Below, piece by piece: positions 1 through 64,000 of a stretch of 64,000 nt of DNA. Position 1 is the stretch's first letter, and the number at the start of each line of letters is the position of its first letter. The notes beneath the pieces were generated by a model that worked only from the letters and a program-made list of their open reading frames with translations, made no database searches and had not been told where the DNA came from. The translations under genes and the position numbers were made by a program. Source of the DNA: Spirochaetaceae bacterium. Lineage in GTDB: Bacteria > Spirochaetota > Spirochaetia > DSM-2461. The stretch is taken from NCBI GenBank assembly GCA_965224705.1, contig OZ245056.1:1376001-1440000 (forward strand), in the 5' to 3' direction.

Positions 1-386
1 AAATAACTCAGGAGTTTTTCAATGATAACCCCATGACTGTTTGAAAGTATCCATACGAATGGCAATGCGGCGATAACATCAAATACGAATAAACCTTTTA
101 AGTAATGCACGGCTATCTTTTTCTGATCGGTAACCAGTATTTGACGTTCTATCAGTCCTGTGTTGAAGTTGATAACAATATCTGAAAAAAAAGTGAATGT
201 TCCTAAAGTATCAATGAATACTGTAAAAGAGGAACTGTGTGAAGGAAAGACAATCTGTAATGGAGAGCTTATGGTAAAAACAACGGTGATAATGAGAACA
301 TAAATTTCCCAGTAGATCTTGAACTTGCTTTCCGGATGGAGAGGGAATGATATCATGGAATCTGCACTGTTGAAATACTGATACAT
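1..386 (-). CDS. Cyclic-nucleotide-gated/ion-transport K+ channel, N-terminal part (runs off window start)
   Basis: Manual translation from ATG 386: MYQYFNSADSMISFPLHPESKFKIYWEIYVLII...FFSDIVINFNTG...VTDQKKIAVHYLKGLFVFDVIAALPF; matches S1-S3 motifs of CNG/KCNH/HCN-type channels. Confidence 0.8.
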   Translation of the reverse strand, partial: MYQYFNSADSMISFPLHPESKFKIYWEIYVLIITVVFTISSPLQIVFPSHSSSFTVFIDTLGTFTFFSDIVINFNTGLIERQILVTDQKKIAVHYLKGLFVFDVIAALPFVWILSNSHGVIIEKLLSY

Positions 387-781
387 GGAGTTTCTACTTG
401 TTTTATCATCGGAGAGGGTATTCTGAAACTCAAGTGCTGTGAAGTTTTTGTGGTACTGTGCAGATCTAAAATCGTTTGGCTGTAGATCAAGAAGGATTGA
501 CCTCTGTCAGAAATGCCTTCTTTCCCGGTGTCAGAAAGCTTGTTAAAGTGATAAAACCATGCCAGGCTGTTGAAAAAACTCCCCATGAGGGAATCCATTT
601 TAAGCAGGGTCAATCTGGGTGAAAAAAGCAGAAACCTGGCTGTGCGAGTGGCGTAATCCGGGGGTATTCCGACAGTGAAGACGGTTAAAGCGGGAGAAAA
701 AGACCGGGAACAGCCGCAGCACGATTAAGTCTATTCTCGAATCGCATCAGCCGCTTCTGACTATCCGAGTGCATGCATCTG

Positions 782-1585
782 TTATGCCTCTGGCTTGATT
801 GCCTTAATACTTGCCGAAACAACATAATCCTCTATCTTGCTTCCAGGCATCCAATTCTGGATAAATTCCCTGCTTTCCTCTTTTGGTTTTATTGATATTT
901 CCTCAAATCCTGCATCTTCCAGCATCGATTTAATATCTGTGATTAAAGATGCACCAGACATGCAGCCGGTAAACAGTGTCATATTATCTTTCATTGACTT
1001 TGGCAGCTCAACAGCAGCAACAACATCCGAAATAGCCAGGCGTCCACCGGGCTTCAACACCCGATATGATTCTTGAAAAACCCTGTGCTTTTCAGGCGAC
1101 AGATTGATGACGCAATTGGAAATGATGACATCGATTATGCCATCCGCTACAGGCAGATTTTCTATTTCACCCAGACGGAAATCCACATTGCTGAGACCTG
1201 CCTTTTCGGCATTGGCTCTTGCATTGCTCACCATTTCCGGTGTCATATCAACACCTATCACTTTCCCTGAATGTCCCACTTCGTTAACGGCAAGAAAACA
1301 ATCAAAACCACCGCCGCTGCCTAAATCAAGGACGGTTTCGCCTGCCTGCAATGCGGCTATTGCCCTGGGGTTGCCGCAGCCCAGGCCCATGTTTGCACTC
1401 TCAGGTACTTGATTCACTTCGGAACTTGAATAGCCAAGTTCCATTGATGTTGTCTTTGCATCAGAACTGGATTCACTGCAGCATGAAGTTGCCGAGCATC
1501 CACAGCTTGCATTTTCTGATTCCGCGATTTTGCCATACTGTTCACGGACAGCCTTACGTATGTGGTTATTTGTCATTTGATTCAT
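782..1585 (-). CDS. arsM: Arsenite methyltransferase
   Basis: Cys-rich N-terminus, MGLGCGNP, VLDLGSGGGFDC, ISNCVINL and GCMSGA motifs. Confidence 0.92.
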   Translation of the reverse strand: MNQMTNNHIRKAVREQYGKIAESENASCGCSATSCCSESSSDAKTTSMELGYSSSEVNQVPESANMGLGCGNPRAIAALQAGETVLDLGSGGGFDCFLAVNEVGHSGKVIGVDMTPEMVSNARANAEKAGLSNVDFRLGEIENLPVADGIIDVIISNCVINLSPEKHRVFQESYRVLKPGGRLAISDVVAAVELPKSMKDNMTLFTGCMSGASLITDIKSMLEDAGFEEISIKPKEESREFIQNWMPGSKIEDYVVSASIKAIKPEA

Positions 1586-1635
1586 ATCAATCTCCTCCCC
1601 CTATAGACGGAAAAGGAAGAAAAAGGACGCAGTTT

Positions 1636-2172
1636 TTAGCAAAATTTGCAGTCCTTAGCCCTTTTCTCATACGAAACAAGCTGGTTTCTATTGTTGATTT
1701 CAAATTGACAACAATCATTGAGCATCGTCTTTAGCAAAGCCCTGCCTCTTTGAACTCTCGATTTAGCACCTGACAGGCTAATGTTTTCAAGTTCGGCTAG
1801 CTCTTTTTGAGTCCTGTTTTCCATTTCGGACATCTGAATAGCATTACGGTATTTGTCTGGCAATTCTCTAATCATAATTTTAAGACATGACGATAATTCT
1901 TTCCTGAGGCCTTCCTCGTCTTCCGTTTGAGGCTGTTCTATCCAGTCTGGAAGTTCTTCTGTCGTCCGTTTTAAACGGTAATAGTCGACTACTGTATTTC
2001 GTGTTATCTGATATAGCCAATTCTCAAGCTTTGTATCGTCTTTAAGAGAATCAATTCGGGCATGAATCTTCATAAAAACATCCTGTAGAAGATCCTCCGC
2101 CACATCCTCCGCAACCCTGCTTTTCAGGAAAGCGGCCAATCTCATGTGGTACTCATGCCATATTTTTTCCAC
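1636..2172 (-). CDS. sigZ: ECF RNA polymerase sigma factor, SigZ family
   Basis: AEDLLQDVF, WLYQITRN, SGAKSRVQRGR, C-terminal DCC; probable GTG start at 2172 after GAGGGGG RBS. Confidence 0.85.
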   Translation of the reverse strand: MEKIWHEYHMRLAAFLKSRVAEDVAEDLLQDVFMKIHARIDSLKDDTKLENWLYQITRNTVVDYYRLKRTTEELPDWIEQPQTEDEEGLRKELSSCLKIMIRELPDKYRNAIQMSEMENRTQKELAELENISLSGAKSRVQRGRALLKTMLNDCCQFEINNRNQLVSYEKRAKDCKFC

Positions 2173-2349
2173 AGCCTGATTGCCCCCTCGTTTGTAGATA
2201 CGACCAGATTGTACTGCATGGCCGTGAAACCTGTCTTTGTGGCTTGTTCCTGAGAATGCTTGCACATTGCCGACGCGGCACCCCGTCCTCTGGCTTTGCC
2301 ATCAGCTATGCAGCCACAATTGCATGTCCGCTGCTAAACAACATTAGTT

Positions 2350-2889
2350 TCATTCAGGAAACTTCTTTATATGCGCATGGAGTTTTTTTATAGCCCAGTC
2401 GTAGTGACTGGACGCAGCGGACACACAGTAACTCCCAAGTGTGGTTGTACCTGTCCAATCGTAGTGTCGTTTTGTAAAAAGCTCTTCATCGGAGAATGGC
2501 TGTATCAATTCCAATACTGCTTCGTGGCTCGCTTTCAACATCTTCCTGGCGTCTTCAAGTTCCGTGTTCTGATGTTTTTGCCAAAACTCTGAATTCATTT
2601 CGCCGTATGTTTTCCAGTTATACGGTTCTGGAAGGAAGGGTGATTTGTTTCCAGCCATATTCGATGCAATCCATTTCAAAAGCAACTGATGCCATTCATA
2701 GAGATGTGTCAAAACATCCCTTAGATTTTTATCTCTTTTCCAATGGGCTTCTTTTTTCTTCAAATCATCGGAAAAGTCAAATTCTGAGGACAAAGCGCTT
2801 TTTGTCATTGTGTCAATCACCTGCCACAGCTTTTCAAAATTTGTCGTTGCGGCTTCGATTAAGTCTTTTTTTGTTGTCGGTCTTGCCAT
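2350..2889 (-). CDS. ClbS/DfsB family (DUF1706) four-helix bundle protein
   Basis: MARPTTKKDLI, RDKNLRDVLTHLYEWH, PYNWK, WTGTTTLGSY, SSHYDWA. Confidence 0.85.
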   Translation of the reverse strand: MARPTTKKDLIEAATTNFEKLWQVIDTMTKSALSSEFDFSDDLKKKEAHWKRDKNLRDVLTHLYEWHQLLLKWIASNMAGNKSPFLPEPYNWKTYGEMNSEFWQKHQNTELEDARKMLKASHEAVLELIQPFSDEELFTKRHYDWTGTTTLGSYCVSAASSHYDWAIKKLHAHIKKFPE

Positions 2890-2928
2890 CTTTATAATTC
2901 ACTTCTGTGCTCAGGTCCATACATGCCT

Positions 2929-3091
2929 GGAGTCTGTCGGACTTACGCCTCACGGCTCGATTTTTGCCCTTTTTACCTGCTGCTGTGTTGCCAAAATACT
3001 CACGTAGCCCAGCTACGCTCCGTTTTTGTCGCCTCGCATCAGGAAAAAATCATCAAAAATCACCTCGAAGTCTTAAAGTCCGACAGACTCC
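2929..3091 (+). mobile_element. MITE family 1, short form (163 bp)
   Basis: TIR GGAGTCTGTCGGACTT...AAGTCCGACAGACTCC; several copies in window. Confidence 0.85.
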
Positions 3092-4826
3092 TTGAATAAC
3101 GCAATGCCAGCTCCTTGCCCCGAAATCCCACACCCAGTACAAGCACTTCTTCAGGATGCCATTTTTTCTTTATGCCTTCAAGGTATTTCCGCTCGGCCTC
3201 GTCCAGAGCGGCCTGGGCCAGTTTATCCAGGCTCGCACTCTCCCCAATATTCCCCTGCTTGAATTCAAACAGAATGACTGCCTCGGCCTGATTCGGCAGG
3301 CTTCCCGGTCGGGCCAATACAATGTCCGGGCGGCCCATACCGCATTCCTTGTTGCTTTCTATCCTGTATTCACCGCTTAAGTAGGCCAGCAGGCCCAGAA
3401 CCAGACCGTGGTAGAAACTCTCCCGGCGTTTTCTGGCTTTCAGCTCGGACCTGCCGCCCATATCATAAAAGCTGGAAAGGTCAAATAGAATAGCTCCAAG
3501 ATTATCTTCAATGGCGGCGGCATTCATATCCCGTATCCCCTGAACAAAGTCTAAAAAATATCGGTTAATATTCAAGTCGGTATTCAGCCAGCCCATAATG
3601 ACATTGTTGTATAAGGAATGAATTTCCCGGTTAGGTATTTCTATCCGGTAATCCTGACTGTAGGGATGCTGCTGCATTTCACTGGCCTTCAAATATCCCC
3701 CGTGGAGCAGAAATCCCCATCCCAAATCTTCCGGGCCATCTTTAATCTGCGGAAAAGCAATGTTGACGGCCACTTTTTTTCTGACTTCATACCCGTTGAG
3801 AAGTTGTTCCACAGTATTTCGCCTGCTCTCCCGGTTCAACTGGAGCAGGTCCTTGACAAGCTGATTATCGCTGGTGTTGGTCCAGTAGGGCTGGAAGCCG
3901 TCTTTTGGTGTTCTTACATAACTGACCAGGCTCCAGGGATTGTAGATGACCGTGTCGCCGCCGAAAATATAGCCGTTATACCATTCCTTTATGCCATCCA
4001 TCTTGTCTGAAATTCCAAAATACTCGGCCATGGCTCCCACCTCGGATTCGGTGAATCCGAAACAATCTTTCATGGCATCATTCAGTACGGTGGATACCGC
4101 CGGATTATTGAAGTCACTAAAAATACTTTCTTGAGCCGCCTTGAGTATGCCGATTACCACGCCCTGCTGCAGGCTGGGGTTATCCTTGAAGGTCTGTCCC
4201 ATAAAGCTGCGTATGAAGCGAATGATTTCGTCATAATATCCTTCCATGTAGGCAGATTGCAGGGGAGTGTCGTACTCGTCCAGAAGGATGTAGACCTTTT
4301 TACCATAGGCACGGTGAAGCCAGGCAGAGAGGTTTTTAATGGACTTCGCATAGTCTCCATCCAAACATTGTTCCTGCAGCAATCTCACATAGAAATCTCT
4401 ATGTTTTTCGAGGAGACTTCCATTTTCCAAAAGATAGGCGTGCCTTTCGAATTCACTTGAGACGGCATCTTTTATTGAACTCATGCATTCGTTTACTGAT
4501 GCACTTTTCACATTCTTGAAACTCAAGGTAATAACCGGATACTGCCCCATGTAATCAACACATTCGGGATGTTGGGAGACGGAAAAATCGTCAAAAAGAT
4601 ACGCATTGGGAGGATTAGTAAGGCCGGAATTGGGAAACGGGGCCTCGAAAAAGTAGCGGATCATGCTCAGGTTCAAAGTTTTCCCAAAACGGCGGGGACG
4701 GGTTATCAGGTGAACTTTGCTGACGTGGTCGATAAGATGGCTGATAAGATGTGTTTTATCGACAAAATAGCAATCATTGTCGATGTATTCCTTGAAATCA
4801 GTAATCCCCTGTTCCAGTTTCTTCAT
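3060..4826 (-). CDS. AAA-ATPase-like + C-terminal PD-(D/E)xK nuclease protein (paralogue 1)
   Basis: YFVDKT, RPRRFGKTLNLSM (Walker A), LLDEYDTP (Walker B), WYNGY, YNPWS, ESFYHG, GRPDI..EFK; stop codon lies inside the MITE. Confidence 0.88.
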   Translation of the reverse strand: MKKLEQGITDFKEYIDNDCYFVDKTHLISHLIDHVSKVHLITRPRRFGKTLNLSMIRYFFEAPFPNSGLTNPPNAYLFDDFSVSQHPECVDYMGQYPVITLSFKNVKSASVNECMSSIKDAVSSEFERHAYLLENGSLLEKHRDFYVRLLQEQCLDGDYAKSIKNLSAWLHRAYGKKVYILLDEYDTPLQSAYMEGYYDEIIRFIRSFMGQTFKDNPSLQQGVVIGILKAAQESIFSDFNNPAVSTVLNDAMKDCFGFTESEVGAMAEYFGISDKMDGIKEWYNGYIFGGDTVIYNPWSLVSYVRTPKDGFQPYWTNTSDNQLVKDLLQLNRESRRNTVEQLLNGYEVRKKVAVNIAFPQIKDGPEDLGWGFLLHGGYLKASEMQQHPYSQDYRIEIPNREIHSLYNNVIMGWLNTDLNINRYFLDFVQGIRDMNAAAIEDNLGAILFDLSSFYDMGGRSELKARKRRESFYHGLVLGLLAYLSGEYRIESNKECGMGRPDIVLARPGSLPNQAEAVILFEFKQGNIGESASLDKLAQAALDEAERKYLEGIKKKWHPEEVLVLGVGFRGKELALRYSRSLSDFKTSR

Positions 4827-5107
4827 GGTTGGCATGGTAGCATAGGGATTAAGTCGTGTCTCAAAGTATGTGAGATCTCACCTGAATCGATATAAAAAGT
4901 GAAAAACAAAGGTTCAATCTTTTTAACCCAGAAGGTAAGCCCTATGAAGCTCGATACTATTCAAGAAACTTTGAACACTCTGCGCTCTCTGCGTCCTCTG
5001 CGGTTAAAAACCCATGAATAAGGCTTTGAATATGTGGAATACGGTATATTTTCGCCCTCAAGCAATCCTATTCCGTGTCCCTGGAAGCCTTAAAATCCGA
5101 CAGATTT

Positions 5108-5663
5108 CTAAAGCCACTGTGAGATTCCAATATAAACCAGAGACAATGCAAGTAGAATGCTGATAATCCGAAGAGACAGCGGGTTTTGGAAGACCGCCGA
5201 TATGAACACCCCCCCCCAGAGTCCAGGTCAGGGCGGAACAGGTACTGACGAGAATAATTATTGACTGGGAGTACAGCACGGTGGAAACTGTCCGCGAGGC
5301 CGGGAGGGACCCCAGGGCACTCAGGGCGAAAAACCACGCCTTAATGTTAATCCACTGAAAGAAAAAGGCCGCCCAGAACCCCAGAGGTTTGTATTGCTTC
5401 TTCCCCCTGGGATCCGCCATCAGGATCGGCGGAACCGGGGGTATCGCCTTCGTTCTTCCCTTCCGCTGGAACGGTCATCTGATCATTCTATACGCCAGAT
5501 AGGCAAAATACACAGAACCGATGCTTTTGATGATTATATCGAAGAAGGAGACACGATGGACGAGGGCGTAAATCCCCATGTTGATGCAGAAGAACAAAAA
5601 GCTGAATCCCACCACAATCCCCGCAATATGGCGGCGTGTTTTTTCCAGGCCACGGCTCCTCAT
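5108..5663 (-). pseudogene. LysE-family translocator remnant
   Basis: HIAGIVVGF..GSVYFAYLAYRM and PLGFWAAFFFQWINIKAW segments separated by a stop/frameshift; G9 run at 5209-5217 shifts the C-terminal frame; N-terminal PGP motif missing. Confidence 0.7.
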
Positions 5664-5782
5664 GCATGTGTTCAGATTTCTTTCACTCAGTTAGCTTTGT
5701 TTTGTGAGATTTAGTTTAACAGATTTCAGTGCTTTTTTGTTTTCTTTTATTTTGTCTCGGGGCTTTAGATACCCCATAGATA

Positions 5783-7285
5783 ATGGGAAACATATTGACC
5801 TATGATGAATATGCATGTACTGTATTGAAAATGCAGAACCATCTGCGACCATACATACACTTTACTCCGCAGAAAAACTGGATGAACGATCCGAATGGTT
5901 GTGTGTTCTTCAACAATACATATCATTTGTTTTTTCAGTGCAACCCACATGCAGACACATGGGGAACAATACATTGGGGGCATGCACAAAGTACGGATCT
6001 TCTTCATTGGAAGGAATTAGATATTGCCCTGTATCCCAACGAAAAGCTGGGGTATCCTTTTTCAGGATCAATAGTCGTTGACCGCAATAATGTGAGTGGC
6101 TTGTTTGCATCTGCCCCTGGTCTCATTGCCCTGTATACTGGCCATGTACCTCGCGAAGGCGGGGCTCTTGAACATCAATGTCTTGCATATAGTGATGACG
6201 AAGGGATAACATGGTCTATATACGGTGAAAACCCCGTTATCTCCAATCAAGAAAACCTTCCCGACTTTCGGGACCCGAAGGTTTTTTATCATCACAGAAC
6301 ACATTCGTGGAATCTTGTTCTTGCTGCAGGCAAACAAGTTTATTTTTATCGATCTCACAATCTCCTTCATTGGGAATTCTGCAGTGCATTCACCAAGGAA
6401 ATTGAATGGGACCACAGTGCCCTGGAATGCCCCGACTGCATATGCATGCAGGCACAAAGTGGAGAGGAGTATTGGTTTTTAGTTCTGAGCATACAAAACA
6501 GTGATGGGCCGGTAATGCTGTATATTGTCGGTAATTTTGATGGGGAGAAATTTACGGAACGAGACCCACAAAAACCCGCACAGAGCTTTGATTATGGAAA
6601 CGACTTTTATGCAGCCCAATCATGGTATGGAACAAAAAGCAGAACTATATGGATTGCCTGGGCAAACCATTGGCGGTATTCAAGTACTGTCCCCACCGAT
6701 CCATGGAGCGGAACAATGACCCTCCCCCGATCGCTAACACTTGTTGAGGAGGAGGCAGGGGTCATCCTCATACAAAAACCAGTTGAGGAAGTGGAGGAAC
6801 TTCGCGGGGAGGCAGTGGAAATTGAACAAGATGTCCTCCTCCATACAGAATGTGCCCATGAGTACCAGTTTGTATTGAACCATGCATGTGGAGGGAAAAT
6901 GCAGCTTCGCGTTACGACCGCATCAAATGAAAACATTTTCATGGAATGGGATGGTACATCAACAAGATTTACCCTCAATCGAGATGGACTCATATTATCG
7001 GAGTTCGATCCATTTTTCCAAAAACCCATGACCGTTACATTTTCTGAAGAAGAACTTGCTGAAGATCGGCTGTTTGTTCGGATGATTCTTGATAATTCCA
7101 TACTTGAACTATTTTTTCAAAGTGGTGAAAAAGTAATAACGGCTCAGGTTTTCCCCACCACACCATTTACGAATATTAGCTATACCTGTTCCGGGCAAAC
7201 GTCTATGGACTCTGCCATGTATTACCCCCTCATTTCGCAGGAGGATACAATGGGCATGCTTAACTATGAGAAAAAGGCAACGTAG
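5783..7285 (+). CDS. GH32 glycoside hydrolase (beta-fructosidase/levanase-like)
   Basis: WMNDPNG, WGHA, FSGS, FRDPKVF, LECPD, DYGNDFYAAQSW; true start may be the Met of MQNHLRP. Confidence 0.92.
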   Translation: MGNILTYDEYACTVLKMQNHLRPYIHFTPQKNWMNDPNGCVFFNNTYHLFFQCNPHADTWGTIHWGHAQSTDLLHWKELDIALYPNEKLGYPFSGSIVVDRNNVSGLFASAPGLIALYTGHVPREGGALEHQCLAYSDDEGITWSIYGENPVISNQENLPDFRDPKVFYHHRTHSWNLVLAAGKQVYFYRSHNLLHWEFCSAFTKEIEWDHSALECPDCICMQAQSGEEYWFLVLSIQNSDGPVMLYIVGNFDGEKFTERDPQKPAQSFDYGNDFYAAQSWYGTKSRTIWIAWANHWRYSSTVPTDPWSGTMTLPRSLTLVEEEAGVILIQKPVEEVEELRGEAVEIEQDVLLHTECAHEYQFVLNHACGGKMQLRVTTASNENIFMEWDGTSTRFTLNRDGLILSEFDPFFQKPMTVTFSEEELAEDRLFVRMILDNSILELFFQSGEKVITAQVFPTTPFTNISYTCSGQTSMDSAMYYPLISQEDTMGMLNYEKKAT

Positions 7286-7316
7286 TTGCTGAAATTTATT
7301 TATTAGGAGGGTAGCT

Positions 7317-8603
7317 ATGAAAAACAAACTACTTATCATTATAAGTCTTGTGCTACTTGTAACAGCACAGATTTTTTCTGCGGGTCAGTCAGATGGAGGA
7401 GATGCAGGTCCCGTTGAATTAAGCATGTGGTATCATGGTGCAGGTAATACTGCCGAGCGTGACACCTTGTTGAATATTATTGATGAATTCAATGCTTCAC
7501 AAAGTGGCTATATCGTTGTATTGGAGGAGTTTCCTCAAGAATCATACAACGATTCGGTAACTGCTGCAGCCCTTGCTGGTAACCTTCCCGACATCATTGA
7601 TGTTGATGGGCCGGTAATGCCCAATTGGGCATGGTCGGGATACATGGCTCCACTCGGTTTGTCCGAAAGCCAGGTAGCCCGTTTCCTTCGTGGTGCCATT
7701 GGAAAGTGGAATGGTGAAATATATTCAATTGGTCTGTGGGATGCGGCCATTGCAATGTTTGCCCGCCGTTCGGTATTAGAGAACTACGGTATCCGTATAC
7801 CAACTCTCGACAACCCATGGACATTGGAGGAATTCAATACCATTCTTGCAACATTGCAAAACTCGGGTGAGTATGAATATGCCTTCGATCCTGGCATGGC
7901 ATGGACAGGCGAATGGTATCCATATGCCTTTTCTCCCCTTCTGCAAAGTTTTGGTGGCGATCTGATCAATCGAAAAACATACACAAGTGCGGAAAACGTT
8001 TTGAATGGACCTGAGGCTGTTGCCTTTGGCGAATGGTGGCAGGGTCTTTTTGAAAATGGCTATGCTCCGGGAGTAGGACAGGATGGTGCCGATAGGGAAA
8101 CAGGTTTTATTGATGGCAAATATGCCCTTCAGTGGAATGGTAACTGGGCAGCCCTCGCTGCCCTGGACGCCTTCGGTGATGATATGCTCTTTCTCCCTGC
8201 ACCAGATTTTGGTTCCGGATCAAAGATTGGTGCTGCTTCCTGGCAATTCGGTATTGCCGAAACAAGCGAAAACAAGGAAGGAGCACGGGCATTTATTGAA
8301 TTCGCCATACAGGATCAGTTCCTTGCGAATTTCACAAATGCCACAGGGCTTATTCCCGCAACAACGGAGGCGGCTGCTCTCACGGAGAACTATGCCCCTG
8401 GTGCTCCTCTTGCAACCTTCTTTGAACTGAGTAACACTCAAGGGCTTATCCGCCCACCCACACCTGGCTATGTTGTTATGGCAAAGGTTTTTGAGAAAGC
8501 CCTTGCCGATATAGCGAGCGGTGCTAATGTTCGGAGTACCCTTGATGCAGCGGTAGACGAAATTGAACTTGATATCCAAAACAACAACGGATATGGTTTC
8601 TAA
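7317..8603 (+). CDS. Sugar ABC transporter substrate-binding protein
   Basis: Signal peptide, LPDIIDVDGP, PWTLEEF; AGGAGG RBS; operon context. Confidence 0.88.
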   Translation: MKNKLLIIISLVLLVTAQIFSAGQSDGGDAGPVELSMWYHGAGNTAERDTLLNIIDEFNASQSGYIVVLEEFPQESYNDSVTAAALAGNLPDIIDVDGPVMPNWAWSGYMAPLGLSESQVARFLRGAIGKWNGEIYSIGLWDAAIAMFARRSVLENYGIRIPTLDNPWTLEEFNTILATLQNSGEYEYAFDPGMAWTGEWYPYAFSPLLQSFGGDLINRKTYTSAENVLNGPEAVAFGEWWQGLFENGYAPGVGQDGADRETGFIDGKYALQWNGNWAALAALDAFGDDMLFLPAPDFGSGSKIGAASWQFGIAETSENKEGARAFIEFAIQDQFLANFTNATGLIPATTEAAALTENYAPGAPLATFFELSNTQGLIRPPTPGYVVMAKVFEKALADIASGANVRSTLDAAVDEIELDIQNNNGYGF

Positions 8604-8619
8604 TTCTTGATTGTATATG

Positions 8620-8652
8620 CCGGAGCGGAACATCCTCCGCTCTGGTTTTTTA
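8620..8652 (+). terminator. Rho-independent terminator-like hairpin
   Basis: CCGGAGCGGA-acatcc-TCCGCTCTGG followed by a T run. Confidence 0.6.
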
Positions 8653-8722
8653 TGGATTTGGGGAAGTACCATCTACCCCTCCCATTGATCTATGTAAATC
8701 TCAAAACATTGAGGAGTATTCT

Positions 8723-9832
8723 ATGAACAATCAACACCTATTGAAATTAGGAACGAGCTTAAAGGTACTCAATAAAGGCGAAGCAATTACTGGTTGGCTT
8801 ATGGCAGGCCCTGCAATAGTCCTTCTTTTCGTATTTCTCATACTTCCCTTCTTTATGGCCTTTGGGCTTGCCTTTACCAACCAGAGGCTTATATCGCCAA
8901 ATCCAACGGAATGGGTCGGGTTGCGAAATTTTCAACGGCTCCTAACCATTCGTACACTGGTATTAGAACCAGTGACCAATGATGCTGGTCAACTGTTACT
9001 TGATGAAGACGGTAATGCGATCTACCCCGAATTGCGGGACTTCACGCGAAGTGATAATCCGCAGTATGAAAAATATAGGGGCACACGAGAATGGTTTTCA
9101 TATACCCGTGGAGACAATCGCATTGTTATTCTTGCATCGGATGTTGTCTTTTTGAAGGCGGTATTTAATACCTTTCGCTTCGTCCTTGTAATTGTTCCTC
9201 TTCAAGGAGGGGTTGCTCTTCTTCTTGCCCTTCTGGTTAATAGAAAATTGCGAGGAGTCTACGTTTTTCGAACAATCTATTTTATGCCTGCTGTTGTGTC
9301 CATGGTTGTTCTCTCGCTTCTCTGGCGGTTTATTTATGATGGCAACAATGGTCTTCTCAACTCCTTTTTGGCATTTATTACATTTGGAATTGCTCAGCCT
9401 GTTGATTGGCTCGGACAAACCAATACAGCAATGCCTGCCATTATTTTCATGTCGGCTTGGGGTGGATGTGGATTACACATGGTGCTCTGGCTTGCGGGGT
9501 TACAAAATATTCCAACGATTCGCTATGAAGCAGCAGATATTGATGGGGTGAATGTCTGGCAAAAGTTTCGCTATGTTACATGGCCTGGTCTCAAAAACAC
9601 AGCAGTGTTTATATTCATCATCATTACCATACAAGCCTTTGGTCTCTTCATACAAATAAATGCAATGACGCAGGGTGGCCCTCTTGATTCAACGCAGACC
9701 GTTGTTTTTCAGGCAATAGAACGGGGCTATGGTAAGCAGGATATTGCAGGTGGGGCGACAATTTCGGTTATTTTCTTCCTTATGGTGCTGACCGTTTCCC
9801 TCGTCCAACGATATTTAACACGGGATAAATAA
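8723..9832 (+). CDS. Carbohydrate ABC transporter permease
   Basis: TM helices; YEAADIDG...KFRYVTWP EAA motif. Confidence 0.9.
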   Translation: MNNQHLLKLGTSLKVLNKGEAITGWLMAGPAIVLLFVFLILPFFMAFGLAFTNQRLISPNPTEWVGLRNFQRLLTIRTLVLEPVTNDAGQLLLDEDGNAIYPELRDFTRSDNPQYEKYRGTREWFSYTRGDNRIVILASDVVFLKAVFNTFRFVLVIVPLQGGVALLLALLVNRKLRGVYVFRTIYFMPAVVSMVVLSLLWRFIYDGNNGLLNSFLAFITFGIAQPVDWLGQTNTAMPAIIFMSAWGGCGLHMVLWLAGLQNIPTIRYEAADIDGVNVWQKFRYVTWPGLKNTAVFIFIIITIQAFGLFIQINAMTQGGPLDSTQTVVFQAIERGYGKQDIAGGATISVIFFLMVLTVSLVQRYLTRDK

Positions 9833-9835
9833 GCA

Positions 9836-10753
9836 TTGAGCACATCAATAAAAAATTACAGCAGCACCCAACAATCCGTATTGAAGCCTAAAAAATCGAT
9901 AACTGGAACTACCGTAGCCTCGTATACTATCATGTTCATAGTAGCTGCCATTTTCATTCTTCCGATCCTCTTCATGGTCATGTCATCACTTAAACCCGAA
10001 CTTCAATTGTTTCGCGACACGGAATCGCTCCGTGCATTTCTCCCTGTGGGTGACATCAGTATTGCAAACTATACCGCAGCATTTATCCGTGCACCTATAC
10101 TCTTGTTCCTGTTTAATTCCTTGTTTGTGACCGCATCAACCGTATTCCTCGGGTTAGTTGTAAATTCACTAGCTGGATTTTCGTTTCACTTTCTTCGTTG
10201 GAAGGGGAAGACAATTATTTTATCCATTGTTATTGCCCTGTTTATTATACCCTTTGAAACTATTGCCATTCCCCTTCTGCTCCTGGTAAACGAGCTTCCT
10301 TATATCAGTTTTGATGGGCTAACAACGGGATGGCTTAATACCTATCATGTGCAAATTATCCCATGGGTGGCATTTCCCTTTCAGATATTCCTGTTTTATC
10401 AGTTCTTTCGGGAGATCCCTCGTGACCTCATTGAGGCGGCCCGAATCGATGGGGCGGGATGGTTACAAATTTATCTTCGCGTAGTTATTCCCGTATCTGG
10501 CCCTGTTATTGCTACAGCAGCGGTTCTCCGTTCCCTGGAGATGTGGAATCAATATCTCTGGCCAATTATTACCATACAATCTGAACGTTACCGCCCTGTT
10601 CTTGTTGGCTTGCAATACTTCTTCCAGCTTGATATTGCATGGGCGGAAGTTATGGCCTATCTTACCATCATCACTATCCCTGTCCTTGTATTTTACTTTT
10701 CACTTCAACGCGTTTTTATCGAATCAATTGCATCAACAGGAATTAAAGGATAA
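9836..10753 (+). CDS. Carbohydrate ABC transporter permease
   Basis: IPRDLIEAARIDGA EAA motif, WNQYLWP, GIKG end. Confidence 0.9.
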   Translation: MSTSIKNYSSTQQSVLKPKKSITGTTVASYTIMFIVAAIFILPILFMVMSSLKPELQLFRDTESLRAFLPVGDISIANYTAAFIRAPILLFLFNSLFVTASTVFLGLVVNSLAGFSFHFLRWKGKTIILSIVIALFIIPFETIAIPLLLLVNELPYISFDGLTTGWLNTYHVQIIPWVAFPFQIFLFYQFFREIPRDLIEAARIDGAGWLQIYLRVVIPVSGPVIATAAVLRSLEMWNQYLWPIITIQSERYRPVLVGLQYFFQLDIAWAEVMAYLTIITIPVLVFYFSLQRVFIESIASTGIKG

Positions 10754-10766
10754 TAGGTTCAGCACT

Positions 10767-10803
10767 TAGTTAAACTGCCAGGAGTTTCGTGGCAGTTTAA
10801 CTA
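10767..10803. repeat. Perfect 14-bp inverted repeat
   Basis: TAGTTAAACTGCCA-ggagtttcg-TGGCAGTTTAACTA. Confidence 0.7.
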
Positions 10804-10842
10804 TTGTAGATAAATACTGCTAATTATAACATTGTCATATTG

Positions 10843-10873
10843 AAAAAAGGCCCCTCTGGTGAGGGGCCTTTTT
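10843..10873. terminator. Bidirectional terminator
   Basis: AAAAAAGGCCCCTC-tggt-GAGGGGCCTTTTT between convergent genes. Confidence 0.8.
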
Positions 10874-12467
10874 ATTGAAACATTCCATATTCATTTTCTG
10901 CACTTTGAATCATCAGTTCCCAAAGGCCCTGCTTACGGCAAAGCCCCCGCAGTTCCGCCTGAATGTCTGCGGGCGTTTGCTCCAGTGTCCGCAGAAAATC
11001 TACCATGGCAGTCTCTGCCATGGGGGCATCTCCAGACGCGAGAAATCTCTCGACGCCCATTAACAGGAATTTTCCTGATTGCTCAAAGTTGCCTATGGCT
11101 CTATTCAAAAGCCCTAATTGAGAAAGGGTGAGCGCCGCGCCGTACTCGTCGCTCAGTTTTTCGAATATATCCAGGGATTTTTTGTACCAGATCTCCGCCG
11201 CGTCGAAATTCCGTTTTTTCTGGGCGATAATGCCCAACTGGTGGTAGGTGAGCGCCGCACCGTGCTCGTCGCCCTGTTTTTCGAATATATTCAGAGCTTT
11301 TCGGTACCAGTTCTCCGCTGCGTCGAAATCCCGCCTTTCCTGCGCGATTATGCCCAACTGGTGGTAGGTAAGTGCCGCGCCGTGGTCGTCGCCCTGTTTT
11401 TCGAATACATCCAGAGCTTTTTGGTACCAGCTCTCCGCCGCATCGAAATCCCGCCTTGCCTGGGCAATTATGCCCAGATTGTGGTAGGTGCCTGCCGCAT
11501 CGTGGTCGTCACCCAGTTCTTCGAATATATTCATGGCTTTTCGGTACCAGCTTTCCGCCGCGTCGAAATTCCGTTTTTTCTGGGCGATTATGCCCATCCA
11601 TTCCATTGCCCTGGCGTGCATGACAGTGTTCTCGTCAGATCTGGTCAGCATGGTTTCGGCCGTTTCTTTGGCTGCATCCAGCCGCCAAAGTCTCAGATCC
11701 AGTTGATAGGTAGCTTGCCACCATCTGGGTAGATCGCTGTCCTGAATGGGGAGATTGGGTTTGTCGGTCACTCTGGCTCTCAGGGACTGGGCACGCCTGA
11801 GATTGCCTGTGGACAGAGCTGCCTCCAGCATTGGCAAATAATAGCGGCGCACAAGGATCTGGGGATTTGCCCGGCCTGCGGCAAGATCGCTTTCCAGTTG
11901 CTTTTCCAGGGAGTCCAGCCTATCGCGCGCCACTTTCGGAGACATGGCTCCGGCAAAGGCAGCGGGTATTTCCGCCTGGGACATAGTCTCCGTTCTGGCC
12001 CCTGGCTCCGGTAGATGGAACTTCAAAGGTACCCAGCTTGCGAGATGATCGGCCACCCTAAGAAGCAATTGAAAATTGCCCTGCGCCCCGGTGTAAAGAA
12101 AAAAGATAACATGACAATGGAGGCTTCCCCAATTCTCACGCAGCAGGTTCATCACGCTCCAGAAGGCTGCCCGTCCCTCCAGGGCTTGTTCAGAGGGATT
12201 TTCCTCCGGCATGTCGAGTATGAACAGCACCCCTTGTTCGGCGGGCCAGTCAGCGCATGATTCTTTGGCATTCAAAAACAGACGCTGCGCATCCTCTTTG
12301 GATCGGCTGCGCATCTCCAGCAGGGCATGGGGACGGCTTCCCAGTTCGGTAATTATCGAATCGATGAGTTGGTGCGCGCCGTAGTCGGTGTCTATCTCTA
12401 CTGCGCTAAGTGCGGAAACCGTCTGGCGTGCGGCGTTGCGCAGGGCGCCCCTGTACTCGGCAGACAC
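10872..12467 (-). CDS. Tetratricopeptide repeat protein with N-terminal possibly inactive STAND-like domain
   Basis: Four to five ~40-aa repeats (YHQLGIIAQ..RDFDAAE.WY.KAL.IFE); N-terminal NLLREN..VIFFL..ADHLASW. Confidence 0.8.
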   Translation of the reverse strand: MSAEYRGALRNAARQTVSALSAVEIDTDYGAHQLIDSIITELGSRPHALLEMRSRSKEDAQRLFLNAKESCADWPAEQGVLFILDMPEENPSEQALEGRAAFWSVMNLLRENWGSLHCHVIFFLYTGAQGNFQLLLRVADHLASWVPLKFHLPEPGARTETMSQAEIPAAFAGAMSPKVARDRLDSLEKQLESDLAAGRANPQILVRRYYLPMLEAALSTGNLRRAQSLRARVTDKPNLPIQDSDLPRWWQATYQLDLRLWRLDAAKETAETMLTRSDENTVMHARAMEWMGIIAQKKRNFDAAESWYRKAMNIFEELGDDHDAAGTYHNLGIIAQARRDFDAAESWYQKALDVFEKQGDDHGAALTYHQLGIIAQERRDFDAAENWYRKALNIFEKQGDEHGAALTYHQLGIIAQKKRNFDAAEIWYKKSLDIFEKLSDEYGAALTLSQLGLLNRAIGNFEQSGKFLLMGVERFLASGDAPMAETAMVDFLRTLEQTPADIQAELRGLCRKQGLWELMIQSAENEYGMFQ

Positions 12468-12469
12468 AC

Positions 12470-13313
12470 CTAGGAAGTCCCAGGCAGATAGCCCAGCCGT
12501 TTGAGGTATTTCTTAACCAGAGGGTGGACACCGAACCAGCCTATCCCGTTATACTCCACCAGGGCGCAGGATTTGAGCAAAAGCTGGGCAGTCGGGTCGG
12601 GTTCCGGCGGAGGCTTTTCCCCAGCATCCTGCATTCTAGCGTATTTGGACAATCGTTCGAGAAGCTCGCCGCGTGATTGCGGACCATTCTTCAGGGGGTT
12701 GAGTGGAAGATTTATCTGCGACTGCAAGCTGTGAGCCAACTGATCAAAGCCGTATTGGATGTCCCCTTCGGAGAGCGGGATGGAGGCGTCCACCGCGCTT
12801 GCCGCATAGTGAAGAACCTCGAACACATGGCGCAGAACCCCTGCCGTATTGCGCACGAGCAAGTTCAATGCCTCTTCGGACACCATGTCCTTATCCTGCC
12901 TGGCATGGACAATGTCGTATCTCTTCGGTGCCGAAGTAATCCTCGATTGGCCCGAGAAGTCCTTCGTCCACCGTCAGACCCTCATCCCGCTCCGCCATAA
13001 CCAGCAACAGGTCCTCAGCGCGAATACTCACTGGCGACATTTCCTTGTGAACGGAAAACTTGACGGGGAAAAAATCGCCCTGGTGCTCGGAAAGAAACTT
13101 ATTGAGTTCGGTGGATTTTCCACAACCCATGTGCCCGCAGAAGAGCAGCCGAACGTCCTCGCCCTCGTTCAGGGTGTTCCATAATCGCTGCCGTGTATTC
13201 TGCCGGGCATCGCGGGACTTATCAGTTTCACAAAAAAAACTTTTCAGAGAATCCCCCTCCAGGGGTTGGGGGCGGCATCTCCGCCTAATCTCTTCCAGCT
13301 TTTCTTGACTCAT
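12470..13313 (-). pseudogene. P-loop ATPase, internally deleted/frameshifted (partner of TPR gene)
   Basis: GHMGCGKSTELNKF Walker A in 12891-13313; C-terminal LLLKSCALVEYNGIGWFGVHPLV in 12470-12886; no Walker B region between them. Confidence 0.65.
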
Positions 13314-13510
13314 GATGAAACGATTATACAGCCCTGGAGCCGTTGCTGCAATGAAAAAATGCAACTCCACAGGATTCGTTTCGCGAACACCACGCGCAGC
13401 GGCGCACTGATCGTAATAAAAGTGGTGATGACAAGGACATAAATCTCCCGGACAATCTTGAACCGCAGGGTGAAAAGTGGAAAAAAGATTTAGAATTTTC
13501 CGAAAAGCCC

Positions 13511-13560
13511 TTGACAGGAAATTGCACTATAGCTATATTGTATTAAAGAATTGGTACAAT
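13511..13560 (+). promoter_or_regulatory. Sigma70 promoter and probable YtrA-type GntR operator
   Basis: TTGACA-N17-TATATT; overlapping palindrome ATTGTA-N12-TACAAT (13537-13560). Confidence 0.75.
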
Positions 13561-13565
13561 AGGAG

Positions 13566-13988
13566 ATGAGACAGGCAATGGCGGCGGATCGGTTTTCAAA
13601 CGACCTGGAATTTGCACTCGACCAATCGAGCGGGGTGCCGTACTACAGGCAAATCATCAAGCAGGTGGAGATGGCAATCGTCGATGGGCGGCTGCGGCAG
13701 GGAGGACAGCTTCCGACGGTGCGAAGTCTGGCGGTGGTTTTGCAGATCAACCCCAACACGGTAGCCCGGGCCTACAACGAGCTTGAGATTCGAGGCATTG
13801 TCAACACCCAGCAGGGGACCGGCACCTTCATCAGTGATAAAACCATTGAACTCACCGAGGAGGAGCGGTCCAGAATACTGGACTCTCTCATACGGACCTT
13901 CCTGTCCAACGCGTCATCCTATGGTTTCGGCCTCAAGGAAATCGTCGAACAATTCAATGCACTGAAGAAGGAGGAAAGGGATAAATGA
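13566..13988 (+). CDS. GntR family regulator (YtrA subfamily)
   Basis: PYYRQI, LPTVRSLA, INPNTVARAY, GTGTFI; short C-terminus. Confidence 0.9.
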   Translation: MRQAMAADRFSNDLEFALDQSSGVPYYRQIIKQVEMAIVDGRLRQGGQLPTVRSLAVVLQINPNTVARAYNELEIRGIVNTQQGTGTFISDKTIELTEEERSRILDSLIRTFLSNASSYGFGLKEIVEQFNALKKEERDK

Positions 13989-15127
13989 GGGTATTCAAAA
14001 AATTGAAAGAAGGCCCCCCGGTTTCTGCCGTTCACAGCCGAAGGCATTTTCACTACAACGCGATATCCGCTCTGATGATCTTCGCGTCTCTGGTTCTGGG
14101 ACTTGGCCTGGAGTATGCCCTGTCGGCGAACATCAGTCAGGCGGAGGTTGGCTACATTGTCGCCGGGGTTATTTCGGCCATCGGGCTGCTGTTCTTCCTG
14201 CCCTGGTGGCCGGTTGTGCTCACCATCGCGGCCGGGCTCTGGGCCGCTTCCATGGCATTGGGAACCGGCCTGATTGTATTCCCGGCCGTTGTGTCTCTGG
14301 GCTTTCTTATCACGCCGGGGTTCGTGGTGGTGTCCCAGTGGGACAAGATTGTCGTTTTAAGACTTGGCCGCTTCCACAGGGTGAGGGGGCCGGGTCTCAT
14401 TTTCCTCGTTCCATTCATCGATACCGCTGCCGGAACCATTGACACCCGGATTCGTGTCACAGACTTTTCCGCCGAGAAAAGCCTTACCTTAGATACGGTT
14501 CCGGTTCACATCGACGCGCTGGCGTTCTGGATGATATGGGATGCCGGAAAGGCGGTTCTTGAGGTTCAGCACTTCGATGACGCGGTGGTGCTCAGCGCTC
14601 AAACAGCCCTGCGCTCGACGATAGGCTCAAACAGTCTTACGGCGCTTCTCAGCGAGAGAGAGCGTCTGGGCCGGGAAATACAGAGTATCGTTGATGCGAA
14701 AACCAACCCCTGGGGAATTACCATTATTTCTGTCGAGTTCAAGGAAATTCTGGTGCCCAGGGAACTTGAGGACGTACTGAGCCGGGAGGCGCAGGCCGAA
14801 CGAGAGCGGAAGGCACGGACCATTCTCAGTAACACCGAGTCTGAAATATCCTCGCTGTACGAAAAGGCCGCCGAAGCCTACAAGAACAATCCGACCGCCC
14901 TGAAACTCAGGGCCATGAACATGATCTACGAGAGTATGAGGAACAAGGGCGGCCTGATTCTCACCCCGGCGTCCGCTCTTGAAACGATGAACCTGGGCTC
15001 TGTACTCGGCGCGGCAGCTTACGGCGCGCAAACTGGCCTTACCCCGGAAATCTTGCCAGCGAACGGCATCGAAAAAAATGACGATTCGCCGGATGCAATA
15101 ACGAAAGAAGAAGGAGAGAAAAAATGA
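13985..15127 (+). CDS. SPFH/stomatin-like membrane protein
   Basis: VVLRLGRF, AQTALRS, TNPWGI, EAQAERERKAR. Confidence 0.88.
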   Translation: MRVFKKLKEGPPVSAVHSRRHFHYNAISALMIFASLVLGLGLEYALSANISQAEVGYIVAGVISAIGLLFFLPWWPVVLTIAAGLWAASMALGTGLIVFPAVVSLGFLITPGFVVVSQWDKIVVLRLGRFHRVRGPGLIFLVPFIDTAAGTIDTRIRVTDFSAEKSLTLDTVPVHIDALAFWMIWDAGKAVLEVQHFDDAVVLSAQTALRSTIGSNSLTALLSERERLGREIQSIVDAKTNPWGITIISVEFKEILVPRELEDVLSREAQAERERKARTILSNTESEISSLYEKAAEAYKNNPTALKLRAMNMIYESMRNKGGLILTPASALETMNLGSVLGAAAYGAQTGLTPEILPANGIEKNDDSPDAITKEEGEKK

Positions 15128-15801
15128 TTTCAGTCAAAGACCTTTACAAGACTTATGAGACAGGAGACATAAAGGTACGGGCACTTCAGGGTGCTTCGCT
15201 GGAGATCGACAAGGGAGAATTCATCGCATTGGCCGGACCTTCCGGCTCGGGAAAGACGACGATGCTCAACATCATCGGCTGTATCGATTCGGCTGATTCC
15301 GGCGAAGTCACCATTGCCGGACAATCGGTGATGAAACTCAAGAAGAACGAGCAGGCGGCGTTTCGCCGGGACAATCTTGGATTTGTTTTTCAGAGTTACA
15401 ACCTTATTCCGGTACTCACCGCGTTCGAAAACGTCGCTTTCAGCCTGAACCTGATGAATATCGATGACAAAGAGGTGCAGGAGAGAACCATGGCGATTCT
15501 CAAAGAAGTCGGTCTGGAGGGCATGGAAAATCGCCGGCCCGGAAAACTTTCCGGGGGGCAGCAGCAGAGGGTGGCGATAGCCCGGGCCATTGTTAAGGAT
15601 CCGGAAATCCTTCTGGCGGACGAGCCCACGGCGAATCTCGATTCAAACACCGGACAGGAGATTCTGGAACTGATGAAGACACTCAACGAGAGGCATAAAA
15701 GCACGTTTATCTTCTCAACCCACGATCCCATGGTGATGGATTTTTCCAGTCGGCTTGTGCGGCTTCATGACGGTGTTATTCAGCACGATGAACGGAGGTG
15801 A
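15124..15801 (+). CDS. ABC transporter ATP-binding protein (LolD/MacB-like)
   Basis: GPSGSGKTT, LSGGQQQRVAIARA, LADEPTANLD. Confidence 0.93.
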   Translation: MISVKDLYKTYETGDIKVRALQGASLEIDKGEFIALAGPSGSGKTTMLNIIGCIDSADSGEVTIAGQSVMKLKKNEQAAFRRDNLGFVFQSYNLIPVLTAFENVAFSLNLMNIDDKEVQERTMAILKEVGLEGMENRRPGKLSGGQQQRVAIARAIVKDPEILLADEPTANLDSNTGQEILELMKTLNERHKSTFIFSTHDPMVMDFSSRLVRLHDGVIQHDERR

Positions 15802-15804
15802 AAG

Positions 15805-17049
15805 ATGTTATTCATTCCTAAAATGGCTTTTCTGAATCTGGCCCGTTACAAGAAACGAACCATGATTACCGCCGGGGCCATCGCCTACGGGCTGTTGATG
15901 CTTATCATCATGCGGTCTCTTCTTACCGGAATAGACTCCGAGTCAATCACGAATCTGCGGCTCTATGAAACCGCAGCCGGCCGCATCATGGTTCCGGGAT
16001 ATTGGGAGGACAGGGAAACCTTTCCCCTGGAGAAATCCTTCGATCCCGCCGTGGTAGAACCCCTCCTTGCGGCTTCCGGTGCCGGTTACTCCCCGAGGGT
16101 GAGCTTCGGCGGCGATTTAATCTTCTATAAAGACCCCTTCCCGGAGGACGGAAGCATTCCGGGGCTGTTCACCGCAATCGACCCCGTACAGGACGCCGAC
16201 GTGTTCAAAATACAGGACAGCCTTGTCGAGGGAGAATGGCTGGTGGACGGGGAGCAGGGCCTGGTTCTTGGACATTGGCTCGCCGAAGATATCGGCGGCG
16301 GCATCGGCAGCACGGTGCTCGTCGAAACTCAAACAAGGGACGGTTATGCGCAGGTGTTTGATCTGGAAATTGTGGGCATCATCAACTGCCCCAATCCCGA
16401 GATTACGCGCTCTGGTATGTTTCTTCCCCTATCAATCGCCGACGAGTTCCTTGAAATGGACGGAATGGTCACAGAAATGAATGTGAGTTACGGTGAAGAT
16501 TCCTCCGCCGATACACGTTTTAGTTCCTTAACCCCGGATGTCGAGGCCCTCGGCCTGGAGGCTGTCGATTGGCGGGTTTTGGGGGAGGATTTTATTGCCA
16601 TCTCCCAGACGAAAGCCGGCAGTTCATTCGTTCTCATTTTGCTTATTCTCATCATTGCCGGTGTTGGGATATCCAATACCATGCTGATGGCCGTGTATGA
16701 GCGTGTGAGGGAGTTAGGAATGATGAGAGCTCTCGGTATGAAAAATAATCAGATTCGCAGCCTGTTTCTCTGGGAGTCGGCGGGGATAGGCCTTCTCGGC
16801 GGCATATACGGAGTTGGACTTGGCGCCCTGATCAACTGGCCGCTGGTGAAGTTCGGGATAGACTACTCCTTTCTTCTCCGGGAGTCCAATTTCGGCTACA
16901 GGATTCAGGGACAGATGTACGGGGCATGGGAGATTCCAACGATGATAGCCGCGTTCTTCATGGGGGTGGGAATGGCCGTTTTGGTGGCCGCATTCTCCAC
17001 GCATAGAATCCTGCGCCTGGACATCCCGGCCAGCCTGCGGTTTCAATAG
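15805..17049 (+). CDS. FtsX-like ABC permease
   Basis: NTMLMAVYERVRELGMMRALGM; 1+3 TM layout. Confidence 0.88.
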   Translation: MLFIPKMAFLNLARYKKRTMITAGAIAYGLLMLIIMRSLLTGIDSESITNLRLYETAAGRIMVPGYWEDRETFPLEKSFDPAVVEPLLAASGAGYSPRVSFGGDLIFYKDPFPEDGSIPGLFTAIDPVQDADVFKIQDSLVEGEWLVDGEQGLVLGHWLAEDIGGGIGSTVLVETQTRDGYAQVFDLEIVGIINCPNPEITRSGMFLPLSIADEFLEMDGMVTEMNVSYGEDSSADTRFSSLTPDVEALGLEAVDWRVLGEDFIAISQTKAGSSFVLILLILIIAGVGISNTMLMAVYERVRELGMMRALGMKNNQIRSLFLWESAGIGLLGGIYGVGLGALINWPLVKFGIDYSFLLRESNFGYRIQGQMYGAWEIPTMIAAFFMGVGMAVLVAAFSTHRILRLDIPASLRFQ

Positions 17050-17059
17050 GAGATGAGAG

Positions 17060-18310
17060 ATGAAACTTTATAAAATCGCGCTGCGGAACATCCGCAGAAA
17101 CAAACGGCGGAGCCTGCTGTCCGCGACGGCTATCACCATCGCGGCATTCGCCATCGTGTTCCTTTTCGGATTCCTTGCCGGAATGCTGAATGACATGGAG
17201 TCCAACCTTTGGACCTACATGACCGGCGCCGTCCGGGTGAGGCATTCGGATTTCGACAAGTACGAACGCCTGAACCCCCTGCACCTGGCCATCCCCAACT
17301 ACGAAGATTTACTGGAGGAAATTCAGGCCGACCCGGCAGTAACCGCAGTCAGTCCCAGGATCAATTTCCCCGGGAGGCTTCCTGTGGGCGGAATCGGCAG
17401 TGACGAAAAGGTTAATGTCATGGGCCTGGGGGTGGATTTCGCCACTGAAGCGTCCTATCAGGATTACGAGCAAACCCTCGCCCTGGGGCGCCTGCCCCGG
17501 ATGGGAACGCGCGAGGCATTGGTGGGACGCGTGCTGGCCGATAAGATTGACGCGGGGCTTGGGGACAAGTTTACGGTGCTCTCTCAATCGGGCTCTCGGG
17601 GTAGCAACGCCTACACATTTACCATTGTGGGCATACTCGCGCTGCCCCTTTCCGGCCTGGAAGCCGTCATGGTCCAGGCGCCCCTGGACACGGTACAGCG
17701 CTTCCTCTGGCTGCCGGATCAGGTACAGGAGATTCTGATCAAGATCGACCCAAAGATTGATTCACCGAAAAAACTCGCCGCAAGGCTGGGCGATACACTG
17801 GAATCGACGGTTCCGCTGAATGTCTGGGATTACAAAGAGGTGAACGGAATGGCGTCGATGATGGATCTGGCGTCCAGGATGTACGATATCATCGCGGTTA
17901 TCTTCTTCCTGCTGGCCAGTACGGTCATCATCAACACCACCATCATGGTGATTTTCGAGAGAATGAAGGAAATCGGGACTCTTGGCGCCATGGGTATGAC
18001 CGGGAAGCAATTGATGCGGCTCTTCTTCTTCGAGGCCCTGTTTATCAGCATGGCCGGGGCCATTGTCGGCATCCTTGGGGGTATCGCCCTTACCGGTTAC
18101 CTCGGGAAGGTGGGCTTCTCCGCAATGGCGGACGCGATGAGAGGAATGGACACTGTGATGGGGCTGGGTTCGACCATCTACCCTGTTCTGAATTTCAAGT
18201 CAACCATAGGGGTGTTCCTGTACTCTCTGGCCGTTACCGGAGTGGCTACGTGGTGGCCGTCCAGGCGGGCGGCAAAGATAACGCCGGTTGAGGCGTTAAG
18301 GCATGTTTAA
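17060..18310 (+). CDS. FtsX-like ABC permease
   Basis: NTTIMVIFERMKEIGTLGAMG, PSRRAAKITPVEALR. Confidence 0.88.
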   Translation: MKLYKIALRNIRRNKRRSLLSATAITIAAFAIVFLFGFLAGMLNDMESNLWTYMTGAVRVRHSDFDKYERLNPLHLAIPNYEDLLEEIQADPAVTAVSPRINFPGRLPVGGIGSDEKVNVMGLGVDFATEASYQDYEQTLALGRLPRMGTREALVGRVLADKIDAGLGDKFTVLSQSGSRGSNAYTFTIVGILALPLSGLEAVMVQAPLDTVQRFLWLPDQVQEILIKIDPKIDSPKKLAARLGDTLESTVPLNVWDYKEVNGMASMMDLASRMYDIIAVIFFLLASTVIINTTIMVIFERMKEIGTLGAMGMTGKQLMRLFFFEALFISMAGAIVGILGGIALTGYLGKVGFSAMADAMRGMDTVMGLGSTIYPVLNFKSTIGVFLYSLAVTGVATWWPSRRAAKITPVEALRHV

Positions 18311-18328
18311 GGAAATAGGAGGAAAAAC

Positions 18329-19060
18329 ATGTTAAGGACTATTATGACCGGCCTGATCGGCATGGCTGCAGCATCGGCGCTTTTCGCGCAAAGCGCCGAA
18401 GACATCATTCGGAAGATGGATGAGATGCAAACCTTTGAGACCCTTTACAGCGAAGGAACGATGATCAGTGTTGACCGGTTCGGCGAAAAAAGAAGTACCT
18501 ACAACGCGTGGTCGCGGGGGAGCAAGGACTTCCTCATCGAATTTACCAACGTGGAAGAACGGGGCCAGAAGCTGCTCCGGGTGGAAGACGAACTCTACCT
18601 TTTCTATCCGGATGCCGAAGACATCATTCCCATGCATGGGGCGGCATTGAAACAATCCTTGTTCGGGGATGTTTCCTATGAAGACATTACCGAGGGAAAG
18701 AACACCCTGGATAAGTACAATGTCTCAATGAAGGGGAGCCAGAATGTCGATGGTGTAGACTGCTGGGTTATAGAGATGATCGCAACCAGCCGGGATGTTC
18801 CCTATCCCAAACAGATTATAAAGGTGGGAAAGGCCGATAACGTTCTCCGCGCCGCGGAGTACTATGCCAGGTCCGGTCGGCTGCTCAAGATTGCCGATGT
18901 CAAGTCTTTTCGGAAATTCGACGATGGGCGCGTCTTGATTACCGAAATGGAGTTGGAGGATCAGCTTCGCCGGGGCTCCAGCACAAGAATGCGCATTGAT
19001 ACGCTGGAAATCAATCCCGCGCTTGACGGCGATGTGTTTTCCCTGAGGTCTCTTTACTAA
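18329..19060 (+). CDS. Outer-membrane lipoprotein-sorting (LolA-like) protein
   Basis: Signal peptide; GQKLL..LYLFYP, SLFGDVSYED, GRLLK; typical operon position. Confidence 0.75.
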   Translation: MLRTIMTGLIGMAAASALFAQSAEDIIRKMDEMQTFETLYSEGTMISVDRFGEKRSTYNAWSRGSKDFLIEFTNVEERGQKLLRVEDELYLFYPDAEDIIPMHGAALKQSLFGDVSYEDITEGKNTLDKYNVSMKGSQNVDGVDCWVIEMIATSRDVPYPKQIIKVGKADNVLRAAEYYARSGRLLKIADVKSFRKFDDGRVLITEMELEDQLRRGSSTRMRIDTLEINPALDGDVFSLRSLY

Positions 19061-19061
19061 T

Positions 19062-20276
19062 ATGAAGACCTTAAGATGCCGCATTGCGGGCCTGTTTCTC
19101 CTGGGAAGTCTGCTCACTTCGTACCTGGCGGCCGAGAGCGAAACCCGGGCCAATCTTCAGCTCTATAATACCGTGTACCGCGGCAAGGGGACCACCTGGT
19201 ACTATGGTGCCAGCGGCCTGGCCGACCTCCGTTTCGCCTCCACGGGAAACAAAAACATGAAGGCCCAGGCTGCGGTGGAGTTCTTACCCAAGGACATCGC
19301 CGGCGGCGGAGGGGCGTCGGCACCGACGGTATCGCTAAAGAGGCTGTGGATAAAGGCGAACTTCCCCTCCTGGCGGCTCACCGCCGGGAAAACCAAGGTG
19401 GCCTGGGGGAATGGTTTCGTTTTCAATTCCGGTGATATTCTCTTCGGCAGTCTGTCTCCCTACCTGAATTTCACCCAGTCGACGGTGAGAGATGATACGG
19501 CGTTTCTCACCGCCCTGAACTTTCCCCTCGGGAGGTTCAGCTATCTGGAAGCCGTCGTACTGCCCCCGGATCTGGTGCAGGATGGCGTAACGGGAAGTTT
19601 CACCTTCCAACCCATCGACCATATCTCGGGGGGAGTACGCTTCTTCTTTCGAATCGATGGTTTCCGACTGGAGGGCGGCTACCTCTACAAGGGTGACAAG
19701 AAGGTGGCAAATGACATGCAGGGCCATCGGCCTTACCTGTCGTTTCACGGCCACGCGGGGGTGGATTTCTACGGCGCGGTTTCCCTGGCGGCCGGTTACG
19801 ATTCAAGCCTGACGGGGGATCAGCACAGGGATACCTGGGGCGAAATTTCCCGAACGGTGAATATCAGCCTCGGCGCCTTCCACCAGCTTCAGGCCGGCTA
19901 TGACGGCACCCTCTCGTTTCGTCTGGAAACCCTCATCATGCCCTGGCAGAACTGGAGTTCCCAGGATTTCACGGAAATCCTTGCCGGTTCGGCCTACGGT
20001 ATCATGATTTATCCCATGGTGAGCTGGAATTTCCGGTCCTCCTGGACCATTACACTCCAGTCGATTATCTCACCGGTGGATGCCTCCGCCCAGATTACCG
20101 GCAGTGTGGGCTGGCAGGTGTTCCAGGGCTTCACTCTCCTTGGTTATGTCAGCGCCGCCATTGGCGGTGAACAGTCCCTGTTCGCCTGGGACCGAACGGG
20201 CGCATGGCCTGAACTATGGCCGGAAGACCGTCCCAATGGGATGAGTTTTACTCTGGGAGGGCGGTATAGCTATTAA
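19062..20276 (+). CDS. Exported hypothetical protein, possible beta-barrel
   Basis: Signal peptide, LTAGKTKVAWG, ends GGRYSY. Confidence 0.65.
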   Translation: MKTLRCRIAGLFLLGSLLTSYLAAESETRANLQLYNTVYRGKGTTWYYGASGLADLRFASTGNKNMKAQAAVEFLPKDIAGGGGASAPTVSLKRLWIKANFPSWRLTAGKTKVAWGNGFVFNSGDILFGSLSPYLNFTQSTVRDDTAFLTALNFPLGRFSYLEAVVLPPDLVQDGVTGSFTFQPIDHISGGVRFFFRIDGFRLEGGYLYKGDKKVANDMQGHRPYLSFHGHAGVDFYGAVSLAAGYDSSLTGDQHRDTWGEISRTVNISLGAFHQLQAGYDGTLSFRLETLIMPWQNWSSQDFTEILAGSAYGIMIYPMVSWNFRSSWTITLQSIISPVDASAQITGSVGWQVFQGFTLLGYVSAAIGGEQSLFAWDRTGAWPELWPEDRPNGMSFTLGGRYSY

Positions 20277-20357
20277 CACGGCTGGAATCATTGACAGCTT
20301 AACGTACACAAAGAACCGCCATTACTATCCTGTTAATGAGCCCCGGCAGCTCAGCAG
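20262..20357 (+). repeat. Duplicate of tRNA-Arg upstream region plus first 18 nt of the tRNA
   Basis: Near-identical to 23308-23403; ends GCCCCGGCAGCTCAGCAG. Confidence 0.85.
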
Positions 20358-20621
20358 CAGTTATTGGCAGTTTTCCTGGGAAAGACTTTCACCAAGAATG
20401 ATTGATATTTCCTGTATGTGAAACCAAAGGTCAGAGGGTTCTTCCGTTTGCAGTAAGAAACCAGTATGTGAATTATCGTTTCTTCACTCTTGTGAAAGCA
20501 ATATATCCGATGGCTGTGTAAATGACGAAAACTATGGAAATTATGAAATCGTAATGTTCGATGAGGTTTAAGAATAGCGGCGAAATGCTACTCATAGCAA
20601 AGTAAAGAGCGATGACTGCCA

Positions 20622-20909
20622 GGAGTCTGTCGGACTTACGCCTCACGGCTCGATTTTTGCCCTTCTCTCCAGAAGCAAGCCTCCTGCTTGTTTCTTCCGA
20701 GCCGCCTTCGTTCGTTTTCGCCGCCATCCGTGGCGGCTTTTCCTCGCTATCGCTCGGCACTCTCTCAGGATGCGAGTCCATAGACTCGCATCCCCTGCTG
20801 CTGCGTTGCCAAAATACTCACGTAGCCCAGCTACGCTCCGTTTTTGTCGCCTTGCATCAGGCAAAAATCATCAAAAATCGCCTCGAAATCTTAAAGTCCG
20901 ACAGACTCC
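20622..20909 (+). mobile_element. MITE family 1, long form (288 bp)
   Basis: Same TIRs plus ~125 bp internal insert; appears to interrupt a small AT-rich membrane-protein ORF. Confidence 0.85.
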
Positions 20910-21167
20910 TAGATATCTGTATATCCATATCACGTCGAGTCTATTTTTCTTCTGGTCAATAAGATTTCTGCGATTTGTGTATTTTTGAAACTCATTTTGA
21001 TAATTTTTTTGATAGAACGATTTGATAAAATAGTTATCAAGACTGAAAAGAAAACTGATAATGAAAATGAAGATAAGCCTGGAAACAAAGCAATTTCAGG
21101 ATTTTCGGCATATTGTTCCATAGTCCTTAGTGTAGCTATTAAAGCAGTGCGGTTGTTTTATTGGTGA

Positions 21168-21695
21168 TTAGTAGATGTAGTTCCCTTCTACTTTCATGCT
21201 ATTACTGTCGAACCAAGGATCCCCTTCAAAAGAGACTGTTGAGTACGTATTCTTATACATTTCAATAACCTCAAAAAATCTCGTTTTCAGTAGTTCAGGA
21301 TCCTGGGCCTCAGAAGATACGACTTCCATTTTTGCTACAGTCGCCAATAGTGCTGTTAGATATGCCATGTTTGTTGCTATCTCATTATAAGTAGTGAAAA
21401 AGTTCTGAATTGATATTGTATATCCTCCCATTGTGTCCTCTTCAACAAATGCTCTATACTCTGTTGTTTCACTACTAACAAGCGTGACTTTTCCTTCCTC
21501 AATGAGTGTCTTCATTGTTGAATATGCAGGGTCATTCTCATAAAACGATCCAATAGAATATAGTCCCCGCAGTACGAGTACTATTGGCGTTTTTGTTTCT
21601 GATTCGAACTGTTGATTGGCTTCACTCAATACTAATGGTGTGGCACATGAAAATAGCATAAGAGCTATTCCGATTGATAATAAAATCTTTTTCAT
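21168..21695 (-). CDS. Hypothetical lipoprotein
   Basis: MKKILLSIGIALMLFSC lipobox; GGAGG RBS. Confidence 0.75.
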   Translation of the reverse strand: MKKILLSIGIALMLFSCATPLVLSEANQQFESETKTPIVLVLRGLYSIGSFYENDPAYSTMKTLIEEGKVTLVSSETTEYRAFVEEDTMGGYTISIQNFFTTYNEIATNMAYLTALLATVAKMEVVSSEAQDPELLKTRFFEVIEMYKNTYSTVSFEGDPWFDSNSMKVEGNYIY

Positions 21696-21742
21696 ATTTC
21701 CTCCAGGAAAGAAGTTCCACCTGCTTTAACAGTTACACCTAA

Positions 21743-23030
21743 CCCCTATTTCTCACCAAGACCCTGACACAAAGCAGGCTTCCCATGCTAAAATATTTAC
21801 ATGAAAAAAAATAACAAACAAAAAGAAGCCCGCTTTGCTAATATAGAGTATAAAGCCCATCAGCTCGAGTTGCAAGGGATGGAAATCGGAAAATCCCACA
21901 AAATCATTATAAAGAATGACGGCAAGGTCAACAGCTCCGATGCCGGATTTCTTCTCCTCCAGCAGGTTGAGCAGAAGCATAGGATTATTGAAAAGCTGTC
22001 AGATTTCTTCACTGATAAAAGAGATCCGCTCTATGTGTTCTGTGATGATTTTCCCCTGATCGCCCGGCTGCGGCCGTCCAGCCTGGATGCCTGTGAGGGT
22101 ACCGAAGAGATTCTGGTCAATCTGGTTGGCGCGATTAGGGCCAGATTTCCTGATGTCCGCATCATTTTCCGTGGAGACTCGGACTTCTGCCGTGAGAGTG
22201 TCCTGAAGCAGTGTGAGATATTGAAAGTCAAATATATCACCGGTATGGCAGGAAATACGAGGCTGCTGAAGAAGATTGATCCGCAGATGGTTGAGGCTGA
22301 AAAGCTCTTCGTTAAGAGCAAAGCAGCCGAACGTGTTTTTAGCCGTTTTCCCTGGAAGACCCAAAGCAGCTGGAGTCGCAATCGGGATGTCATTGCCAGG
22401 GTGGAACATCTGCCGGGCAAGAAGAATCCCCGCTTTATTGTGACGGACATACCTGCTGAAGAAGGGGATGCCCAATCGCTGTATGAAGATGTCTACTGTG
22501 CACGCGGCGATATGGAGAATCGCATCAAAGAGCAGCAGCTTTATCTGTTTGCCGACCGCACCTCCAGCTATTGGGTGAGTTCGAATCAGCTTCGATTGTA
22601 CTTTTCGACAATCGCCTATATATTCTTTGTCCATCTTCGAAGAACAATTCTGCAGGTCAGCGGTGATGAAACTCGAAGCATGTCCTCTACAATCCGATTA
22701 AGGATGCTTAAAGTTTCGGCCGCTGTAAAGATTACGGTTCGCCGAGTCTGGATCAGTCTTCCGGAGAGTTTTCCCTGGTGGGACATCTGGATACGAACAT
22801 CCCGGGCCATCTGAGCGGTAATAAAAACAGTTGATAGTTCTCATCTGGATTCCCTGGGGAAGCTGTGCACCGAGGGTTGAAAAAATGCAAAAAAAATCAG
22901 AAGAAATCGACTTAAATTGGACGGAAATAACAAGGATCAATCAACTGGAAACTTTTTTTTGATATATTAGCGGAGAGAACAGAAATTCCCCAGGATTTTT
23001 ATGTAGTTTTATGTTGGTGAGAAATAGGGG
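21743..23030 (+). mobile_element. IS1380-family element, internally deleted
   Basis: TIR CCCCTATTTCTCACCA / TGGTGAGAAATAGGGG; flanks CTAA/CTAG. Confidence 0.85.
21801..22814 (+). pseudogene. IS1380-family transposase (shortened, 337 aa)
   Basis: SSDAG, RGDSDF, NPRFIVT, YCARGDMENRIKE, NQLRL; N-terminal part joins directly to PLYVFC. Confidence 0.8.
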
Positions 23031-23057
23031 CTAGCGGATATCGTCGGCCAGACGGCT

Positions 23058-23322
23058 TTGAATTTCCCTCCGGGCTGGTTCAGCTACCTGGAGGCAGTTG
23101 TAATGCCTCCAAATCTTGAACTGGAGAACGGCAATTTGTCCGTCCAACCTGTCCGTCATATTACGGGAGGGATGCGTTTGTTCTTTCGGATTGATGGTTT
23201 CCGGCTGGAAGGAGGATACGTTTACAAAGGTGATAAAAAGGTCTCCTTCGATTTGCTGGGCCATCGGCCTTACCTGTCGTTTCATGGACATGCAGGAGTG
23301 GATTTTACGGTATAGCTATTAA
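23058..23322 (+). pseudogene. Diverged, deleted paralogue fragment of the 19062-20276 gene
   Basis: FSYLEAVVMPP..FFRIDGFRLEGGY.YKGDKKV..GHRPYLSFHGHAGVDF, then jumps to the gene's final TATAGCTATTAA. Confidence 0.8.
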
Positions 23323-23385
23323 CACTGCTGGAATCATTGACAGCTTGACGTACACAAAGAACCGCCATTACTATCCTGTCAATGA

Positions 23386-23459
23386 GCCCCGGTAGCTCAG
23401 CAGGATAGAGCAACTGCCTCCTAAGCAGTAGGTCAGCCGTTCGAATCGGCTCCGGGGTA
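23386..23459 (+). tRNA. tRNA-Arg (anticodon CCT), CCA not encoded
   Basis: GCCCCGG acceptor stem / CCGGGGT-A, TAGCTCAG-CAGGATAGAGC D arm, ACTGC-CTCCTAA-GCAGT anticodon arm, GTTCGAATC T loop. Confidence 0.95.
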
Positions 23460-23468
23460 TAATCAGGA

Positions 23469-23690
23469 AGTGTCAGAAAGCTTGTTGCAGCCTGGTTTCA
23501 TTTTAATCAGGCGAGATAATGATCCTTGTCAGATACAGCAGTTCAATGTTGAATGCTGCCGATGATTCGGCGAATTACTCTCTGGTACTGTGAGAAATCT
23601 TCTCGGCATGGTATATTGTAAATTATTTTTCTGACAGGAATTAATTCTCTAATAAAAGTAATCACTCTGTTTAACAAGCTTTCTGACACT
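23469..23690. mobile_element. MITE-like element family 2
   Basis: TIR AGTGTCAGAAAGCTTGTT / AACAAGCTTTCTGACACT, ~10 bp downstream of the tRNA. Confidence 0.7.
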
Positions 23691-23851
23691 GCAAATTCCT
23701 TCCTCAAATCTCATCCTAATACTTGACTCGAATTCCATGAATTGAACACCCAGAAGCTTTCAGTTCTGAGGCAGCCACTTTTCATCACGTGGATTAGATT
23801 ATAAGGCAATCGCACTTGACGGCCTGTACTGGTTAACCCTACTATCAGCTA

Positions 23852-24014
23852 GGAGCCTGTCGGATTTACGTCTCACGGCTCGATTTTTGCCCTTTTTCCC
23901 TGCTGCTGCGTTGCCAAAATACTCACGTAGCCCAGCTACGCTCCGTTTTTGTCGCCTTGCATCAGGAAAAAATCATCAAAAATCGCCTCGAAGCCTTAAA
24001 GTCCGACAGACTCC
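23852..24014 (+). mobile_element. MITE family 1, short form
   Basis: Near-identical to 2929-3091. Confidence 0.85.
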
Positions 24015-24121
24015 CAGGAGACTTAATCGTTCTGAAATAAAACAGGTAAGAGTTGACCGATATCAGGATTGCAGGAAGTTTCCAGGCAGATATGAACAAA
24101 TTTAATTAAGGGAAGGTTTTT

Positions 24122-25060
24122 ATGTTTAAGATTCCATTCAGTGTTGAAGAGAGTATTTCTATTGACTCCAGCGCAGAAAATGTCTACAAATCGGTTTCCA
24201 ACTTCTCGACCTGGGGAGAATGGTCTCCCTGGATTTGCCAGGAACCAAGCTGCCCTGTTCGTGTTGAAGGAGACAGTGGTACAGTAGGTCATCGTCAGAT
24301 TTGGGATGGAGATTTAATTGGCGCTGGAGAGATGAGTATCAGCAAAGCTGTTCCGAATGAAATCCTTGAGTATGACCTGCAGTTTCTCAAACCCTGGAAA
24401 AGCAGGAGCAAAACGGGTTTCCAGATTTCTTCCCAGGGAGAGAAAACTCTGATTTCCTGGTGGATGACTGGTACTCTGCCCGTGTTTCTGTTCTATATGA
24501 AAAAAATGATGTCTGTTTTCGTTGGAGGAGACTATAACCGAGGCCTTTTAATGCTCAAGGAGTATATTGAAACTGGAAAAGTTCTGAGTAAAACGGCTAT
24601 AAAGGGAGTTGTTAAACAGGAAGAGTTTTATTATATCGGCAAACGGAAATCCTGCAGGATATCGGATATAGGACCAGAAATGGCGAAAGATTTTGCCGAG
24701 TTGAATGAATTGGTGGAAAACTCCACCCTACCCCAACCAAAAGGAGCTATTTCGATATACCACTCTTTTGAAATGCTTAAGGGAACATGTGAATACACAT
24801 CAGGTTTTACGTATGATTCCAGACAAACCGCATCCAATGGGGTGGTGGATGGCCAGATTTCTGCTCGTAAATCTTTACGTGTAGACCATTTAGGTCCCTA
24901 TCGTCATTTAGGGAATGCATGGACAACTGCTATGGGATATGTGCGTGCAAAGCACAAAGCTGATAAGTCTCAGCCAATGTATGAAATATATGCGAACAAT
25001 CCGAACGAAGTGCCTGAAGAAGAAGTTTTAACTGAAATTCATGTTCCGATAAAAAGATAG
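24122..25060 (+). CDS. SRPBCC + GyrI-like effector-binding domain protein
   Basis: WGEWSPW, LQFLKPWKS, DYNRGLLMLKEY; C-terminal HLGPYRHLGNAW, YEIYANNP, TEIHVPIK. Confidence 0.82.
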   Translation: MFKIPFSVEESISIDSSAENVYKSVSNFSTWGEWSPWICQEPSCPVRVEGDSGTVGHRQIWDGDLIGAGEMSISKAVPNEILEYDLQFLKPWKSRSKTGFQISSQGEKTLISWWMTGTLPVFLFYMKKMMSVFVGGDYNRGLLMLKEYIETGKVLSKTAIKGVVKQEEFYYIGKRKSCRISDIGPEMAKDFAELNELVENSTLPQPKGAISIYHSFEMLKGTCEYTSGFTYDSRQTASNGVVDGQISARKSLRVDHLGPYRHLGNAWTTAMGYVRAKHKADKSQPMYEIYANNPNEVPEEEVLTEIHVPIKR

Positions 25061-25205
25061 CAGCGTGGTTCTCTCCCAGGAGTCTGTCGGATTTTAAGAC
25101 TTTGAGGCGATTTAGGTACAGGAATCATCCTGCAAATAACTGACTGACTTCCGGTGAAAAAGAATGTGAGTATTACCCTGTGTCAGAAAGGGTGAAGTAT
25201 GTCTT

Positions 25206-25715
25206 TCAGTGGATTTCGGATACCGCCACCACATAGTTTTTCTTATACACCCTGGCACACTTCGGGCAGGTTGTATAAAAGAAATAGGTCTTCTTTACCC
25301 GTTTGTCTTTTTCCTTTGCAAACACTTCCATCTCTTTTTCCCATCTGGATATTTTGCTATATGGTCCCTCAAAGACTTTCGTTATATAATTTCCCGTCAT
25401 TTTTACCATTTCCTGTCCGGGAACATCCTTGTTGACAGAAAAATAATGCTCGCCAGTCCATGCTGACGGGTCGCGGGACATGACAATGAAATTATCCTCA
25501 CTATTCGCATTTGCCTTTTCTATATCCGAAAAAGTTTTTGAAAAAACAGATCCAAAATTTATGGGAATATGGAAGACGCTTTTTGTTTCGGCCCTGACAA
25601 ACAATTTATCCTTAAAGTGCAGTTCCTGTTCGTCCCAGTTCATTACTTTGAATCTGGGGCAGCAGTTTGTCGGATTGTCGCTCATATCGTATTTTGGCAG
25701 GAGATTTGTTTCCAT
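25206..25715 (-). CDS. Conserved small protein with CCP and YTTCPKC motifs (GyrI-like fold suspected)
   Basis: NCCPRF..WD, TKVFEGPY, YFFYTTCPKCA; AAGGAG RBS before ATG 25715. Confidence 0.7.
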   Translation of the reverse strand: METNLLPKYDMSDNPTNCCPRFKVMNWDEQELHFKDKLFVRAETKSVFHIPINFGSVFSKTFSDIEKANANSEDNFIVMSRDPSAWTGEHYFSVNKDVPGQEMVKMTGNYITKVFEGPYSKISRWEKEMEVFAKEKDKRVKKTYFFYTTCPKCARVYKKNYVVAVSEIH

Positions 25716-26114
25716 CTTGACTCCTTTTATGGCTTCAGTGCTTTTAGCCATAATTCTTCCAGAAATTGTGAACTTCAGGCGCTCTTCTGTCAATACTCAA
25801 CTTCTTGAATTAGATACCAAAAGACTCCTTGATGAAGTCACAAAACTCCCGCAGGACTGTTAACCTGACCTGTATTTGCTGGATTCTCTTTGCACGTCCT
25901 TAAAGAATTTCCGCAAATCCCCTTCCGAGCCGCCTTCGTTCTTGCTGCTGCCTTGCCTGCCTGTCGGCAGACAGGTCGCCTAAAGCTCTTGAAGTCCGAC
26001 AGGCTCCCAGAAAATTTCTGTTCTCTCGGCAATATATTAAGCAAAAAGTCTCCAGTTGATTGATCCTTGTTGTTTCCGTCCAGATTAAGTCGATTTCACA
26101 GGTCCGCCCACGGG

Positions 26115-26616
26115 TTAAAGCTTCTGGATCTTCGATTCGCTCAGACCTGTGGCCGTGATGATGAGTTCCATGTCGGCTCCGGCAGTCTTTAATCGCCTGG
26201 CTGTTTCCGTTTTTTCTTCTTCTCTGCCTTCTTCTCTGCCCTTATCCCTGCCATCGCTCCAGGATTCATCCAGACCGCTTAGATAATCCCTTCTCCATTT
26301 CTCTTTGGCTTCCAGCCTGTCAAGCATGGCTTGATCGGCAGTGAATGCTGTGTAGAGTTTATGGGCCTCCTGAATATACGGGTTGTCTCCCAATAACACC
26401 GACATCTCGTCCTCCTTCAAATAGCCTTCGTACTTAGTTGAAATGCTCTTTCAAGTTATAGGGGTTGAGAATGTTGACGCTGATGACCGGAGTGAGGTCT
26501 TTTTGTGTTAAAAAAGCATTGATGAAATTCGTCAACAGACTGGTATTTTTCTCATCACCGAGAAGGGCGCGGGCAAACAAGTCAGACAGCGGATCAAATG
26601 GTCTGGTTGATTCCAT
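26115..26616 (-). pseudogene. Rpn-family gene copy with 377-bp internal deletion; C-terminal small ORF intact
   Basis: Near-identical to both ends of 29538-30428; N-terminal 60-aa ORF stops at 26434; AAGGAGG-N5-ATG precedes MSVLLGDNPY... Confidence 0.85.
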
Positions 26617-27001
26617 GGCTTTATACTACGGTTGTTTTGGCATTTGATGCAAGGGAAAAGTCAATCCATCTGAATTGAACACTTGTATGGTGGTGAGGCA
26701 GGTGCCGCAGGGGTGGCGGAAACTCTTCCCTTGAAGAAACTTACATGGTCTGGAGGAACGTTCCCGTCGTCCGCACAGCAGTCCTGATCAGCTTGATGAA
26801 TCAGCCGTGTGCCGGATCGTTCAATTAAAGAAGAGCCGCCTGCGTTGGGGAGCAAAGAAAATCCATGCCCTGTTTATTCGGCAGTATTCCGATTATGTCT
26901 CATTAAGCAGTGTAAAAAGAGTCTTGAAGAACGGTGGCTTTGTTGAGAAAAGGAAACGGCGTAAACAGCTTGCACCGTAGAGGATCTCGGAACATCATCC
27001 T

Positions 27002-27235
27002 GTGCAGGTTCCAAACGATGTCCAGAGTGTATCCCCTGGAGAGTGTGAGATTGAGTACCCGCTGTATTATAGAACCCGCATGCTCTCCCGGCATGGGTAT
27101 ATGAAGCTGGATCGGCAGGCGATTGACATCAGCAGTGCTCTGGCCGGGGTAACAGTTGGAATCACTGATCTTGATGAATTGCATTTTTCGGTTTATTTTG
27201 ATTGTATTGAGTTTCTTCAAAACGCATTAAATTGA
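27002..27235 (+). pseudogene. IS481-like transposase C-terminal fragment
   Basis: EYP..RMLSRHGY..ISSALAGVTVGITDLDELHFSVYF resembles IS481 integrase C-termini. Confidence 0.5.
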
Positions 27236-27537
27236 ATCATTTTGTAATCCGCATTTGAAATCACGATGAAAAAAATGGCCATATCCGCTACACTGTTTTC
27301 AACATAAAGAAGTCCGGGGAAGGCATGAAAACTATATTAGAAATCATAGGCGGAGAGTAAACCCTGCTACCGCTTAAATACGAACTAGAGGATTGTTTCC
27401 CCGAAGTGCTGAATTGCGGACACCGCTCCTTTCTCCACCATCTTTGGGTTATAGAAGAACATTTGTTCCAGGGTGTCCTTGTAATTTTTTATTGAACTCC
27501 AATAAAGTCCCCAAAACAATCACTCCTCAACCCTGGT

Positions 27538-29169
27538 TCAAGAGTCAGGAGAATCTGTTTCCAGCGCATCCCAGAAAGTGCTGAATTCATCGAGTATCTT
27601 GTGATTCACAAGAATTACTTCCAAAAATTCCGAAACAACATAGCTGAAATTCGCCGAGCGATCGCCGCCAAACGCATGGGCAAATTCATGCAGGTAAGTG
27701 CTCATGGCGCGGGGAAAATTATGCTTGCAAAACAGATTGCTCTTAAGGGCGATATATGGCAGTTTGAATTTTATGTTATTGCCGGAAGGAGTGGTGACAG
27801 TCCTGGCGAGCTTAATGCAGCTTGTCATGCCCTGCCATGCGCCACTTTCATTCTTTATCACTTGAGCCGGAGGCAGTTCTTCCGATGCCATATAACTTTG
27901 AAATAACGCTTTTGTGACTGTCTCCAGCAGCCTGATGCGCTTTTTCTCGTTTTCCGTCGGCAATCTTGTCACATTGAATCCATCATTTTCCTCGCAGACT
28001 CGCTCAAGTTCGGGATAGCCCAATCTGAGAAACCCATCCTGGACCAATTTGTATTTAACATCCTGTTTCTTCATCCATGCCAGGGCCTGGGTTCGCCTGT
28101 TTTTTTGCACGATGTTGCTGGATGAAACCTTTTTTGCAACGATCAGGAAGGGAAATGCCTTCCTCAACTTTTTGACGCATTTTTCAGATTCCGCGACAGC
28201 GCGCACCGTATCGTTAATTATGCTATACCAGGAGTCAAAGTCGTACTTCTTTTTGGGGTACTGGTACCATTTTTTTCTCAATGCTGTCAGCAGTTTCAGG
28301 GCGGCTTCCGGGGGGATTTTATTAACAATTTTATTGACCGTACTTATAACATCCATTCGATAAAAATCGTCTCGTTCCCTGTTTTTGGGCGGCTCGCCGT
28401 GGAGGCAGAAAACTAACGGAGGCGGCAGTGAGCCAAGGGCCTGGAAGCCTGAAAATACTATTCCCTCTCCCCCGTACCAGTAAGTCGATGGATAGTAATA
28501 TGGTTTCGGAAAGGGGGATCGATGATAGATGGCCCCAATGGCGGAAGACCATATTTTTCTTCCAAGCAAAGGATTCTCCTCGTAAAAAAAGCTTAATCTG
28601 GCGCTTTCAAAGATTTCCATTTCATATTCACGAAACGAGGAGATTGTTAAAATGGAGAGATTGCGTCGTCTGCTGTATCTTTTTACCCTGTAGGCCAAAG
28701 ATCTCAGCGTGGAATTGTCAATATTGATATCTGTGGTGACAACTTCCAATTTCCAATCTTTTGAAGCCATGGTTATGCCCCAGCCGTGATCCCTCAGGGC
28801 GCAAAGGGAGGCAATCTTGAATCCTTCGCCGAAATATCCGGCATACTGCCTGTCGCTGTCTCTTTTGGTGGAGGCCCCAATATGAATCAGCCAGTCATAA
28901 CTGAAGGATACATTGGCAACTTCCATGCTCAGATGGTTGTTCTTCATTTTATAAATGAACCGATCTTTCCATTCATGCGGCCCAACAGCGTCATAGAAAT
29001 TTTGAATCAGATCCCGCAAAACTTTGTATTTGGACCACTTGACAGGGTATGTATAAACCAGATTAAGAGAAATCATGTCATCATTCACGTTCTGGCCTCC
29101 TGGCATGGGTATAACGTCGCTGTCAATATAATGAAGTTTGGCTGCTATGGAAATGAGCGAATGACGCAC
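27538..29169 (-). CDS. GHKL-type ATPase domain + C-terminal HExxH motif protein
   Basis: LRDLIQNFYDA, HIGASTK, GYFGEGFKIASL; C-terminal YLHEFAHAFGGD; true start probably downstream of 29169. Confidence 0.7.
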   Translation of the reverse strand: MRHSLISIAAKLHYIDSDVIPMPGGQNVNDDMISLNLVYTYPVKWSKYKVLRDLIQNFYDAVGPHEWKDRFIYKMKNNHLSMEVANVSFSYDWLIHIGASTKRDSDRQYAGYFGEGFKIASLCALRDHGWGITMASKDWKLEVVTTDINIDNSTLRSLAYRVKRYSRRRNLSILTISSFREYEMEIFESARLSFFYEENPLLGRKIWSSAIGAIYHRSPFPKPYYYPSTYWYGGEGIVFSGFQALGSLPPPLVFCLHGEPPKNRERDDFYRMDVISTVNKIVNKIPPEAALKLLTALRKKWYQYPKKKYDFDSWYSIINDTVRAVAESEKCVKKLRKAFPFLIVAKKVSSSNIVQKNRRTQALAWMKKQDVKYKLVQDGFLRLGYPELERVCEENDGFNVTRLPTENEKKRIRLLETVTKALFQSYMASEELPPAQVIKNESGAWQGMTSCIKLARTVTTPSGNNIKFKLPYIALKSNLFCKHNFPRAMSTYLHEFAHAFGGDRSANFSYVVSEFLEVILVNHKILDEFSTFWDALETDSPDS

Positions 29170-29172
29170 TAA

Positions 29173-29310
29173 CCCCTATTTCTCACCAGCATAAAACTAA
29201 TAAAAATCCCGGAGAATTTCTGTTCTCTCGGCAATATATCAAGCAAAAAGTCTCCAGTTGATTGATCCTTGTTGTTTCCGTCCAGATCAAGTCGATTTCT
29301 TCTGATTTTC
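29173..29310 (-). mobile_element. Isolated right end of the IS1380 element
   Basis: CCCCTATTTCTCACCA and ~130 bp matching the reverse complement of ~22890-23030; partial copy also at ~26014-26097. Confidence 0.75.
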
Positions 29311-29346
29311 TTTCCTGACAGGGAACCTAATATTGTAAGAATTTGA

Positions 29347-29459
29347 AGTGTCAGTAAGCTTGTTAAACCAGAAAAATGCTTCTTCAGTACAACTCTGTCA
29401 ATGGCTTAGAACACTGTAATAATTGGGAGTAATGAGAATTTAACAAGCTTGCTGACACT
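29347..29459. mobile_element. MITE-like element family 2 (short)
   Basis: TIR AGTGTCAGTAAGCTTGTTA / TAACAAGCTTGCTGACACT. Confidence 0.65.
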
Positions 29460-29537
29460 ACGTTTGGTGCTTCCAGGAGTATTTTGTTGAACTTATATAG
29501 ACGGTTATACAGTTGATTTCACAGGTCCGCCCACGGG

Positions 29538-30428
29538 TTAAAGCTTCTGGATCTTCGATTCGCTCAGACCTGTGGCCTTGATGATGAGTTCCATGTCGGC
29601 TCCGGCAGCCTTTAATCGCCTGGCTGTTTCCGTTTTTTCTTCTTCTCTGCCTTCTTCTCTGCCTTCTTCTCTGCCCTTATCCCTGCCATCGCTCCAGGAT
29701 TCATCCAGACCGCTTAGATAATCCCTTCTCCATTTCTCTTTGGCTTCCAGCCTGTCAAGCATGGCTTGATCGGCAGTGAATGCTGTGTAGAGTTTATGGG
29801 CCTCCTGAATATACGGGTTGTCTCCCAATAACACCGACATCTCGTCCTCCTTCAAATAGCCTTCGTACTTAAAAAAATAGCACCATCGTTCAAAGTCGCT
29901 TTGAAAAGTCAGGTCGGCTTCACCGGGAAATGACATTTTCGAGAGCTCCATGAACATGATGATCAAATGATCTGTCAGTACCAGTTCCGGATGGTCCATT
30001 TCGGTAATATGAAAGCAGGTGTGATATTCCTTCAATTGAGGAAAAAGGGACTCGCCAATCAGATTGATGCAAATAACCGGATTGAGTTTGGTGTAAGTCT
30101 CTGACTGATGCAACTGACTGTGATAGTTTTTGGCCCAGTATAGCAAACTGCGATTGGCAAAATACTTACTGGTGGAAATCTGTACCTCTATGTTGATGAG
30201 GCGTTTGTGGTTGTCTCTTGCCTTGACATCCAATATGGTTTCTTTGTCGTTGAAATGCTCTTTCAAGTTATAGGGGTTGAGAATGTTGACGCTGATGACC
30301 GGAGTGAGGCCTTTTTGTGTTAAAAAAGCATTGATGAAATTCGTCAACAGACTGGTGTTTTTCTCATCACCGAGAAGGGCGCGGGCAAACAAGTCAGACA
30401 GCGGATCGAATGGTCTGGTTGATTCCAT
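29538..30428 (-). CDS. Rpn family recombination-promoting nuclease / PD-(D/E)xK protein
   Basis: KETILDVKA..INIEVQ, RSLLYWAKNY, PVICINL, GREEGREEG repeats, ATGLS end. Confidence 0.9.
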   Translation of the reverse strand: MESTRPFDPLSDLFARALLGDEKNTSLLTNFINAFLTQKGLTPVISVNILNPYNLKEHFNDKETILDVKARDNHKRLINIEVQISTSKYFANRSLLYWAKNYHSQLHQSETYTKLNPVICINLIGESLFPQLKEYHTCFHITEMDHPELVLTDHLIIMFMELSKMSFPGEADLTFQSDFERWCYFFKYEGYLKEDEMSVLLGDNPYIQEAHKLYTAFTADQAMLDRLEAKEKWRRDYLSGLDESWSDGRDKGREEGREEGREEEKTETARRLKAAGADMELIIKATGLSESKIQKL

Positions 30429-30490
30429 GGCTTTATACTACGGTTGTTTTGGCATTTGATGCAAGGGAAAAGTCAATCCATCTGAATTGA

Positions 30491-31160
30491 GGTAACCTGT
30501 CAAGTTAACTGTCCACTTTTTTCATGAAGCTCATGATGACCTGTCTTTCAAGCCGTCAAATGAATCCCTATGGCCTCATTGGCCGATCGTCCACCCAGTA
30601 TCCGCCGTGGGTAGTTGTTGACCCAATCCTGTATCTCCCTGATCTCCTTCTTGCTGTAGCACCCTATATCACTACCTTTGGGTATGAATCGCCGTACCAC
30701 GCCATTGCATTTTCATTGCTTCCCCGCTCCCACGATGAGTATGGGTGCGCATAGTAAATAGTTGATCTCTTGCCCCGGGTCAGGCAGGAGCGTTCCATAT
30801 GACCAAATTCTTCCCGTGTTTCAATATAATCCGGTCGGGTTGAAATACTTTTCATGGCTGACTTTGCTCTGTTGTGTCTCTTATAGCCTTTTGAGCCCTT
30901 CTTATGCCTTCTTTTGCCCCGGAGCAGGTACTTCCTGGCATCCCCCAGCAGACCTTCATGAATATACCGGTAGAGGGTTCTTGTGCTGATTCTTGTGTCC
31001 GTTGGCCATGAATGCTTCTCATAGTGCATGATGACCGCGTCAGGGCTGTATTTCTTTGCAAGGAGCTTTCTGATTTCCCCGACAAGTTTGTAATCGGCTC
31101 CAAGCTTTAATTCGGGCCCCTTTGCTTCAAGTTCCCTACGGCGCGCTGTGCCAAAGTAGT
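30491..31160 (-). mobile_element. IS30-family remnant
   Basis: YSPDAVI, ISTRTLYRYIH, SISTRP..REEFGHME, YYAHPYSSWERGSNEN; catalytic core deleted. Confidence 0.8.
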
Positions 31161-31719
31161 TGTCACACAAGTTAAGTCAACGCAGGAGGTGACAACATGC
31201 AGCGCTACAGTGTTCAATTCAGAAATACTATCTTGCAAAAGATGATCGGCCCGGAGAAACGGAAGGCAGCTGATCTCGCAGAGGAATTCGGGGTTTCTGC
31301 CGCCACAATCTATGGGTGGAAATCAAAGCTCAAAGACGGTACCCTTTCCGTTCTGGGAAATGAATCAACCAGTCATGAAAGAAGACCGTCGGAGAAGCTC
31401 ATGCTTCTACTCGAATCAAAGAATGTCAGTGAAGCAGAAATGGGTGCATGGCTTCGCCGAAATGGTCTGCATTCTGAACATCTTGGGCTATGGGAACAAG
31501 AGCTCCGGGCTCTTGTTGATCAGAAAGGTGGGGATAAGTCCCGGGAGATGAGGGAGATTCGCAAGGAGCTGAAAAAGAGGGATAAAGAGCTTAACCGTAA
31601 GGACAGGGCTCTTGCGGAGATGTCGACAATCATAGCACTTCAAAAAAAACATCTCTTCTGTTTCAGGAAGGACGAGTGACCCATCGTCGTGTGAAAAAGC
31701 AGATTGTTTCTGATATAAA
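31161..31719 (+). mobile_element. IS3-family remnant: left end, orfA (31197-31679) and start of orfB
   Basis: TG start, AGGAGG RBS, HTH orfA ending in an A8 slippery run; truncated by a MITE. Confidence 0.75.
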
Positions 31720-31882
31720 GGAGTCTGTCGGACTTACGCCTCACGGCTCGATTTTTGCCCTTTTTTCCCGCTACCGCGTTGTCAAAATGCTCACGGAGCC
31801 CAGCTACGCTCCGCTTTTGCCGCCTTGTATCGGAAAAAAATCATCAAAAATCGCCTCGAAGTCTTAAAGTCCGACAGACTCC
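31720..31882 (+). mobile_element. MITE family 1, short form
   Basis: Same TIRs, 163 bp. Confidence 0.85.
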
Positions 31883-31987
31883 TAAGCGTCATACACCAAT
31901 TACATGATTACTGAAACGGTGTCTATCTGCTCTTCAACAACTTTTTTTTTCTTACAGCATCATACGCCAATTACATGATTACTGAAA

Positions 31988-32446
31988 CTATGATGTAAAT
32001 TGAGATAGCTTATCTTTCTTGTTTCTTTCCACGACTTCAAACACCAGATCTCCTCCCAATTTATCTAAAGCATTAACAAATGTTTCTATTCGTCTTTGCT
32101 TATTTGGTTTTTCCATTTTTCTTATCATTGGTTGACTAACACCTAATTTATCAGCTAATTCTTTCTGTGTTAATCCATCTTTGAGTCTCAGCAGTTTTAT
32201 GGCAAGAGAAAGAGCAAGTGACGGTTTCAGATGTATTTCGAATTCATTTTTCTCTTTGTTGGATGGCAAAGGGATGGTTCTTTCTTTTTCAAGGTAGTAG
32301 GCAACAGTTGTATTGAGTGCCTCAGTTGCCATACTCAATGCTTCATTAAGCGATTCTCCAGAAGTTATAATTTCAGTAAAATCCTTGAATGATACAATGC
32401 ACTCATTTTCTTTTTCGACTATTGCGCATGGATAAGCTAATTTCAT
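31988..32446 (-). CDS. hicB: HicB-family antitoxin with C-terminal XRE HTH
   Basis: YPC..VSFKDF..ITSGESLNEALSMATEAL..IPLPS; LTQKELADKLGVSQ. Confidence 0.85.
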   Translation of the reverse strand: MKLAYPCAIVEKENECIVSFKDFTEIITSGESLNEALSMATEALNTTVAYYLEKERTIPLPSNKEKNEFEIHLKPSLALSLAIKLLRLKDGLTQKELADKLGVSQPMIRKMEKPNKQRRIETFVNALDKLGGDLVFEVVERNKKDKLSQFTS

Positions 32447-32627
32447 AATAGTTTTACCCCTGTTTGTTTCTCTATGGCTTTAACAACAGGTCTTTTTACA
32501 TCCCTGGATCCATGAAATCCAATAACAGTAACCTTTCCATCTTTTTCAAATATGTAATGAGATCCGTTTATGCGTTTCAATTTCCAGCTATTTTTTTAAG
32601 GATGTTTATAATTTCTCTTCCCCTCAT
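32443..32627 (-). pseudogene. hicA: HicA-family toxin, frameshifted in an A7 run
   Basis: With one extra A it reads MRGREIINILKKNSWKLKRINGSHYIFEKDGKVTVIGFHGSRDVKRPVVKAIEKQTGVKLL; TGA overlaps the hicB ATG. Confidence 0.8.
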
Positions 32628-32774
32628 ACATGAATATAGTCCATAGGTTATTTTATTTCAAGTTTCCGATATACGTTTATGGGGGACTCTTTGGCTATCG
32701 TTGCGGCAAGCTGTTAATTCCTATTTCAAAAGCACCATCTCCCACTGATTTGATTATGAAAAGTCCCTTCTTTA

Positions 32775-32955
32775 GTGCGCTTGAAGACTATAAGTGCTGC
32801 GGCACTGGATAGGATTTTTGCCAAGGAACTTAAAAGGCTCAAAGATCAAGGGGGAGGCGGCATTGATAGATCGGATACCATACGAATCTTTGGATATTGG
32901 GAAGGTGTTCAGCCGGGCCATTTTCAGATTGACTGCGTTGAACATGAGGGAGGTC
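32775..32955 (+). pseudogene. Integrase-type transposase fragment
   Basis: ISAAALDRIFAKE..W..QPGHFQIDCVEHEGG resembles the SAATIDR..PGFxEID.V.H.GG motif of DDE transposases. Confidence 0.5.
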
Positions 32956-33193
32956 ATTATCTACTCAAAAAAGAATCAAACTCATTCGCCTACAGCATTA
33001 TACACCAATTACATGATTACTGAAACGTCTTTAATTCCATACCCCCAACAGTGGAATCGTATCATTTTGCCCTAAAATCCTCTCAAAAATGGAAAAACTG
33101 CGATGCAGTGCCGATTTTAGGAGATTCCACATCCAAAGAAATCTCTAATCCCCTTACTATTCCTCCCCCCATCATCCATGCTATTTTAGACCC

Positions 33194-34666
33194 ATGCCCC
33201 TTGATTACTTTGACCTGGCACATCTGCGTAAAACCCACCCCTCATGGCGTCTTATGATGGCGGACAACGGACCCCTTGTTATCAGCTTTTTTGATCGGGT
33301 CTTCCGGGAGGACAACACCCGTTACCTAAGTGAAGATGAACTGACTATGCAGCTGGAGGACTATCTTTTCGCCCTGCGGGAACACTTTGAAGACAACCCC
33401 TTTCCCCGGAGTGCCAGAGAATATCTTGACGAATGGACGGCATCCGACCGACAGTGGCTGCGCAAGTTCTACCCCCAGGGCAGCGACATCCCCCACTACG
33501 ATCTGACACCGGGCACCGAGAGGGTGCTGCAGTGGACTGACGGCCTCTTCGGTACAGGCTTCGTGGGTACCGAAAGCCGCCTGAATACCAGCATAGAACT
33601 GCTCAGGCAGATTGTTCACGGAGTGGAAGAAGATAAAGATAGGCGAATTAAGGAACTGGAAGCCCAGAGACAGCAGATAAACCGGCAGATTAAAGATATC
33701 AAAGAAGGGCATATAGAGATTCTCGGCGACCGCCAGGTACGGGAGCGTTTCCTTCAGTTCCAACGGACAGCCCGGGAACTTCTTAGCGATTTCAGGGCGG
33801 TGGAACACCATTTCCGTGAGTTGGATCTCCGTGTCAGGGAGCAGATTGCCGCCTGGGACGGTGAGAAGGGCGAACTGCTGGAGAATTTCTTCGGCAGCCA
33901 TGATCAAATCAGTGAATCCGACGAAGGACAGAGCTTCAAGGCCTTCTGGGATTTCCTTATGTCGCCTTCCAGTCAGGAGGAGATGAGCGCTCTTCTCGAC
34001 CGGATTCACGAACTGGAATCTCTGGCGGATCTGCTGGCGGACCGCCGCCTCCGCCGCATTCATTTCGACTGGATGGCCGCCGGTGAGCAGACCCAGCGCA
34101 CCGTGGCCCGCCTCTCCAAACAACTAAGAACTTATCTTGATAATCGGGCTTTCTGGGAAAATCGCCGTATTACCGAGATTCTCGATAATATTGAAAAGAA
34201 AGCCGTCAATTTGCGGGAAGAGCCCCCTGAAGAGGACGATTTTATGGAACTGGAAGGCTGCAAACCAGTCTTAAATCTCCCCATGACCCAGGCCCTCTTT
34301 AAGCCTCCCGAAAAGATTGAGCTTGTCTCACTCATCGAACCGGGTGATGAAAAGAATGTGGATACTTCCAGGCTTTACGACCTGGTTATGCTGGACAAGG
34401 CCCGCTTACGCAATAACATCAAAACAGAACTGGAAGACCGCAGTCAGATTCGCCTGCAGCAGATCATCGAAGCGCATCCCCTTAAGGAAGGACTGGCCGA
34501 ACTGGTAACCTACGTCCATCTGGCCGAAGAAGATCCCCTGGCCCTGATTCATGAGGATCAACAGGACGAAGTCCAGTGGAAGGCGGAAACAGGTCTGACG
34601 CGCCGGGCCCGGCTGCCCCGTATTGTGTTTAATCGGCGGTCTGACGAAGACAAGAAAACACTATAA
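33194..34666 (+). CDS. jetA: Wadjet JetA (DUF3375)
   Basis: HPSWRLM, WLRKFYP, FVGTESRLNT, SDEGQSFKAFWDFL, GLAELVTY. Confidence 0.9.
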   Translation: MPLDYFDLAHLRKTHPSWRLMMADNGPLVISFFDRVFREDNTRYLSEDELTMQLEDYLFALREHFEDNPFPRSAREYLDEWTASDRQWLRKFYPQGSDIPHYDLTPGTERVLQWTDGLFGTGFVGTESRLNTSIELLRQIVHGVEEDKDRRIKELEAQRQQINRQIKDIKEGHIEILGDRQVRERFLQFQRTARELLSDFRAVEHHFRELDLRVREQIAAWDGEKGELLENFFGSHDQISESDEGQSFKAFWDFLMSPSSQEEMSALLDRIHELESLADLLADRRLRRIHFDWMAAGEQTQRTVARLSKQLRTYLDNRAFWENRRITEILDNIEKKAVNLREEPPEEDDFMELEGCKPVLNLPMTQALFKPPEKIELVSLIEPGDEKNVDTSRLYDLVMLDKARLRNNIKTELEDRSQIRLQQIIEAHPLKEGLAELVTYVHLAEEDPLALIHEDQQDEVQWKAETGLTRRARLPRIVFNRRSDEDKKTL

Positions 34667-35250
34667 TGGAACAGCGGAAAGAGGAGCACCTGTCCCTTGT
34701 CCTAACGAGTCTCATGAAGGGCATAGTGTATCGGGAGGACAAACCCGAATTGTGGAACCAGCTTCTGAACCTACAGGGACCTGTCCGGGACTATCTAAAA
34801 GTGATGGGACTGGATGTCAGTATCTACGAAACCGATGGATTCGCCTATCTGGAAACCCTGGAAACCGGGGAAGGAGAATCCCCCGTGCCCCGGCTTATTA
34901 TCCGCCGGCAGCTCTCCTATCCCGTTAGCCTTATGCTGGCCCTTCTCAGGCGTAAGCTGACCGAGCACGATGCCTATTCGGGAGAAGTCCGGCTTATTCT
35001 GGATAAAGACGAGGTCACGGACATGCTTACGGCCTTCTTCTCTGTGGGAAGCAATGAGGTCAAATACCTCAAACGCATCGACAGCTATCTGCAGAAAATA
35101 CATGATCTGGGCTTCATCCGTTTGTTTGGAGATAAGAAGGATAAAATAGAAGTGAAACGCATTCTTAAGGCCTTTGTGGATGCCCAGTGGCTGAGTGACC
35201 TGGATGCCCGCCTTGAGGAGTATCGGAACCATGGAGAAAACCATGAGTGA
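34666..35250 (+). CDS. jetB: Wadjet JetB (DUF4194)
   Basis: LMKGIVY, PRLIIRRQLSYPVSL, EVKRILKAFVDAQWL. Confidence 0.9.
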   Translation: MEQRKEEHLSLVLTSLMKGIVYREDKPELWNQLLNLQGPVRDYLKVMGLDVSIYETDGFAYLETLETGEGESPVPRLIIRRQLSYPVSLMLALLRRKLTEHDAYSGEVRLILDKDEVTDMLTAFFSVGSNEVKYLKRIDSYLQKIHDLGFIRLFGDKKDKIEVKRILKAFVDAQWLSDLDARLEEYRNHGENHE

Positions 35251-38200
35251 CGGCTTTCTTGAGTTTTCCGCGGACGACACCACCGCCGGTTTCCGCCTGA
35301 TACGGATGGAACTCTATAACTGGGGTACCTTCAACAACCGAATCTGGTCGCTGCCCCTTAAAGGGCGGAACGGCCTGCTCACCGGCGATATTGGCTCGGG
35401 AAAATCCACGGTGGTCGATGCCGTGACGACCCTTCTGGTCCCCGCCCATCGTGTGGCCTACAACAAGGCCGCCGGAGCGGATTACAGGGAGCGTTCCCTC
35501 CGGTCCTATGTGCTGGGTTATTACAAATCCGAGCGCAGTGACGGGGGCTTCTCGGCCAAACCCGTAGCATTGCGAAAGGAAGGAACCTTTCATTCGGTGA
35601 TTCTGGGAGTCTTTCACAATGAGGGCTATAATCAGACGGTAACTCTGGCGCAGGTGTTTCGCCAGAAGGACCATACAGGGCAGCCCGACCGGTTTTATGT
35701 GGTCGGCGACACCCCCATGTCAATAAGGGAACACTTCTCCGATTTCGGAAACGACATAAACGCTCTCCGCAGGCGGCTGCGCGGCCTGGAATATACGGAG
35801 CTTCATGACTCCTTTCCCCCCTATGGGGCGGCCTTCAGACGGCGCTTCGGCATCAAAAATGAACAGGCGCTGGAACTCTTTCATCAGACAGTCTCGCTCA
35901 AGGCTGTCGGTAATCTGACATCCTTCGTGCGGGAGCACATGCTTGAAGCCTTCGATGCCGGGACGGGCATTGAAAACCTTATTCAGCACTTTGAAGATCT
36001 GAACACGGCCCATGATGCCATTCTCAGAGCAAAGGCCCAGATAGCCGCCTTGACACCGCTGGTGGAGTCCCTGGACCGCCATCAGGAAACCCAACTGGAG
36101 CTGGAAACCCTGACCGCCGCCCGCAATGGCCTGCAGGCCTATTTTGCCAATTTGAAGAAGAGGTTTCTTGAAGAGCGTATCGGTCAGGAAGAACTCAAGG
36201 CGGAAAAACTGGCACTCCGCCGGGAAGCCTGCAAAGAACGCCTCTCGGAATTGAAATCCGATCGGGACGAGATTAAGCAGGCCATCGCTGTCAACGGGGG
36301 AGACCGTCTGGAAACCCTTAAAAGTGAGGCACGGCGTGTTAGTGCCGAGAAAGATAAGCGCATCGGCAAGGCGGGGGATTATAATAATCTGGCCCGCAGT
36401 CTGGAGCTTCCCGAATTGAAAGATTCCGGGGTATTTACCGATAACCGCAGCCGTCTGGAAGAACTGTTGTCCGACACGGACGCCAGGAAGGGTGAGCACT
36501 CAAACAGACACTCTGACGTGGAGTATGCATTCCGGGGCCTTCAAGACGAGCATGCCGAACTGGCGGCGGAAATTGCATCATTGAAGCGGCGCAAAAGCAA
36601 TATTGCCTCCCGGCAGATCGATATTCGTACTCGCCTATGCCAGGATCTGGATATTGAAGAGGAAAGGCTGCCCTTTGCCGGGGAACTCATGGCGGTTCGG
36701 GAGGATGAAACGGCATGGGAGGGCGCCGCCGAAAGGGTTCTTCGCAATTTCGGCCTTTCCCTTCTGGTTCCCGAAGATCTCTATGCGCAAGTGCTGCAGT
36801 GGGTGGATGAGACAGGCCTTAAGGGACGTCTTGTGTACTATCGTGTCGGTTCATTCAAAGCGGTGCCCCATCAGCCTCATGGGGCACAGTCCCTTATCAA
36901 CAAGATATCGCTGAAAAAGGACAGCTCCCACCATGACTGGCTTAAGGATCAATTGATTCGGCGTTTCGACTTTAGCTGCTGCAAGACCCTGGAAGAATTT
37001 CGCCGCAGCGGAAAGGGGCTGACCAGGGCCGGTCAGATTAAGGGCTCGTCTCTGCGTCACGAGAAAGACGACCGCCACGACATTGACGATCGCAGCCGCT
37101 ACGTTCTGGGCTGGACCAATCAAGTTAAGATTAGCGCTCTTGAAAAACGCCGGGACAAGCTGGAACACAGCATCGCCGATCGGGGGACTGAACTGGCCGG
37201 TCTTCAAAAGAAAATGACGGCCCTGGAAGAGAGGGGCGATCGTATAAAGGAACTCCGGTATTTCACGGTCTTTGATGATTTGGACTGGAAACCCCTGGCC
37301 CTGCGCCTCGATGAGCTTAGTGCCGAAATCAACACTCTTGAAAACCGTTCGGATCTTTTGAAATCTCTCCAGGAACGTCTGCGCAGTGTCGAGACCGATA
37401 TTGCCGAGACTGAGAACTCTTTGGACGAGATTAAACGGGGTATTGCGACGATTGAAGCGAAAATTGAAGGACACCGGGAGGCAGCCCTCCGGGAAGAGGA
37501 AATTCTGGCTTCTGTCGAAACAGCCCCGGAAGATGTGTCCGCCCTAATCGACCCATTTCTTAAAAAACATCTGCCGGATCGCAAGCTTTATCTTGAAACC
37601 TGTCCCAAGGCCGAGAGTGATCTGCGGTCGGAATTGCAGACCTTCATTGATAGCGGGCGGAAAAGACTAGACCGGCTACTCCAGTCCATCATCAGTACCA
37701 TGGAGACTTTTCGCCGGGATTATCCCTCTGAAACCCGGGATATGGATGCCGCCATTGAAGCTGGCGGTGAATACCGGAATTTTCTTGGGCGTTTAACGCG
37801 CGATAATTTGCCCCGGTTTGAGGCCCAGTTCAAGACTTTGCTCAATGAAAACACCATCAGAGAGATTGCCGGATTTCAGGCCCAGTTGAATACGGAAGTG
37901 CAGAAAATAAAGGAAAAAATCGACCGCATTAACAAGTCCTTGTCTGAGATTGAATACAACAAGGACCGCTACATCTATCTCGAAGCCATCAATACCAACG
38001 ACCCGGAAATACGTGATTTCCGTCAGGAACTGAAGGCCTGTATTGAAGGCGCGTTCACGGGCGGCGGTGATGAGCAGTACACGGAGGCCAAATTTCTGCA
38101 GGTTAAGGAAATTGTTGATCGTTTCAAAGGCCGGGAAGGACGCTCCGACAGCGACAGCCGCTGGACGAATAAGGTAACGGATGTGCGGAACTGGTTCGTC

Positions 38201-38611
38201 TTTGCCGCCTCCGAACGCTGGTTTGAAGACGGCAGTGAGTACGAGCACTACACCGATTCCGGCGGTAAGTCGGGAGGGCAGAAAGAAAAACTGGCTTACA
38301 CGGTGCTGGCGGCCAGCCTGGCCTATCAGTTTGGTCTGGAATGGGGCGAGGTTCGCTCCCGCAGCTTTCGTTTTGTTATGATAGACGAGGCCTTCGGACG
38401 CGGTTCCGACGAATCGGCACAGTACGGCCTTGAGCTCTTCAGGAAGTTGAATCTCCAGCTTCTCATCATCACGCCTTTGCAGAAGATCCATATTATAGAG
38501 CCCTATGTCTCCACGGTGGGTTTTGTCAGTAATGAAGAGGGACAAAACTCCCTGCTGCGCTGTTTGACCATAGAAGAGTACCGGGATGAAAAGGCAGCGA
38601 AAAAATCATGA
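35243..38611 (+). CDS. jetC: Wadjet JetC, SMC-like ATPase
   Basis: NWGTF, GDIGSGKST, long coiled coils, KSGGQKEKL, MIDEAF; ATG 35243 overlaps jetB stop. Confidence 0.92.
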   Translation: MSDGFLEFSADDTTAGFRLIRMELYNWGTFNNRIWSLPLKGRNGLLTGDIGSGKSTVVDAVTTLLVPAHRVAYNKAAGADYRERSLRSYVLGYYKSERSDGGFSAKPVALRKEGTFHSVILGVFHNEGYNQTVTLAQVFRQKDHTGQPDRFYVVGDTPMSIREHFSDFGNDINALRRRLRGLEYTELHDSFPPYGAAFRRRFGIKNEQALELFHQTVSLKAVGNLTSFVREHMLEAFDAGTGIENLIQHFEDLNTAHDAILRAKAQIAALTPLVESLDRHQETQLELETLTAARNGLQAYFANLKKRFLEERIGQEELKAEKLALRREACKERLSELKSDRDEIKQAIAVNGGDRLETLKSEARRVSAEKDKRIGKAGDYNNLARSLELPELKDSGVFTDNRSRLEELLSDTDARKGEHSNRHSDVEYAFRGLQDEHAELAAEIASLKRRKSNIASRQIDIRTRLCQDLDIEEERLPFAGELMAVREDETAWEGAAERVLRNFGLSLLVPEDLYAQVLQWVDETGLKGRLVYYRVGSFKAVPHQPHGAQSLINKISLKKDSSHHDWLKDQLIRRFDFSCCKTLEEFRRSGKGLTRAGQIKGSSLRHEKDDRHDIDDRSRYVLGWTNQVKISALEKRRDKLEHSIADRGTELAGLQKKMTALEERGDRIKELRYFTVFDDLDWKPLALRLDELSAEINTLENRSDLLKSLQERLRSVETDIAETENSLDEIKRGIATIEAKIEGHREAALREEEILASVETAPEDVSALIDPFLKKHLPDRKLYLETCPKAESDLRSELQTFIDSGRKRLDRLLQSIISTMETFRRDYPSETRDMDAAIEAGGEYRNFLGRLTRDNLPRFEAQFKTLLNENTIREIAGFQAQLNTEVQKIKEKIDRINKSLSEIEYNKDRYIYLEAINTNDPEIRDFRQELKACIEGAFTGGGDEQYTEAKFLQVKEIVDRFKGREGRSDSDSRWTNKVTDVRNWFVFAASERWFEDGSEYEHYTDSGGKSGGQKEKLAYTVLAASLAYQFGLEWGEVRSRSFRFVMIDEAFGRGSDESAQYGLELFRKLNLQLLIITPLQKIHIIEPYVSTVGFVSNEEGQNSLLRCLTIEEYRDEKAAKKS

Positions 38612-39807
38612 AAACACCGGAGGACGTTCGGGAACTTCTGCTGAAGAAATGGAAGACCGGCCGTTATTTTTTTGAAGAGAACTACCCCCTGTCTGTGACT
38701 CTGGGCCTTCCTTCCGCGGCCTCTATGACAGACAGATTCAACGAGCTGCGCCGCTGGGCTTCTGACTGGCAGAAAAAAGAGAGTTCCGCCTGTCCCCTGG
38801 AGTGGAAGGAGATAAATCACAGACTGCTGGGTAAAAACCGCCTGCCCGGAGCCCTTGTTTTCCATGTCCCCGAGACTCTGGCCCGGTATATCGGGCGTTT
38901 GGGAGAGCTTAAAACCTATGTGAAGCTTCGTGAGATTCTTCATAAGGCGGATTCCAGACTGGCCGCCGAATGGGCCGATACTCATCCCTTTGATCTGATT
39001 GCCTGTGCTGATGATCTGCCCCGTTTAATAATTCTCTGGCAATGGATGCTCTCTCACCCCCGTCCGGGTCTCTATCTCCGGCAGATCAATCTTCCCGGTA
39101 TTGATACGAAATTCACGGCACAATACAGAAGAGTTCTGGCTGAGTGGCTGGATTTGACCCTGCCGCCGGATCATATCGATGAAACCTTCAGCGGCGTGAA
39201 GCATTTTGAGGAACGCTACGGCTTCAGAAAGAAACCCGAACTCATCCGTTTCCGTATCCTCGATCCCGCCCTGGCGAAGCCATGGAAGGAATGCAGGGAC
39301 ATCAGCATTCCTTCTGAAGAATTCTGCCAGTTGTACAGCCATGTTTCCGGCAGCCCCCGCGAATCGGCCTGCCCATTTGAGAAGGTCTTCGTCGTGGAGA
39401 ATGACATTACAGCCCTTTCTTTTCCCGAGCTGGAAAAAGGTCTGATTATTTTTGGTCGGGGCTATAACTTTAGCTCATGGAGTGAAGCCGCCTGGCTGAA
39501 GGTGCTGGATCTGTATTACTGGGGAGACATCGACACCCATGGTTTCAGAATCCTTGATGAATTCCGTTCCTTCTTTCCCTGTGCCCGCTCCATCCTTATG
39601 GATCGGCAGACCCTTCTTGACCATGAAGCTTCCTGGGGGGAAGAGAAAGCACCCCAGTCGGCGGAACTTACCCACCTTACGGAAGAAGAAGGAATGCTCT
39701 ACGACGATCTGCGCTTCAACCGCCTTCGTCCCAATCTTAGACTGGAGCAGGAATTTATCCGCATGGATTCGGTGTATGGCGTTTTGAATGGCCTGTCGCT
39801 TTTCTGA
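38608..39807 (+). CDS. jetD: Wadjet JetD, Toprim nuclease (DUF3322/DUF2220)
   Basis: YLRQINLPGIDTKF, VVEN, FGRGY, YYWGDIDTHGF, RLEQE. Confidence 0.92.
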   Translation: MKTPEDVRELLLKKWKTGRYFFEENYPLSVTLGLPSAASMTDRFNELRRWASDWQKKESSACPLEWKEINHRLLGKNRLPGALVFHVPETLARYIGRLGELKTYVKLREILHKADSRLAAEWADTHPFDLIACADDLPRLIILWQWMLSHPRPGLYLRQINLPGIDTKFTAQYRRVLAEWLDLTLPPDHIDETFSGVKHFEERYGFRKKPELIRFRILDPALAKPWKECRDISIPSEEFCQLYSHVSGSPRESACPFEKVFVVENDITALSFPELEKGLIIFGRGYNFSSWSEAAWLKVLDLYYWGDIDTHGFRILDEFRSFFPCARSILMDRQTLLDHEASWGEEKAPQSAELTHLTEEEGMLYDDLRFNRLRPNLRLEQEFIRMDSVYGVLNGLSLF

Positions 39808-39940
39808 GCCGGATCTGATCAAAGAATCACGCCCTAAAAATATGCTGTGCCATGAAGCCTGTGTTTTCAAAAAATTTCTTCTCCGGATTTTTGCGAATAG
39901 ATGAATCCGTAGAGCCGATTCTGCTATTCTTGAATTTCCA

Positions 39941-40228
39941 GGAGTCTGTCGGACTTTAAGGCTTCGAGGCGATTTTTGATGATTTTTTCCTGATGCAAGG
40001 CGGCAAAAACGGAGCGTAGCTGGGCTGCGTGAGCATTCTGGCAACGCAGCAGCAGGGGATGCGAGTCTATGGACTCGCATCCTGAGAGAGTGCCGAGCGA
40101 TAGCGAGGAAAAGCCGCCACGGATGGCGGCGAAAACGAACGAAGGCGGCTCGGAAGAAGCAAGCAGGAGGCTTGCTTCTGGAGAGAAGGGCAAAAATCGA
40201 GCCGTGAGGCGTAAGTCCGCCAGACTCC
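39941..40228 (-). mobile_element. MITE family 1, long form
   Basis: Reverse complement of 20622-20909. Confidence 0.85.
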
Positions 40229-40266
40229 TGGAAGGCATTCAGACCACTCCGAATTCCAGCCCCAAT

Positions 40267-40301
40267 AAAAAAGGCCGACGCTTCCTTAAAAAGCGCCGGC
40301 C
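40267..40301 (-). terminator. Rho-independent terminator
   Basis: Minus strand GGCCGGCGCTT..AAGCGTCGGCC-TTTTTT after the large lipoprotein gene. Confidence 0.7.
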
Positions 40302-40324
40302 TGGTGAAGGCTTAATCCTCGATA

Positions 40325-43300
40325 TTAGGGGATGGCCTGAATTATGGCCGCGTGGGTGCTCCAACCTGCTGCATTACCTGTTGCGTTTTTGAAGTCATCC
40401 ACAAGATCAGCCGGAACATAGATGTCTGTTAAGCTAGAGGCGCGGGAGAATGCATCAGTGTATTGTGGTACCTTTCGGTCATCAGCAGCAACACTGCTGC
40501 CGTATCTCACGGTTACGGTTGTCAGTGAGCTGCAATCTATAAATGTCTCGTTGAGGTATGCACGAGCAGTCTCATGCAAAAGCGTAAGGTCTACGCTAGT
40601 AACATTGCTCCCCTGGAACGTCTTTTGTAGATTTGTAGAAGAGGTAGTTAGGGTGACGGCAGGGTTAGCAAATGTGACCCCCTGAAAATGTTGTCCGTCG
40701 TTAAGTGTTACGTTTACTATGTTATTGAAAGCTACATTGGCACTCTGAAAGGGGTAACTACTGAGAATTATATTGGCAGGAAACGTTGGGGCTGTCAAGG
40801 TCTTCACGTTTTGAAAAGCTGCCACCCCTATGCGTGTAAGACTGGAAGGAAAAGAGCTAAGGGCTATATCCGTGCTTTGAAACGCAAAGTCGTCGATGCG
40901 GGTAACGCTGTCAGGAAGACTGGTAAGAGCTGAAAGTGAAGAATTCCCAAAGGACTTTTCATGAATTCTCTTTAGACCTTCGGGCATCGTCACCGAGGTC
41001 AAACTAGAGAACAGCAATTGTTCGCCAACGCTGTCATGCTGATAGAAGGCTCTCTCATCGGACGGAACACTGACCGGCTGCCCAATCTCCGTCACGGGTT
41101 TCTCCTGCCAGTACGCGGGGATGGTGACAGAGGTAACGAGATCGACGTCAGCCTGCGTGAGTCCAACCTTATCATAAAACACAGCGTATTCAGCATCGTT
41201 ATTTATCAGGTCGTATCTAAGCTCTGCGGTGGCTGTCAGCCATTCGGCGTGGAGGGTCGTTACATCCGTGAAGGTGTAGGAATCCCCTGAGCGGTAGGTG
41301 GTACCCGAGCCGTCAGCCGCCGTGTTCCACCCGGCAAAGGCGAAGCCGCTTCTTGTAAGGGTGCCGTAGCTTGCGTCGGGGATAGTACCCGACAACCCTG
41401 CAAGCATCGCTGCCGCAGCATTTCCCGTTCCACCGTTGACATCAAGGACAACACCCTTCGGCGTGGCGGATACCTCGCCGGAGGGAGAGCTCTCCCCGGC
41501 CGCGGTGAAGGCGACTACCTTGAAGTAGTACGTGGTCAGGTCGGTGAGTCCATCGACCATCAGGCTTGTGGCGGAGTTGCCCGCTTCCCTGGAAGGCGCT
41601 GTTCCAATGTCAAAGCCCTGGGTTGTTGAATAATAGATCCGGTATTCCGGCACGCCTGCGCTACCGCCTACAATACCATTATCAGTCGGCGCGGTCCAGG
41701 AGACTTCCACCTGGGTGCTGCCTGCAGTGGCGCTGCCAATGGTAGGCGCTCCGGGAGGGGTGTTCCCCGCAACCGGCGCGGCACTATCTTCGTCGGACGC
41801 AGGGCCCTCGCCCATGCCGGTGGTTGCCGTTACGATGACGTAGTAATTCTGGCCGTTGGCAAGGGGATCTAACTCATGCGAAGTGGCCGGAGCTTGTACG
41901 GTTGCCTTGTCGGTTGAACCCGTTGTGACACCGGTGGAGGTACCCCAATACACGGTGTATTCGCTTATCACCCCTGCAATGCCGTTGTAAATACCCTTGT
42001 CGGTGGGGGCGCTCCAGCGTACCACCAGTTTGCCATCTCCCTGGTCGATGCTGGTAATCGTGGGCTTTCCGGGAAGCGCGTCATCCGGAACCGGTGTGCC
42101 GCTATCTGCGGTGGGCGCAGGGCCCTCGCCCATGCCGGTGGTTGCCGTTACGATGACGTAGACCTCCTGGTTGTTGGTAAGACCAGTTATCTCATACGAA
42201 GTGGCCGGAGCTTGTACGGTTTGCTTGTTGGTTGAACCCGTTGTGACGCCGGAGGAGGTATCCCAATAAACGGTGTATTCGCTTATCACCCCTGCAATGC
42301 CGTTGTAAATACCCTTGTCGGTGGGGGCGCTCCAGCTTACCGTCAGTTTGCTATCTCCTGGGGCAACGCTGGTAATCGTGGGCGCTTCGGGAAGGCTGTT
42401 CGCAATCGGCGCAGCGCTTGATTCAGTGGACGCAGGGCCCTCGCCCATGCCGGTGGTTGCCGTTACGATGACGTAGTATGTATCGCCATTGGTAAGACCA
42501 CTTATCTCATGCGAAGTGGCCGGAGCTTGTACGGTTGCCTTGTCGGTTGAACCCGTTGTGACACCGGTGGAGGTACCCCAATACACGGTGTATTCGTCTA
42601 TCACTCCTTCAATGCCGTTGTAATAGCCCTTGTCGGCGGGGGCGCTCCAGCTTACCAGCAGTTTGCCATCTCTTGGGGCAACGCTGGTAATCGTGGGTGC
42701 TCCGGGAAGGCTGGCAACGCTTATCAATATGATGATTTCCTGCGTATCGCCATCGTAGACGGTGCCTGTTTTTCCTGTCGCCACTATTGTGTAGGAGGTC
42801 TGGGAACTTCCTGCCGTCGGTGTGCCAGAGATAGTTCCGTCTGCTGCAAGGCTGAGTCCTGCGGGCAGGCTTTCACCAGTTTTCATGGCGTAGGTCGCCT
42901 CACCACTGTTGGTACCGATCGGCGACTGATCCGTAATCTGAACGCCGAGGGTAAAGTCACCATCATCGTAGGTAATCGTTCCCAGAGTCGGCTTGTCTGT
43001 CACCGTCAGGGTGAAGGTGGTGGAAACCGTGCCTGAGTAGTTATTTTGGCCGGTGGCCGTTACGGTGTAGATGCCTCCATCGCCTTGGGCAATAGCTGCG
43101 GCTATGGTGATGTCGCCGGCATTGGTGATGCTGAGGTGGTTGGTTGCTACACCTGCAGGTGCCGTAATTTCCAGAATGTAGTCGTCTCCCGCCGTGAAGC
43201 CTTGGGAAATCGCTACTTGAGGAGAACCGCCCGTTCCCGCCGTTACGCTTGTAGCACCAATCGTGAGGGTGAGGCCGGCGGCTGTGAGGCTCTTTTTGGT

Positions 43301-44311
43301 CACCGTCAGGGTGAAGTCATCGCTAACCATGCCTGTGTAGTTGCCTTTGCCGGTGGCCGTTACGGTGTAGTCGCCTCCATCATTCATGACAATGGCGCTG
43401 GTCATGGTGATGGTGCCGTCATCGGCGATGCTGACGGCGCCGGAGGTTACGCCAGGTCCCGTAATGCTCAAGCCGTAGTCGGTTCCCGCTGTTAGGGTGC
43501 CGCCGACCGTTACGCTATGGGTTCCCCCTGTCAGTGCCGTTGTGTTTGTATCGTCAACCGTGAGGAAGAATTCGGAGGAATCCAGGCTAGAGATATCTAT
43601 CTGATTTTCCAGCTTCTTCACCGTCAGGGTGAAATCTTTTGTGTCGCTCTCCGTTCCCAGAGTGATGGTTGCCCTCAGTACCACTGTGTCATCGGTTCCC
43701 GAAATGCCCGGGCGTGTCACAGCGGCGGTTTCTCCACTGGTACCGCTCAGGGTTATCGCCGTTCCGGAAGTTACTTCCCAGCTAATGGCGGTGCCCTTCT
43801 GGCCGGTAGTGGGCAGGGTAAAATCTAAATTAACGGCCGCCAAATCGCCGCCCGCCGCCGTTGTTATGTCCAGATCGGCCTTGTCGGCGGCTACCTTTTG
43901 GGCATCGGTTAATTCGGCGGCCTCCTCAATGGTAATGGATATTGTCGCCGTCTTTACCGTGCCGTCCGCGAGAGTGGCGGTAATGGTGTATTCCTTGGCT
44001 GCGGCGGCGGCCGTAGGAGTACCGGAGATAATCCCCGTGTCAGAGGCCAGTTCAAGGCCTGCAGGCAGGGCATCCCCACTTACCTTATACGTCACCCCGC
44101 TCCCCGGGTCGCCCTCCCATGTAGGGGACACTGCATTGATCGCGGTACCAGCCGTTCCGGTTACCGCAGAATAGCTGAGTTCCAATGGCAGCTCGGGCCC
44201 CCCGCCAGGGCAGGCTCCAAGCAGGGCGCTCATGGCAATGACCGCGAGCACCACCAAATAGAATTTACCTCTGCTTTTGGTTTTAAGATACCGATTTTGT
44301 TCGAAATTCAT
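40325..44311 (-). CDS. Large surface lipoprotein: Ig-like, 4x fibronectin III, InlB B-repeat, BspA-type LRR
   Basis: LLGAC lipobox; LPAGL..GIISGTPT Ig motifs; PGAPTI..VSWSAP..YYVIVTA repeats; FAGWNTAADGSG; IDDFAF/IGVAAF LRR; IYVP end; AGGAGG RBS. Confidence 0.85.
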   Translation of the reverse strand: MNFEQNRYLKTKSRGKFYLVVLAVIAMSALLGACPGGGPELPLELSYSAVTGTAGTAINAVSPTWEGDPGSGVTYKVSGDALPAGLELASDTGIISGTPTAAAAAKEYTITATLADGTVKTATISITIEEAAELTDAQKVAADKADLDITTAAGGDLAAVNLDFTLPTTGQKGTAISWEVTSGTAITLSGTSGETAAVTRPGISGTDDTVVLRATITLGTESDTKDFTLTVKKLENQIDISSLDSSEFFLTVDDTNTTALTGGTHSVTVGGTLTAGTDYGLSITGPGVTSGAVSIADDGTITMTSAIVMNDGGDYTVTATGKGNYTGMVSDDFTLTVTKKSLTAAGLTLTIGATSVTAGTGGSPQVAISQGFTAGDDYILEITAPAGVATNHLSITNAGDITIAAAIAQGDGGIYTVTATGQNNYSGTVSTTFTLTVTDKPTLGTITYDDGDFTLGVQITDQSPIGTNSGEATYAMKTGESLPAGLSLAADGTISGTPTAGSSQTSYTIVATGKTGTVYDGDTQEIIILISVASLPGAPTITSVAPRDGKLLVSWSAPADKGYYNGIEGVIDEYTVYWGTSTGVTTGSTDKATVQAPATSHEISGLTNGDTYYVIVTATTGMGEGPASTESSAAPIANSLPEAPTITSVAPGDSKLTVSWSAPTDKGIYNGIAGVISEYTVYWDTSSGVTTGSTNKQTVQAPATSYEITGLTNNQEVYVIVTATTGMGEGPAPTADSGTPVPDDALPGKPTITSIDQGDGKLVVRWSAPTDKGIYNGIAGVISEYTVYWGTSTGVTTGSTDKATVQAPATSHELDPLANGQNYYVIVTATTGMGEGPASDEDSAAPVAGNTPPGAPTIGSATAGSTQVEVSWTAPTDNGIVGGSAGVPEYRIYYSTTQGFDIGTAPSREAGNSATSLMVDGLTDLTTYYFKVVAFTAAGESSPSGEVSATPKGVVLDVNGGTGNAAAAMLAGLSGTIPDASYGTLTRSGFAFAGWNTAADGSGTTYRSGDSYTFTDVTTLHAEWLTATAELRYDLINNDAEYAVFYDKVGLTQADVDLVTSVTIPAYWQEKPVTEIGQPVSVPSDERAFYQHDSVGEQLLFSSLTSVTMPEGLKRIHEKSFGNSSLSALTSLPDSVTRIDDFAFQSTDIALSSFPSSLTRIGVAAFQNVKTLTAPTFPANIILSSYPFQSANVAFNNIVNVTLNDGQHFQGVTFANPAVTLTTSSTNLQKTFQGSNVTSVDLTLLHETARAYLNETFIDCSSLTTVTVRYGSSVAADDRKVPQYTDAFSRASSLTDIYVPADLVDDFKNATGNAAGWSTHAAIIQAIP

Positions 44312-44387
44312 GGAAATTCCTCCTAAAACTATTTTCAACTATATCCCCAACTTATTCAATTTAGGGATTTACAAAACAATACTTCTA

Positions 44388-44416
44388 ATAATACGTCCAA
44401 TGTTTGAGTTTGTCAA
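44388..44416 (-). promoter_or_regulatory. Sigma70 promoter of the large lipoprotein gene
   Basis: TTGACA-N17-TATTAT. Confidence 0.7.
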
Positions 44417-44446
44417 GTAGAAATTCCCTTTTTCCATCTTCTTCAG

Positions 44447-44503
44447 AGAATACTACCCCCCCCACAGCCTGCAAAAAAACGGTAAGATGATGAAAAGTCA
44501 GTA
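44447..44503 (-). promoter_or_regulatory. Putative promoter with G8 tract in the spacer
   Basis: TTTGCA-N17(G8)-TATTCT; homologous to 58004-58060. Confidence 0.5.
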
Positions 44504-44703
44504 CCCTGAATTCACCACATTCGCTTGCTGTCACCTTCAAATCTTTCAAAAACAGCCCGGCATCCTTGAGAACTTCCCGAAAAAGCGGGATTCCTACTGA
44601 GGTGAATGTCCGCCTGAATAATCAAAGCCCTCACTGCATTTGAGCCTCCCACCTCCGCCCCTCCGTGCCCTCCGAGAGAAACTCCCTTCCAGCTAAGCGA
44701 AAA

Positions 44704-44850
44704 GGGGGGATTCTCAAGGGGGACCTCCCCCTTGAGTCGTATTTTTCTTTGTTAAACTTTCTTTTTGTCGAAAAAAAAGAAAGTTTAGGCCCCGGATGCA
44801 TGGCCGAGCAGGAAGCAGAGCTTCCGACCAGGCCCAGCGGCCTGAGCGAC
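44704..44850 (+). repeat. Intergenic hairpin repeat family 3, copy 1
   Basis: CTCAAGGGG..CCCCTTGAG and AAACTTTCTTTT..AAAAGAAAGTTT hairpins; copy at 49391-49512. Confidence 0.75.
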
Positions 44851-44902
44851 TGCGGCTCGAGCGTAGATAAAACGACCAAACCATGCTATGCTGAAAAGCG
44901 TC

Positions 44903-46657
44903 ATGAAAAATCTGGAACAGGGAATCTCCGATTTCAAGGAATTCATCGACGAGAACTGCTACTTCGTCGATAAAACCCCTCTTATCGGCTATCTTATTGA
45001 CCACCCAAGCAAGGTGCACCTTATCACCCGCCCCCGGCGCTTCGGGAAAACCCTGAACTTAAGCATGATCCGCTACTTCCTGGAGGCACCGCCTCCTCCA
45101 AAAGGCCTCAAATGGCTAACCCTACTTCGCTCGCGCCGATCTGTTCCAGCTAATGCTTATTTGTTCAAAGACCGTTTCATCGCCTCCCACCCGCGCTGTG
45201 CCGAGTTCATGGGGCAGTACCCGGTCATTCACATCAGTTTCAAGGATGTGAAAAAATCAACTTTTGAAAAAAGCCTGAATTTCATCAAAGATGTCATATC
45301 GGATGAATTCATCCGGCACAGCTATCTGCTGGATTGCGGATGTATTTCAACACTTGAAAAGCCATTTTTTAAACAAATCATTCAAAAAGAAGCCAGGGAA
45401 GAGGATTTCGAAAAATCACTCAAATACCTCTCCGCCTGGCTCCACCGCGCCTACGGCAAACCGCCATACATCCTTCTGGACGAGTACGACACCCCCCTGC
45501 ACTCGGCCCATGTGGATAAGTACTACGACCAAATGATCGCCTTCATTCGCAGCTTCATGGTGCAAACCTTCAAGGACAACCCCCACCTGAAGCAGGCTGT
45601 GCTTATCGGCATTCTGAAGATTGCCCAGGAGAGCATCTTCAGCGACTTCAACAATCCCAGAGTCTCCACCATCCTTTCCCCGGCCATGAAGGACTGCTTC
45701 GGATTTACCGAGCCGGAACTTGAAAAAATGACCTCATACTTCGGTCTGGAAGACAAAATGGACGGAATCAAGGAATGGTATAACGGATACATCTTCGGCG
45801 GGGACACCGTCATCTACAATCCCTGGAGCATCGTCAATTACTTAAGCTCCCACGAGGAAGGACTGAAACCGCATTGGATAAGCACCAGCGACAACAGACT
45901 CGTCAAGGAAGTCATCAAACTAAAGCGCCGGGATGCGAAGATGACAACAGAAAAACTCCTGCGGAAGGAGGAAGTACGCAAACCGCTCTTAACCAACATT
46001 CCCTACACCCAGATAGAAAACGATCCGGATGTGGTATGGAGTTTTCTTCTCCACAGCGGCTATCTCAAGGCCTCCGAAATGCACCAGGAAGAACTGGGGA
46101 CCAGCTGGAGACTTTCCATTCCCAACAAAGAATTGGAGACGGCCTGGAAAACCGTTGTGCGGAGCTGGCTGAAGGAGGATCTCTCCGTCAACGAGGATTT
46201 TACGGACTTTGTCAGCGGCATCAGAGAAGCCAATCCCAGGCTGATTGAACGCGGCCTGAAGCGAATCCTCTTTGGCCTGGCCAGTTATTACGATAGCGCA
46301 CGGGACGAGGAGGAGAGACGGGAGAACTTCTACCATGGCCTGGTACTGGGTCTTCTGGCCTATCTTGGTCCGGCTTATGCCGTGGAGAGCAACCGGGAGT
46401 ACGGGAGAGGCCGCTCGGACATTGTGGTGGTCAGGAAGGGGAGCGATCCTGCTCAGGCCGAAGAGGCTTTTGTGTTCGAGTTTAAGCAGGGAAATACCGA
46501 TGCTGATACCTCACTGGAAGTGCTGGCCCAGGACGCTTATGCCCAGGCCGTGAAGGGATACCTTGACGGGGTTAAGGAGAAATGGCATCCGAAGGAATTG
46601 TTGGTTCTGGGGATTGGTTTCCGGGGGAAAGAACTGTCTCTGTATTGTGAGGCATAA
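44903..46657 (+). CDS. AAA-ATPase-like + PD-(D/E)xK nuclease protein (paralogue 2)
   Basis: Same motifs as paralogue 1; start at MKNLEQG chosen by alignment. Confidence 0.88.
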   Translation: MKNLEQGISDFKEFIDENCYFVDKTPLIGYLIDHPSKVHLITRPRRFGKTLNLSMIRYFLEAPPPPKGLKWLTLLRSRRSVPANAYLFKDRFIASHPRCAEFMGQYPVIHISFKDVKKSTFEKSLNFIKDVISDEFIRHSYLLDCGCISTLEKPFFKQIIQKEAREEDFEKSLKYLSAWLHRAYGKPPYILLDEYDTPLHSAHVDKYYDQMIAFIRSFMVQTFKDNPHLKQAVLIGILKIAQESIFSDFNNPRVSTILSPAMKDCFGFTEPELEKMTSYFGLEDKMDGIKEWYNGYIFGGDTVIYNPWSIVNYLSSHEEGLKPHWISTSDNRLVKEVIKLKRRDAKMTTEKLLRKEEVRKPLLTNIPYTQIENDPDVVWSFLLHSGYLKASEMHQEELGTSWRLSIPNKELETAWKTVVRSWLKEDLSVNEDFTDFVSGIREANPRLIERGLKRILFGLASYYDSARDEEERRENFYHGLVLGLLAYLGPAYAVESNREYGRGRSDIVVVRKGSDPAQAEEAFVFEFKQGNTDADTSLEVLAQDAYAQAVKGYLDGVKEKWHPKELLVLGIGFRGKELSLYCEA

Positions 46658-46731
46658 TCTCTCACGGAACGAGTTCACGGAGATTATTCAAGGCTTCCAT
46701 TCCCCATAGCATTCCGCTATAATGCAAAATT

Positions 46732-48486
46732 ATGCAAACCTTGCAACTGGGCATATCGGATTTCAAGAAATTTATCGACGAAGGCTGCTATTTTGTCGAT
46801 AAGACCCATCTTATCCGTTACCTTATTGATAATCCCTGCGAAGTCCATCTTATAACCCGTCCCCGCCGCTTCGGCAAAACCTTGAACTTAAGCATGATTC
46901 GCTATTTTCTGGAGGCCCCAACTCCGCCAAAAGGACCAAAATGGCTTGCCCGGCTTCGCTTGCGCCGAGCTGTTCCATCCAATGCCTATTTGTTCAAAGA
47001 CCGTTTCATCGCCTCCCACCCGCGCTGTGCCGAGTTCATGGGACAGTACCCGGTTATTCAGTTGAGCTTCAAGAATGTAAAGAGTGCAAGCAAAGAAGAA
47101 AGCATGGATTTAATGAAGTCCGTCATCGCGGATGAATTCGAGAGGCATAACTATCTTCTTGATAGAGAATTTCTCGATGAATTGAAGATAGAATACTATA
47201 CGAAAATCCAGAACAGAAAAGGTACGGACGGTGACTATACCCAGTCCATCAAATACCTCTCCGCCTGGCTTCACCGCGCCTACGGCAAACCGCCATACAT
47301 CCTTCTGGACGAGTATGACACACCCCTGCATTCGGCCCATCTGGATAACTACTACGACCAGATGATCGCCTTCATCCGCAGCTTCATGGTGCAAACCTTC
47401 AAGGACAACCCCCACCTGAAGCAGGCTGTGCTCATTGGCATACTGAAAATCGCCCAGGAAAGCATCTTCAGCGATTTCAACAACCCCAGAGTAAGCACAT
47501 TGCTGGATCCGGAAATTGAAGACACATTCGGGTTCACAGAATCCGAAGTGGAAGCCATGGCCGCTCACTTTGGCCTGGAGAATACCATGGATGGTATAAA
47601 GGAATGGTACAACGGCTACCTCTTCGGCGGGGAAACCGTCATCTACAATCCCTGGAGCATCGTTAGCTTTCTTGGCCGCCCCAGAGCCGGGCTGAAACCT
47701 CACTGGATAAGTACCAGCGACAACAGACTCGTCAAGGAGGTCATCAAACTCAAGCGCCGGGATGCGAAAATGACAACAGAAAAACTCCTGCGGAAAGAGG
47801 AAGTGCGCAAGCCGCTCTTAACCAACATTCCCTACACTCAGATAGAAAATGATCCGGATGTTGTATGGAGTTTCCTTCTCCACAGCGGCTATCTCAAGGC
47901 CTCCGAAATGCATCAGGAAGAACTGGGAACCAGCTGGCGGCTCTCCATACCCAACAAAGAATTGGAGACGGCCTGGGAGACCGTGGTGCGAAGCTGGCTG
48001 AAGGAGGATCTCTCCGTCAACGAGGATTTTATGAACTTTGTCAGCGGCATCAGAGAAGCCAATCCCAGGCTGATTGAACGCGGCCTGAAGCGAATCCTCT
48101 TCGGCCTGGCCAGTTATTACGATAGCACACGGGACGAGGAGGAGAGACGGGAAAACTTCTACCATGGCCTGGTACTGGGTCTTCTGGCCTATCTTGGTTC
48201 GGCCTATGCCGTGGAGAGCAACCGGGAGTACGGGAGGGGCCGCTCGGACATTGTGGTGGTCAGGAAGGGGAGCGATCCCGCCCAGGCCGAAGAGGCTTTT
48301 GTATTCGAGTTCAAGCAGGGAAACAGTGCCGCTGATACCTCACTGGAAGTGCTGGCCCAGGCCGCTTATGCCCAGGCCGTGAAGGGATACCTTGACGGGG
48401 TTAAGGAGAAATGGCATCCGAAGGAATTGTTGGTTCTGGGGATTGGTTTCCGGGGGAAAGAATTGTCTCTGTATTGTGAGGCATGA
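46732..48486 (+). CDS. AAA-ATPase-like + PD-(D/E)xK nuclease protein (paralogue 3)
   Basis: Same motifs; 3' half nearly identical to paralogue 2. Confidence 0.88.
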   Translation: MQTLQLGISDFKKFIDEGCYFVDKTHLIRYLIDNPCEVHLITRPRRFGKTLNLSMIRYFLEAPTPPKGPKWLARLRLRRAVPSNAYLFKDRFIASHPRCAEFMGQYPVIQLSFKNVKSASKEESMDLMKSVIADEFERHNYLLDREFLDELKIEYYTKIQNRKGTDGDYTQSIKYLSAWLHRAYGKPPYILLDEYDTPLHSAHLDNYYDQMIAFIRSFMVQTFKDNPHLKQAVLIGILKIAQESIFSDFNNPRVSTLLDPEIEDTFGFTESEVEAMAAHFGLENTMDGIKEWYNGYLFGGETVIYNPWSIVSFLGRPRAGLKPHWISTSDNRLVKEVIKLKRRDAKMTTEKLLRKEEVRKPLLTNIPYTQIENDPDVVWSFLLHSGYLKASEMHQEELGTSWRLSIPNKELETAWETVVRSWLKEDLSVNEDFMNFVSGIREANPRLIERGLKRILFGLASYYDSTRDEEERRENFYHGLVLGLLAYLGSAYAVESNREYGRGRSDIVVVRKGSDPAQAEEAFVFEFKQGNSAADTSLEVLAQAAYAQAVKGYLDGVKEKWHPKELLVLGIGFRGKELSLYCEA

Positions 48487-48831
48487 TTTGACTGCTGTGC
48501 GGACTTCTATAATTCCTGAGGTGTATCCAGTTCTGAAAAACTATGGCATGACTTGTCCGAATCCTTTTGCTTCAGCCGTGTTCACCTCATCGTTTAAAAA
48601 CATTGTTTTCTGCATCGGTAATGGACAGCCTCCCTGATCTCTGTCACGTCCATTGTCATCTCTGTGCAAACGGCAAAGGAACTCAGCACTGGAATAACCT
48701 GATTGTGTGGACTAAATACTTCGGCTTCGGAAGGGGGATTGGTGACAGTTTTCTGTCCGAGGGAAATTTCCGGCGGTTTTAAGACTCCTTTTCTCTGTTT
48801 TGTGATAGGATTACCCCAATGGGGTACAATT

Positions 48832-49377
48832 GTGGCACTGAGCAGGAACGAAATAAAAGACAGGTCTCTGGCTTTTAGCCGGGAATGGGCCGGAGAAAGC
48901 CGGGAAAGAGCGGAAAAGGATAGTTTTTGGAATGACTTCTTCTCTGTGTTCGGCATCTCCCGGCGGCGCGTGGCAACCCTCTACCACTTCGGCATCCTCA
49001 CCTCAATTATGCACATGACATGGGTCAAATACACCTGTGGGCGATTGGAAAGCCGGTTCCGTTATTCCGCTGGAATCGTCTACAGCAACTACCCCCCGCC
49101 GAAGGCCTCCGGCGAGAAAAATAAAAAAACTGTTGAGCTAAAGGCACAAGGCGTATTGGACGCGCGGGAAAAATTTCCGGAAAGCTCCCTGGCTGATTTA
49201 TACGGCCTGCTAACCATGCCCCCCGTTTTAATAAAGGCGCATCAGGCTCTGGATAAGGCGGTGGATCTATGTTACCGCCCCCAATCCTTTAGCAGTGAAA
49301 CCGGGCGGATTGAGTTTCTGTTTGATTTGTATGGGCAGTATGTGAACGGGCTGGTTTATGAGAAAGGGAAGACGTGA
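48832..49377 (+). pseudogene. MmeI-like type IIL R-M gene with large in-frame internal deletion
   Basis: N-terminus ALSRNEIKDRSLAFSREW..FWNDFFSVFGISRRRVAT fused to C-terminus YHFGILTS.MHMTW..GRLESRFRYS..SLADLY..KAHQALDKAVD; no MTase motifs. Confidence 0.8.
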
Positions 49378-49390
49378 TGGGGGCAAATCA

Positions 49391-49512
49391 GGGGAATTCT
49401 CAAGGGGGCCACCCCCTTGAGTCGTCTTTTTTCTTTGTTAAACTTTCTTTTTGTCGAAAAAAAAGAAAGTTTAGGCCCAGCGGCCTGAGCGACCAGTTTA
49501 GGCCCAGCGGCC
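49391..49512 (+). repeat. Intergenic hairpin repeat family 3, copy 2
   Basis: Matches 44704-44850 with an internal deletion and a short tandem duplication. Confidence 0.75.
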
Positions 49513-49525
49513 CGAGGGGCTGTAT

Positions 49526-50407
49526 ATGAACTATTCACCTTTGCGTTATCCGGGCGGAAAAAGCGCGCTCGCCCCCTTCTTGGAAAGTGTCATTCTGTGC
49601 AATAATTTTGAAGATTATACCTATATTGAGCCATTTGCCGGAGGGGCTGGAGCCGCTTTGACGTTGCTTTTTAATCGGGCTGTCGGTAAAATCCATATTA
49701 ATGATGCGGATAAGGCCATTTACTCTTTTTGGCACTCTGTTTTGTACGAAACTGGCGATTTGATAGAGAAAATAAAAAACACGGACATAACCGTTGAAGA
49801 ATGGTATAAGCAAAAAAACATATATGGAAATGAAGTTTCATTGCTTGAAAAAGGCTTTGCCGCTTTGTTCCTCAATCGCTGCAACCGTTCCGGCATTATC
49901 GCGACAGCCGGACCGATTGGCGGGCTGGAACAGAATGGCAGGTGGAAAATTGATGCCAGGTTCAACAAAGTGAGTATAATTTCCCGAATCAAAAGGATAG
50001 CAGACGAAAAAAAGAACATACTTCTATCTTCGTATGACGCACGGGAATTGATAACCAAAACAGATCGGGACAATTACTTCTTCTATCTGGACCCGCCCTA
50101 TTATACCAAAGGTGGTAAACTTTATTTTAATGTCATGAAAGATTGCGATCACAATGATATAGCAGAGTTGATTCAAAAATTTCCCGGACCATGGATTATG
50201 ACTTATGACAACGCGGCTTATATAAAATCTTTGTATGCTCCAAAGGACAATATCAAAATTTATGGCTTCGACTTACGCTACAGTCTGCAAAACAAGGCGA
50301 TTTACAAGGAGCTTTTAATAGCTCCTGACACGCTTTTTCTACCGCAAAGGTTAAAAATAAACGGTAAATACCAAAATTACAGGCAGGAAGGAGTACTGTA
50401 TGGCTGA
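49526..50407 (+). CDS. Dam-like (D12 class) DNA adenine methyltransferase
   Basis: SPLRYPGGK, YIEPFAGGAG, IND, FYLDPPYY. Confidence 0.9.
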   Translation: MNYSPLRYPGGKSALAPFLESVILCNNFEDYTYIEPFAGGAGAALTLLFNRAVGKIHINDADKAIYSFWHSVLYETGDLIEKIKNTDITVEEWYKQKNIYGNEVSLLEKGFAALFLNRCNRSGIIATAGPIGGLEQNGRWKIDARFNKVSIISRIKRIADEKKNILLSSYDARELITKTDRDNYFFYLDPPYYTKGGKLYFNVMKDCDHNDIAELIQKFPGPWIMTYDNAAYIKSLYAPKDNIKIYGFDLRYSLQNKAIYKELLIAPDTLFLPQRLKINGKYQNYRQEGVLYG

Positions 50408-51497
50408 CTATGAAATGCTGCCGGTTGAACAACTTTTGTTTGATAAATCAAACCCGCGGCTTGTGGAATTTGACAGCAGCGGAGGCAAGGAAAAAGATAT
50501 TATATCGCTCCTTTGGGATTCCATGAATGTCAAAGAGCTGGTGCTGTCCATTGCCCATTCTGGCTATTTCATCAACGACCCTTTAGTCGTCGCTGTGGAG
50601 GATGGCCAGAATATTGTCATTGAGGGCAACAGGCGGCTTGCGGCCGTCAAAATTCTTTTGAATCCCGGTGATTATCCCTGGAGTATCCCGGAAGTGGAAC
50701 AGGCCCGCCTTGATTCCCTAAAAAAACTGCCGGTCGTCTTTATGAAGCGCGAAGAGTCCTGGCAGTTTATTGGATTTAAGCATGTCAACGGCGCGGTTAA
50801 GTGGGACAGTTACGCCAAGGCCCGCTACATCGCCTCGGTTCACAACAAACATGGCATACCGCTTGATGAAGTTGCCATGCAGATTGGCGATACGCATAAA
50901 ACCATTCGTAAACTCTACCGCGGCATCATGGTTATTGAACAGGCCGAAAAGAAAACCGAATTCAAGAGAGATGATATTGATAGGTCAAAGTTTTCCTTTT
51001 CGCATCTTTACACCGGGCTGGGGTATCGGGGCTTTTCGGAATTTCTTGATCTGAAGCACGAGAATAGCAATACCGATGAATTTGTCCCTGAAAATAAAGA
51101 GAAAGAACTGGAAGAGCTGTTTTTCTGGCTTTATGGCAGTAAAAAAATGGCGCGTGCCCCTGTTTTGCGCAGCCAAAACCCCGATTTAAGAAAACTGAAC
51201 ACCGTTGTCAGCAGCCGGGAATCTCTGTCAGTCCTAAGGAATAGCGGGAACCTTGATCAAGCCTATGAGTCCGCCCGCTCTGTTACTTCTCTGTTTGAAG
51301 AGGAATTGACCCAGGCGAAATCTTCATTATTAAAAGCAAAAAGCCATGTGGTTGAAGGTTTCGATCAATCGGAGGAACTACTCAGAATGGCCGGAACCAT
51401 CGCTAATCTGGCGGAAGATCTCTACGAAGAGATGGAAAGGAAATACAATTCCGACAGTAAAACCGCTAGAAGAAGGAAATTCACCGAGGATAGTTGA
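50400..51497 (+). CDS. ParB/Srx-like N-terminal domain protein
   Basis: LLFDKSNPRL, PLVV, VIEGNRRLAAVK, HVNGAVKWD; overlaps MTase stop. Confidence 0.8.
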   Translation: MADYEMLPVEQLLFDKSNPRLVEFDSSGGKEKDIISLLWDSMNVKELVLSIAHSGYFINDPLVVAVEDGQNIVIEGNRRLAAVKILLNPGDYPWSIPEVEQARLDSLKKLPVVFMKREESWQFIGFKHVNGAVKWDSYAKARYIASVHNKHGIPLDEVAMQIGDTHKTIRKLYRGIMVIEQAEKKTEFKRDDIDRSKFSFSHLYTGLGYRGFSEFLDLKHENSNTDEFVPENKEKELEELFFWLYGSKKMARAPVLRSQNPDLRKLNTVVSSRESLSVLRNSGNLDQAYESARSVTSLFEEELTQAKSSLLKAKSHVVEGFDQSEELLRMAGTIANLAEDLYEEMERKYNSDSKTARRRKFTEDS

Positions 51498-52417
51498 TGC
51501 CGGTTATATCTGGAGAATTACAGTACAGCCCCAGAGAGAAGAATGCCCTAAGCTCTTTTGCCGATCAGGTTGAAATTCGCTGTCTGTGCGAGCAACAAAT
51601 CTCGGCACAGGATATTTTGTCAGAGCTTGGCATGGTCGAAGAATGTGAAACGGATGAAGATGAAATCGGCCGTGAGGGTTTTATAGACGACCTTATTGAA
51701 GAAATCAAGAATAGAGAAAAGTGGTGCTCCGGGAATTATCCTTTTGACATTGATGGTTCACCGCCAGTCATGATTCTCCGCAGAGATGATTCTCCAGTAA
51801 TCGAATTGTATAAATTTTTACTCTATGCGGCCAATGGAGACATGAAGGAAAACTGTACTAACAATGATGTGAACGCAACCTTGCTTTTTGAAGAGCTATC
51901 GGAAATCACAGTAAAAATCTACCTGGGGGAAAGGGCCGAAACCTTTCTGTTTGGTACGGCAAATAAAGACTTCAAAAATTTCCAACAGCGGATTACAGAG
52001 TTAATACGAAGAATGAATGAGGGCAAGGGGTTTAAGGAGCAGCCAAAAGAAAACTATGACTATAACAAAGATGACGGATTGGATGTTGCCGCCTGGATAC
52101 CATTTGGCGATGGATACCCGGGACAGCTGATAGCCTTTGGGCAATGCAAAACCGGTACAAGCAGGGATAAGAATACCCTGACTAATTTACAGCCGGATAG
52201 TTTTTGTGCAAGATGGTTCCAGGAACAACCGGTATGTACCCCCGTTCGGCTCTTTTTTCTCAGCGAAGGTTTAGACCGCCGGAATTGGTACAACACATCC
52301 ACTCGTGCCGGAATAATCTTCGACCGTTTCAGGATTATGGCGTTGATGAACAAGTCATTGACCAAAGATATTCATAACAGAATAAGTGCATGGCTGAAGG
52401 GGTGGAGCGTAGAATAA
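51494..52417 (+). CDS. Hypothetical protein with Mrr-like PD-(D/E)xK (D..QxK) endonuclease motif
   Basis: LFEELS..KDDGLDVAAW..AFGQCKTG..GIIFDRFRI; overlaps upstream stop. Confidence 0.65.
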   Translation: MMPVISGELQYSPREKNALSSFADQVEIRCLCEQQISAQDILSELGMVEECETDEDEIGREGFIDDLIEEIKNREKWCSGNYPFDIDGSPPVMILRRDDSPVIELYKFLLYAANGDMKENCTNNDVNATLLFEELSEITVKIYLGERAETFLFGTANKDFKNFQQRITELIRRMNEGKGFKEQPKENYDYNKDDGLDVAAWIPFGDGYPGQLIAFGQCKTGTSRDKNTLTNLQPDSFCARWFQEQPVCTPVRLFFLSEGLDRRNWYNTSTRAGIIFDRFRIMALMNKSLTKDIHNRISAWLKGWSVE

Positions 52418-52429
52418 ACGCCGCGTTTT

Positions 52430-52799
52430 TTGTTCCCGGTTTTGGTAAACCTTATCGGCATGAACGGAAGCCACCATTCAGGCTCAGTGACAACCTGGCC
52501 CCAAACCTTACCTCTTGCCAGTCTTCCCCTGACCATCTCTCTCACATGTGGCTGTGAGACACTGACAATCCGATCTTTGACCTGTCTCTTATTTTTCGCG
52601 CCCTGTTCCAGAAGTCGTTTTTTCAGACCGAAATCTGGTTGGAATAAACCTGAAACTAAAGTAGATATCTCGCTGATCTGACGGTTCCCCTTGATTGCCT
52701 CAAGAGCCACTTTGAACTTGAAGACTTTCGTTCGTCGGATTTTTTCATGACGAACCTCCTTTTTAAGGGGATCCACCTTACCCAAAAAAGAACAAACAA
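52430..52799 (-). mobile_element. Fused IS3 orfA and IS5-like transposase remnants
   Basis: AGGAGG-ATG 52748, FKFKVALEAIKG; DRIVSVSQPHVR.MVRG. Confidence 0.6.
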
Positions 52800-52849
52800 T
52801 CATGACAAGTTCTAAAAGAAAAATGCGGTTTTTAACGGTGCCCAAAGCC

Positions 52850-52927
52850 ACACCCCGTTACCGGACGGTCCGTATCCGTCCGGCGTTGCACTCCAGACCC
52901 GTCAGTTGCTCAACAGAGTGCCGTACT
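52850..52927 (-). ncRNA. Candidate structured small RNA / leader
   Basis: 10-bp closing stem GCACUCUGUU/AACGGGGUGU, inner hairpin CCGGACGG/CCGUCCGG, upstream TTGACG-N16-TACAAT (52934-52961). Confidence 0.4.
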
Positions 52928-53194
52928 GGTAGTATTGTAAAGGGGTAGCCTATAACGTCAAAGAGATACTTGACAGGACTGTTTTTATGCGATAATTTTT
53001 ATCAGATGGAATCGGATATGGCCGACATCCCCAGAGGGATTTCTGGGTATAAATCTGGGCGTTACCCCGGACGCAGGGCTGTGTCAGGAGGAAGGATTTG
53101 GTACGCAGACAGAGGGCAGCCCTCCGCCAATGCGCTGCTGCTGGATGGATCGAGGCATCCAGCAGGTACGCCAAAAAACAAAAGGAGGAGTTAC

Positions 53195-53737
53195 ATGAAA
53201 CTAATTCTGACATTCCTGGCAATGCTGTTACCCATCGCGGCACTGCAAGCCAGGAGTTTCTATGATCTGGAAGCCATCAAAATCGATGGTTCCAAACTTG
53301 AATTTCAATCCTTAAGGGGAAAAAAGGTGCTTATCGTCAATACCGCCTCCCGGTGCGGGTTTACGCCCCAATACGCCCAACTTCAGGAGCTTTACGAAAC
53401 CTACGCCGAAAAAGGTCTGGTTATCCTGGGATTTCCCTCCAACAACTTTCTGGGACAGGAACCCGGAACCAATCAGGAAATTCAGCAGTTTTGCGACAAG
53501 AACTATGGGGTTAGCTTCACCATGATGGAAAAGATTAACGTGAAAAAAAACGCCAGGCAGCATCCCGTCTATCAGTGGCTCACACGCAAAGATCAAAATA
53601 GTTTTTCTGACAATAAGGTCAAATGGAACTTTCAAAAGTATCTTATAGATGAGAAGGGTCAGCTGGTGAAGGTCATCTCCCCCCGGACTAAGCCAATGGA
53701 TTCGTCCATCGTCGAATGGATTATTTCAGGGAGCTGA
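53195..53737 (+). CDS. Glutathione peroxidase (Cys-type, with signal peptide)
   Basis: VNTASRCGFTPQY, GFPSNNFLGQEPG, KWNFQKYL; AGGAGG RBS before ATG 53195. Confidence 0.92.
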   Translation: MKLILTFLAMLLPIAALQARSFYDLEAIKIDGSKLEFQSLRGKKVLIVNTASRCGFTPQYAQLQELYETYAEKGLVILGFPSNNFLGQEPGTNQEIQQFCDKNYGVSFTMMEKINVKKNARQHPVYQWLTRKDQNSFSDNKVKWNFQKYLIDEKGQLVKVISPRTKPMDSSIVEWIISGS

Positions 53738-53786
53738 ACCCCTCACCTCCGTGTCCTCGTATAGAATTAGATGCAATTGCCCTGGA

Positions 53787-54689
53787 TCAAATGGCGTTGT
53801 CTTCCCGATATTTTTGATATTCTTCAGCAGAAATAACCCCATCCCTATATGCATCGTACATGAAACCGCCCATGCCCGCGACAACACCGGCAACGGTTCC
53901 CAGGGTTTCTTCATCGGAGGCAAATTCCCATGCCTGATGCGCCTTTTCGCCGACATAAACAGCGACTTCCGGTCCATACTCATGGTAGATTTCCTCTATT
54001 TCCCGAGCGGCGTGTTCACCGTGTTCCTTTGCCGCCAACTTAACATGGTAAAACGCCTCGGCCGCGATGGGACCGTATTCCTGGTAAATCTCCTGTATCT
54101 TGCGGCTGGCATTCTCATCGAGCCAGGTATAGCAATCGGATATGAGGGCGCCAGCCTCTGGCCCGTATTCATCGGCAAATGCGATAATGCGGTCTGCCGC
54201 CTCAGGGCCATAAGTCACAAGCGCATTGGCGATTCCCCGACCTATTTTTTCCCCGTATTCGTAGATATAGTCCCGGACAATTTTGTAAGTTTTGGGGCCA
54301 TATTCCTCGATGATCTGCCACATCATCAGTCCGGTGGGTTCGCCGTATTGATGGTAGAATTTGACCAGTTCATCGCCTATCTGCGGGCCGTATGTTTCAT
54401 AGCAATCCACAATCCTGTCGGCGGTCTCCGGCCCCCATACCTCATACATGTAGCGGATGCCCTCCAACACATCATCGCCATACTCCTCAACGAGATAGGA
54501 ATAGCCCTCGGCAACAGAATTCCAGCCCCTGGAAAGATGATCCCCAACCGTCTCCGCGGTCTTCTTCATGAATCGTTTCGTCCATGAGAATGCCTTTTCC
54601 GCGGAATCATCGAATGAATCCCGATCGAACGCATCCGTTGGCAGTAACACGCCGACGAACATGCACAACGCAATACATGCGGTTTTCAT
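53787..54689 (-). CDS. Exported acidic repeat protein (E-YGP repeats)
   Basis: Signal peptide; many YG(P/E/D) units; GGAG RBS. Confidence 0.65.
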   Translation of the reverse strand: MKTACIALCMFVGVLLPTDAFDRDSFDDSAEKAFSWTKRFMKKTAETVGDHLSRGWNSVAEGYSYLVEEYGDDVLEGIRYMYEVWGPETADRIVDCYETYGPQIGDELVKFYHQYGEPTGLMMWQIIEEYGPKTYKIVRDYIYEYGEKIGRGIANALVTYGPEAADRIIAFADEYGPEAGALISDCYTWLDENASRKIQEIYQEYGPIAAEAFYHVKLAAKEHGEHAAREIEEIYHEYGPEVAVYVGEKAHQAWEFASDEETLGTVAGVVAGMGGFMYDAYRDGVISAEEYQKYREDNAI

Positions 54690-54735
54690 TTAATCACTCC
54701 TCTACCAGCGATTGCCGGTGTTGTTCTGGGCGTTT

Positions 54736-54957
54736 TTAGGAACTGTCGTCCTTCTTTCTCCTCAATTTGCCTGACACCGCACTCAGGCCGAATCTAACTG
54801 CTTTGTCAGGCGATCCTCTTCTATCGACTACGCTTCTAGTGGTTTTACTCTGGCCCGCCATAAGTTCTTCAACCATTGCATCAATATCGTGATTATGTCT
54901 ATCAGAAAATTTCTTCCTATTTTCCCAGACTTCCCAAATTATTTCATCCTGATACAT
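54736..54957 (-). CDS. Small hypothetical protein
   Basis: MYQDEIIWEVWENRKKFSDRHNHDIDAM; starts right after the caspase gene stop. Confidence 0.5.
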   Translation of the reverse strand: MYQDEIIWEVWENRKKFSDRHNHDIDAMVEELMAGQSKTTRSVVDRRGSPDKAVRFGLSAVSGKLRRKKDDSS

Positions 54958-54958
54958 C

Positions 54959-57898
54959 TTACCGCAGATCCAACCCCCCATTGCCCGCCAGAGTGGGGTC
55001 CTGGTATCGGGACGGACCCATATTGCGGGTGGCCGTGCTCACCTCCTGTTTGACCCGGTAGTAGAGATCGCTGCCGGTTTTTGGGGTGCGTTCGGCCATG
55101 GCCTTGATGAGGTAGTAGGTGAACAGGCGGTGGCCCTTTTCGCGGTAGACGTTGGAGAACTGCCGGTCGGTCCCGGCGGCCATGGCCATTATCTTGCCCT
55201 GGGAAGACAGGGTAATCTTTTTTGGGGACAAGAGGCTGGCGGCCACGCTTTTGAAGACCGGTACGCCGTCGGCCTTGCCGGTGAAGCAGCTATCGAAGAA
55301 CATCACCACTTTGCCCGCTTTGGAGTTTTCGAATATGCGGTAGAGGTTTTGCACCTGAAAGAAGGGTTCTCTGGCAACGTAGTCGGGCATCATGTCGGTG
55401 GGAAGGATGTAGGGGATGCTGCCCTGCTCAATGGCGGGGATGCCGTGGCCGTTGTAGTAGAAGTACACCGTGTCGCCGGACTGTATGCCCTGCTCCAGAA
55501 AGTGCTGGAGGCTGGTTTTCAGGTTGCCGCTGGTGGCCTCCTGGTCGTAGAGGGCGCGGATGTGACCTTTGGGGATGCCCTGAGTAAGCTGGATGGCTTT
55601 GGCAAAGAGTTCGGCGCTGCGGCGGGCATAAAGGATGTTGTCGGTGTTTTTGTACTCTTCGGCACCGACGATGAAGGCCCATTTGCTGTTGTCCAGGGGG
55701 GCCGGGCGCAGGCCTTCCACCAATGGGGTCAGATCGTCCTGGAAGTCGATGAAGCTGGTGGTGCCGTCCTTGTAGGTTATGCTGCCCACGGCGTTTCTGT
55801 CCACCAGGTCGGAGTTTTGCAGGGCAATCTGGGAGAGGTCAACAAGCGCATCATCGGTGCCGATAACGGCGGTGTTGCGGCTTTGTGCCACCGTTGCCCC
55901 CTGGCCGGGCTTGAGGGTGTGCTCCGTGCCGCCGAAGGCCAGCCTGGCCCCGGCTATGCCGAAGCCGCCGTCGCGGTTGGCGAAGGCGTAGGGGACGGCA
56001 CTGAGGGAGGAGGCATCGCTGAGGGCCTGTTTACGCAGGTCCAGGCTGGGATTGGGCAGGACAAAGTCGCCCAGGGGAACGCTGTTCTTTTGGGGCAGAA
56101 CGATGCTGAGGTAGAGGCCCTTGTTTGTTTGATCCAGCTTGGCCGAGGTCACTCTGGCATGGGTGAAGAGCTGGTTGGCGGCGGCCATGGTCAGGTCCAT
56201 GCGCGCCTGCTCCATGCGGGACTTGCGGTCGGCCTGAAGCTTTTGTATCTGCCGCACGATGCGGTTGCGGGCCTCCACCTGCTGGCGGTAGCTGTCTTCA
56301 ATCTGGTCAATCTCGCCCTGGCGCCGGTTTTTGGCAGCCTGCACCCGCCTGTCGAATTCGTCGTCAAATTCCCACTGCTCCTGGGTAAGATGGATGGGGG
56401 CGGGGAGGACGGGCTGGGGCACCATTTCGGGGATGTCCTGGTCGTCCAGATTGAGCCAGGGGGAGATGCGGCTCTGCACCAGACGGTCAAGGGCCTGGGG
56501 CCAGGGGGACGGGGAGTTCAGGATGGCCTTGATATCATCGGGGGCAATGGCCAGGTTGAAGTCGGCATTGAGCCTGGCGGCTTCCAGGCCGTGTTCCTTG
56601 TAGTACGCCAGGGCTTCCGGGCCGTGCTGCGTAAAGAGTTCCCAGGCGGGGGCGAGGGGGGTGGCCCGTATCTCTCTGGTGAATGCTTCTTCGCTTATGC
56701 GGTATTCCGGGGTGTCGAGGGACTCCTGATAGATGTAAGCCATATCCCTACGCCACAGCTTGACGGCACCACCATCACTGCCTGATGCCAGTATGCTCCC
56801 ATCAGGGCTGAAGGTCACGGAGTTTACATCAAGAGCATGTCCCCTAAGAGTTCGGATCTCCCGGCCATCGGAGACCCGCCACAGCTTGACGGTGTCATCA
56901 TAACTGCCGGATGCCAGCATGCTCCCATCGGGACTGAAAGTTACGGAGTTTACCCTATCATCATGCCCCTTTAGGGTTCGGATCTCCCGACCATCGGAAA
57001 CCTGCCACAGTTTGACAGTGTCATCACTACTGTCGGATGTAAGTGCGCTCCCACTGCCGGATGCCAGCATACTCCCATCAGGACTGAAGGTCACGGATTT
57101 TACAGTGTCATCATGTCCCTTTAAAGTGCGGATCTCCCGGCCATCGGAAACCCGCCACAACTTGAGAGTTTCATCCAGACTGCCGGATGCCAGCATGCTC
57201 CCATCGGGGCTGAAGGTTACGGAGTATACAGAGTAATCATGCCCCTTTAAAGTGCGGATCTCCTGGCCATCGGAGACCCGCCACAGCTTGATTGTGTTAT
57301 CCGTACTGCCGGATGCCAGCATACTCCCATCGGGGCTGAAGGACACGGTCCATACATGGTCACTATGCCCCCTAAGGGTTCGGATCTCCCGGCCATCAGA
57401 GACCCGCCACAACTTGACTGTGTCATCCCCACTGCCGGATGCCAGCATGCTCCCATCGGGGTTGAAGGACGTAGAGCTTACCCAGTTATCATGCCCCCTA
57501 AGGGTTCGGATCTCCCGGCCATCGGAGATCCGCCACAGCGTGATGGTGCCATCATCACTGCCACTGCCGGATACCAACATGCTCCCATCGTGGCTGAAGG
57601 ACACGGAGCTTACACTGTACGCATGTTTCCTAAGGGTGTGAATGTTTGTCATGTTGTTAGAGACGATTTCCGGCTTTAATTCCATGATCTGGGCAAATTC
57701 AGCGATTAGATCAATGCCGACCATCGTCTTATTGGGCTGGGACGATTCTGCTTTTTGCTCGTTGGTGGCCATCGTTTTATTAAGTTGAGACGATTCTGCT
57801 TTTTGCTCGTTGGTGGCTGTCATCTCGTCCGTTTTGTCTGTGCTGGCACAGCCAGCGATAATCAGGGCCGCAAAGGCAATTAGGCCGGCTTTTTTCAT
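54959..57898 (-). CDS. Lipoprotein with WD40 propeller and C-terminal caspase (peptidase C14) domain
   Basis: IIAGC lipobox; seven GH..V.SV.FSPDG..LASGS.D..VKLW repeats; YYNGHG and FFDSCFTG His/Cys dyad. Confidence 0.88.
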   Translation of the reverse strand: MKKAGLIAFAALIIAGCASTDKTDEMTATNEQKAESSQLNKTMATNEQKAESSQPNKTMVGIDLIAEFAQIMELKPEIVSNNMTNIHTLRKHAYSVSSVSFSHDGSMLVSGSGSDDGTITLWRISDGREIRTLRGHDNWVSSTSFNPDGSMLASGSGDDTVKLWRVSDGREIRTLRGHSDHVWTVSFSPDGSMLASGSTDNTIKLWRVSDGQEIRTLKGHDYSVYSVTFSPDGSMLASGSLDETLKLWRVSDGREIRTLKGHDDTVKSVTFSPDGSMLASGSGSALTSDSSDDTVKLWQVSDGREIRTLKGHDDRVNSVTFSPDGSMLASGSYDDTVKLWRVSDGREIRTLRGHALDVNSVTFSPDGSILASGSDGGAVKLWRRDMAYIYQESLDTPEYRISEEAFTREIRATPLAPAWELFTQHGPEALAYYKEHGLEAARLNADFNLAIAPDDIKAILNSPSPWPQALDRLVQSRISPWLNLDDQDIPEMVPQPVLPAPIHLTQEQWEFDDEFDRRVQAAKNRRQGEIDQIEDSYRQQVEARNRIVRQIQKLQADRKSRMEQARMDLTMAAANQLFTHARVTSAKLDQTNKGLYLSIVLPQKNSVPLGDFVLPNPSLDLRKQALSDASSLSAVPYAFANRDGGFGIAGARLAFGGTEHTLKPGQGATVAQSRNTAVIGTDDALVDLSQIALQNSDLVDRNAVGSITYKDGTTSFIDFQDDLTPLVEGLRPAPLDNSKWAFIVGAEEYKNTDNILYARRSAELFAKAIQLTQGIPKGHIRALYDQEATSGNLKTSLQHFLEQGIQSGDTVYFYYNGHGIPAIEQGSIPYILPTDMMPDYVAREPFFQVQNLYRIFENSKAGKVVMFFDSCFTGKADGVPVFKSVAASLLSPKKITLSSQGKIMAMAAGTDRQFSNVYREKGHRLFTYYLIKAMAERTPKTGSDLYYRVKQEVSTATRNMGPSRYQDPTLAGNGGLDLR

Positions 57899-58003
57899 GG
57901 CTTCCACCTTGTCTTCATAATTGACTTCAACTTAACGTAGACTGGACTGTTTGTCCAGTCAGGGCAATCGCATATAGAAATCCCCTATCGACCATCACGA
58001 AAA

Positions 58004-58060
58004 AGAATACCATCCCCCCCACAAGCTGTAAAAAACCAGTAAAATGATGAAAAAACAGTA
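58004..58060 (-). promoter_or_regulatory. Putative promoter with G7 tract in the spacer
   Basis: TTTACA-N17(G7)-TATTCT; homologous to 44447-44503. Confidence 0.5.
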
Positions 58061-58186
58061 GTTTTCAAGGATGCGCAAAAGAGGAATTTCTAAACGCAGA
58101 AAGATGAGATTGATCCGCAATGAAAAAACTGCTATACTGTTCTTCTGAACCTTTCAGACAGAATTCTCATGTAGTGGAAACGGCTT

Positions 58187-58822
58187 ATGAAAAGAATAGT
58201 AAAATTGTTGATCGCCCTGACAATGATTCTCCTGATATCGTGTCAGGAGAAAAAAGAGGAAAAAATAAGCGAAATACCACCGGTAGAAGTGGCACCGGAA
58301 CAGTCCGTAGTGGAAACTGCTCCCCCCCTTCCCGAAGAGTCTCCCTCTTCATCATCCGATGTGCAGAAAGAAGAGGATGTTCCCGCAGCGGATATCCAGC
58401 AGAAATCGGCTCATTCAGAAACCATCGTCGATATGGGATCTCAAAAGGAAGCCGATCAGGAGAAGGAAGAAGAAAAAACAACCGAAATACAACCGGTAGA
58501 AGCGGCACCGGAACAGCCAGTAGTAGAAGCTGTTCCCTCTTCATCATCGGATGTGCAGAAAGAAGAGGATGTTCCCGCAGCGGATATCCAGCAAAAATCG
58601 GCTCATCCGGAAGCCATCATTGATATGGGGTCTCAAAAGGAAGCCGATGATGCAATAGAGGAGGCTCGAAAAACAGCGGAGAAAATCCTTGACGAAACAA
58701 AAGAAGCGGCAAGCCAGGCCGCCGAACAACTGATGGAGCAGGCGGCAGAAGGTCAATCCCTGATGGAACAGGCACAACAGAATCGCCCTCCCGGCTTAGA
58801 AAAGTTCTTAACGAGCCCCTGA
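58187..58822 (+). CDS. Acidic low-complexity lipoprotein with ~65-aa tandem duplication
   Basis: LLISC lipobox; PSSSSDVQKEEDVPAADIQQKSAH..DMGSQKEAD twice. Confidence 0.75.
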   Translation: MKRIVKLLIALTMILLISCQEKKEEKISEIPPVEVAPEQSVVETAPPLPEESPSSSSDVQKEEDVPAADIQQKSAHSETIVDMGSQKEADQEKEEEKTTEIQPVEAAPEQPVVEAVPSSSSDVQKEEDVPAADIQQKSAHPEAIIDMGSQKEADDAIEEARKTAEKILDETKEAASQAAEQLMEQAAEGQSLMEQAQQNRPPGLEKFLTSP

Positions 58823-59044
58823 TTATTTCTCCTGCGGTGGAGGAAAGGGAAAATTCCACCAGACTGATTCAGCAAGACAGTACTTGATACCTTTTCACTC
58901 AATACTCCCTTCCTGAAATTATCAGTTTTGTGCAGCGAAGACAAAGTATATGCAGACTTTCCCTGGCTGCTTGATTGACAACCTTTATCACATAAACTAG
59001 TTTTGAGTGATATACTATGTAAGGATAAGGATGCGATAGAAACG

Positions 59045-61714
59045 ATGAGTAATCAGTATGTTTTTTACTTCGGCGGAGGTAAAGCCGAAGGCCGGGCCCA
59101 GATGAAGGAATTGCTGGGCGGTAAAGGGGCCAATCTGGCAGAGATGACTAACTTGAATATACCCGTGCCCCCTGGATTCACGATTTCCACGGAGGCTTGT
59201 GATCTCTATTACAGGAATAACAGGTCCCACAGCGATGAGGTAAAAGCTCAGGTTGCCGCCAATCTGGAAAGATTGGAAAAAGAAATGGGGAAAACTCTGG
59301 GGAGTTCTGAAGACCCTCTCCTGGTTTCTGTCCGTTCTGGAGCTGCTGTCTCCATGCCGGGAATGATGGACACAGTCCTCAATCTGGGACTCAATGCTGA
59401 AGCTGTGGCAGGCATTGCGAGAAATACAGGCAACAGCCGGTTCGCATGGGATTCCTACAGACGGTTTATTCAGATGTTTGGAGATGTGGTGAAGGGAGTC
59501 CCCCACCATGCCTTTGAGAAAGCTCTTGATGCAATCAAACAATCAAAGGGTGTTGAAAATGATGTTGACCTGGAAGCGGAAGATTTGAAAAAAGTTGTGG
59601 ACAGCTACATGTCTGTCTACAGGGATAACGTTGGTTCGGATTTTCCCCAGGATCCGCGGCAGCAGCTCTGGGCAGCCATTGATGCGGTTTTCGGCTCCTG
59701 GAATAACGATAGAGCCGTTAAGTATCGGAATATCAATAAAATTGGTGACCTCCTGGGTACCGCAGTCAATGTTCAGTCCATGGTCTTTGGAAACTGGTCT
59801 GATACATCGGGAACAGGAGTCTGTTTCAGCCGGGATCCTTCCACGGGAGAGAACTATTTCTATGGAGAATACCTGATGAACGCTCAGGGAGAAGATGTTG
59901 TGGCCGGTATTCGGACTCCTGAGCCTCTCACTACCCTGAAGGACACCAATGCCGAAGTATACGAACAGCTGGTCAGTGTAAAAGAACGATTGGAAAAGCA
60001 TTACACAGACATGCAGGACATGGAATTCACCATTCAGGATGGGAGACTCTTCCTTCTGCAGACCCGCAATGGTAAGCGGACAGGTCAGGCTGCCTTGAAG
60101 GTGGCGGTCGATCTGGTTAAGGAAGGCTTGATAAACAGGGAAACTGCTGTTACCAGGGTTACTGGAGATCAGATGGATCAATTACTCCATCCAATGATAC
60201 CCCCCTCCTCCAAGAAGAAACTGAAAGCCATTGCCAGGGGGTTGGAGGCCTCCCCCGGAGCCGCTGTCGGAAAAATTGTCTTCAATGCCGATGAGGCTGA
60301 AGAATGGGTGGCCAGAGGTGAAAAAATAATTCTGGTGAGGAAGGAAACAAGTCCCGAAGACATCGGGGGCATGCATGTTGCTGAAGGTATACTCACTTCC
60401 ACAGGCGGAATGACCAGTCATGCTGCTGTTGTGGCCCGCGGCATGGGTACGCCTTGTGTCGCTGGCTGCAAGGATGTCATTGTCGACGAAAAAGCAAAGA
60501 AGGCTACCATTAATGGAGTGGATTACAGGGAGGGAAGCTTTCTCTCCCTTGATGGCAGTGATGGTGAGGTGTACTCCGGGCAGGTTGAACTGGTGCAGCC
60601 GGAACTCAGCGGAGAACTGAATCAGCTCCTGGAATGGGCCGATGAGATTCGACATGGTGCCAGACGGAAGGGTATTGCCGATGGTTTCTTTGTACGTACC
60701 AATGCCGATTTGCCGGAAGATGCCCGTAAGGGAGTTGAATTTGGTGCGGAAGGCATTGGACTTTGCCGAACCGAGCATATGTTTTTTGCGGAAGAGAAAC
60801 TCATTCCTTTCAGGCGCATGATTGTTGCGGACAGCCTTGAGGAGCGTAAAAAAGCTCTCCAACCCATCCTGAAACTCCAGATTGAGGATTTCATCGGCAT
60901 ATTCGAAGCCATGGATGGCCATCCGGTTACTGTGCGTCTTCTGGATCCTCCTCTGCATGAATTTGTGCCTCACAGCGAGGCTGAAGTGCGGGAACTTGCA
61001 AAAGAATTGGGCAGGGATGCGGACACTCTGGTGAAGCGGGTGGATGCACTCAAAGAGCTCAATCCCATGTTGGGACACAGGGGATGCCGTCTGGGAATAA
61101 CGTACCCGGAAGTATATGATATTCAGGTGGAGGCCATCATGAGTGCCGCCACCACTGTTGCCGGTCGTGGGGGTAAGGTACTGCCGGAAATAATGATCCC
61201 CCTGGTGGGAACGACGGCCGAACTGGAGATTTTACGGGCAAACGCCCAGAAAGTTGTAGACAGAGTGCTGGCAAAGACAGGCGTGGATGTGGAATACCTT
61301 ATCGGAACCATGATTGAGATTCCCCGAGCAGCTCTCACCTCGAATCTCATCGCTCCCCACGCCGATTTTTACTCCTTTGGAACCAACGATCTCACTCAAA
61401 TGACCTTTGGTTACAGTCGGGATGATGTGGGCAGCTTTCTCCCTGAGTATGTGGAAAAGAAGATCCTGAAAACGGACCCCTTCCAGTCTCTGGATACCGT
61501 GGGAGTGGGACAGTTGGTCGAGTTGGGTGTCTCCAGGGGACGAAGTGTTAAAAGTGATTTGAAAGCCGGTATTTGCGGTGAGCATGGCGGCGATCCTGAT
61601 TCCATTGCTTTCTGCTATGGTGCAGGATTGAACTATGTTTCCTGTTCTCCTTACAGGGTGCCCATTGCCAGGCTGGCGGCGGCCCAGGCTGTTGTGAATT
61701 CAAAAGAATCATGA
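59045..61714 (+). CDS. ppdK: Pyruvate, phosphate dikinase
   Basis: LLGGKGANLAEM, GGMTSHAAVVARG, GLCRTEHMF, SFGTNDLTQ, GICGEHGGDP. Confidence 0.97.
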   Translation: MSNQYVFYFGGGKAEGRAQMKELLGGKGANLAEMTNLNIPVPPGFTISTEACDLYYRNNRSHSDEVKAQVAANLERLEKEMGKTLGSSEDPLLVSVRSGAAVSMPGMMDTVLNLGLNAEAVAGIARNTGNSRFAWDSYRRFIQMFGDVVKGVPHHAFEKALDAIKQSKGVENDVDLEAEDLKKVVDSYMSVYRDNVGSDFPQDPRQQLWAAIDAVFGSWNNDRAVKYRNINKIGDLLGTAVNVQSMVFGNWSDTSGTGVCFSRDPSTGENYFYGEYLMNAQGEDVVAGIRTPEPLTTLKDTNAEVYEQLVSVKERLEKHYTDMQDMEFTIQDGRLFLLQTRNGKRTGQAALKVAVDLVKEGLINRETAVTRVTGDQMDQLLHPMIPPSSKKKLKAIARGLEASPGAAVGKIVFNADEAEEWVARGEKIILVRKETSPEDIGGMHVAEGILTSTGGMTSHAAVVARGMGTPCVAGCKDVIVDEKAKKATINGVDYREGSFLSLDGSDGEVYSGQVELVQPELSGELNQLLEWADEIRHGARRKGIADGFFVRTNADLPEDARKGVEFGAEGIGLCRTEHMFFAEEKLIPFRRMIVADSLEERKKALQPILKLQIEDFIGIFEAMDGHPVTVRLLDPPLHEFVPHSEAEVRELAKELGRDADTLVKRVDALKELNPMLGHRGCRLGITYPEVYDIQVEAIMSAATTVAGRGGKVLPEIMIPLVGTTAELEILRANAQKVVDRVLAKTGVDVEYLIGTMIEIPRAALTSNLIAPHADFYSFGTNDLTQMTFGYSRDDVGSFLPEYVEKKILKTDPFQSLDTVGVGQLVELGVSRGRSVKSDLKAGICGEHGGDPDSIAFCYGAGLNYVSCSPYRVPIARLAAAQAVVNSKES

Positions 61715-61736
61715 CTTGATACTGCTGGTGCACTTT

Positions 61737-63002
61737 TCAGTGTGCCCGCAGTATGATGGCACGCCATCCCCGATGCCTCCTGTCTCCAATTACTATCCAG
61801 CCCTTTATATTCTTCAATAACCGTGCCAAGTTGGTACTTCGCCCGACAATGGCCCACTCACCGTGAGGCTTAATGGCTGCTGATGCCATTTCCAGCAGCC
61901 GGGTACTCCAGTCCGAGTATGGGATTGGATCCAGGTCCGTCAGTAAAAAATCAACTGAATGGACATCTAAACCGGTTTGCAATGAACCGGGTTCAGCAAG
62001 TTGAGCAATTTCAACTTCCCGAAGACCTGTGTACTTCTCAAGATTTTTCTCACTGATCAACAATGCTAATCGATCCCGTCCAGCCAGTATCAACCGCTCA
62101 GGTTTTGCACCACGGCGGCTCACACAGAGAAGGGGAAAATGACCCTGCCCTGGAGACCAGAATACAATTGTTCCTCTGTAGCTTTTTTTTTCAAGAAGCT
62201 CTGCCAGCAGTGTGATTCGCCAGGAGTGAGAGTCAAAGTCACCTATGTTCCACACTGTTTGCAGAGTATATTGCATCTGTTTGAATACGAATGTTACTGT
62301 TTGCCGGAGATAGGGAGCAAGCAGTCTTTCTTTGCTCTGCTTCAAACTGGATTTCCCCTCCCCTCTGAAGTGAATAACTGTGTGCTGCTTCGAGGAATCC
62401 TCATACAAAATTGTACTGCCGCCGGAGAGAATGAGTTCTCGACAGGAATTGCCCAGGGCTTTGATGATAACAAGAGCGACCCGTCCATCTGGTTTAAGAT
62501 ACCCTGCTGCATGATGGAGGAAATCAGCCAGGACTGGTTTTCCGGCTTTGGCGGGAAAATTTGAGACTATAAGATTGTAATCGGAAGAATGGGGGCCTTC
62601 CAGCATAAGCCGCTGAGCTGTTTCAACGTTTCTCAAAGAATTAAGTTCTGCATTGTGCCGGGATATGTCCACGGCCAGTCTGTCTCTGTCAACAAGCCGG
62701 ACAGCGGCATCCGGACACCGTGATGCAATGGCCAGCCCCAGAGTTCCGGTTCCGCAGCCTGTATCAAGAACCTGTTTCATGTTCTCCAAATCACATTCCC
62801 GGGCAATACTTTTAAGAAGAAGCATGGATCCCGCATCGACACCGGCACTGCTGAACAGTCCGAGGGATAAGTCTAAAGTGAGATTTTTGCCTGCAAAACG
62901 AAAACTTGTGCGGCGGTTAATCAAATCCGCATGAAGGGAGGTTTCAGCCGTTGATACGTTCCTGGTATTCTTTTGTTTCAACATTGATGCGGATTCTTTC
63001 AC
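61737..63002 (-). CDS. Class I SAM-dependent methyltransferase (RsmC/MTS-like)
   Basis: GLFSSAGVDAGS, VLDTGCGTGTLG, LIVSNFP; start uncertain (overlaps efp). Confidence 0.75.
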   Translation of the reverse strand: MKESASMLKQKNTRNVSTAETSLHADLINRRTSFRFAGKNLTLDLSLGLFSSAGVDAGSMLLLKSIARECDLENMKQVLDTGCGTGTLGLAIASRCPDAAVRLVDRDRLAVDISRHNAELNSLRNVETAQRLMLEGPHSSDYNLIVSNFPAKAGKPVLADFLHHAAGYLKPDGRVALVIIKALGNSCRELILSGGSTILYEDSSKQHTVIHFRGEGKSSLKQSKERLLAPYLRQTVTFVFKQMQYTLQTVWNIGDFDSHSWRITLLAELLEKKSYRGTIVFWSPGQGHFPLLCVSRRGAKPERLILAGRDRLALLISEKNLEKYTGLREVEIAQLAEPGSLQTGLDVHSVDFLLTDLDPIPYSDWSTRLLEMASAAIKPHGEWAIVGRSTNLARLLKNIKGWIVIGDRRHRGWRAIILRAH

Positions 63003-63513
63003 CCTGTTTGATGAATATGGGGACTTTCACCGTGAGACCGGTTTCTGTCACGACATGCTTGGATGCTCCGGTGACCGTATCACCCTTAACAGCCTCGTCT
63101 GCTTCCGCAACAATGAGATCTTTTTTCGGCGGCAGACGTATGTCCAGAGTTTCTTCATTCCATTGAGTGAGCTTGAACGTTTCTCCTTCAAGCATGAAGT
63201 ATTGGGCATCTTCGTGGGCACTGATGGGTACCTCGAATTGTTCAAAGGTAGTGGAGTTCATGAAATGATAGGCGCTGCCATCGGAGTAAAGAAACTGGGA
63301 TTCCACCTCCTCAACATCAATTTCCTCACAATTGTCCTGGCTCTTATGAGTGATCTTCTGGACAGATCCATTGCGGAGGTTTTTCAGCTTGAGCCGTACA
63401 AAGGCCGAACCTTTGCCCGGATTGACGAATTCTCTTTCCTGTACTATAAACGGTTCTCCCTTTTCCTGAAGGTAAAACCCCTTGGCGATTGCACCAGCCT
63501 TTATCATTCCCAT
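62944..63513 (-). CDS. efp: Elongation factor P
   Basis: VNPGKGSAFVR, QFLY, VKGDTVTG, TETGL.V.VPIFIK.GE. Confidence 0.95.
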   Translation of the reverse strand: MGMIKAGAIAKGFYLQEKGEPFIVQEREFVNPGKGSAFVRLKLKNLRNGSVQKITHKSQDNCEEIDVEEVESQFLYSDGSAYHFMNSTTFEQFEVPISAHEDAQYFMLEGETFKLTQWNEETLDIRLPPKKDLIVAEADEAVKGDTVTGASKHVVTETGLTVKVPIFIKQGERIRINVETKEYQERING

Positions 63514-63998
63514 GTATCAGGCATCATATCATGGATGGAGAAAAGATCCAGCCCATACAGATTATTATCTCCCCGGAGCAGGGCAATAAGTCTGTCCAGA
63601 CCAAGGGCCACTCCGGAGCATCGGGGCATTTTACCGGCTACAGATTGAAGCCAGTTATTGTCAGTTTTCACCGGTATGATGGCATTTTCTTTTCTTGGTG
63701 CCTGATCATCCCAGTATTGCTGAAGGGCTTTCATGTCATTTTCTTCGGTGTAACAATTGGCCGTTTCCACACCGCGATAGTATAATTCCCAGCGATCGGC
63801 CCATGGGGTTTCTTGTATGGAACAGGCAAGGGTGGGAATCAATGATGGCCAGTCTTTCAGGATCAGGGGCCTGTCCGCAGGGAGTTTTTCTTCCACCAGG
63901 GAGATGAACAGCCGATGAAAAAGATCATCAGGAGTGTCATTCTCATCCCCGGAAGGGAGATTCCTCTCGGACAGACGCTGTGCGAATATGGTTTTGAT
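63504..63998 (-). CDS. epmA: EF-P lysine-34 lysyl ligase, C-terminal part (runs off window end)
   Basis: DDLFHRLFISLVE, ADRWELY..GVETANCYTE, MPRCSGVALGLDRL; adjacent to efp. Confidence 0.85.
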   Translation of the reverse strand: MKTIFAQRLSERNLPSGDENDTPDDLFHRLFISLVEEKLPADRPLILKDWPSLIPTLACSIQETPWADRWELYYRGVETANCYTEENDMKALQQYWDDQAPRKENAIIPVKTDNNWLQSVAGKMPRCSGVALGLDRLIALLRGDNNLYGLDLFSIHDMMPDTWE

Positions 63999-64000
63999 TT

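Follow-up and report, generated by a model that had tools for sequence, protein, structure and literature searches.

How does a toxin–antitoxin gene pair come to lie between CRISPR repeats with no cas genes nearby? This question is raised by a 64,000-nt stretch of the genome of a Spirochaetaceae bacterium (GCA_965224705.1, contig OZ245056.1, positions 1,376,001 to 1,440,000; hereafter the window, in whose numbering positions are given unless stated otherwise), in which three direct repeats (R1, R2 and R3) lie beside a Wadjet locus and the last two are separated by a gap of 1,000 nt that holds hicB, hicA and a scrap of a transposase gene (Table 1). A first-pass annotation, made from the sequence alone, had listed three repeats, a spacer, hicAB and the scrap, all of which are present, and had found no cas genes in the window, which is also the case; its dimensions for the unit (35–36 bp) and the spacer (35 bp) have to be corrected to 38 nt, the unit common to all 12 copies of the main array described below, and 33 nt. 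The reading that we favour, and hold to be moderately probable, is that hicAB and the insertion sequence (IS) scrap are an insertion scar in the old end of a type II-B array, later trimmed by deletions.

Table 1. Features at and around the window repeats (positions within the window).
Feature	Positions	Strand	Description
MITE1	31720-31882	.	Non-autonomous inverted-repeat element, about 163 bp
R1	31883-31917	minus	Damaged type II-B repeat, leader-side end of relic
R1-R2 spacer	31918-31950	minus	33 nt; no target found
R2	31951-31988	minus	Repeat, 1 mismatch to consensus
hicB	31988-32446	minus	152 aa, open frame; HicB-HTH antitoxin
Spacer-sized piece	31989-32026	minus	38 nt, read as last 12 hicB codons
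hicA	32443-32627	minus	HicA_toxin PF07927, 41.7 bits, cut-off 27
Promoter-like site upstream of hicA	32633-32661	minus	10/12; site count at chance level
Transposase scrap	32686-32950	plus	Mid-gene fragment, rve-type transposase; no IS end
Non-IS piece before R3	32951-32988	minus	38 nt (+/-3); likely intact spacer
R3	32989-33026	minus	Repeat, 2 mismatches to consensus; old, distal end
Piece upstream of R3	33027-33050	minus	24 nt; possibly cut spacer
MITE2	33051-33132	.	Core of second short dispersed inverted-repeat element; at least 3 other genome copies
jetABCD (Wadjet)	33194-39807	plus	PADLOC; divergent neighbour

The repeats belong to a CRISPR family that is complete elsewhere in the same genome. 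A scan of the single 3.0-Mb contig, allowing up to 12 mismatches, gave 15 copies, three in the window and 12 in a main array, with none outside these two arrays; the reversed control pattern gave no copies, so the 15 are not a matter of chance. That the repeat might be only an IS end or att site is rejected. The label "orphan", given to the window repeats earlier, fails once the whole genome is searched for the repeat and for cas genes: an intact type II-B locus with cas9, cas1, cas2, cas4 and a tracrRNA lies at genome positions 540.9–549.8 kb, 865 kb from the window repeats. Its Cas9, a 1,609-aa open frame, passes TIGR03031 with 616.9 bits against a cut-off of 399.4, which bears out the type II-B assignment first made from the repeat, and cas1, cas2 and cas4 lie in an operon and score above cut-off with Pfam and NCBIfam models. 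The 12 repeats of its array (genome 540,916–542,954; L001:12916-14954) are all perfect. An IS30-family element splits this array in its third unit, and on the distal side it is cut by an rve-type IS of the window scrap's family: about 14 nt separate the array's distal end from the end of that IS, with no target duplication seen. Its spacers 2 and 4 are near-duplicates (25/27 nt), which suggests repeated attack by related phages. The genome also carries a type I-C-like locus at 1,042,700–1,062,000 (about 1.04–1.06 Mb), with its own arrays, including a long one, and with an array followed by a second cas5/cas8/cas7/cas3-like block, as judged from ORF starts only.

The window piece and the main array have no spacer in common. 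One large inversion splitting the array is disfavoured as the cause of their separation: the right order is possible, but dnaA (at 1,288,815, with the GC-skew maximum at 2.74 Mb) would move and the replichores would become about 2.1 and 0.9 Mb. Beyond this genome, the repeat was found in none of 300 other genomes of the class (up to three mismatches), exact 22-nt matches to it in none of the metagenome and viral contigs, and the Cas9 of this locus in none of 37 genomes of the family; an Rfam search gave two weak matches, far below the gathering score.

The orientation of the window piece follows from an anti-repeat at about 543,070 in the main locus, which has 20–21 predicted pairs with the first 22–23 nt of the consensus and of R1–R3, R2 keeping 20 of them. 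The pairing energy (−23.3) by itself does not stand out from random, random 135-mers having a mean of −18.2 and a minimum of −28.9; the tracrRNA body aligns with the same region in all seven relatives aligned. By this predicted pairing, the transcript strand in the window is the minus strand, which is also that of hicAB. As to age, 29 related loci were found with the Cas1, 28 of which hold an array; seven arrays run off the locus, leaving 21 with the distal end in view. The repeat is 37 nt long in 27 of the 28 and ends in CTGAAA[CT] on the cas strand in all of them. Mutated full repeats occur at the cas-distal end of nine of the 21 arrays and at the proximal end of one, partial distal repeats occur in three more, and both the 18 relatives listed and the main array have a conserved leader-like motif on the cas-proximal side. 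In type II-C arrays the distal end is the old end (PMC12080349, excerpt), and the distal mutated repeats and cas-proximal leader motif indicate the same for type II-B. The window repeats, all three of them mutated, look like such an old, cas-distal array end.

No leader adjoins them: that of the main array has no second copy, its conserved motif has no copy near the window, and MITE1 occupies its place. MITE1 cuts R1 at a TA on the would-be leader side, its flanks being unequal (AA/TA), and breaks the 3' end of R1 in the transcript sense; R1 also has one substitution and one missing base. The description of R1 as a degenerate terminal repeat thus stands as regards degeneracy, which is mainly MITE damage, and falls as regards a trailer position, R1 being the leader-side repeat. 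MITE1 has 195 matches in the genome, 98 of them full-length, and 60 of these 98 have matching 2-bp flanks. The element is often in tandem and has a 2-bp target duplication; other window copies lie at 2929–3091, 20747–20909, 23852–24014 and 39940–40229, and the end sequence is also present in two other genomes (G001 and G009).

The left flank as a whole is a graveyard of mobile DNA, in which one intact and one broken PD-(D/E)XK_2 gene (26115–26616, 29538–30428 and 30490–31718) sit beside IS30 and IS3 remnants. Between them, a 543-aa ORF (27538–29169) matches neither Pfam nor PADLOC models and shows, by eye, an N-terminal ATPase-like motif and a HEFAH motif. To the right of Wadjet lie a predicted 1,337-aa surface lipoprotein with Ig, FN3 and BspA-type LRR domains (40325–44338), tandem AAA-ATPase/PD-(D/E)XK_9 genes with a WD40-like repeat protein (44888–48486 and 54959–57898), and a methyltransferase and partner that match the PD-Lambda-5 A/B models (49526–51497). 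The adjacency of Wadjet that had been pointed out is real, jetABCD being called by PADLOC; a functional tie of hicAB or the repeats to Wadjet beyond this adjacency is not supported.

The gene pair forms an operon with a 4-nt overlap, and both domain types are found, HicB reaching 26.3 bits with PF15919 (HicB_lk_antitox), just below the cut-off of 27, and also carrying HTH_3. Its GC content is 33–35% against 47% for the genome; hicB is single-copy there, and a search of metagenome and viral contigs for hicB homologues gave distant HTH proteins only, or none. Sequencing runs containing the stretch include mollusc metagenomes, and four runs were compared, all as contigs (X1, X3, X4 and X8), the RNA run X8 having no contig over 31920–33007. 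In this genome the hicA coding sequence changes frame at a T7 run (32591–32597), a frameshift that was overlooked when an intact pair was implied earlier and owing to which a working toxin–antitoxin system in this strain is not supported. The frameshift is common to run X1, and an assembly error is unlikely, as an X1 contig with three other differences has the same run; in X3 and X4, with one more base in the run, hicA is in frame, and an intact 61-aa homologue (P0004) exists.

Against its nearest outside relative (P0002), HicB has 41/70, then 56/70, and then 0/12 identical residues, the break falling 38 nt before R2; two distant homologues (L034 and L044) end at this very point, and the last 12 residues are 10/12 identical to those of P0001. 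Main-array spacers measure 34–39 nt and all other units in the genome 33–39 nt, apart from the IS30 insertion. Because the homology stops one spacer length before R2, a former spacer probably became the C-terminal tail of hicB, whose stop codon TAG is completed by the first G of R2; both the shared G and a spacer-derived tail had been proposed in the first-pass annotation, the first correctly and the second now with the support of this break. P0002 also has a 12-residue tail, equal in length and unrelated in sequence, and the tail may instead have drifted naturally.

At the other end of the gap, other IS copies depart from the window sequence at 32686–32690 and 32947–32950, and the scrap is therefore a mid-gene piece followed by 35–41 nt of non-IS sequence before R3. 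Its sole tblastn relative in the genome (37.5%) is the IS at the distal end of the main array, which has a weak IS481 match below cut-off and is of uncertain family; IS1202/ISNCY is a candidate label for it. With a spacer-sized piece at both ends, the gap takes the form of a 38-nt spacer, 924 nt of cargo and a second 38-nt spacer, as though the cargo had replaced a repeat. No target duplication or inverted ends were found within it, the longest shared word being 6–7 nt.

With one spacer length left between the end of the IS homology and R3, and as much between the end of the hicB homology and R2, the layout is most readily explained as an insertion scar, which upholds the earlier suggestion of an array split by insertion and deletion. 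That extra arrays can arise when an insertion splits one has been described (PMC12814883, excerpt). The window piece would then be a leaderless, cas-less fragment of the same II-B repeat family as the distant Cas9 locus; the IS and hicAB would have inserted in the old array end, the cargo displacing at least one repeat, and later deletions would have trimmed the cargo. One flanking spacer would have become the final 12 codons of hicB, and the MITE would have removed the leader side. Recombination between the direct repeats R2 and R3 would normally allow the cargo to loop out; in strains with an intact hicA such a loss would kill the cell, so the scar is possibly kept by addiction, and in this strain, with the toxin off, the cassette would be neutral. 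Read-through from hicAB would enter R2, the spacer and R1 on the pre-crRNA strand and could supply the main tracrRNA and Cas9 with targetless guides.

Strain variation is consistent with this course of events. Contigs of run X4 span the passages from hicB to R2, from the scrap to R3, and from R3 to near jetA, and the hicB–R2 junction recurs in X4 and, judged by its tail, in P0001. An allele in X1 and X3 is about 10% divergent in the scrap and continues in IS sequence; the hicA promoter is accompanied by a longer IS fragment in X1 record 4 and X3 record 13 and by a shorter one in X4 record 18 and X3 record 12, and such differing lengths fit continuing deletion. X3 and X4 also hold alleles that depart just after the start of the scrap. 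Several points tell against a scar: cargo that replaces a repeat and leaves near-full spacers on both sides is not the commonest outcome of random deletion; the original array is unobserved, no uninterrupted allele of it being seen in the runs compared, and the spacer content and replichore argument above do not link the two arrays; and three of four related gaps, described next, have no transposase found in them.

These gaps bear on the alternative that Cas1–Cas2, with or without Cas4, took up about 1 kb of mobile DNA in a single step as a giant spacer, duplicating the repeat, after which a normal spacer was added. With a gap defined as more than 600 nt between the last repeat or repeats and the rest, and 23 arrays with the distal end in view (the 21 above and two from a wider survey of II-B loci, in which 3 of 401 genomes were above cut-off and both added arrays had no gaps), kilobase gaps occur in the terminal unit of four (L075, L080, L089 and L097). 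The gap of L075 (14177–17049, 2,873 nt) holds PDC-S01 and SoFic, L080 has small AT-rich ORFs in several blocks bounded by repeats, and a half repeat (11771–18644), that of L089 (16245–17840, 1,596 nt) an epimerase, and that of L097 (14744–16024) an IS3 before a half repeat. None of the 23 arrays has a gap at an internal position, though the far repeat is terminal by definition. In the same survey, five 10-mer matches in genome G318 proved not to be repeats.

Integration in one step would agree with the missing target duplication and inverted ends, with the AT-rich cargo, and with transposase-free gaps of 0.65–3.5 kb between repeats, some of them perfect, in L075, L080 and L089, and also with genome G319, in which a II-B leader and a single repeat lie on another contig, away from the cas locus and among restriction-modification-like ORFs (L102:4168-4314). 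We nevertheless regard it as unlikely for the window, as a random fragment end would rarely stop one spacer length from R3, the other units of the genome are of ordinary size, and alleles differ in IS length, one divergent X3 allele reaching a repeat via other letters (joint 32949 to 32992, with a 35-nt side, weak). The last spacer is the one least often deleted (PMC12814883, excerpt), so insertions could persist there without a special mechanism. Since array finders would cut off kilobase terminal gaps, and since these gaps bear on whether Cas1–Cas2 ever captures long DNA, the terminal-gap pattern outweighs the relic itself, one related gap holding two defence genes.

A functional coupling might be considered instead, in which the hicAB mRNA ends in a repeat and is processed by tracrRNA, RNase III and Cas9, or in which repeat RNA binds HicA. 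The strand, the stop codon overlapping R2, the predicted tracrRNA pairs that R2 keeps, and the lack of a predicted terminator-like site before R1 would permit this, and there are precedents: in a Cas13a locus HicA is neutralised by a crRNA (PMC13448076, excerpt), and Cas9 guides can arise from host mRNAs (PMC8224270, excerpt). We give it little credence, as this genome combines a frameshifted hicA with an intact cas9, the 69 ORFs scanned in the gaps and distal flanks of the 21 related arrays (69 of 70 ORFs, one that overlaps a repeat being dropped) include neither HicA nor HicB, the layout is unlike that of CCTA (a hicA-CRISPR-hicB-cas13a system), with cas genes 865 kb away and a HicB that has an HTH and not an RHH C-terminus, and in a predicted co-fold it was R1 that the tracrRNA paired with, R2 folding onto the hicB tail. 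A broader version would have the old ends of II-B arrays serve as landing sites for defence genes (hicAB in the window, PDC-S01 with SoFic in L075), with a spacer-tailed antitoxin mRNA as tracrRNA substrate and Cas9-dependent trimming that removes the hicB stop and tunes HicA toxicity. This version strikes us as rather improbable; if true, a protein toxin–antitoxin pair would be wired to Cas9 through RNA processing and not promoter repression, silenced here by the hicA frameshift. Processing of hicB mRNA by tracrRNA would, if shown, be a new way of coupling such a pair to Cas9.

It is similarly doubtful that the repeats served as recombination sites by which hicAB was moved or excised, as had been suggested earlier. 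The unit does have a direct repeat on either side, integration in CRISPR repeats is known for prophages and for Tn7-like elements (10.1101/2020.10.09.333658 and PMC11837452, excerpts), and the sole outside hicA-hicB relatives found come from contigs that, at 1,070 nt, are close to the 1,000-nt unit in length. The unit has neither an integrase nor a second copy, its repeats are mutated, and its only IS sequence is a mid-gene fragment without intact ends; no R2–R3 empty-site or circle joint was among the joints listed in runs X1, X3, X4 and X8, and there was no match in phage, plasmid and viral collections and none in 40 relatives beyond MITE ends.

The guides of the window likewise show no sign of a target. 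The comparison of the spacers with phage and plasmid sets, recommended in the first-pass annotation, gave no protospacers, the matches falling in hicA or hicB coding sequence; one main-array stretch tested likewise gave one weak match. Anchored at the 3' end, the three window guides match at best 5–9 nt exactly in the local region, the II-B locus and the I-C locus, which is within shuffled levels; over the whole genome they reach 10–12 nt, against 9–14 for shuffles. No target beyond chance was found in hicAB, cas or Wadjet, and matches of a guide to part of a promoter next to a PAM were within shuffled levels; the scans were also run without a PAM. Eight repeat-adjacent guides from L075, L080, L089 and L097 were at chance level too. 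With such matches, it is highly improbable that R3 or the R2–R1 mini-array is a scaRNA or crRNA-like regulator through which Cas9 represses the promoters of hicAB, cas or Wadjet, even though the scaRNA situated upstream of II-B arrays may have its origin in remnants of arrays (PMC6199352, excerpt) and mini-arrays often target toxin–antitoxin promoters (10.1101/2023.03.03.530964, excerpt).

Read as an insertion scar, the locus would be a modest case of array decay, of a spacer turned coding sequence, and of a toxin–antitoxin pair possibly freezing an insertion between repeats. In the full-text literature searched (few subscription papers, no supplements), no report was found that describes hicAB flanked by II-B repeats or II-B arrays with a terminal unit of kilobase size.

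Finally, the locus may be set beside known systems, in each case as the available excerpts present them. With scaRNA, CreTA and crRNA-like mini-arrays (PMC6199352; 10.1101/2023.03.03.530964) it shares ectopic, mutated repeats near a toxin gene, but here no partial promoter target was found and the repeats are not inside a cas locus. The CCTA hicA-CRISPR-hicB-cas13a arrangement of Leptotrichia (PMC13448076) likewise has HicAB interleaved with CRISPR repeats; there, however, the array lies between hicA and hicB beside cas13a and HicB is of the RHH type, whereas here hicA and hicB adjoin and overlap, the repeats around them are those of a distant Cas9 system, and hicA is broken. As with the extraneous and non-canonical crRNAs of type II-C (PMC12080349; PMC8224270), upstream transcription into a repeat could yield a targetless guide, but here an antitoxin mRNA would supply the guide from its 3' end, and no terminator that would insulate it is predicted. 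Similarity is seen to type II-B of Francisella novicida, Legionella and Wolinella (repeats in PMC6199352), in the repeat ends ACTGAAAC, the order cas9-cas1-cas2-cas4, a tracrRNA downstream of the array transcribed towards the cas genes, and mutated distal repeats; the differences are a repeat of 38 nt (37 in 27 of 28 relatives) and a window piece that is leaderless and cas-less and has a 1-kb gene-bearing unit. Like split or distant secondary arrays (PMC12814883), the window piece is a short additional array that has the consensus repeat of the main one and lies far from the cas locus; unlike them, its insertion carries a toxin–antitoxin pair in which the last part of the antitoxin gene is a spacer-sized piece and the repeat completes the stop codon.
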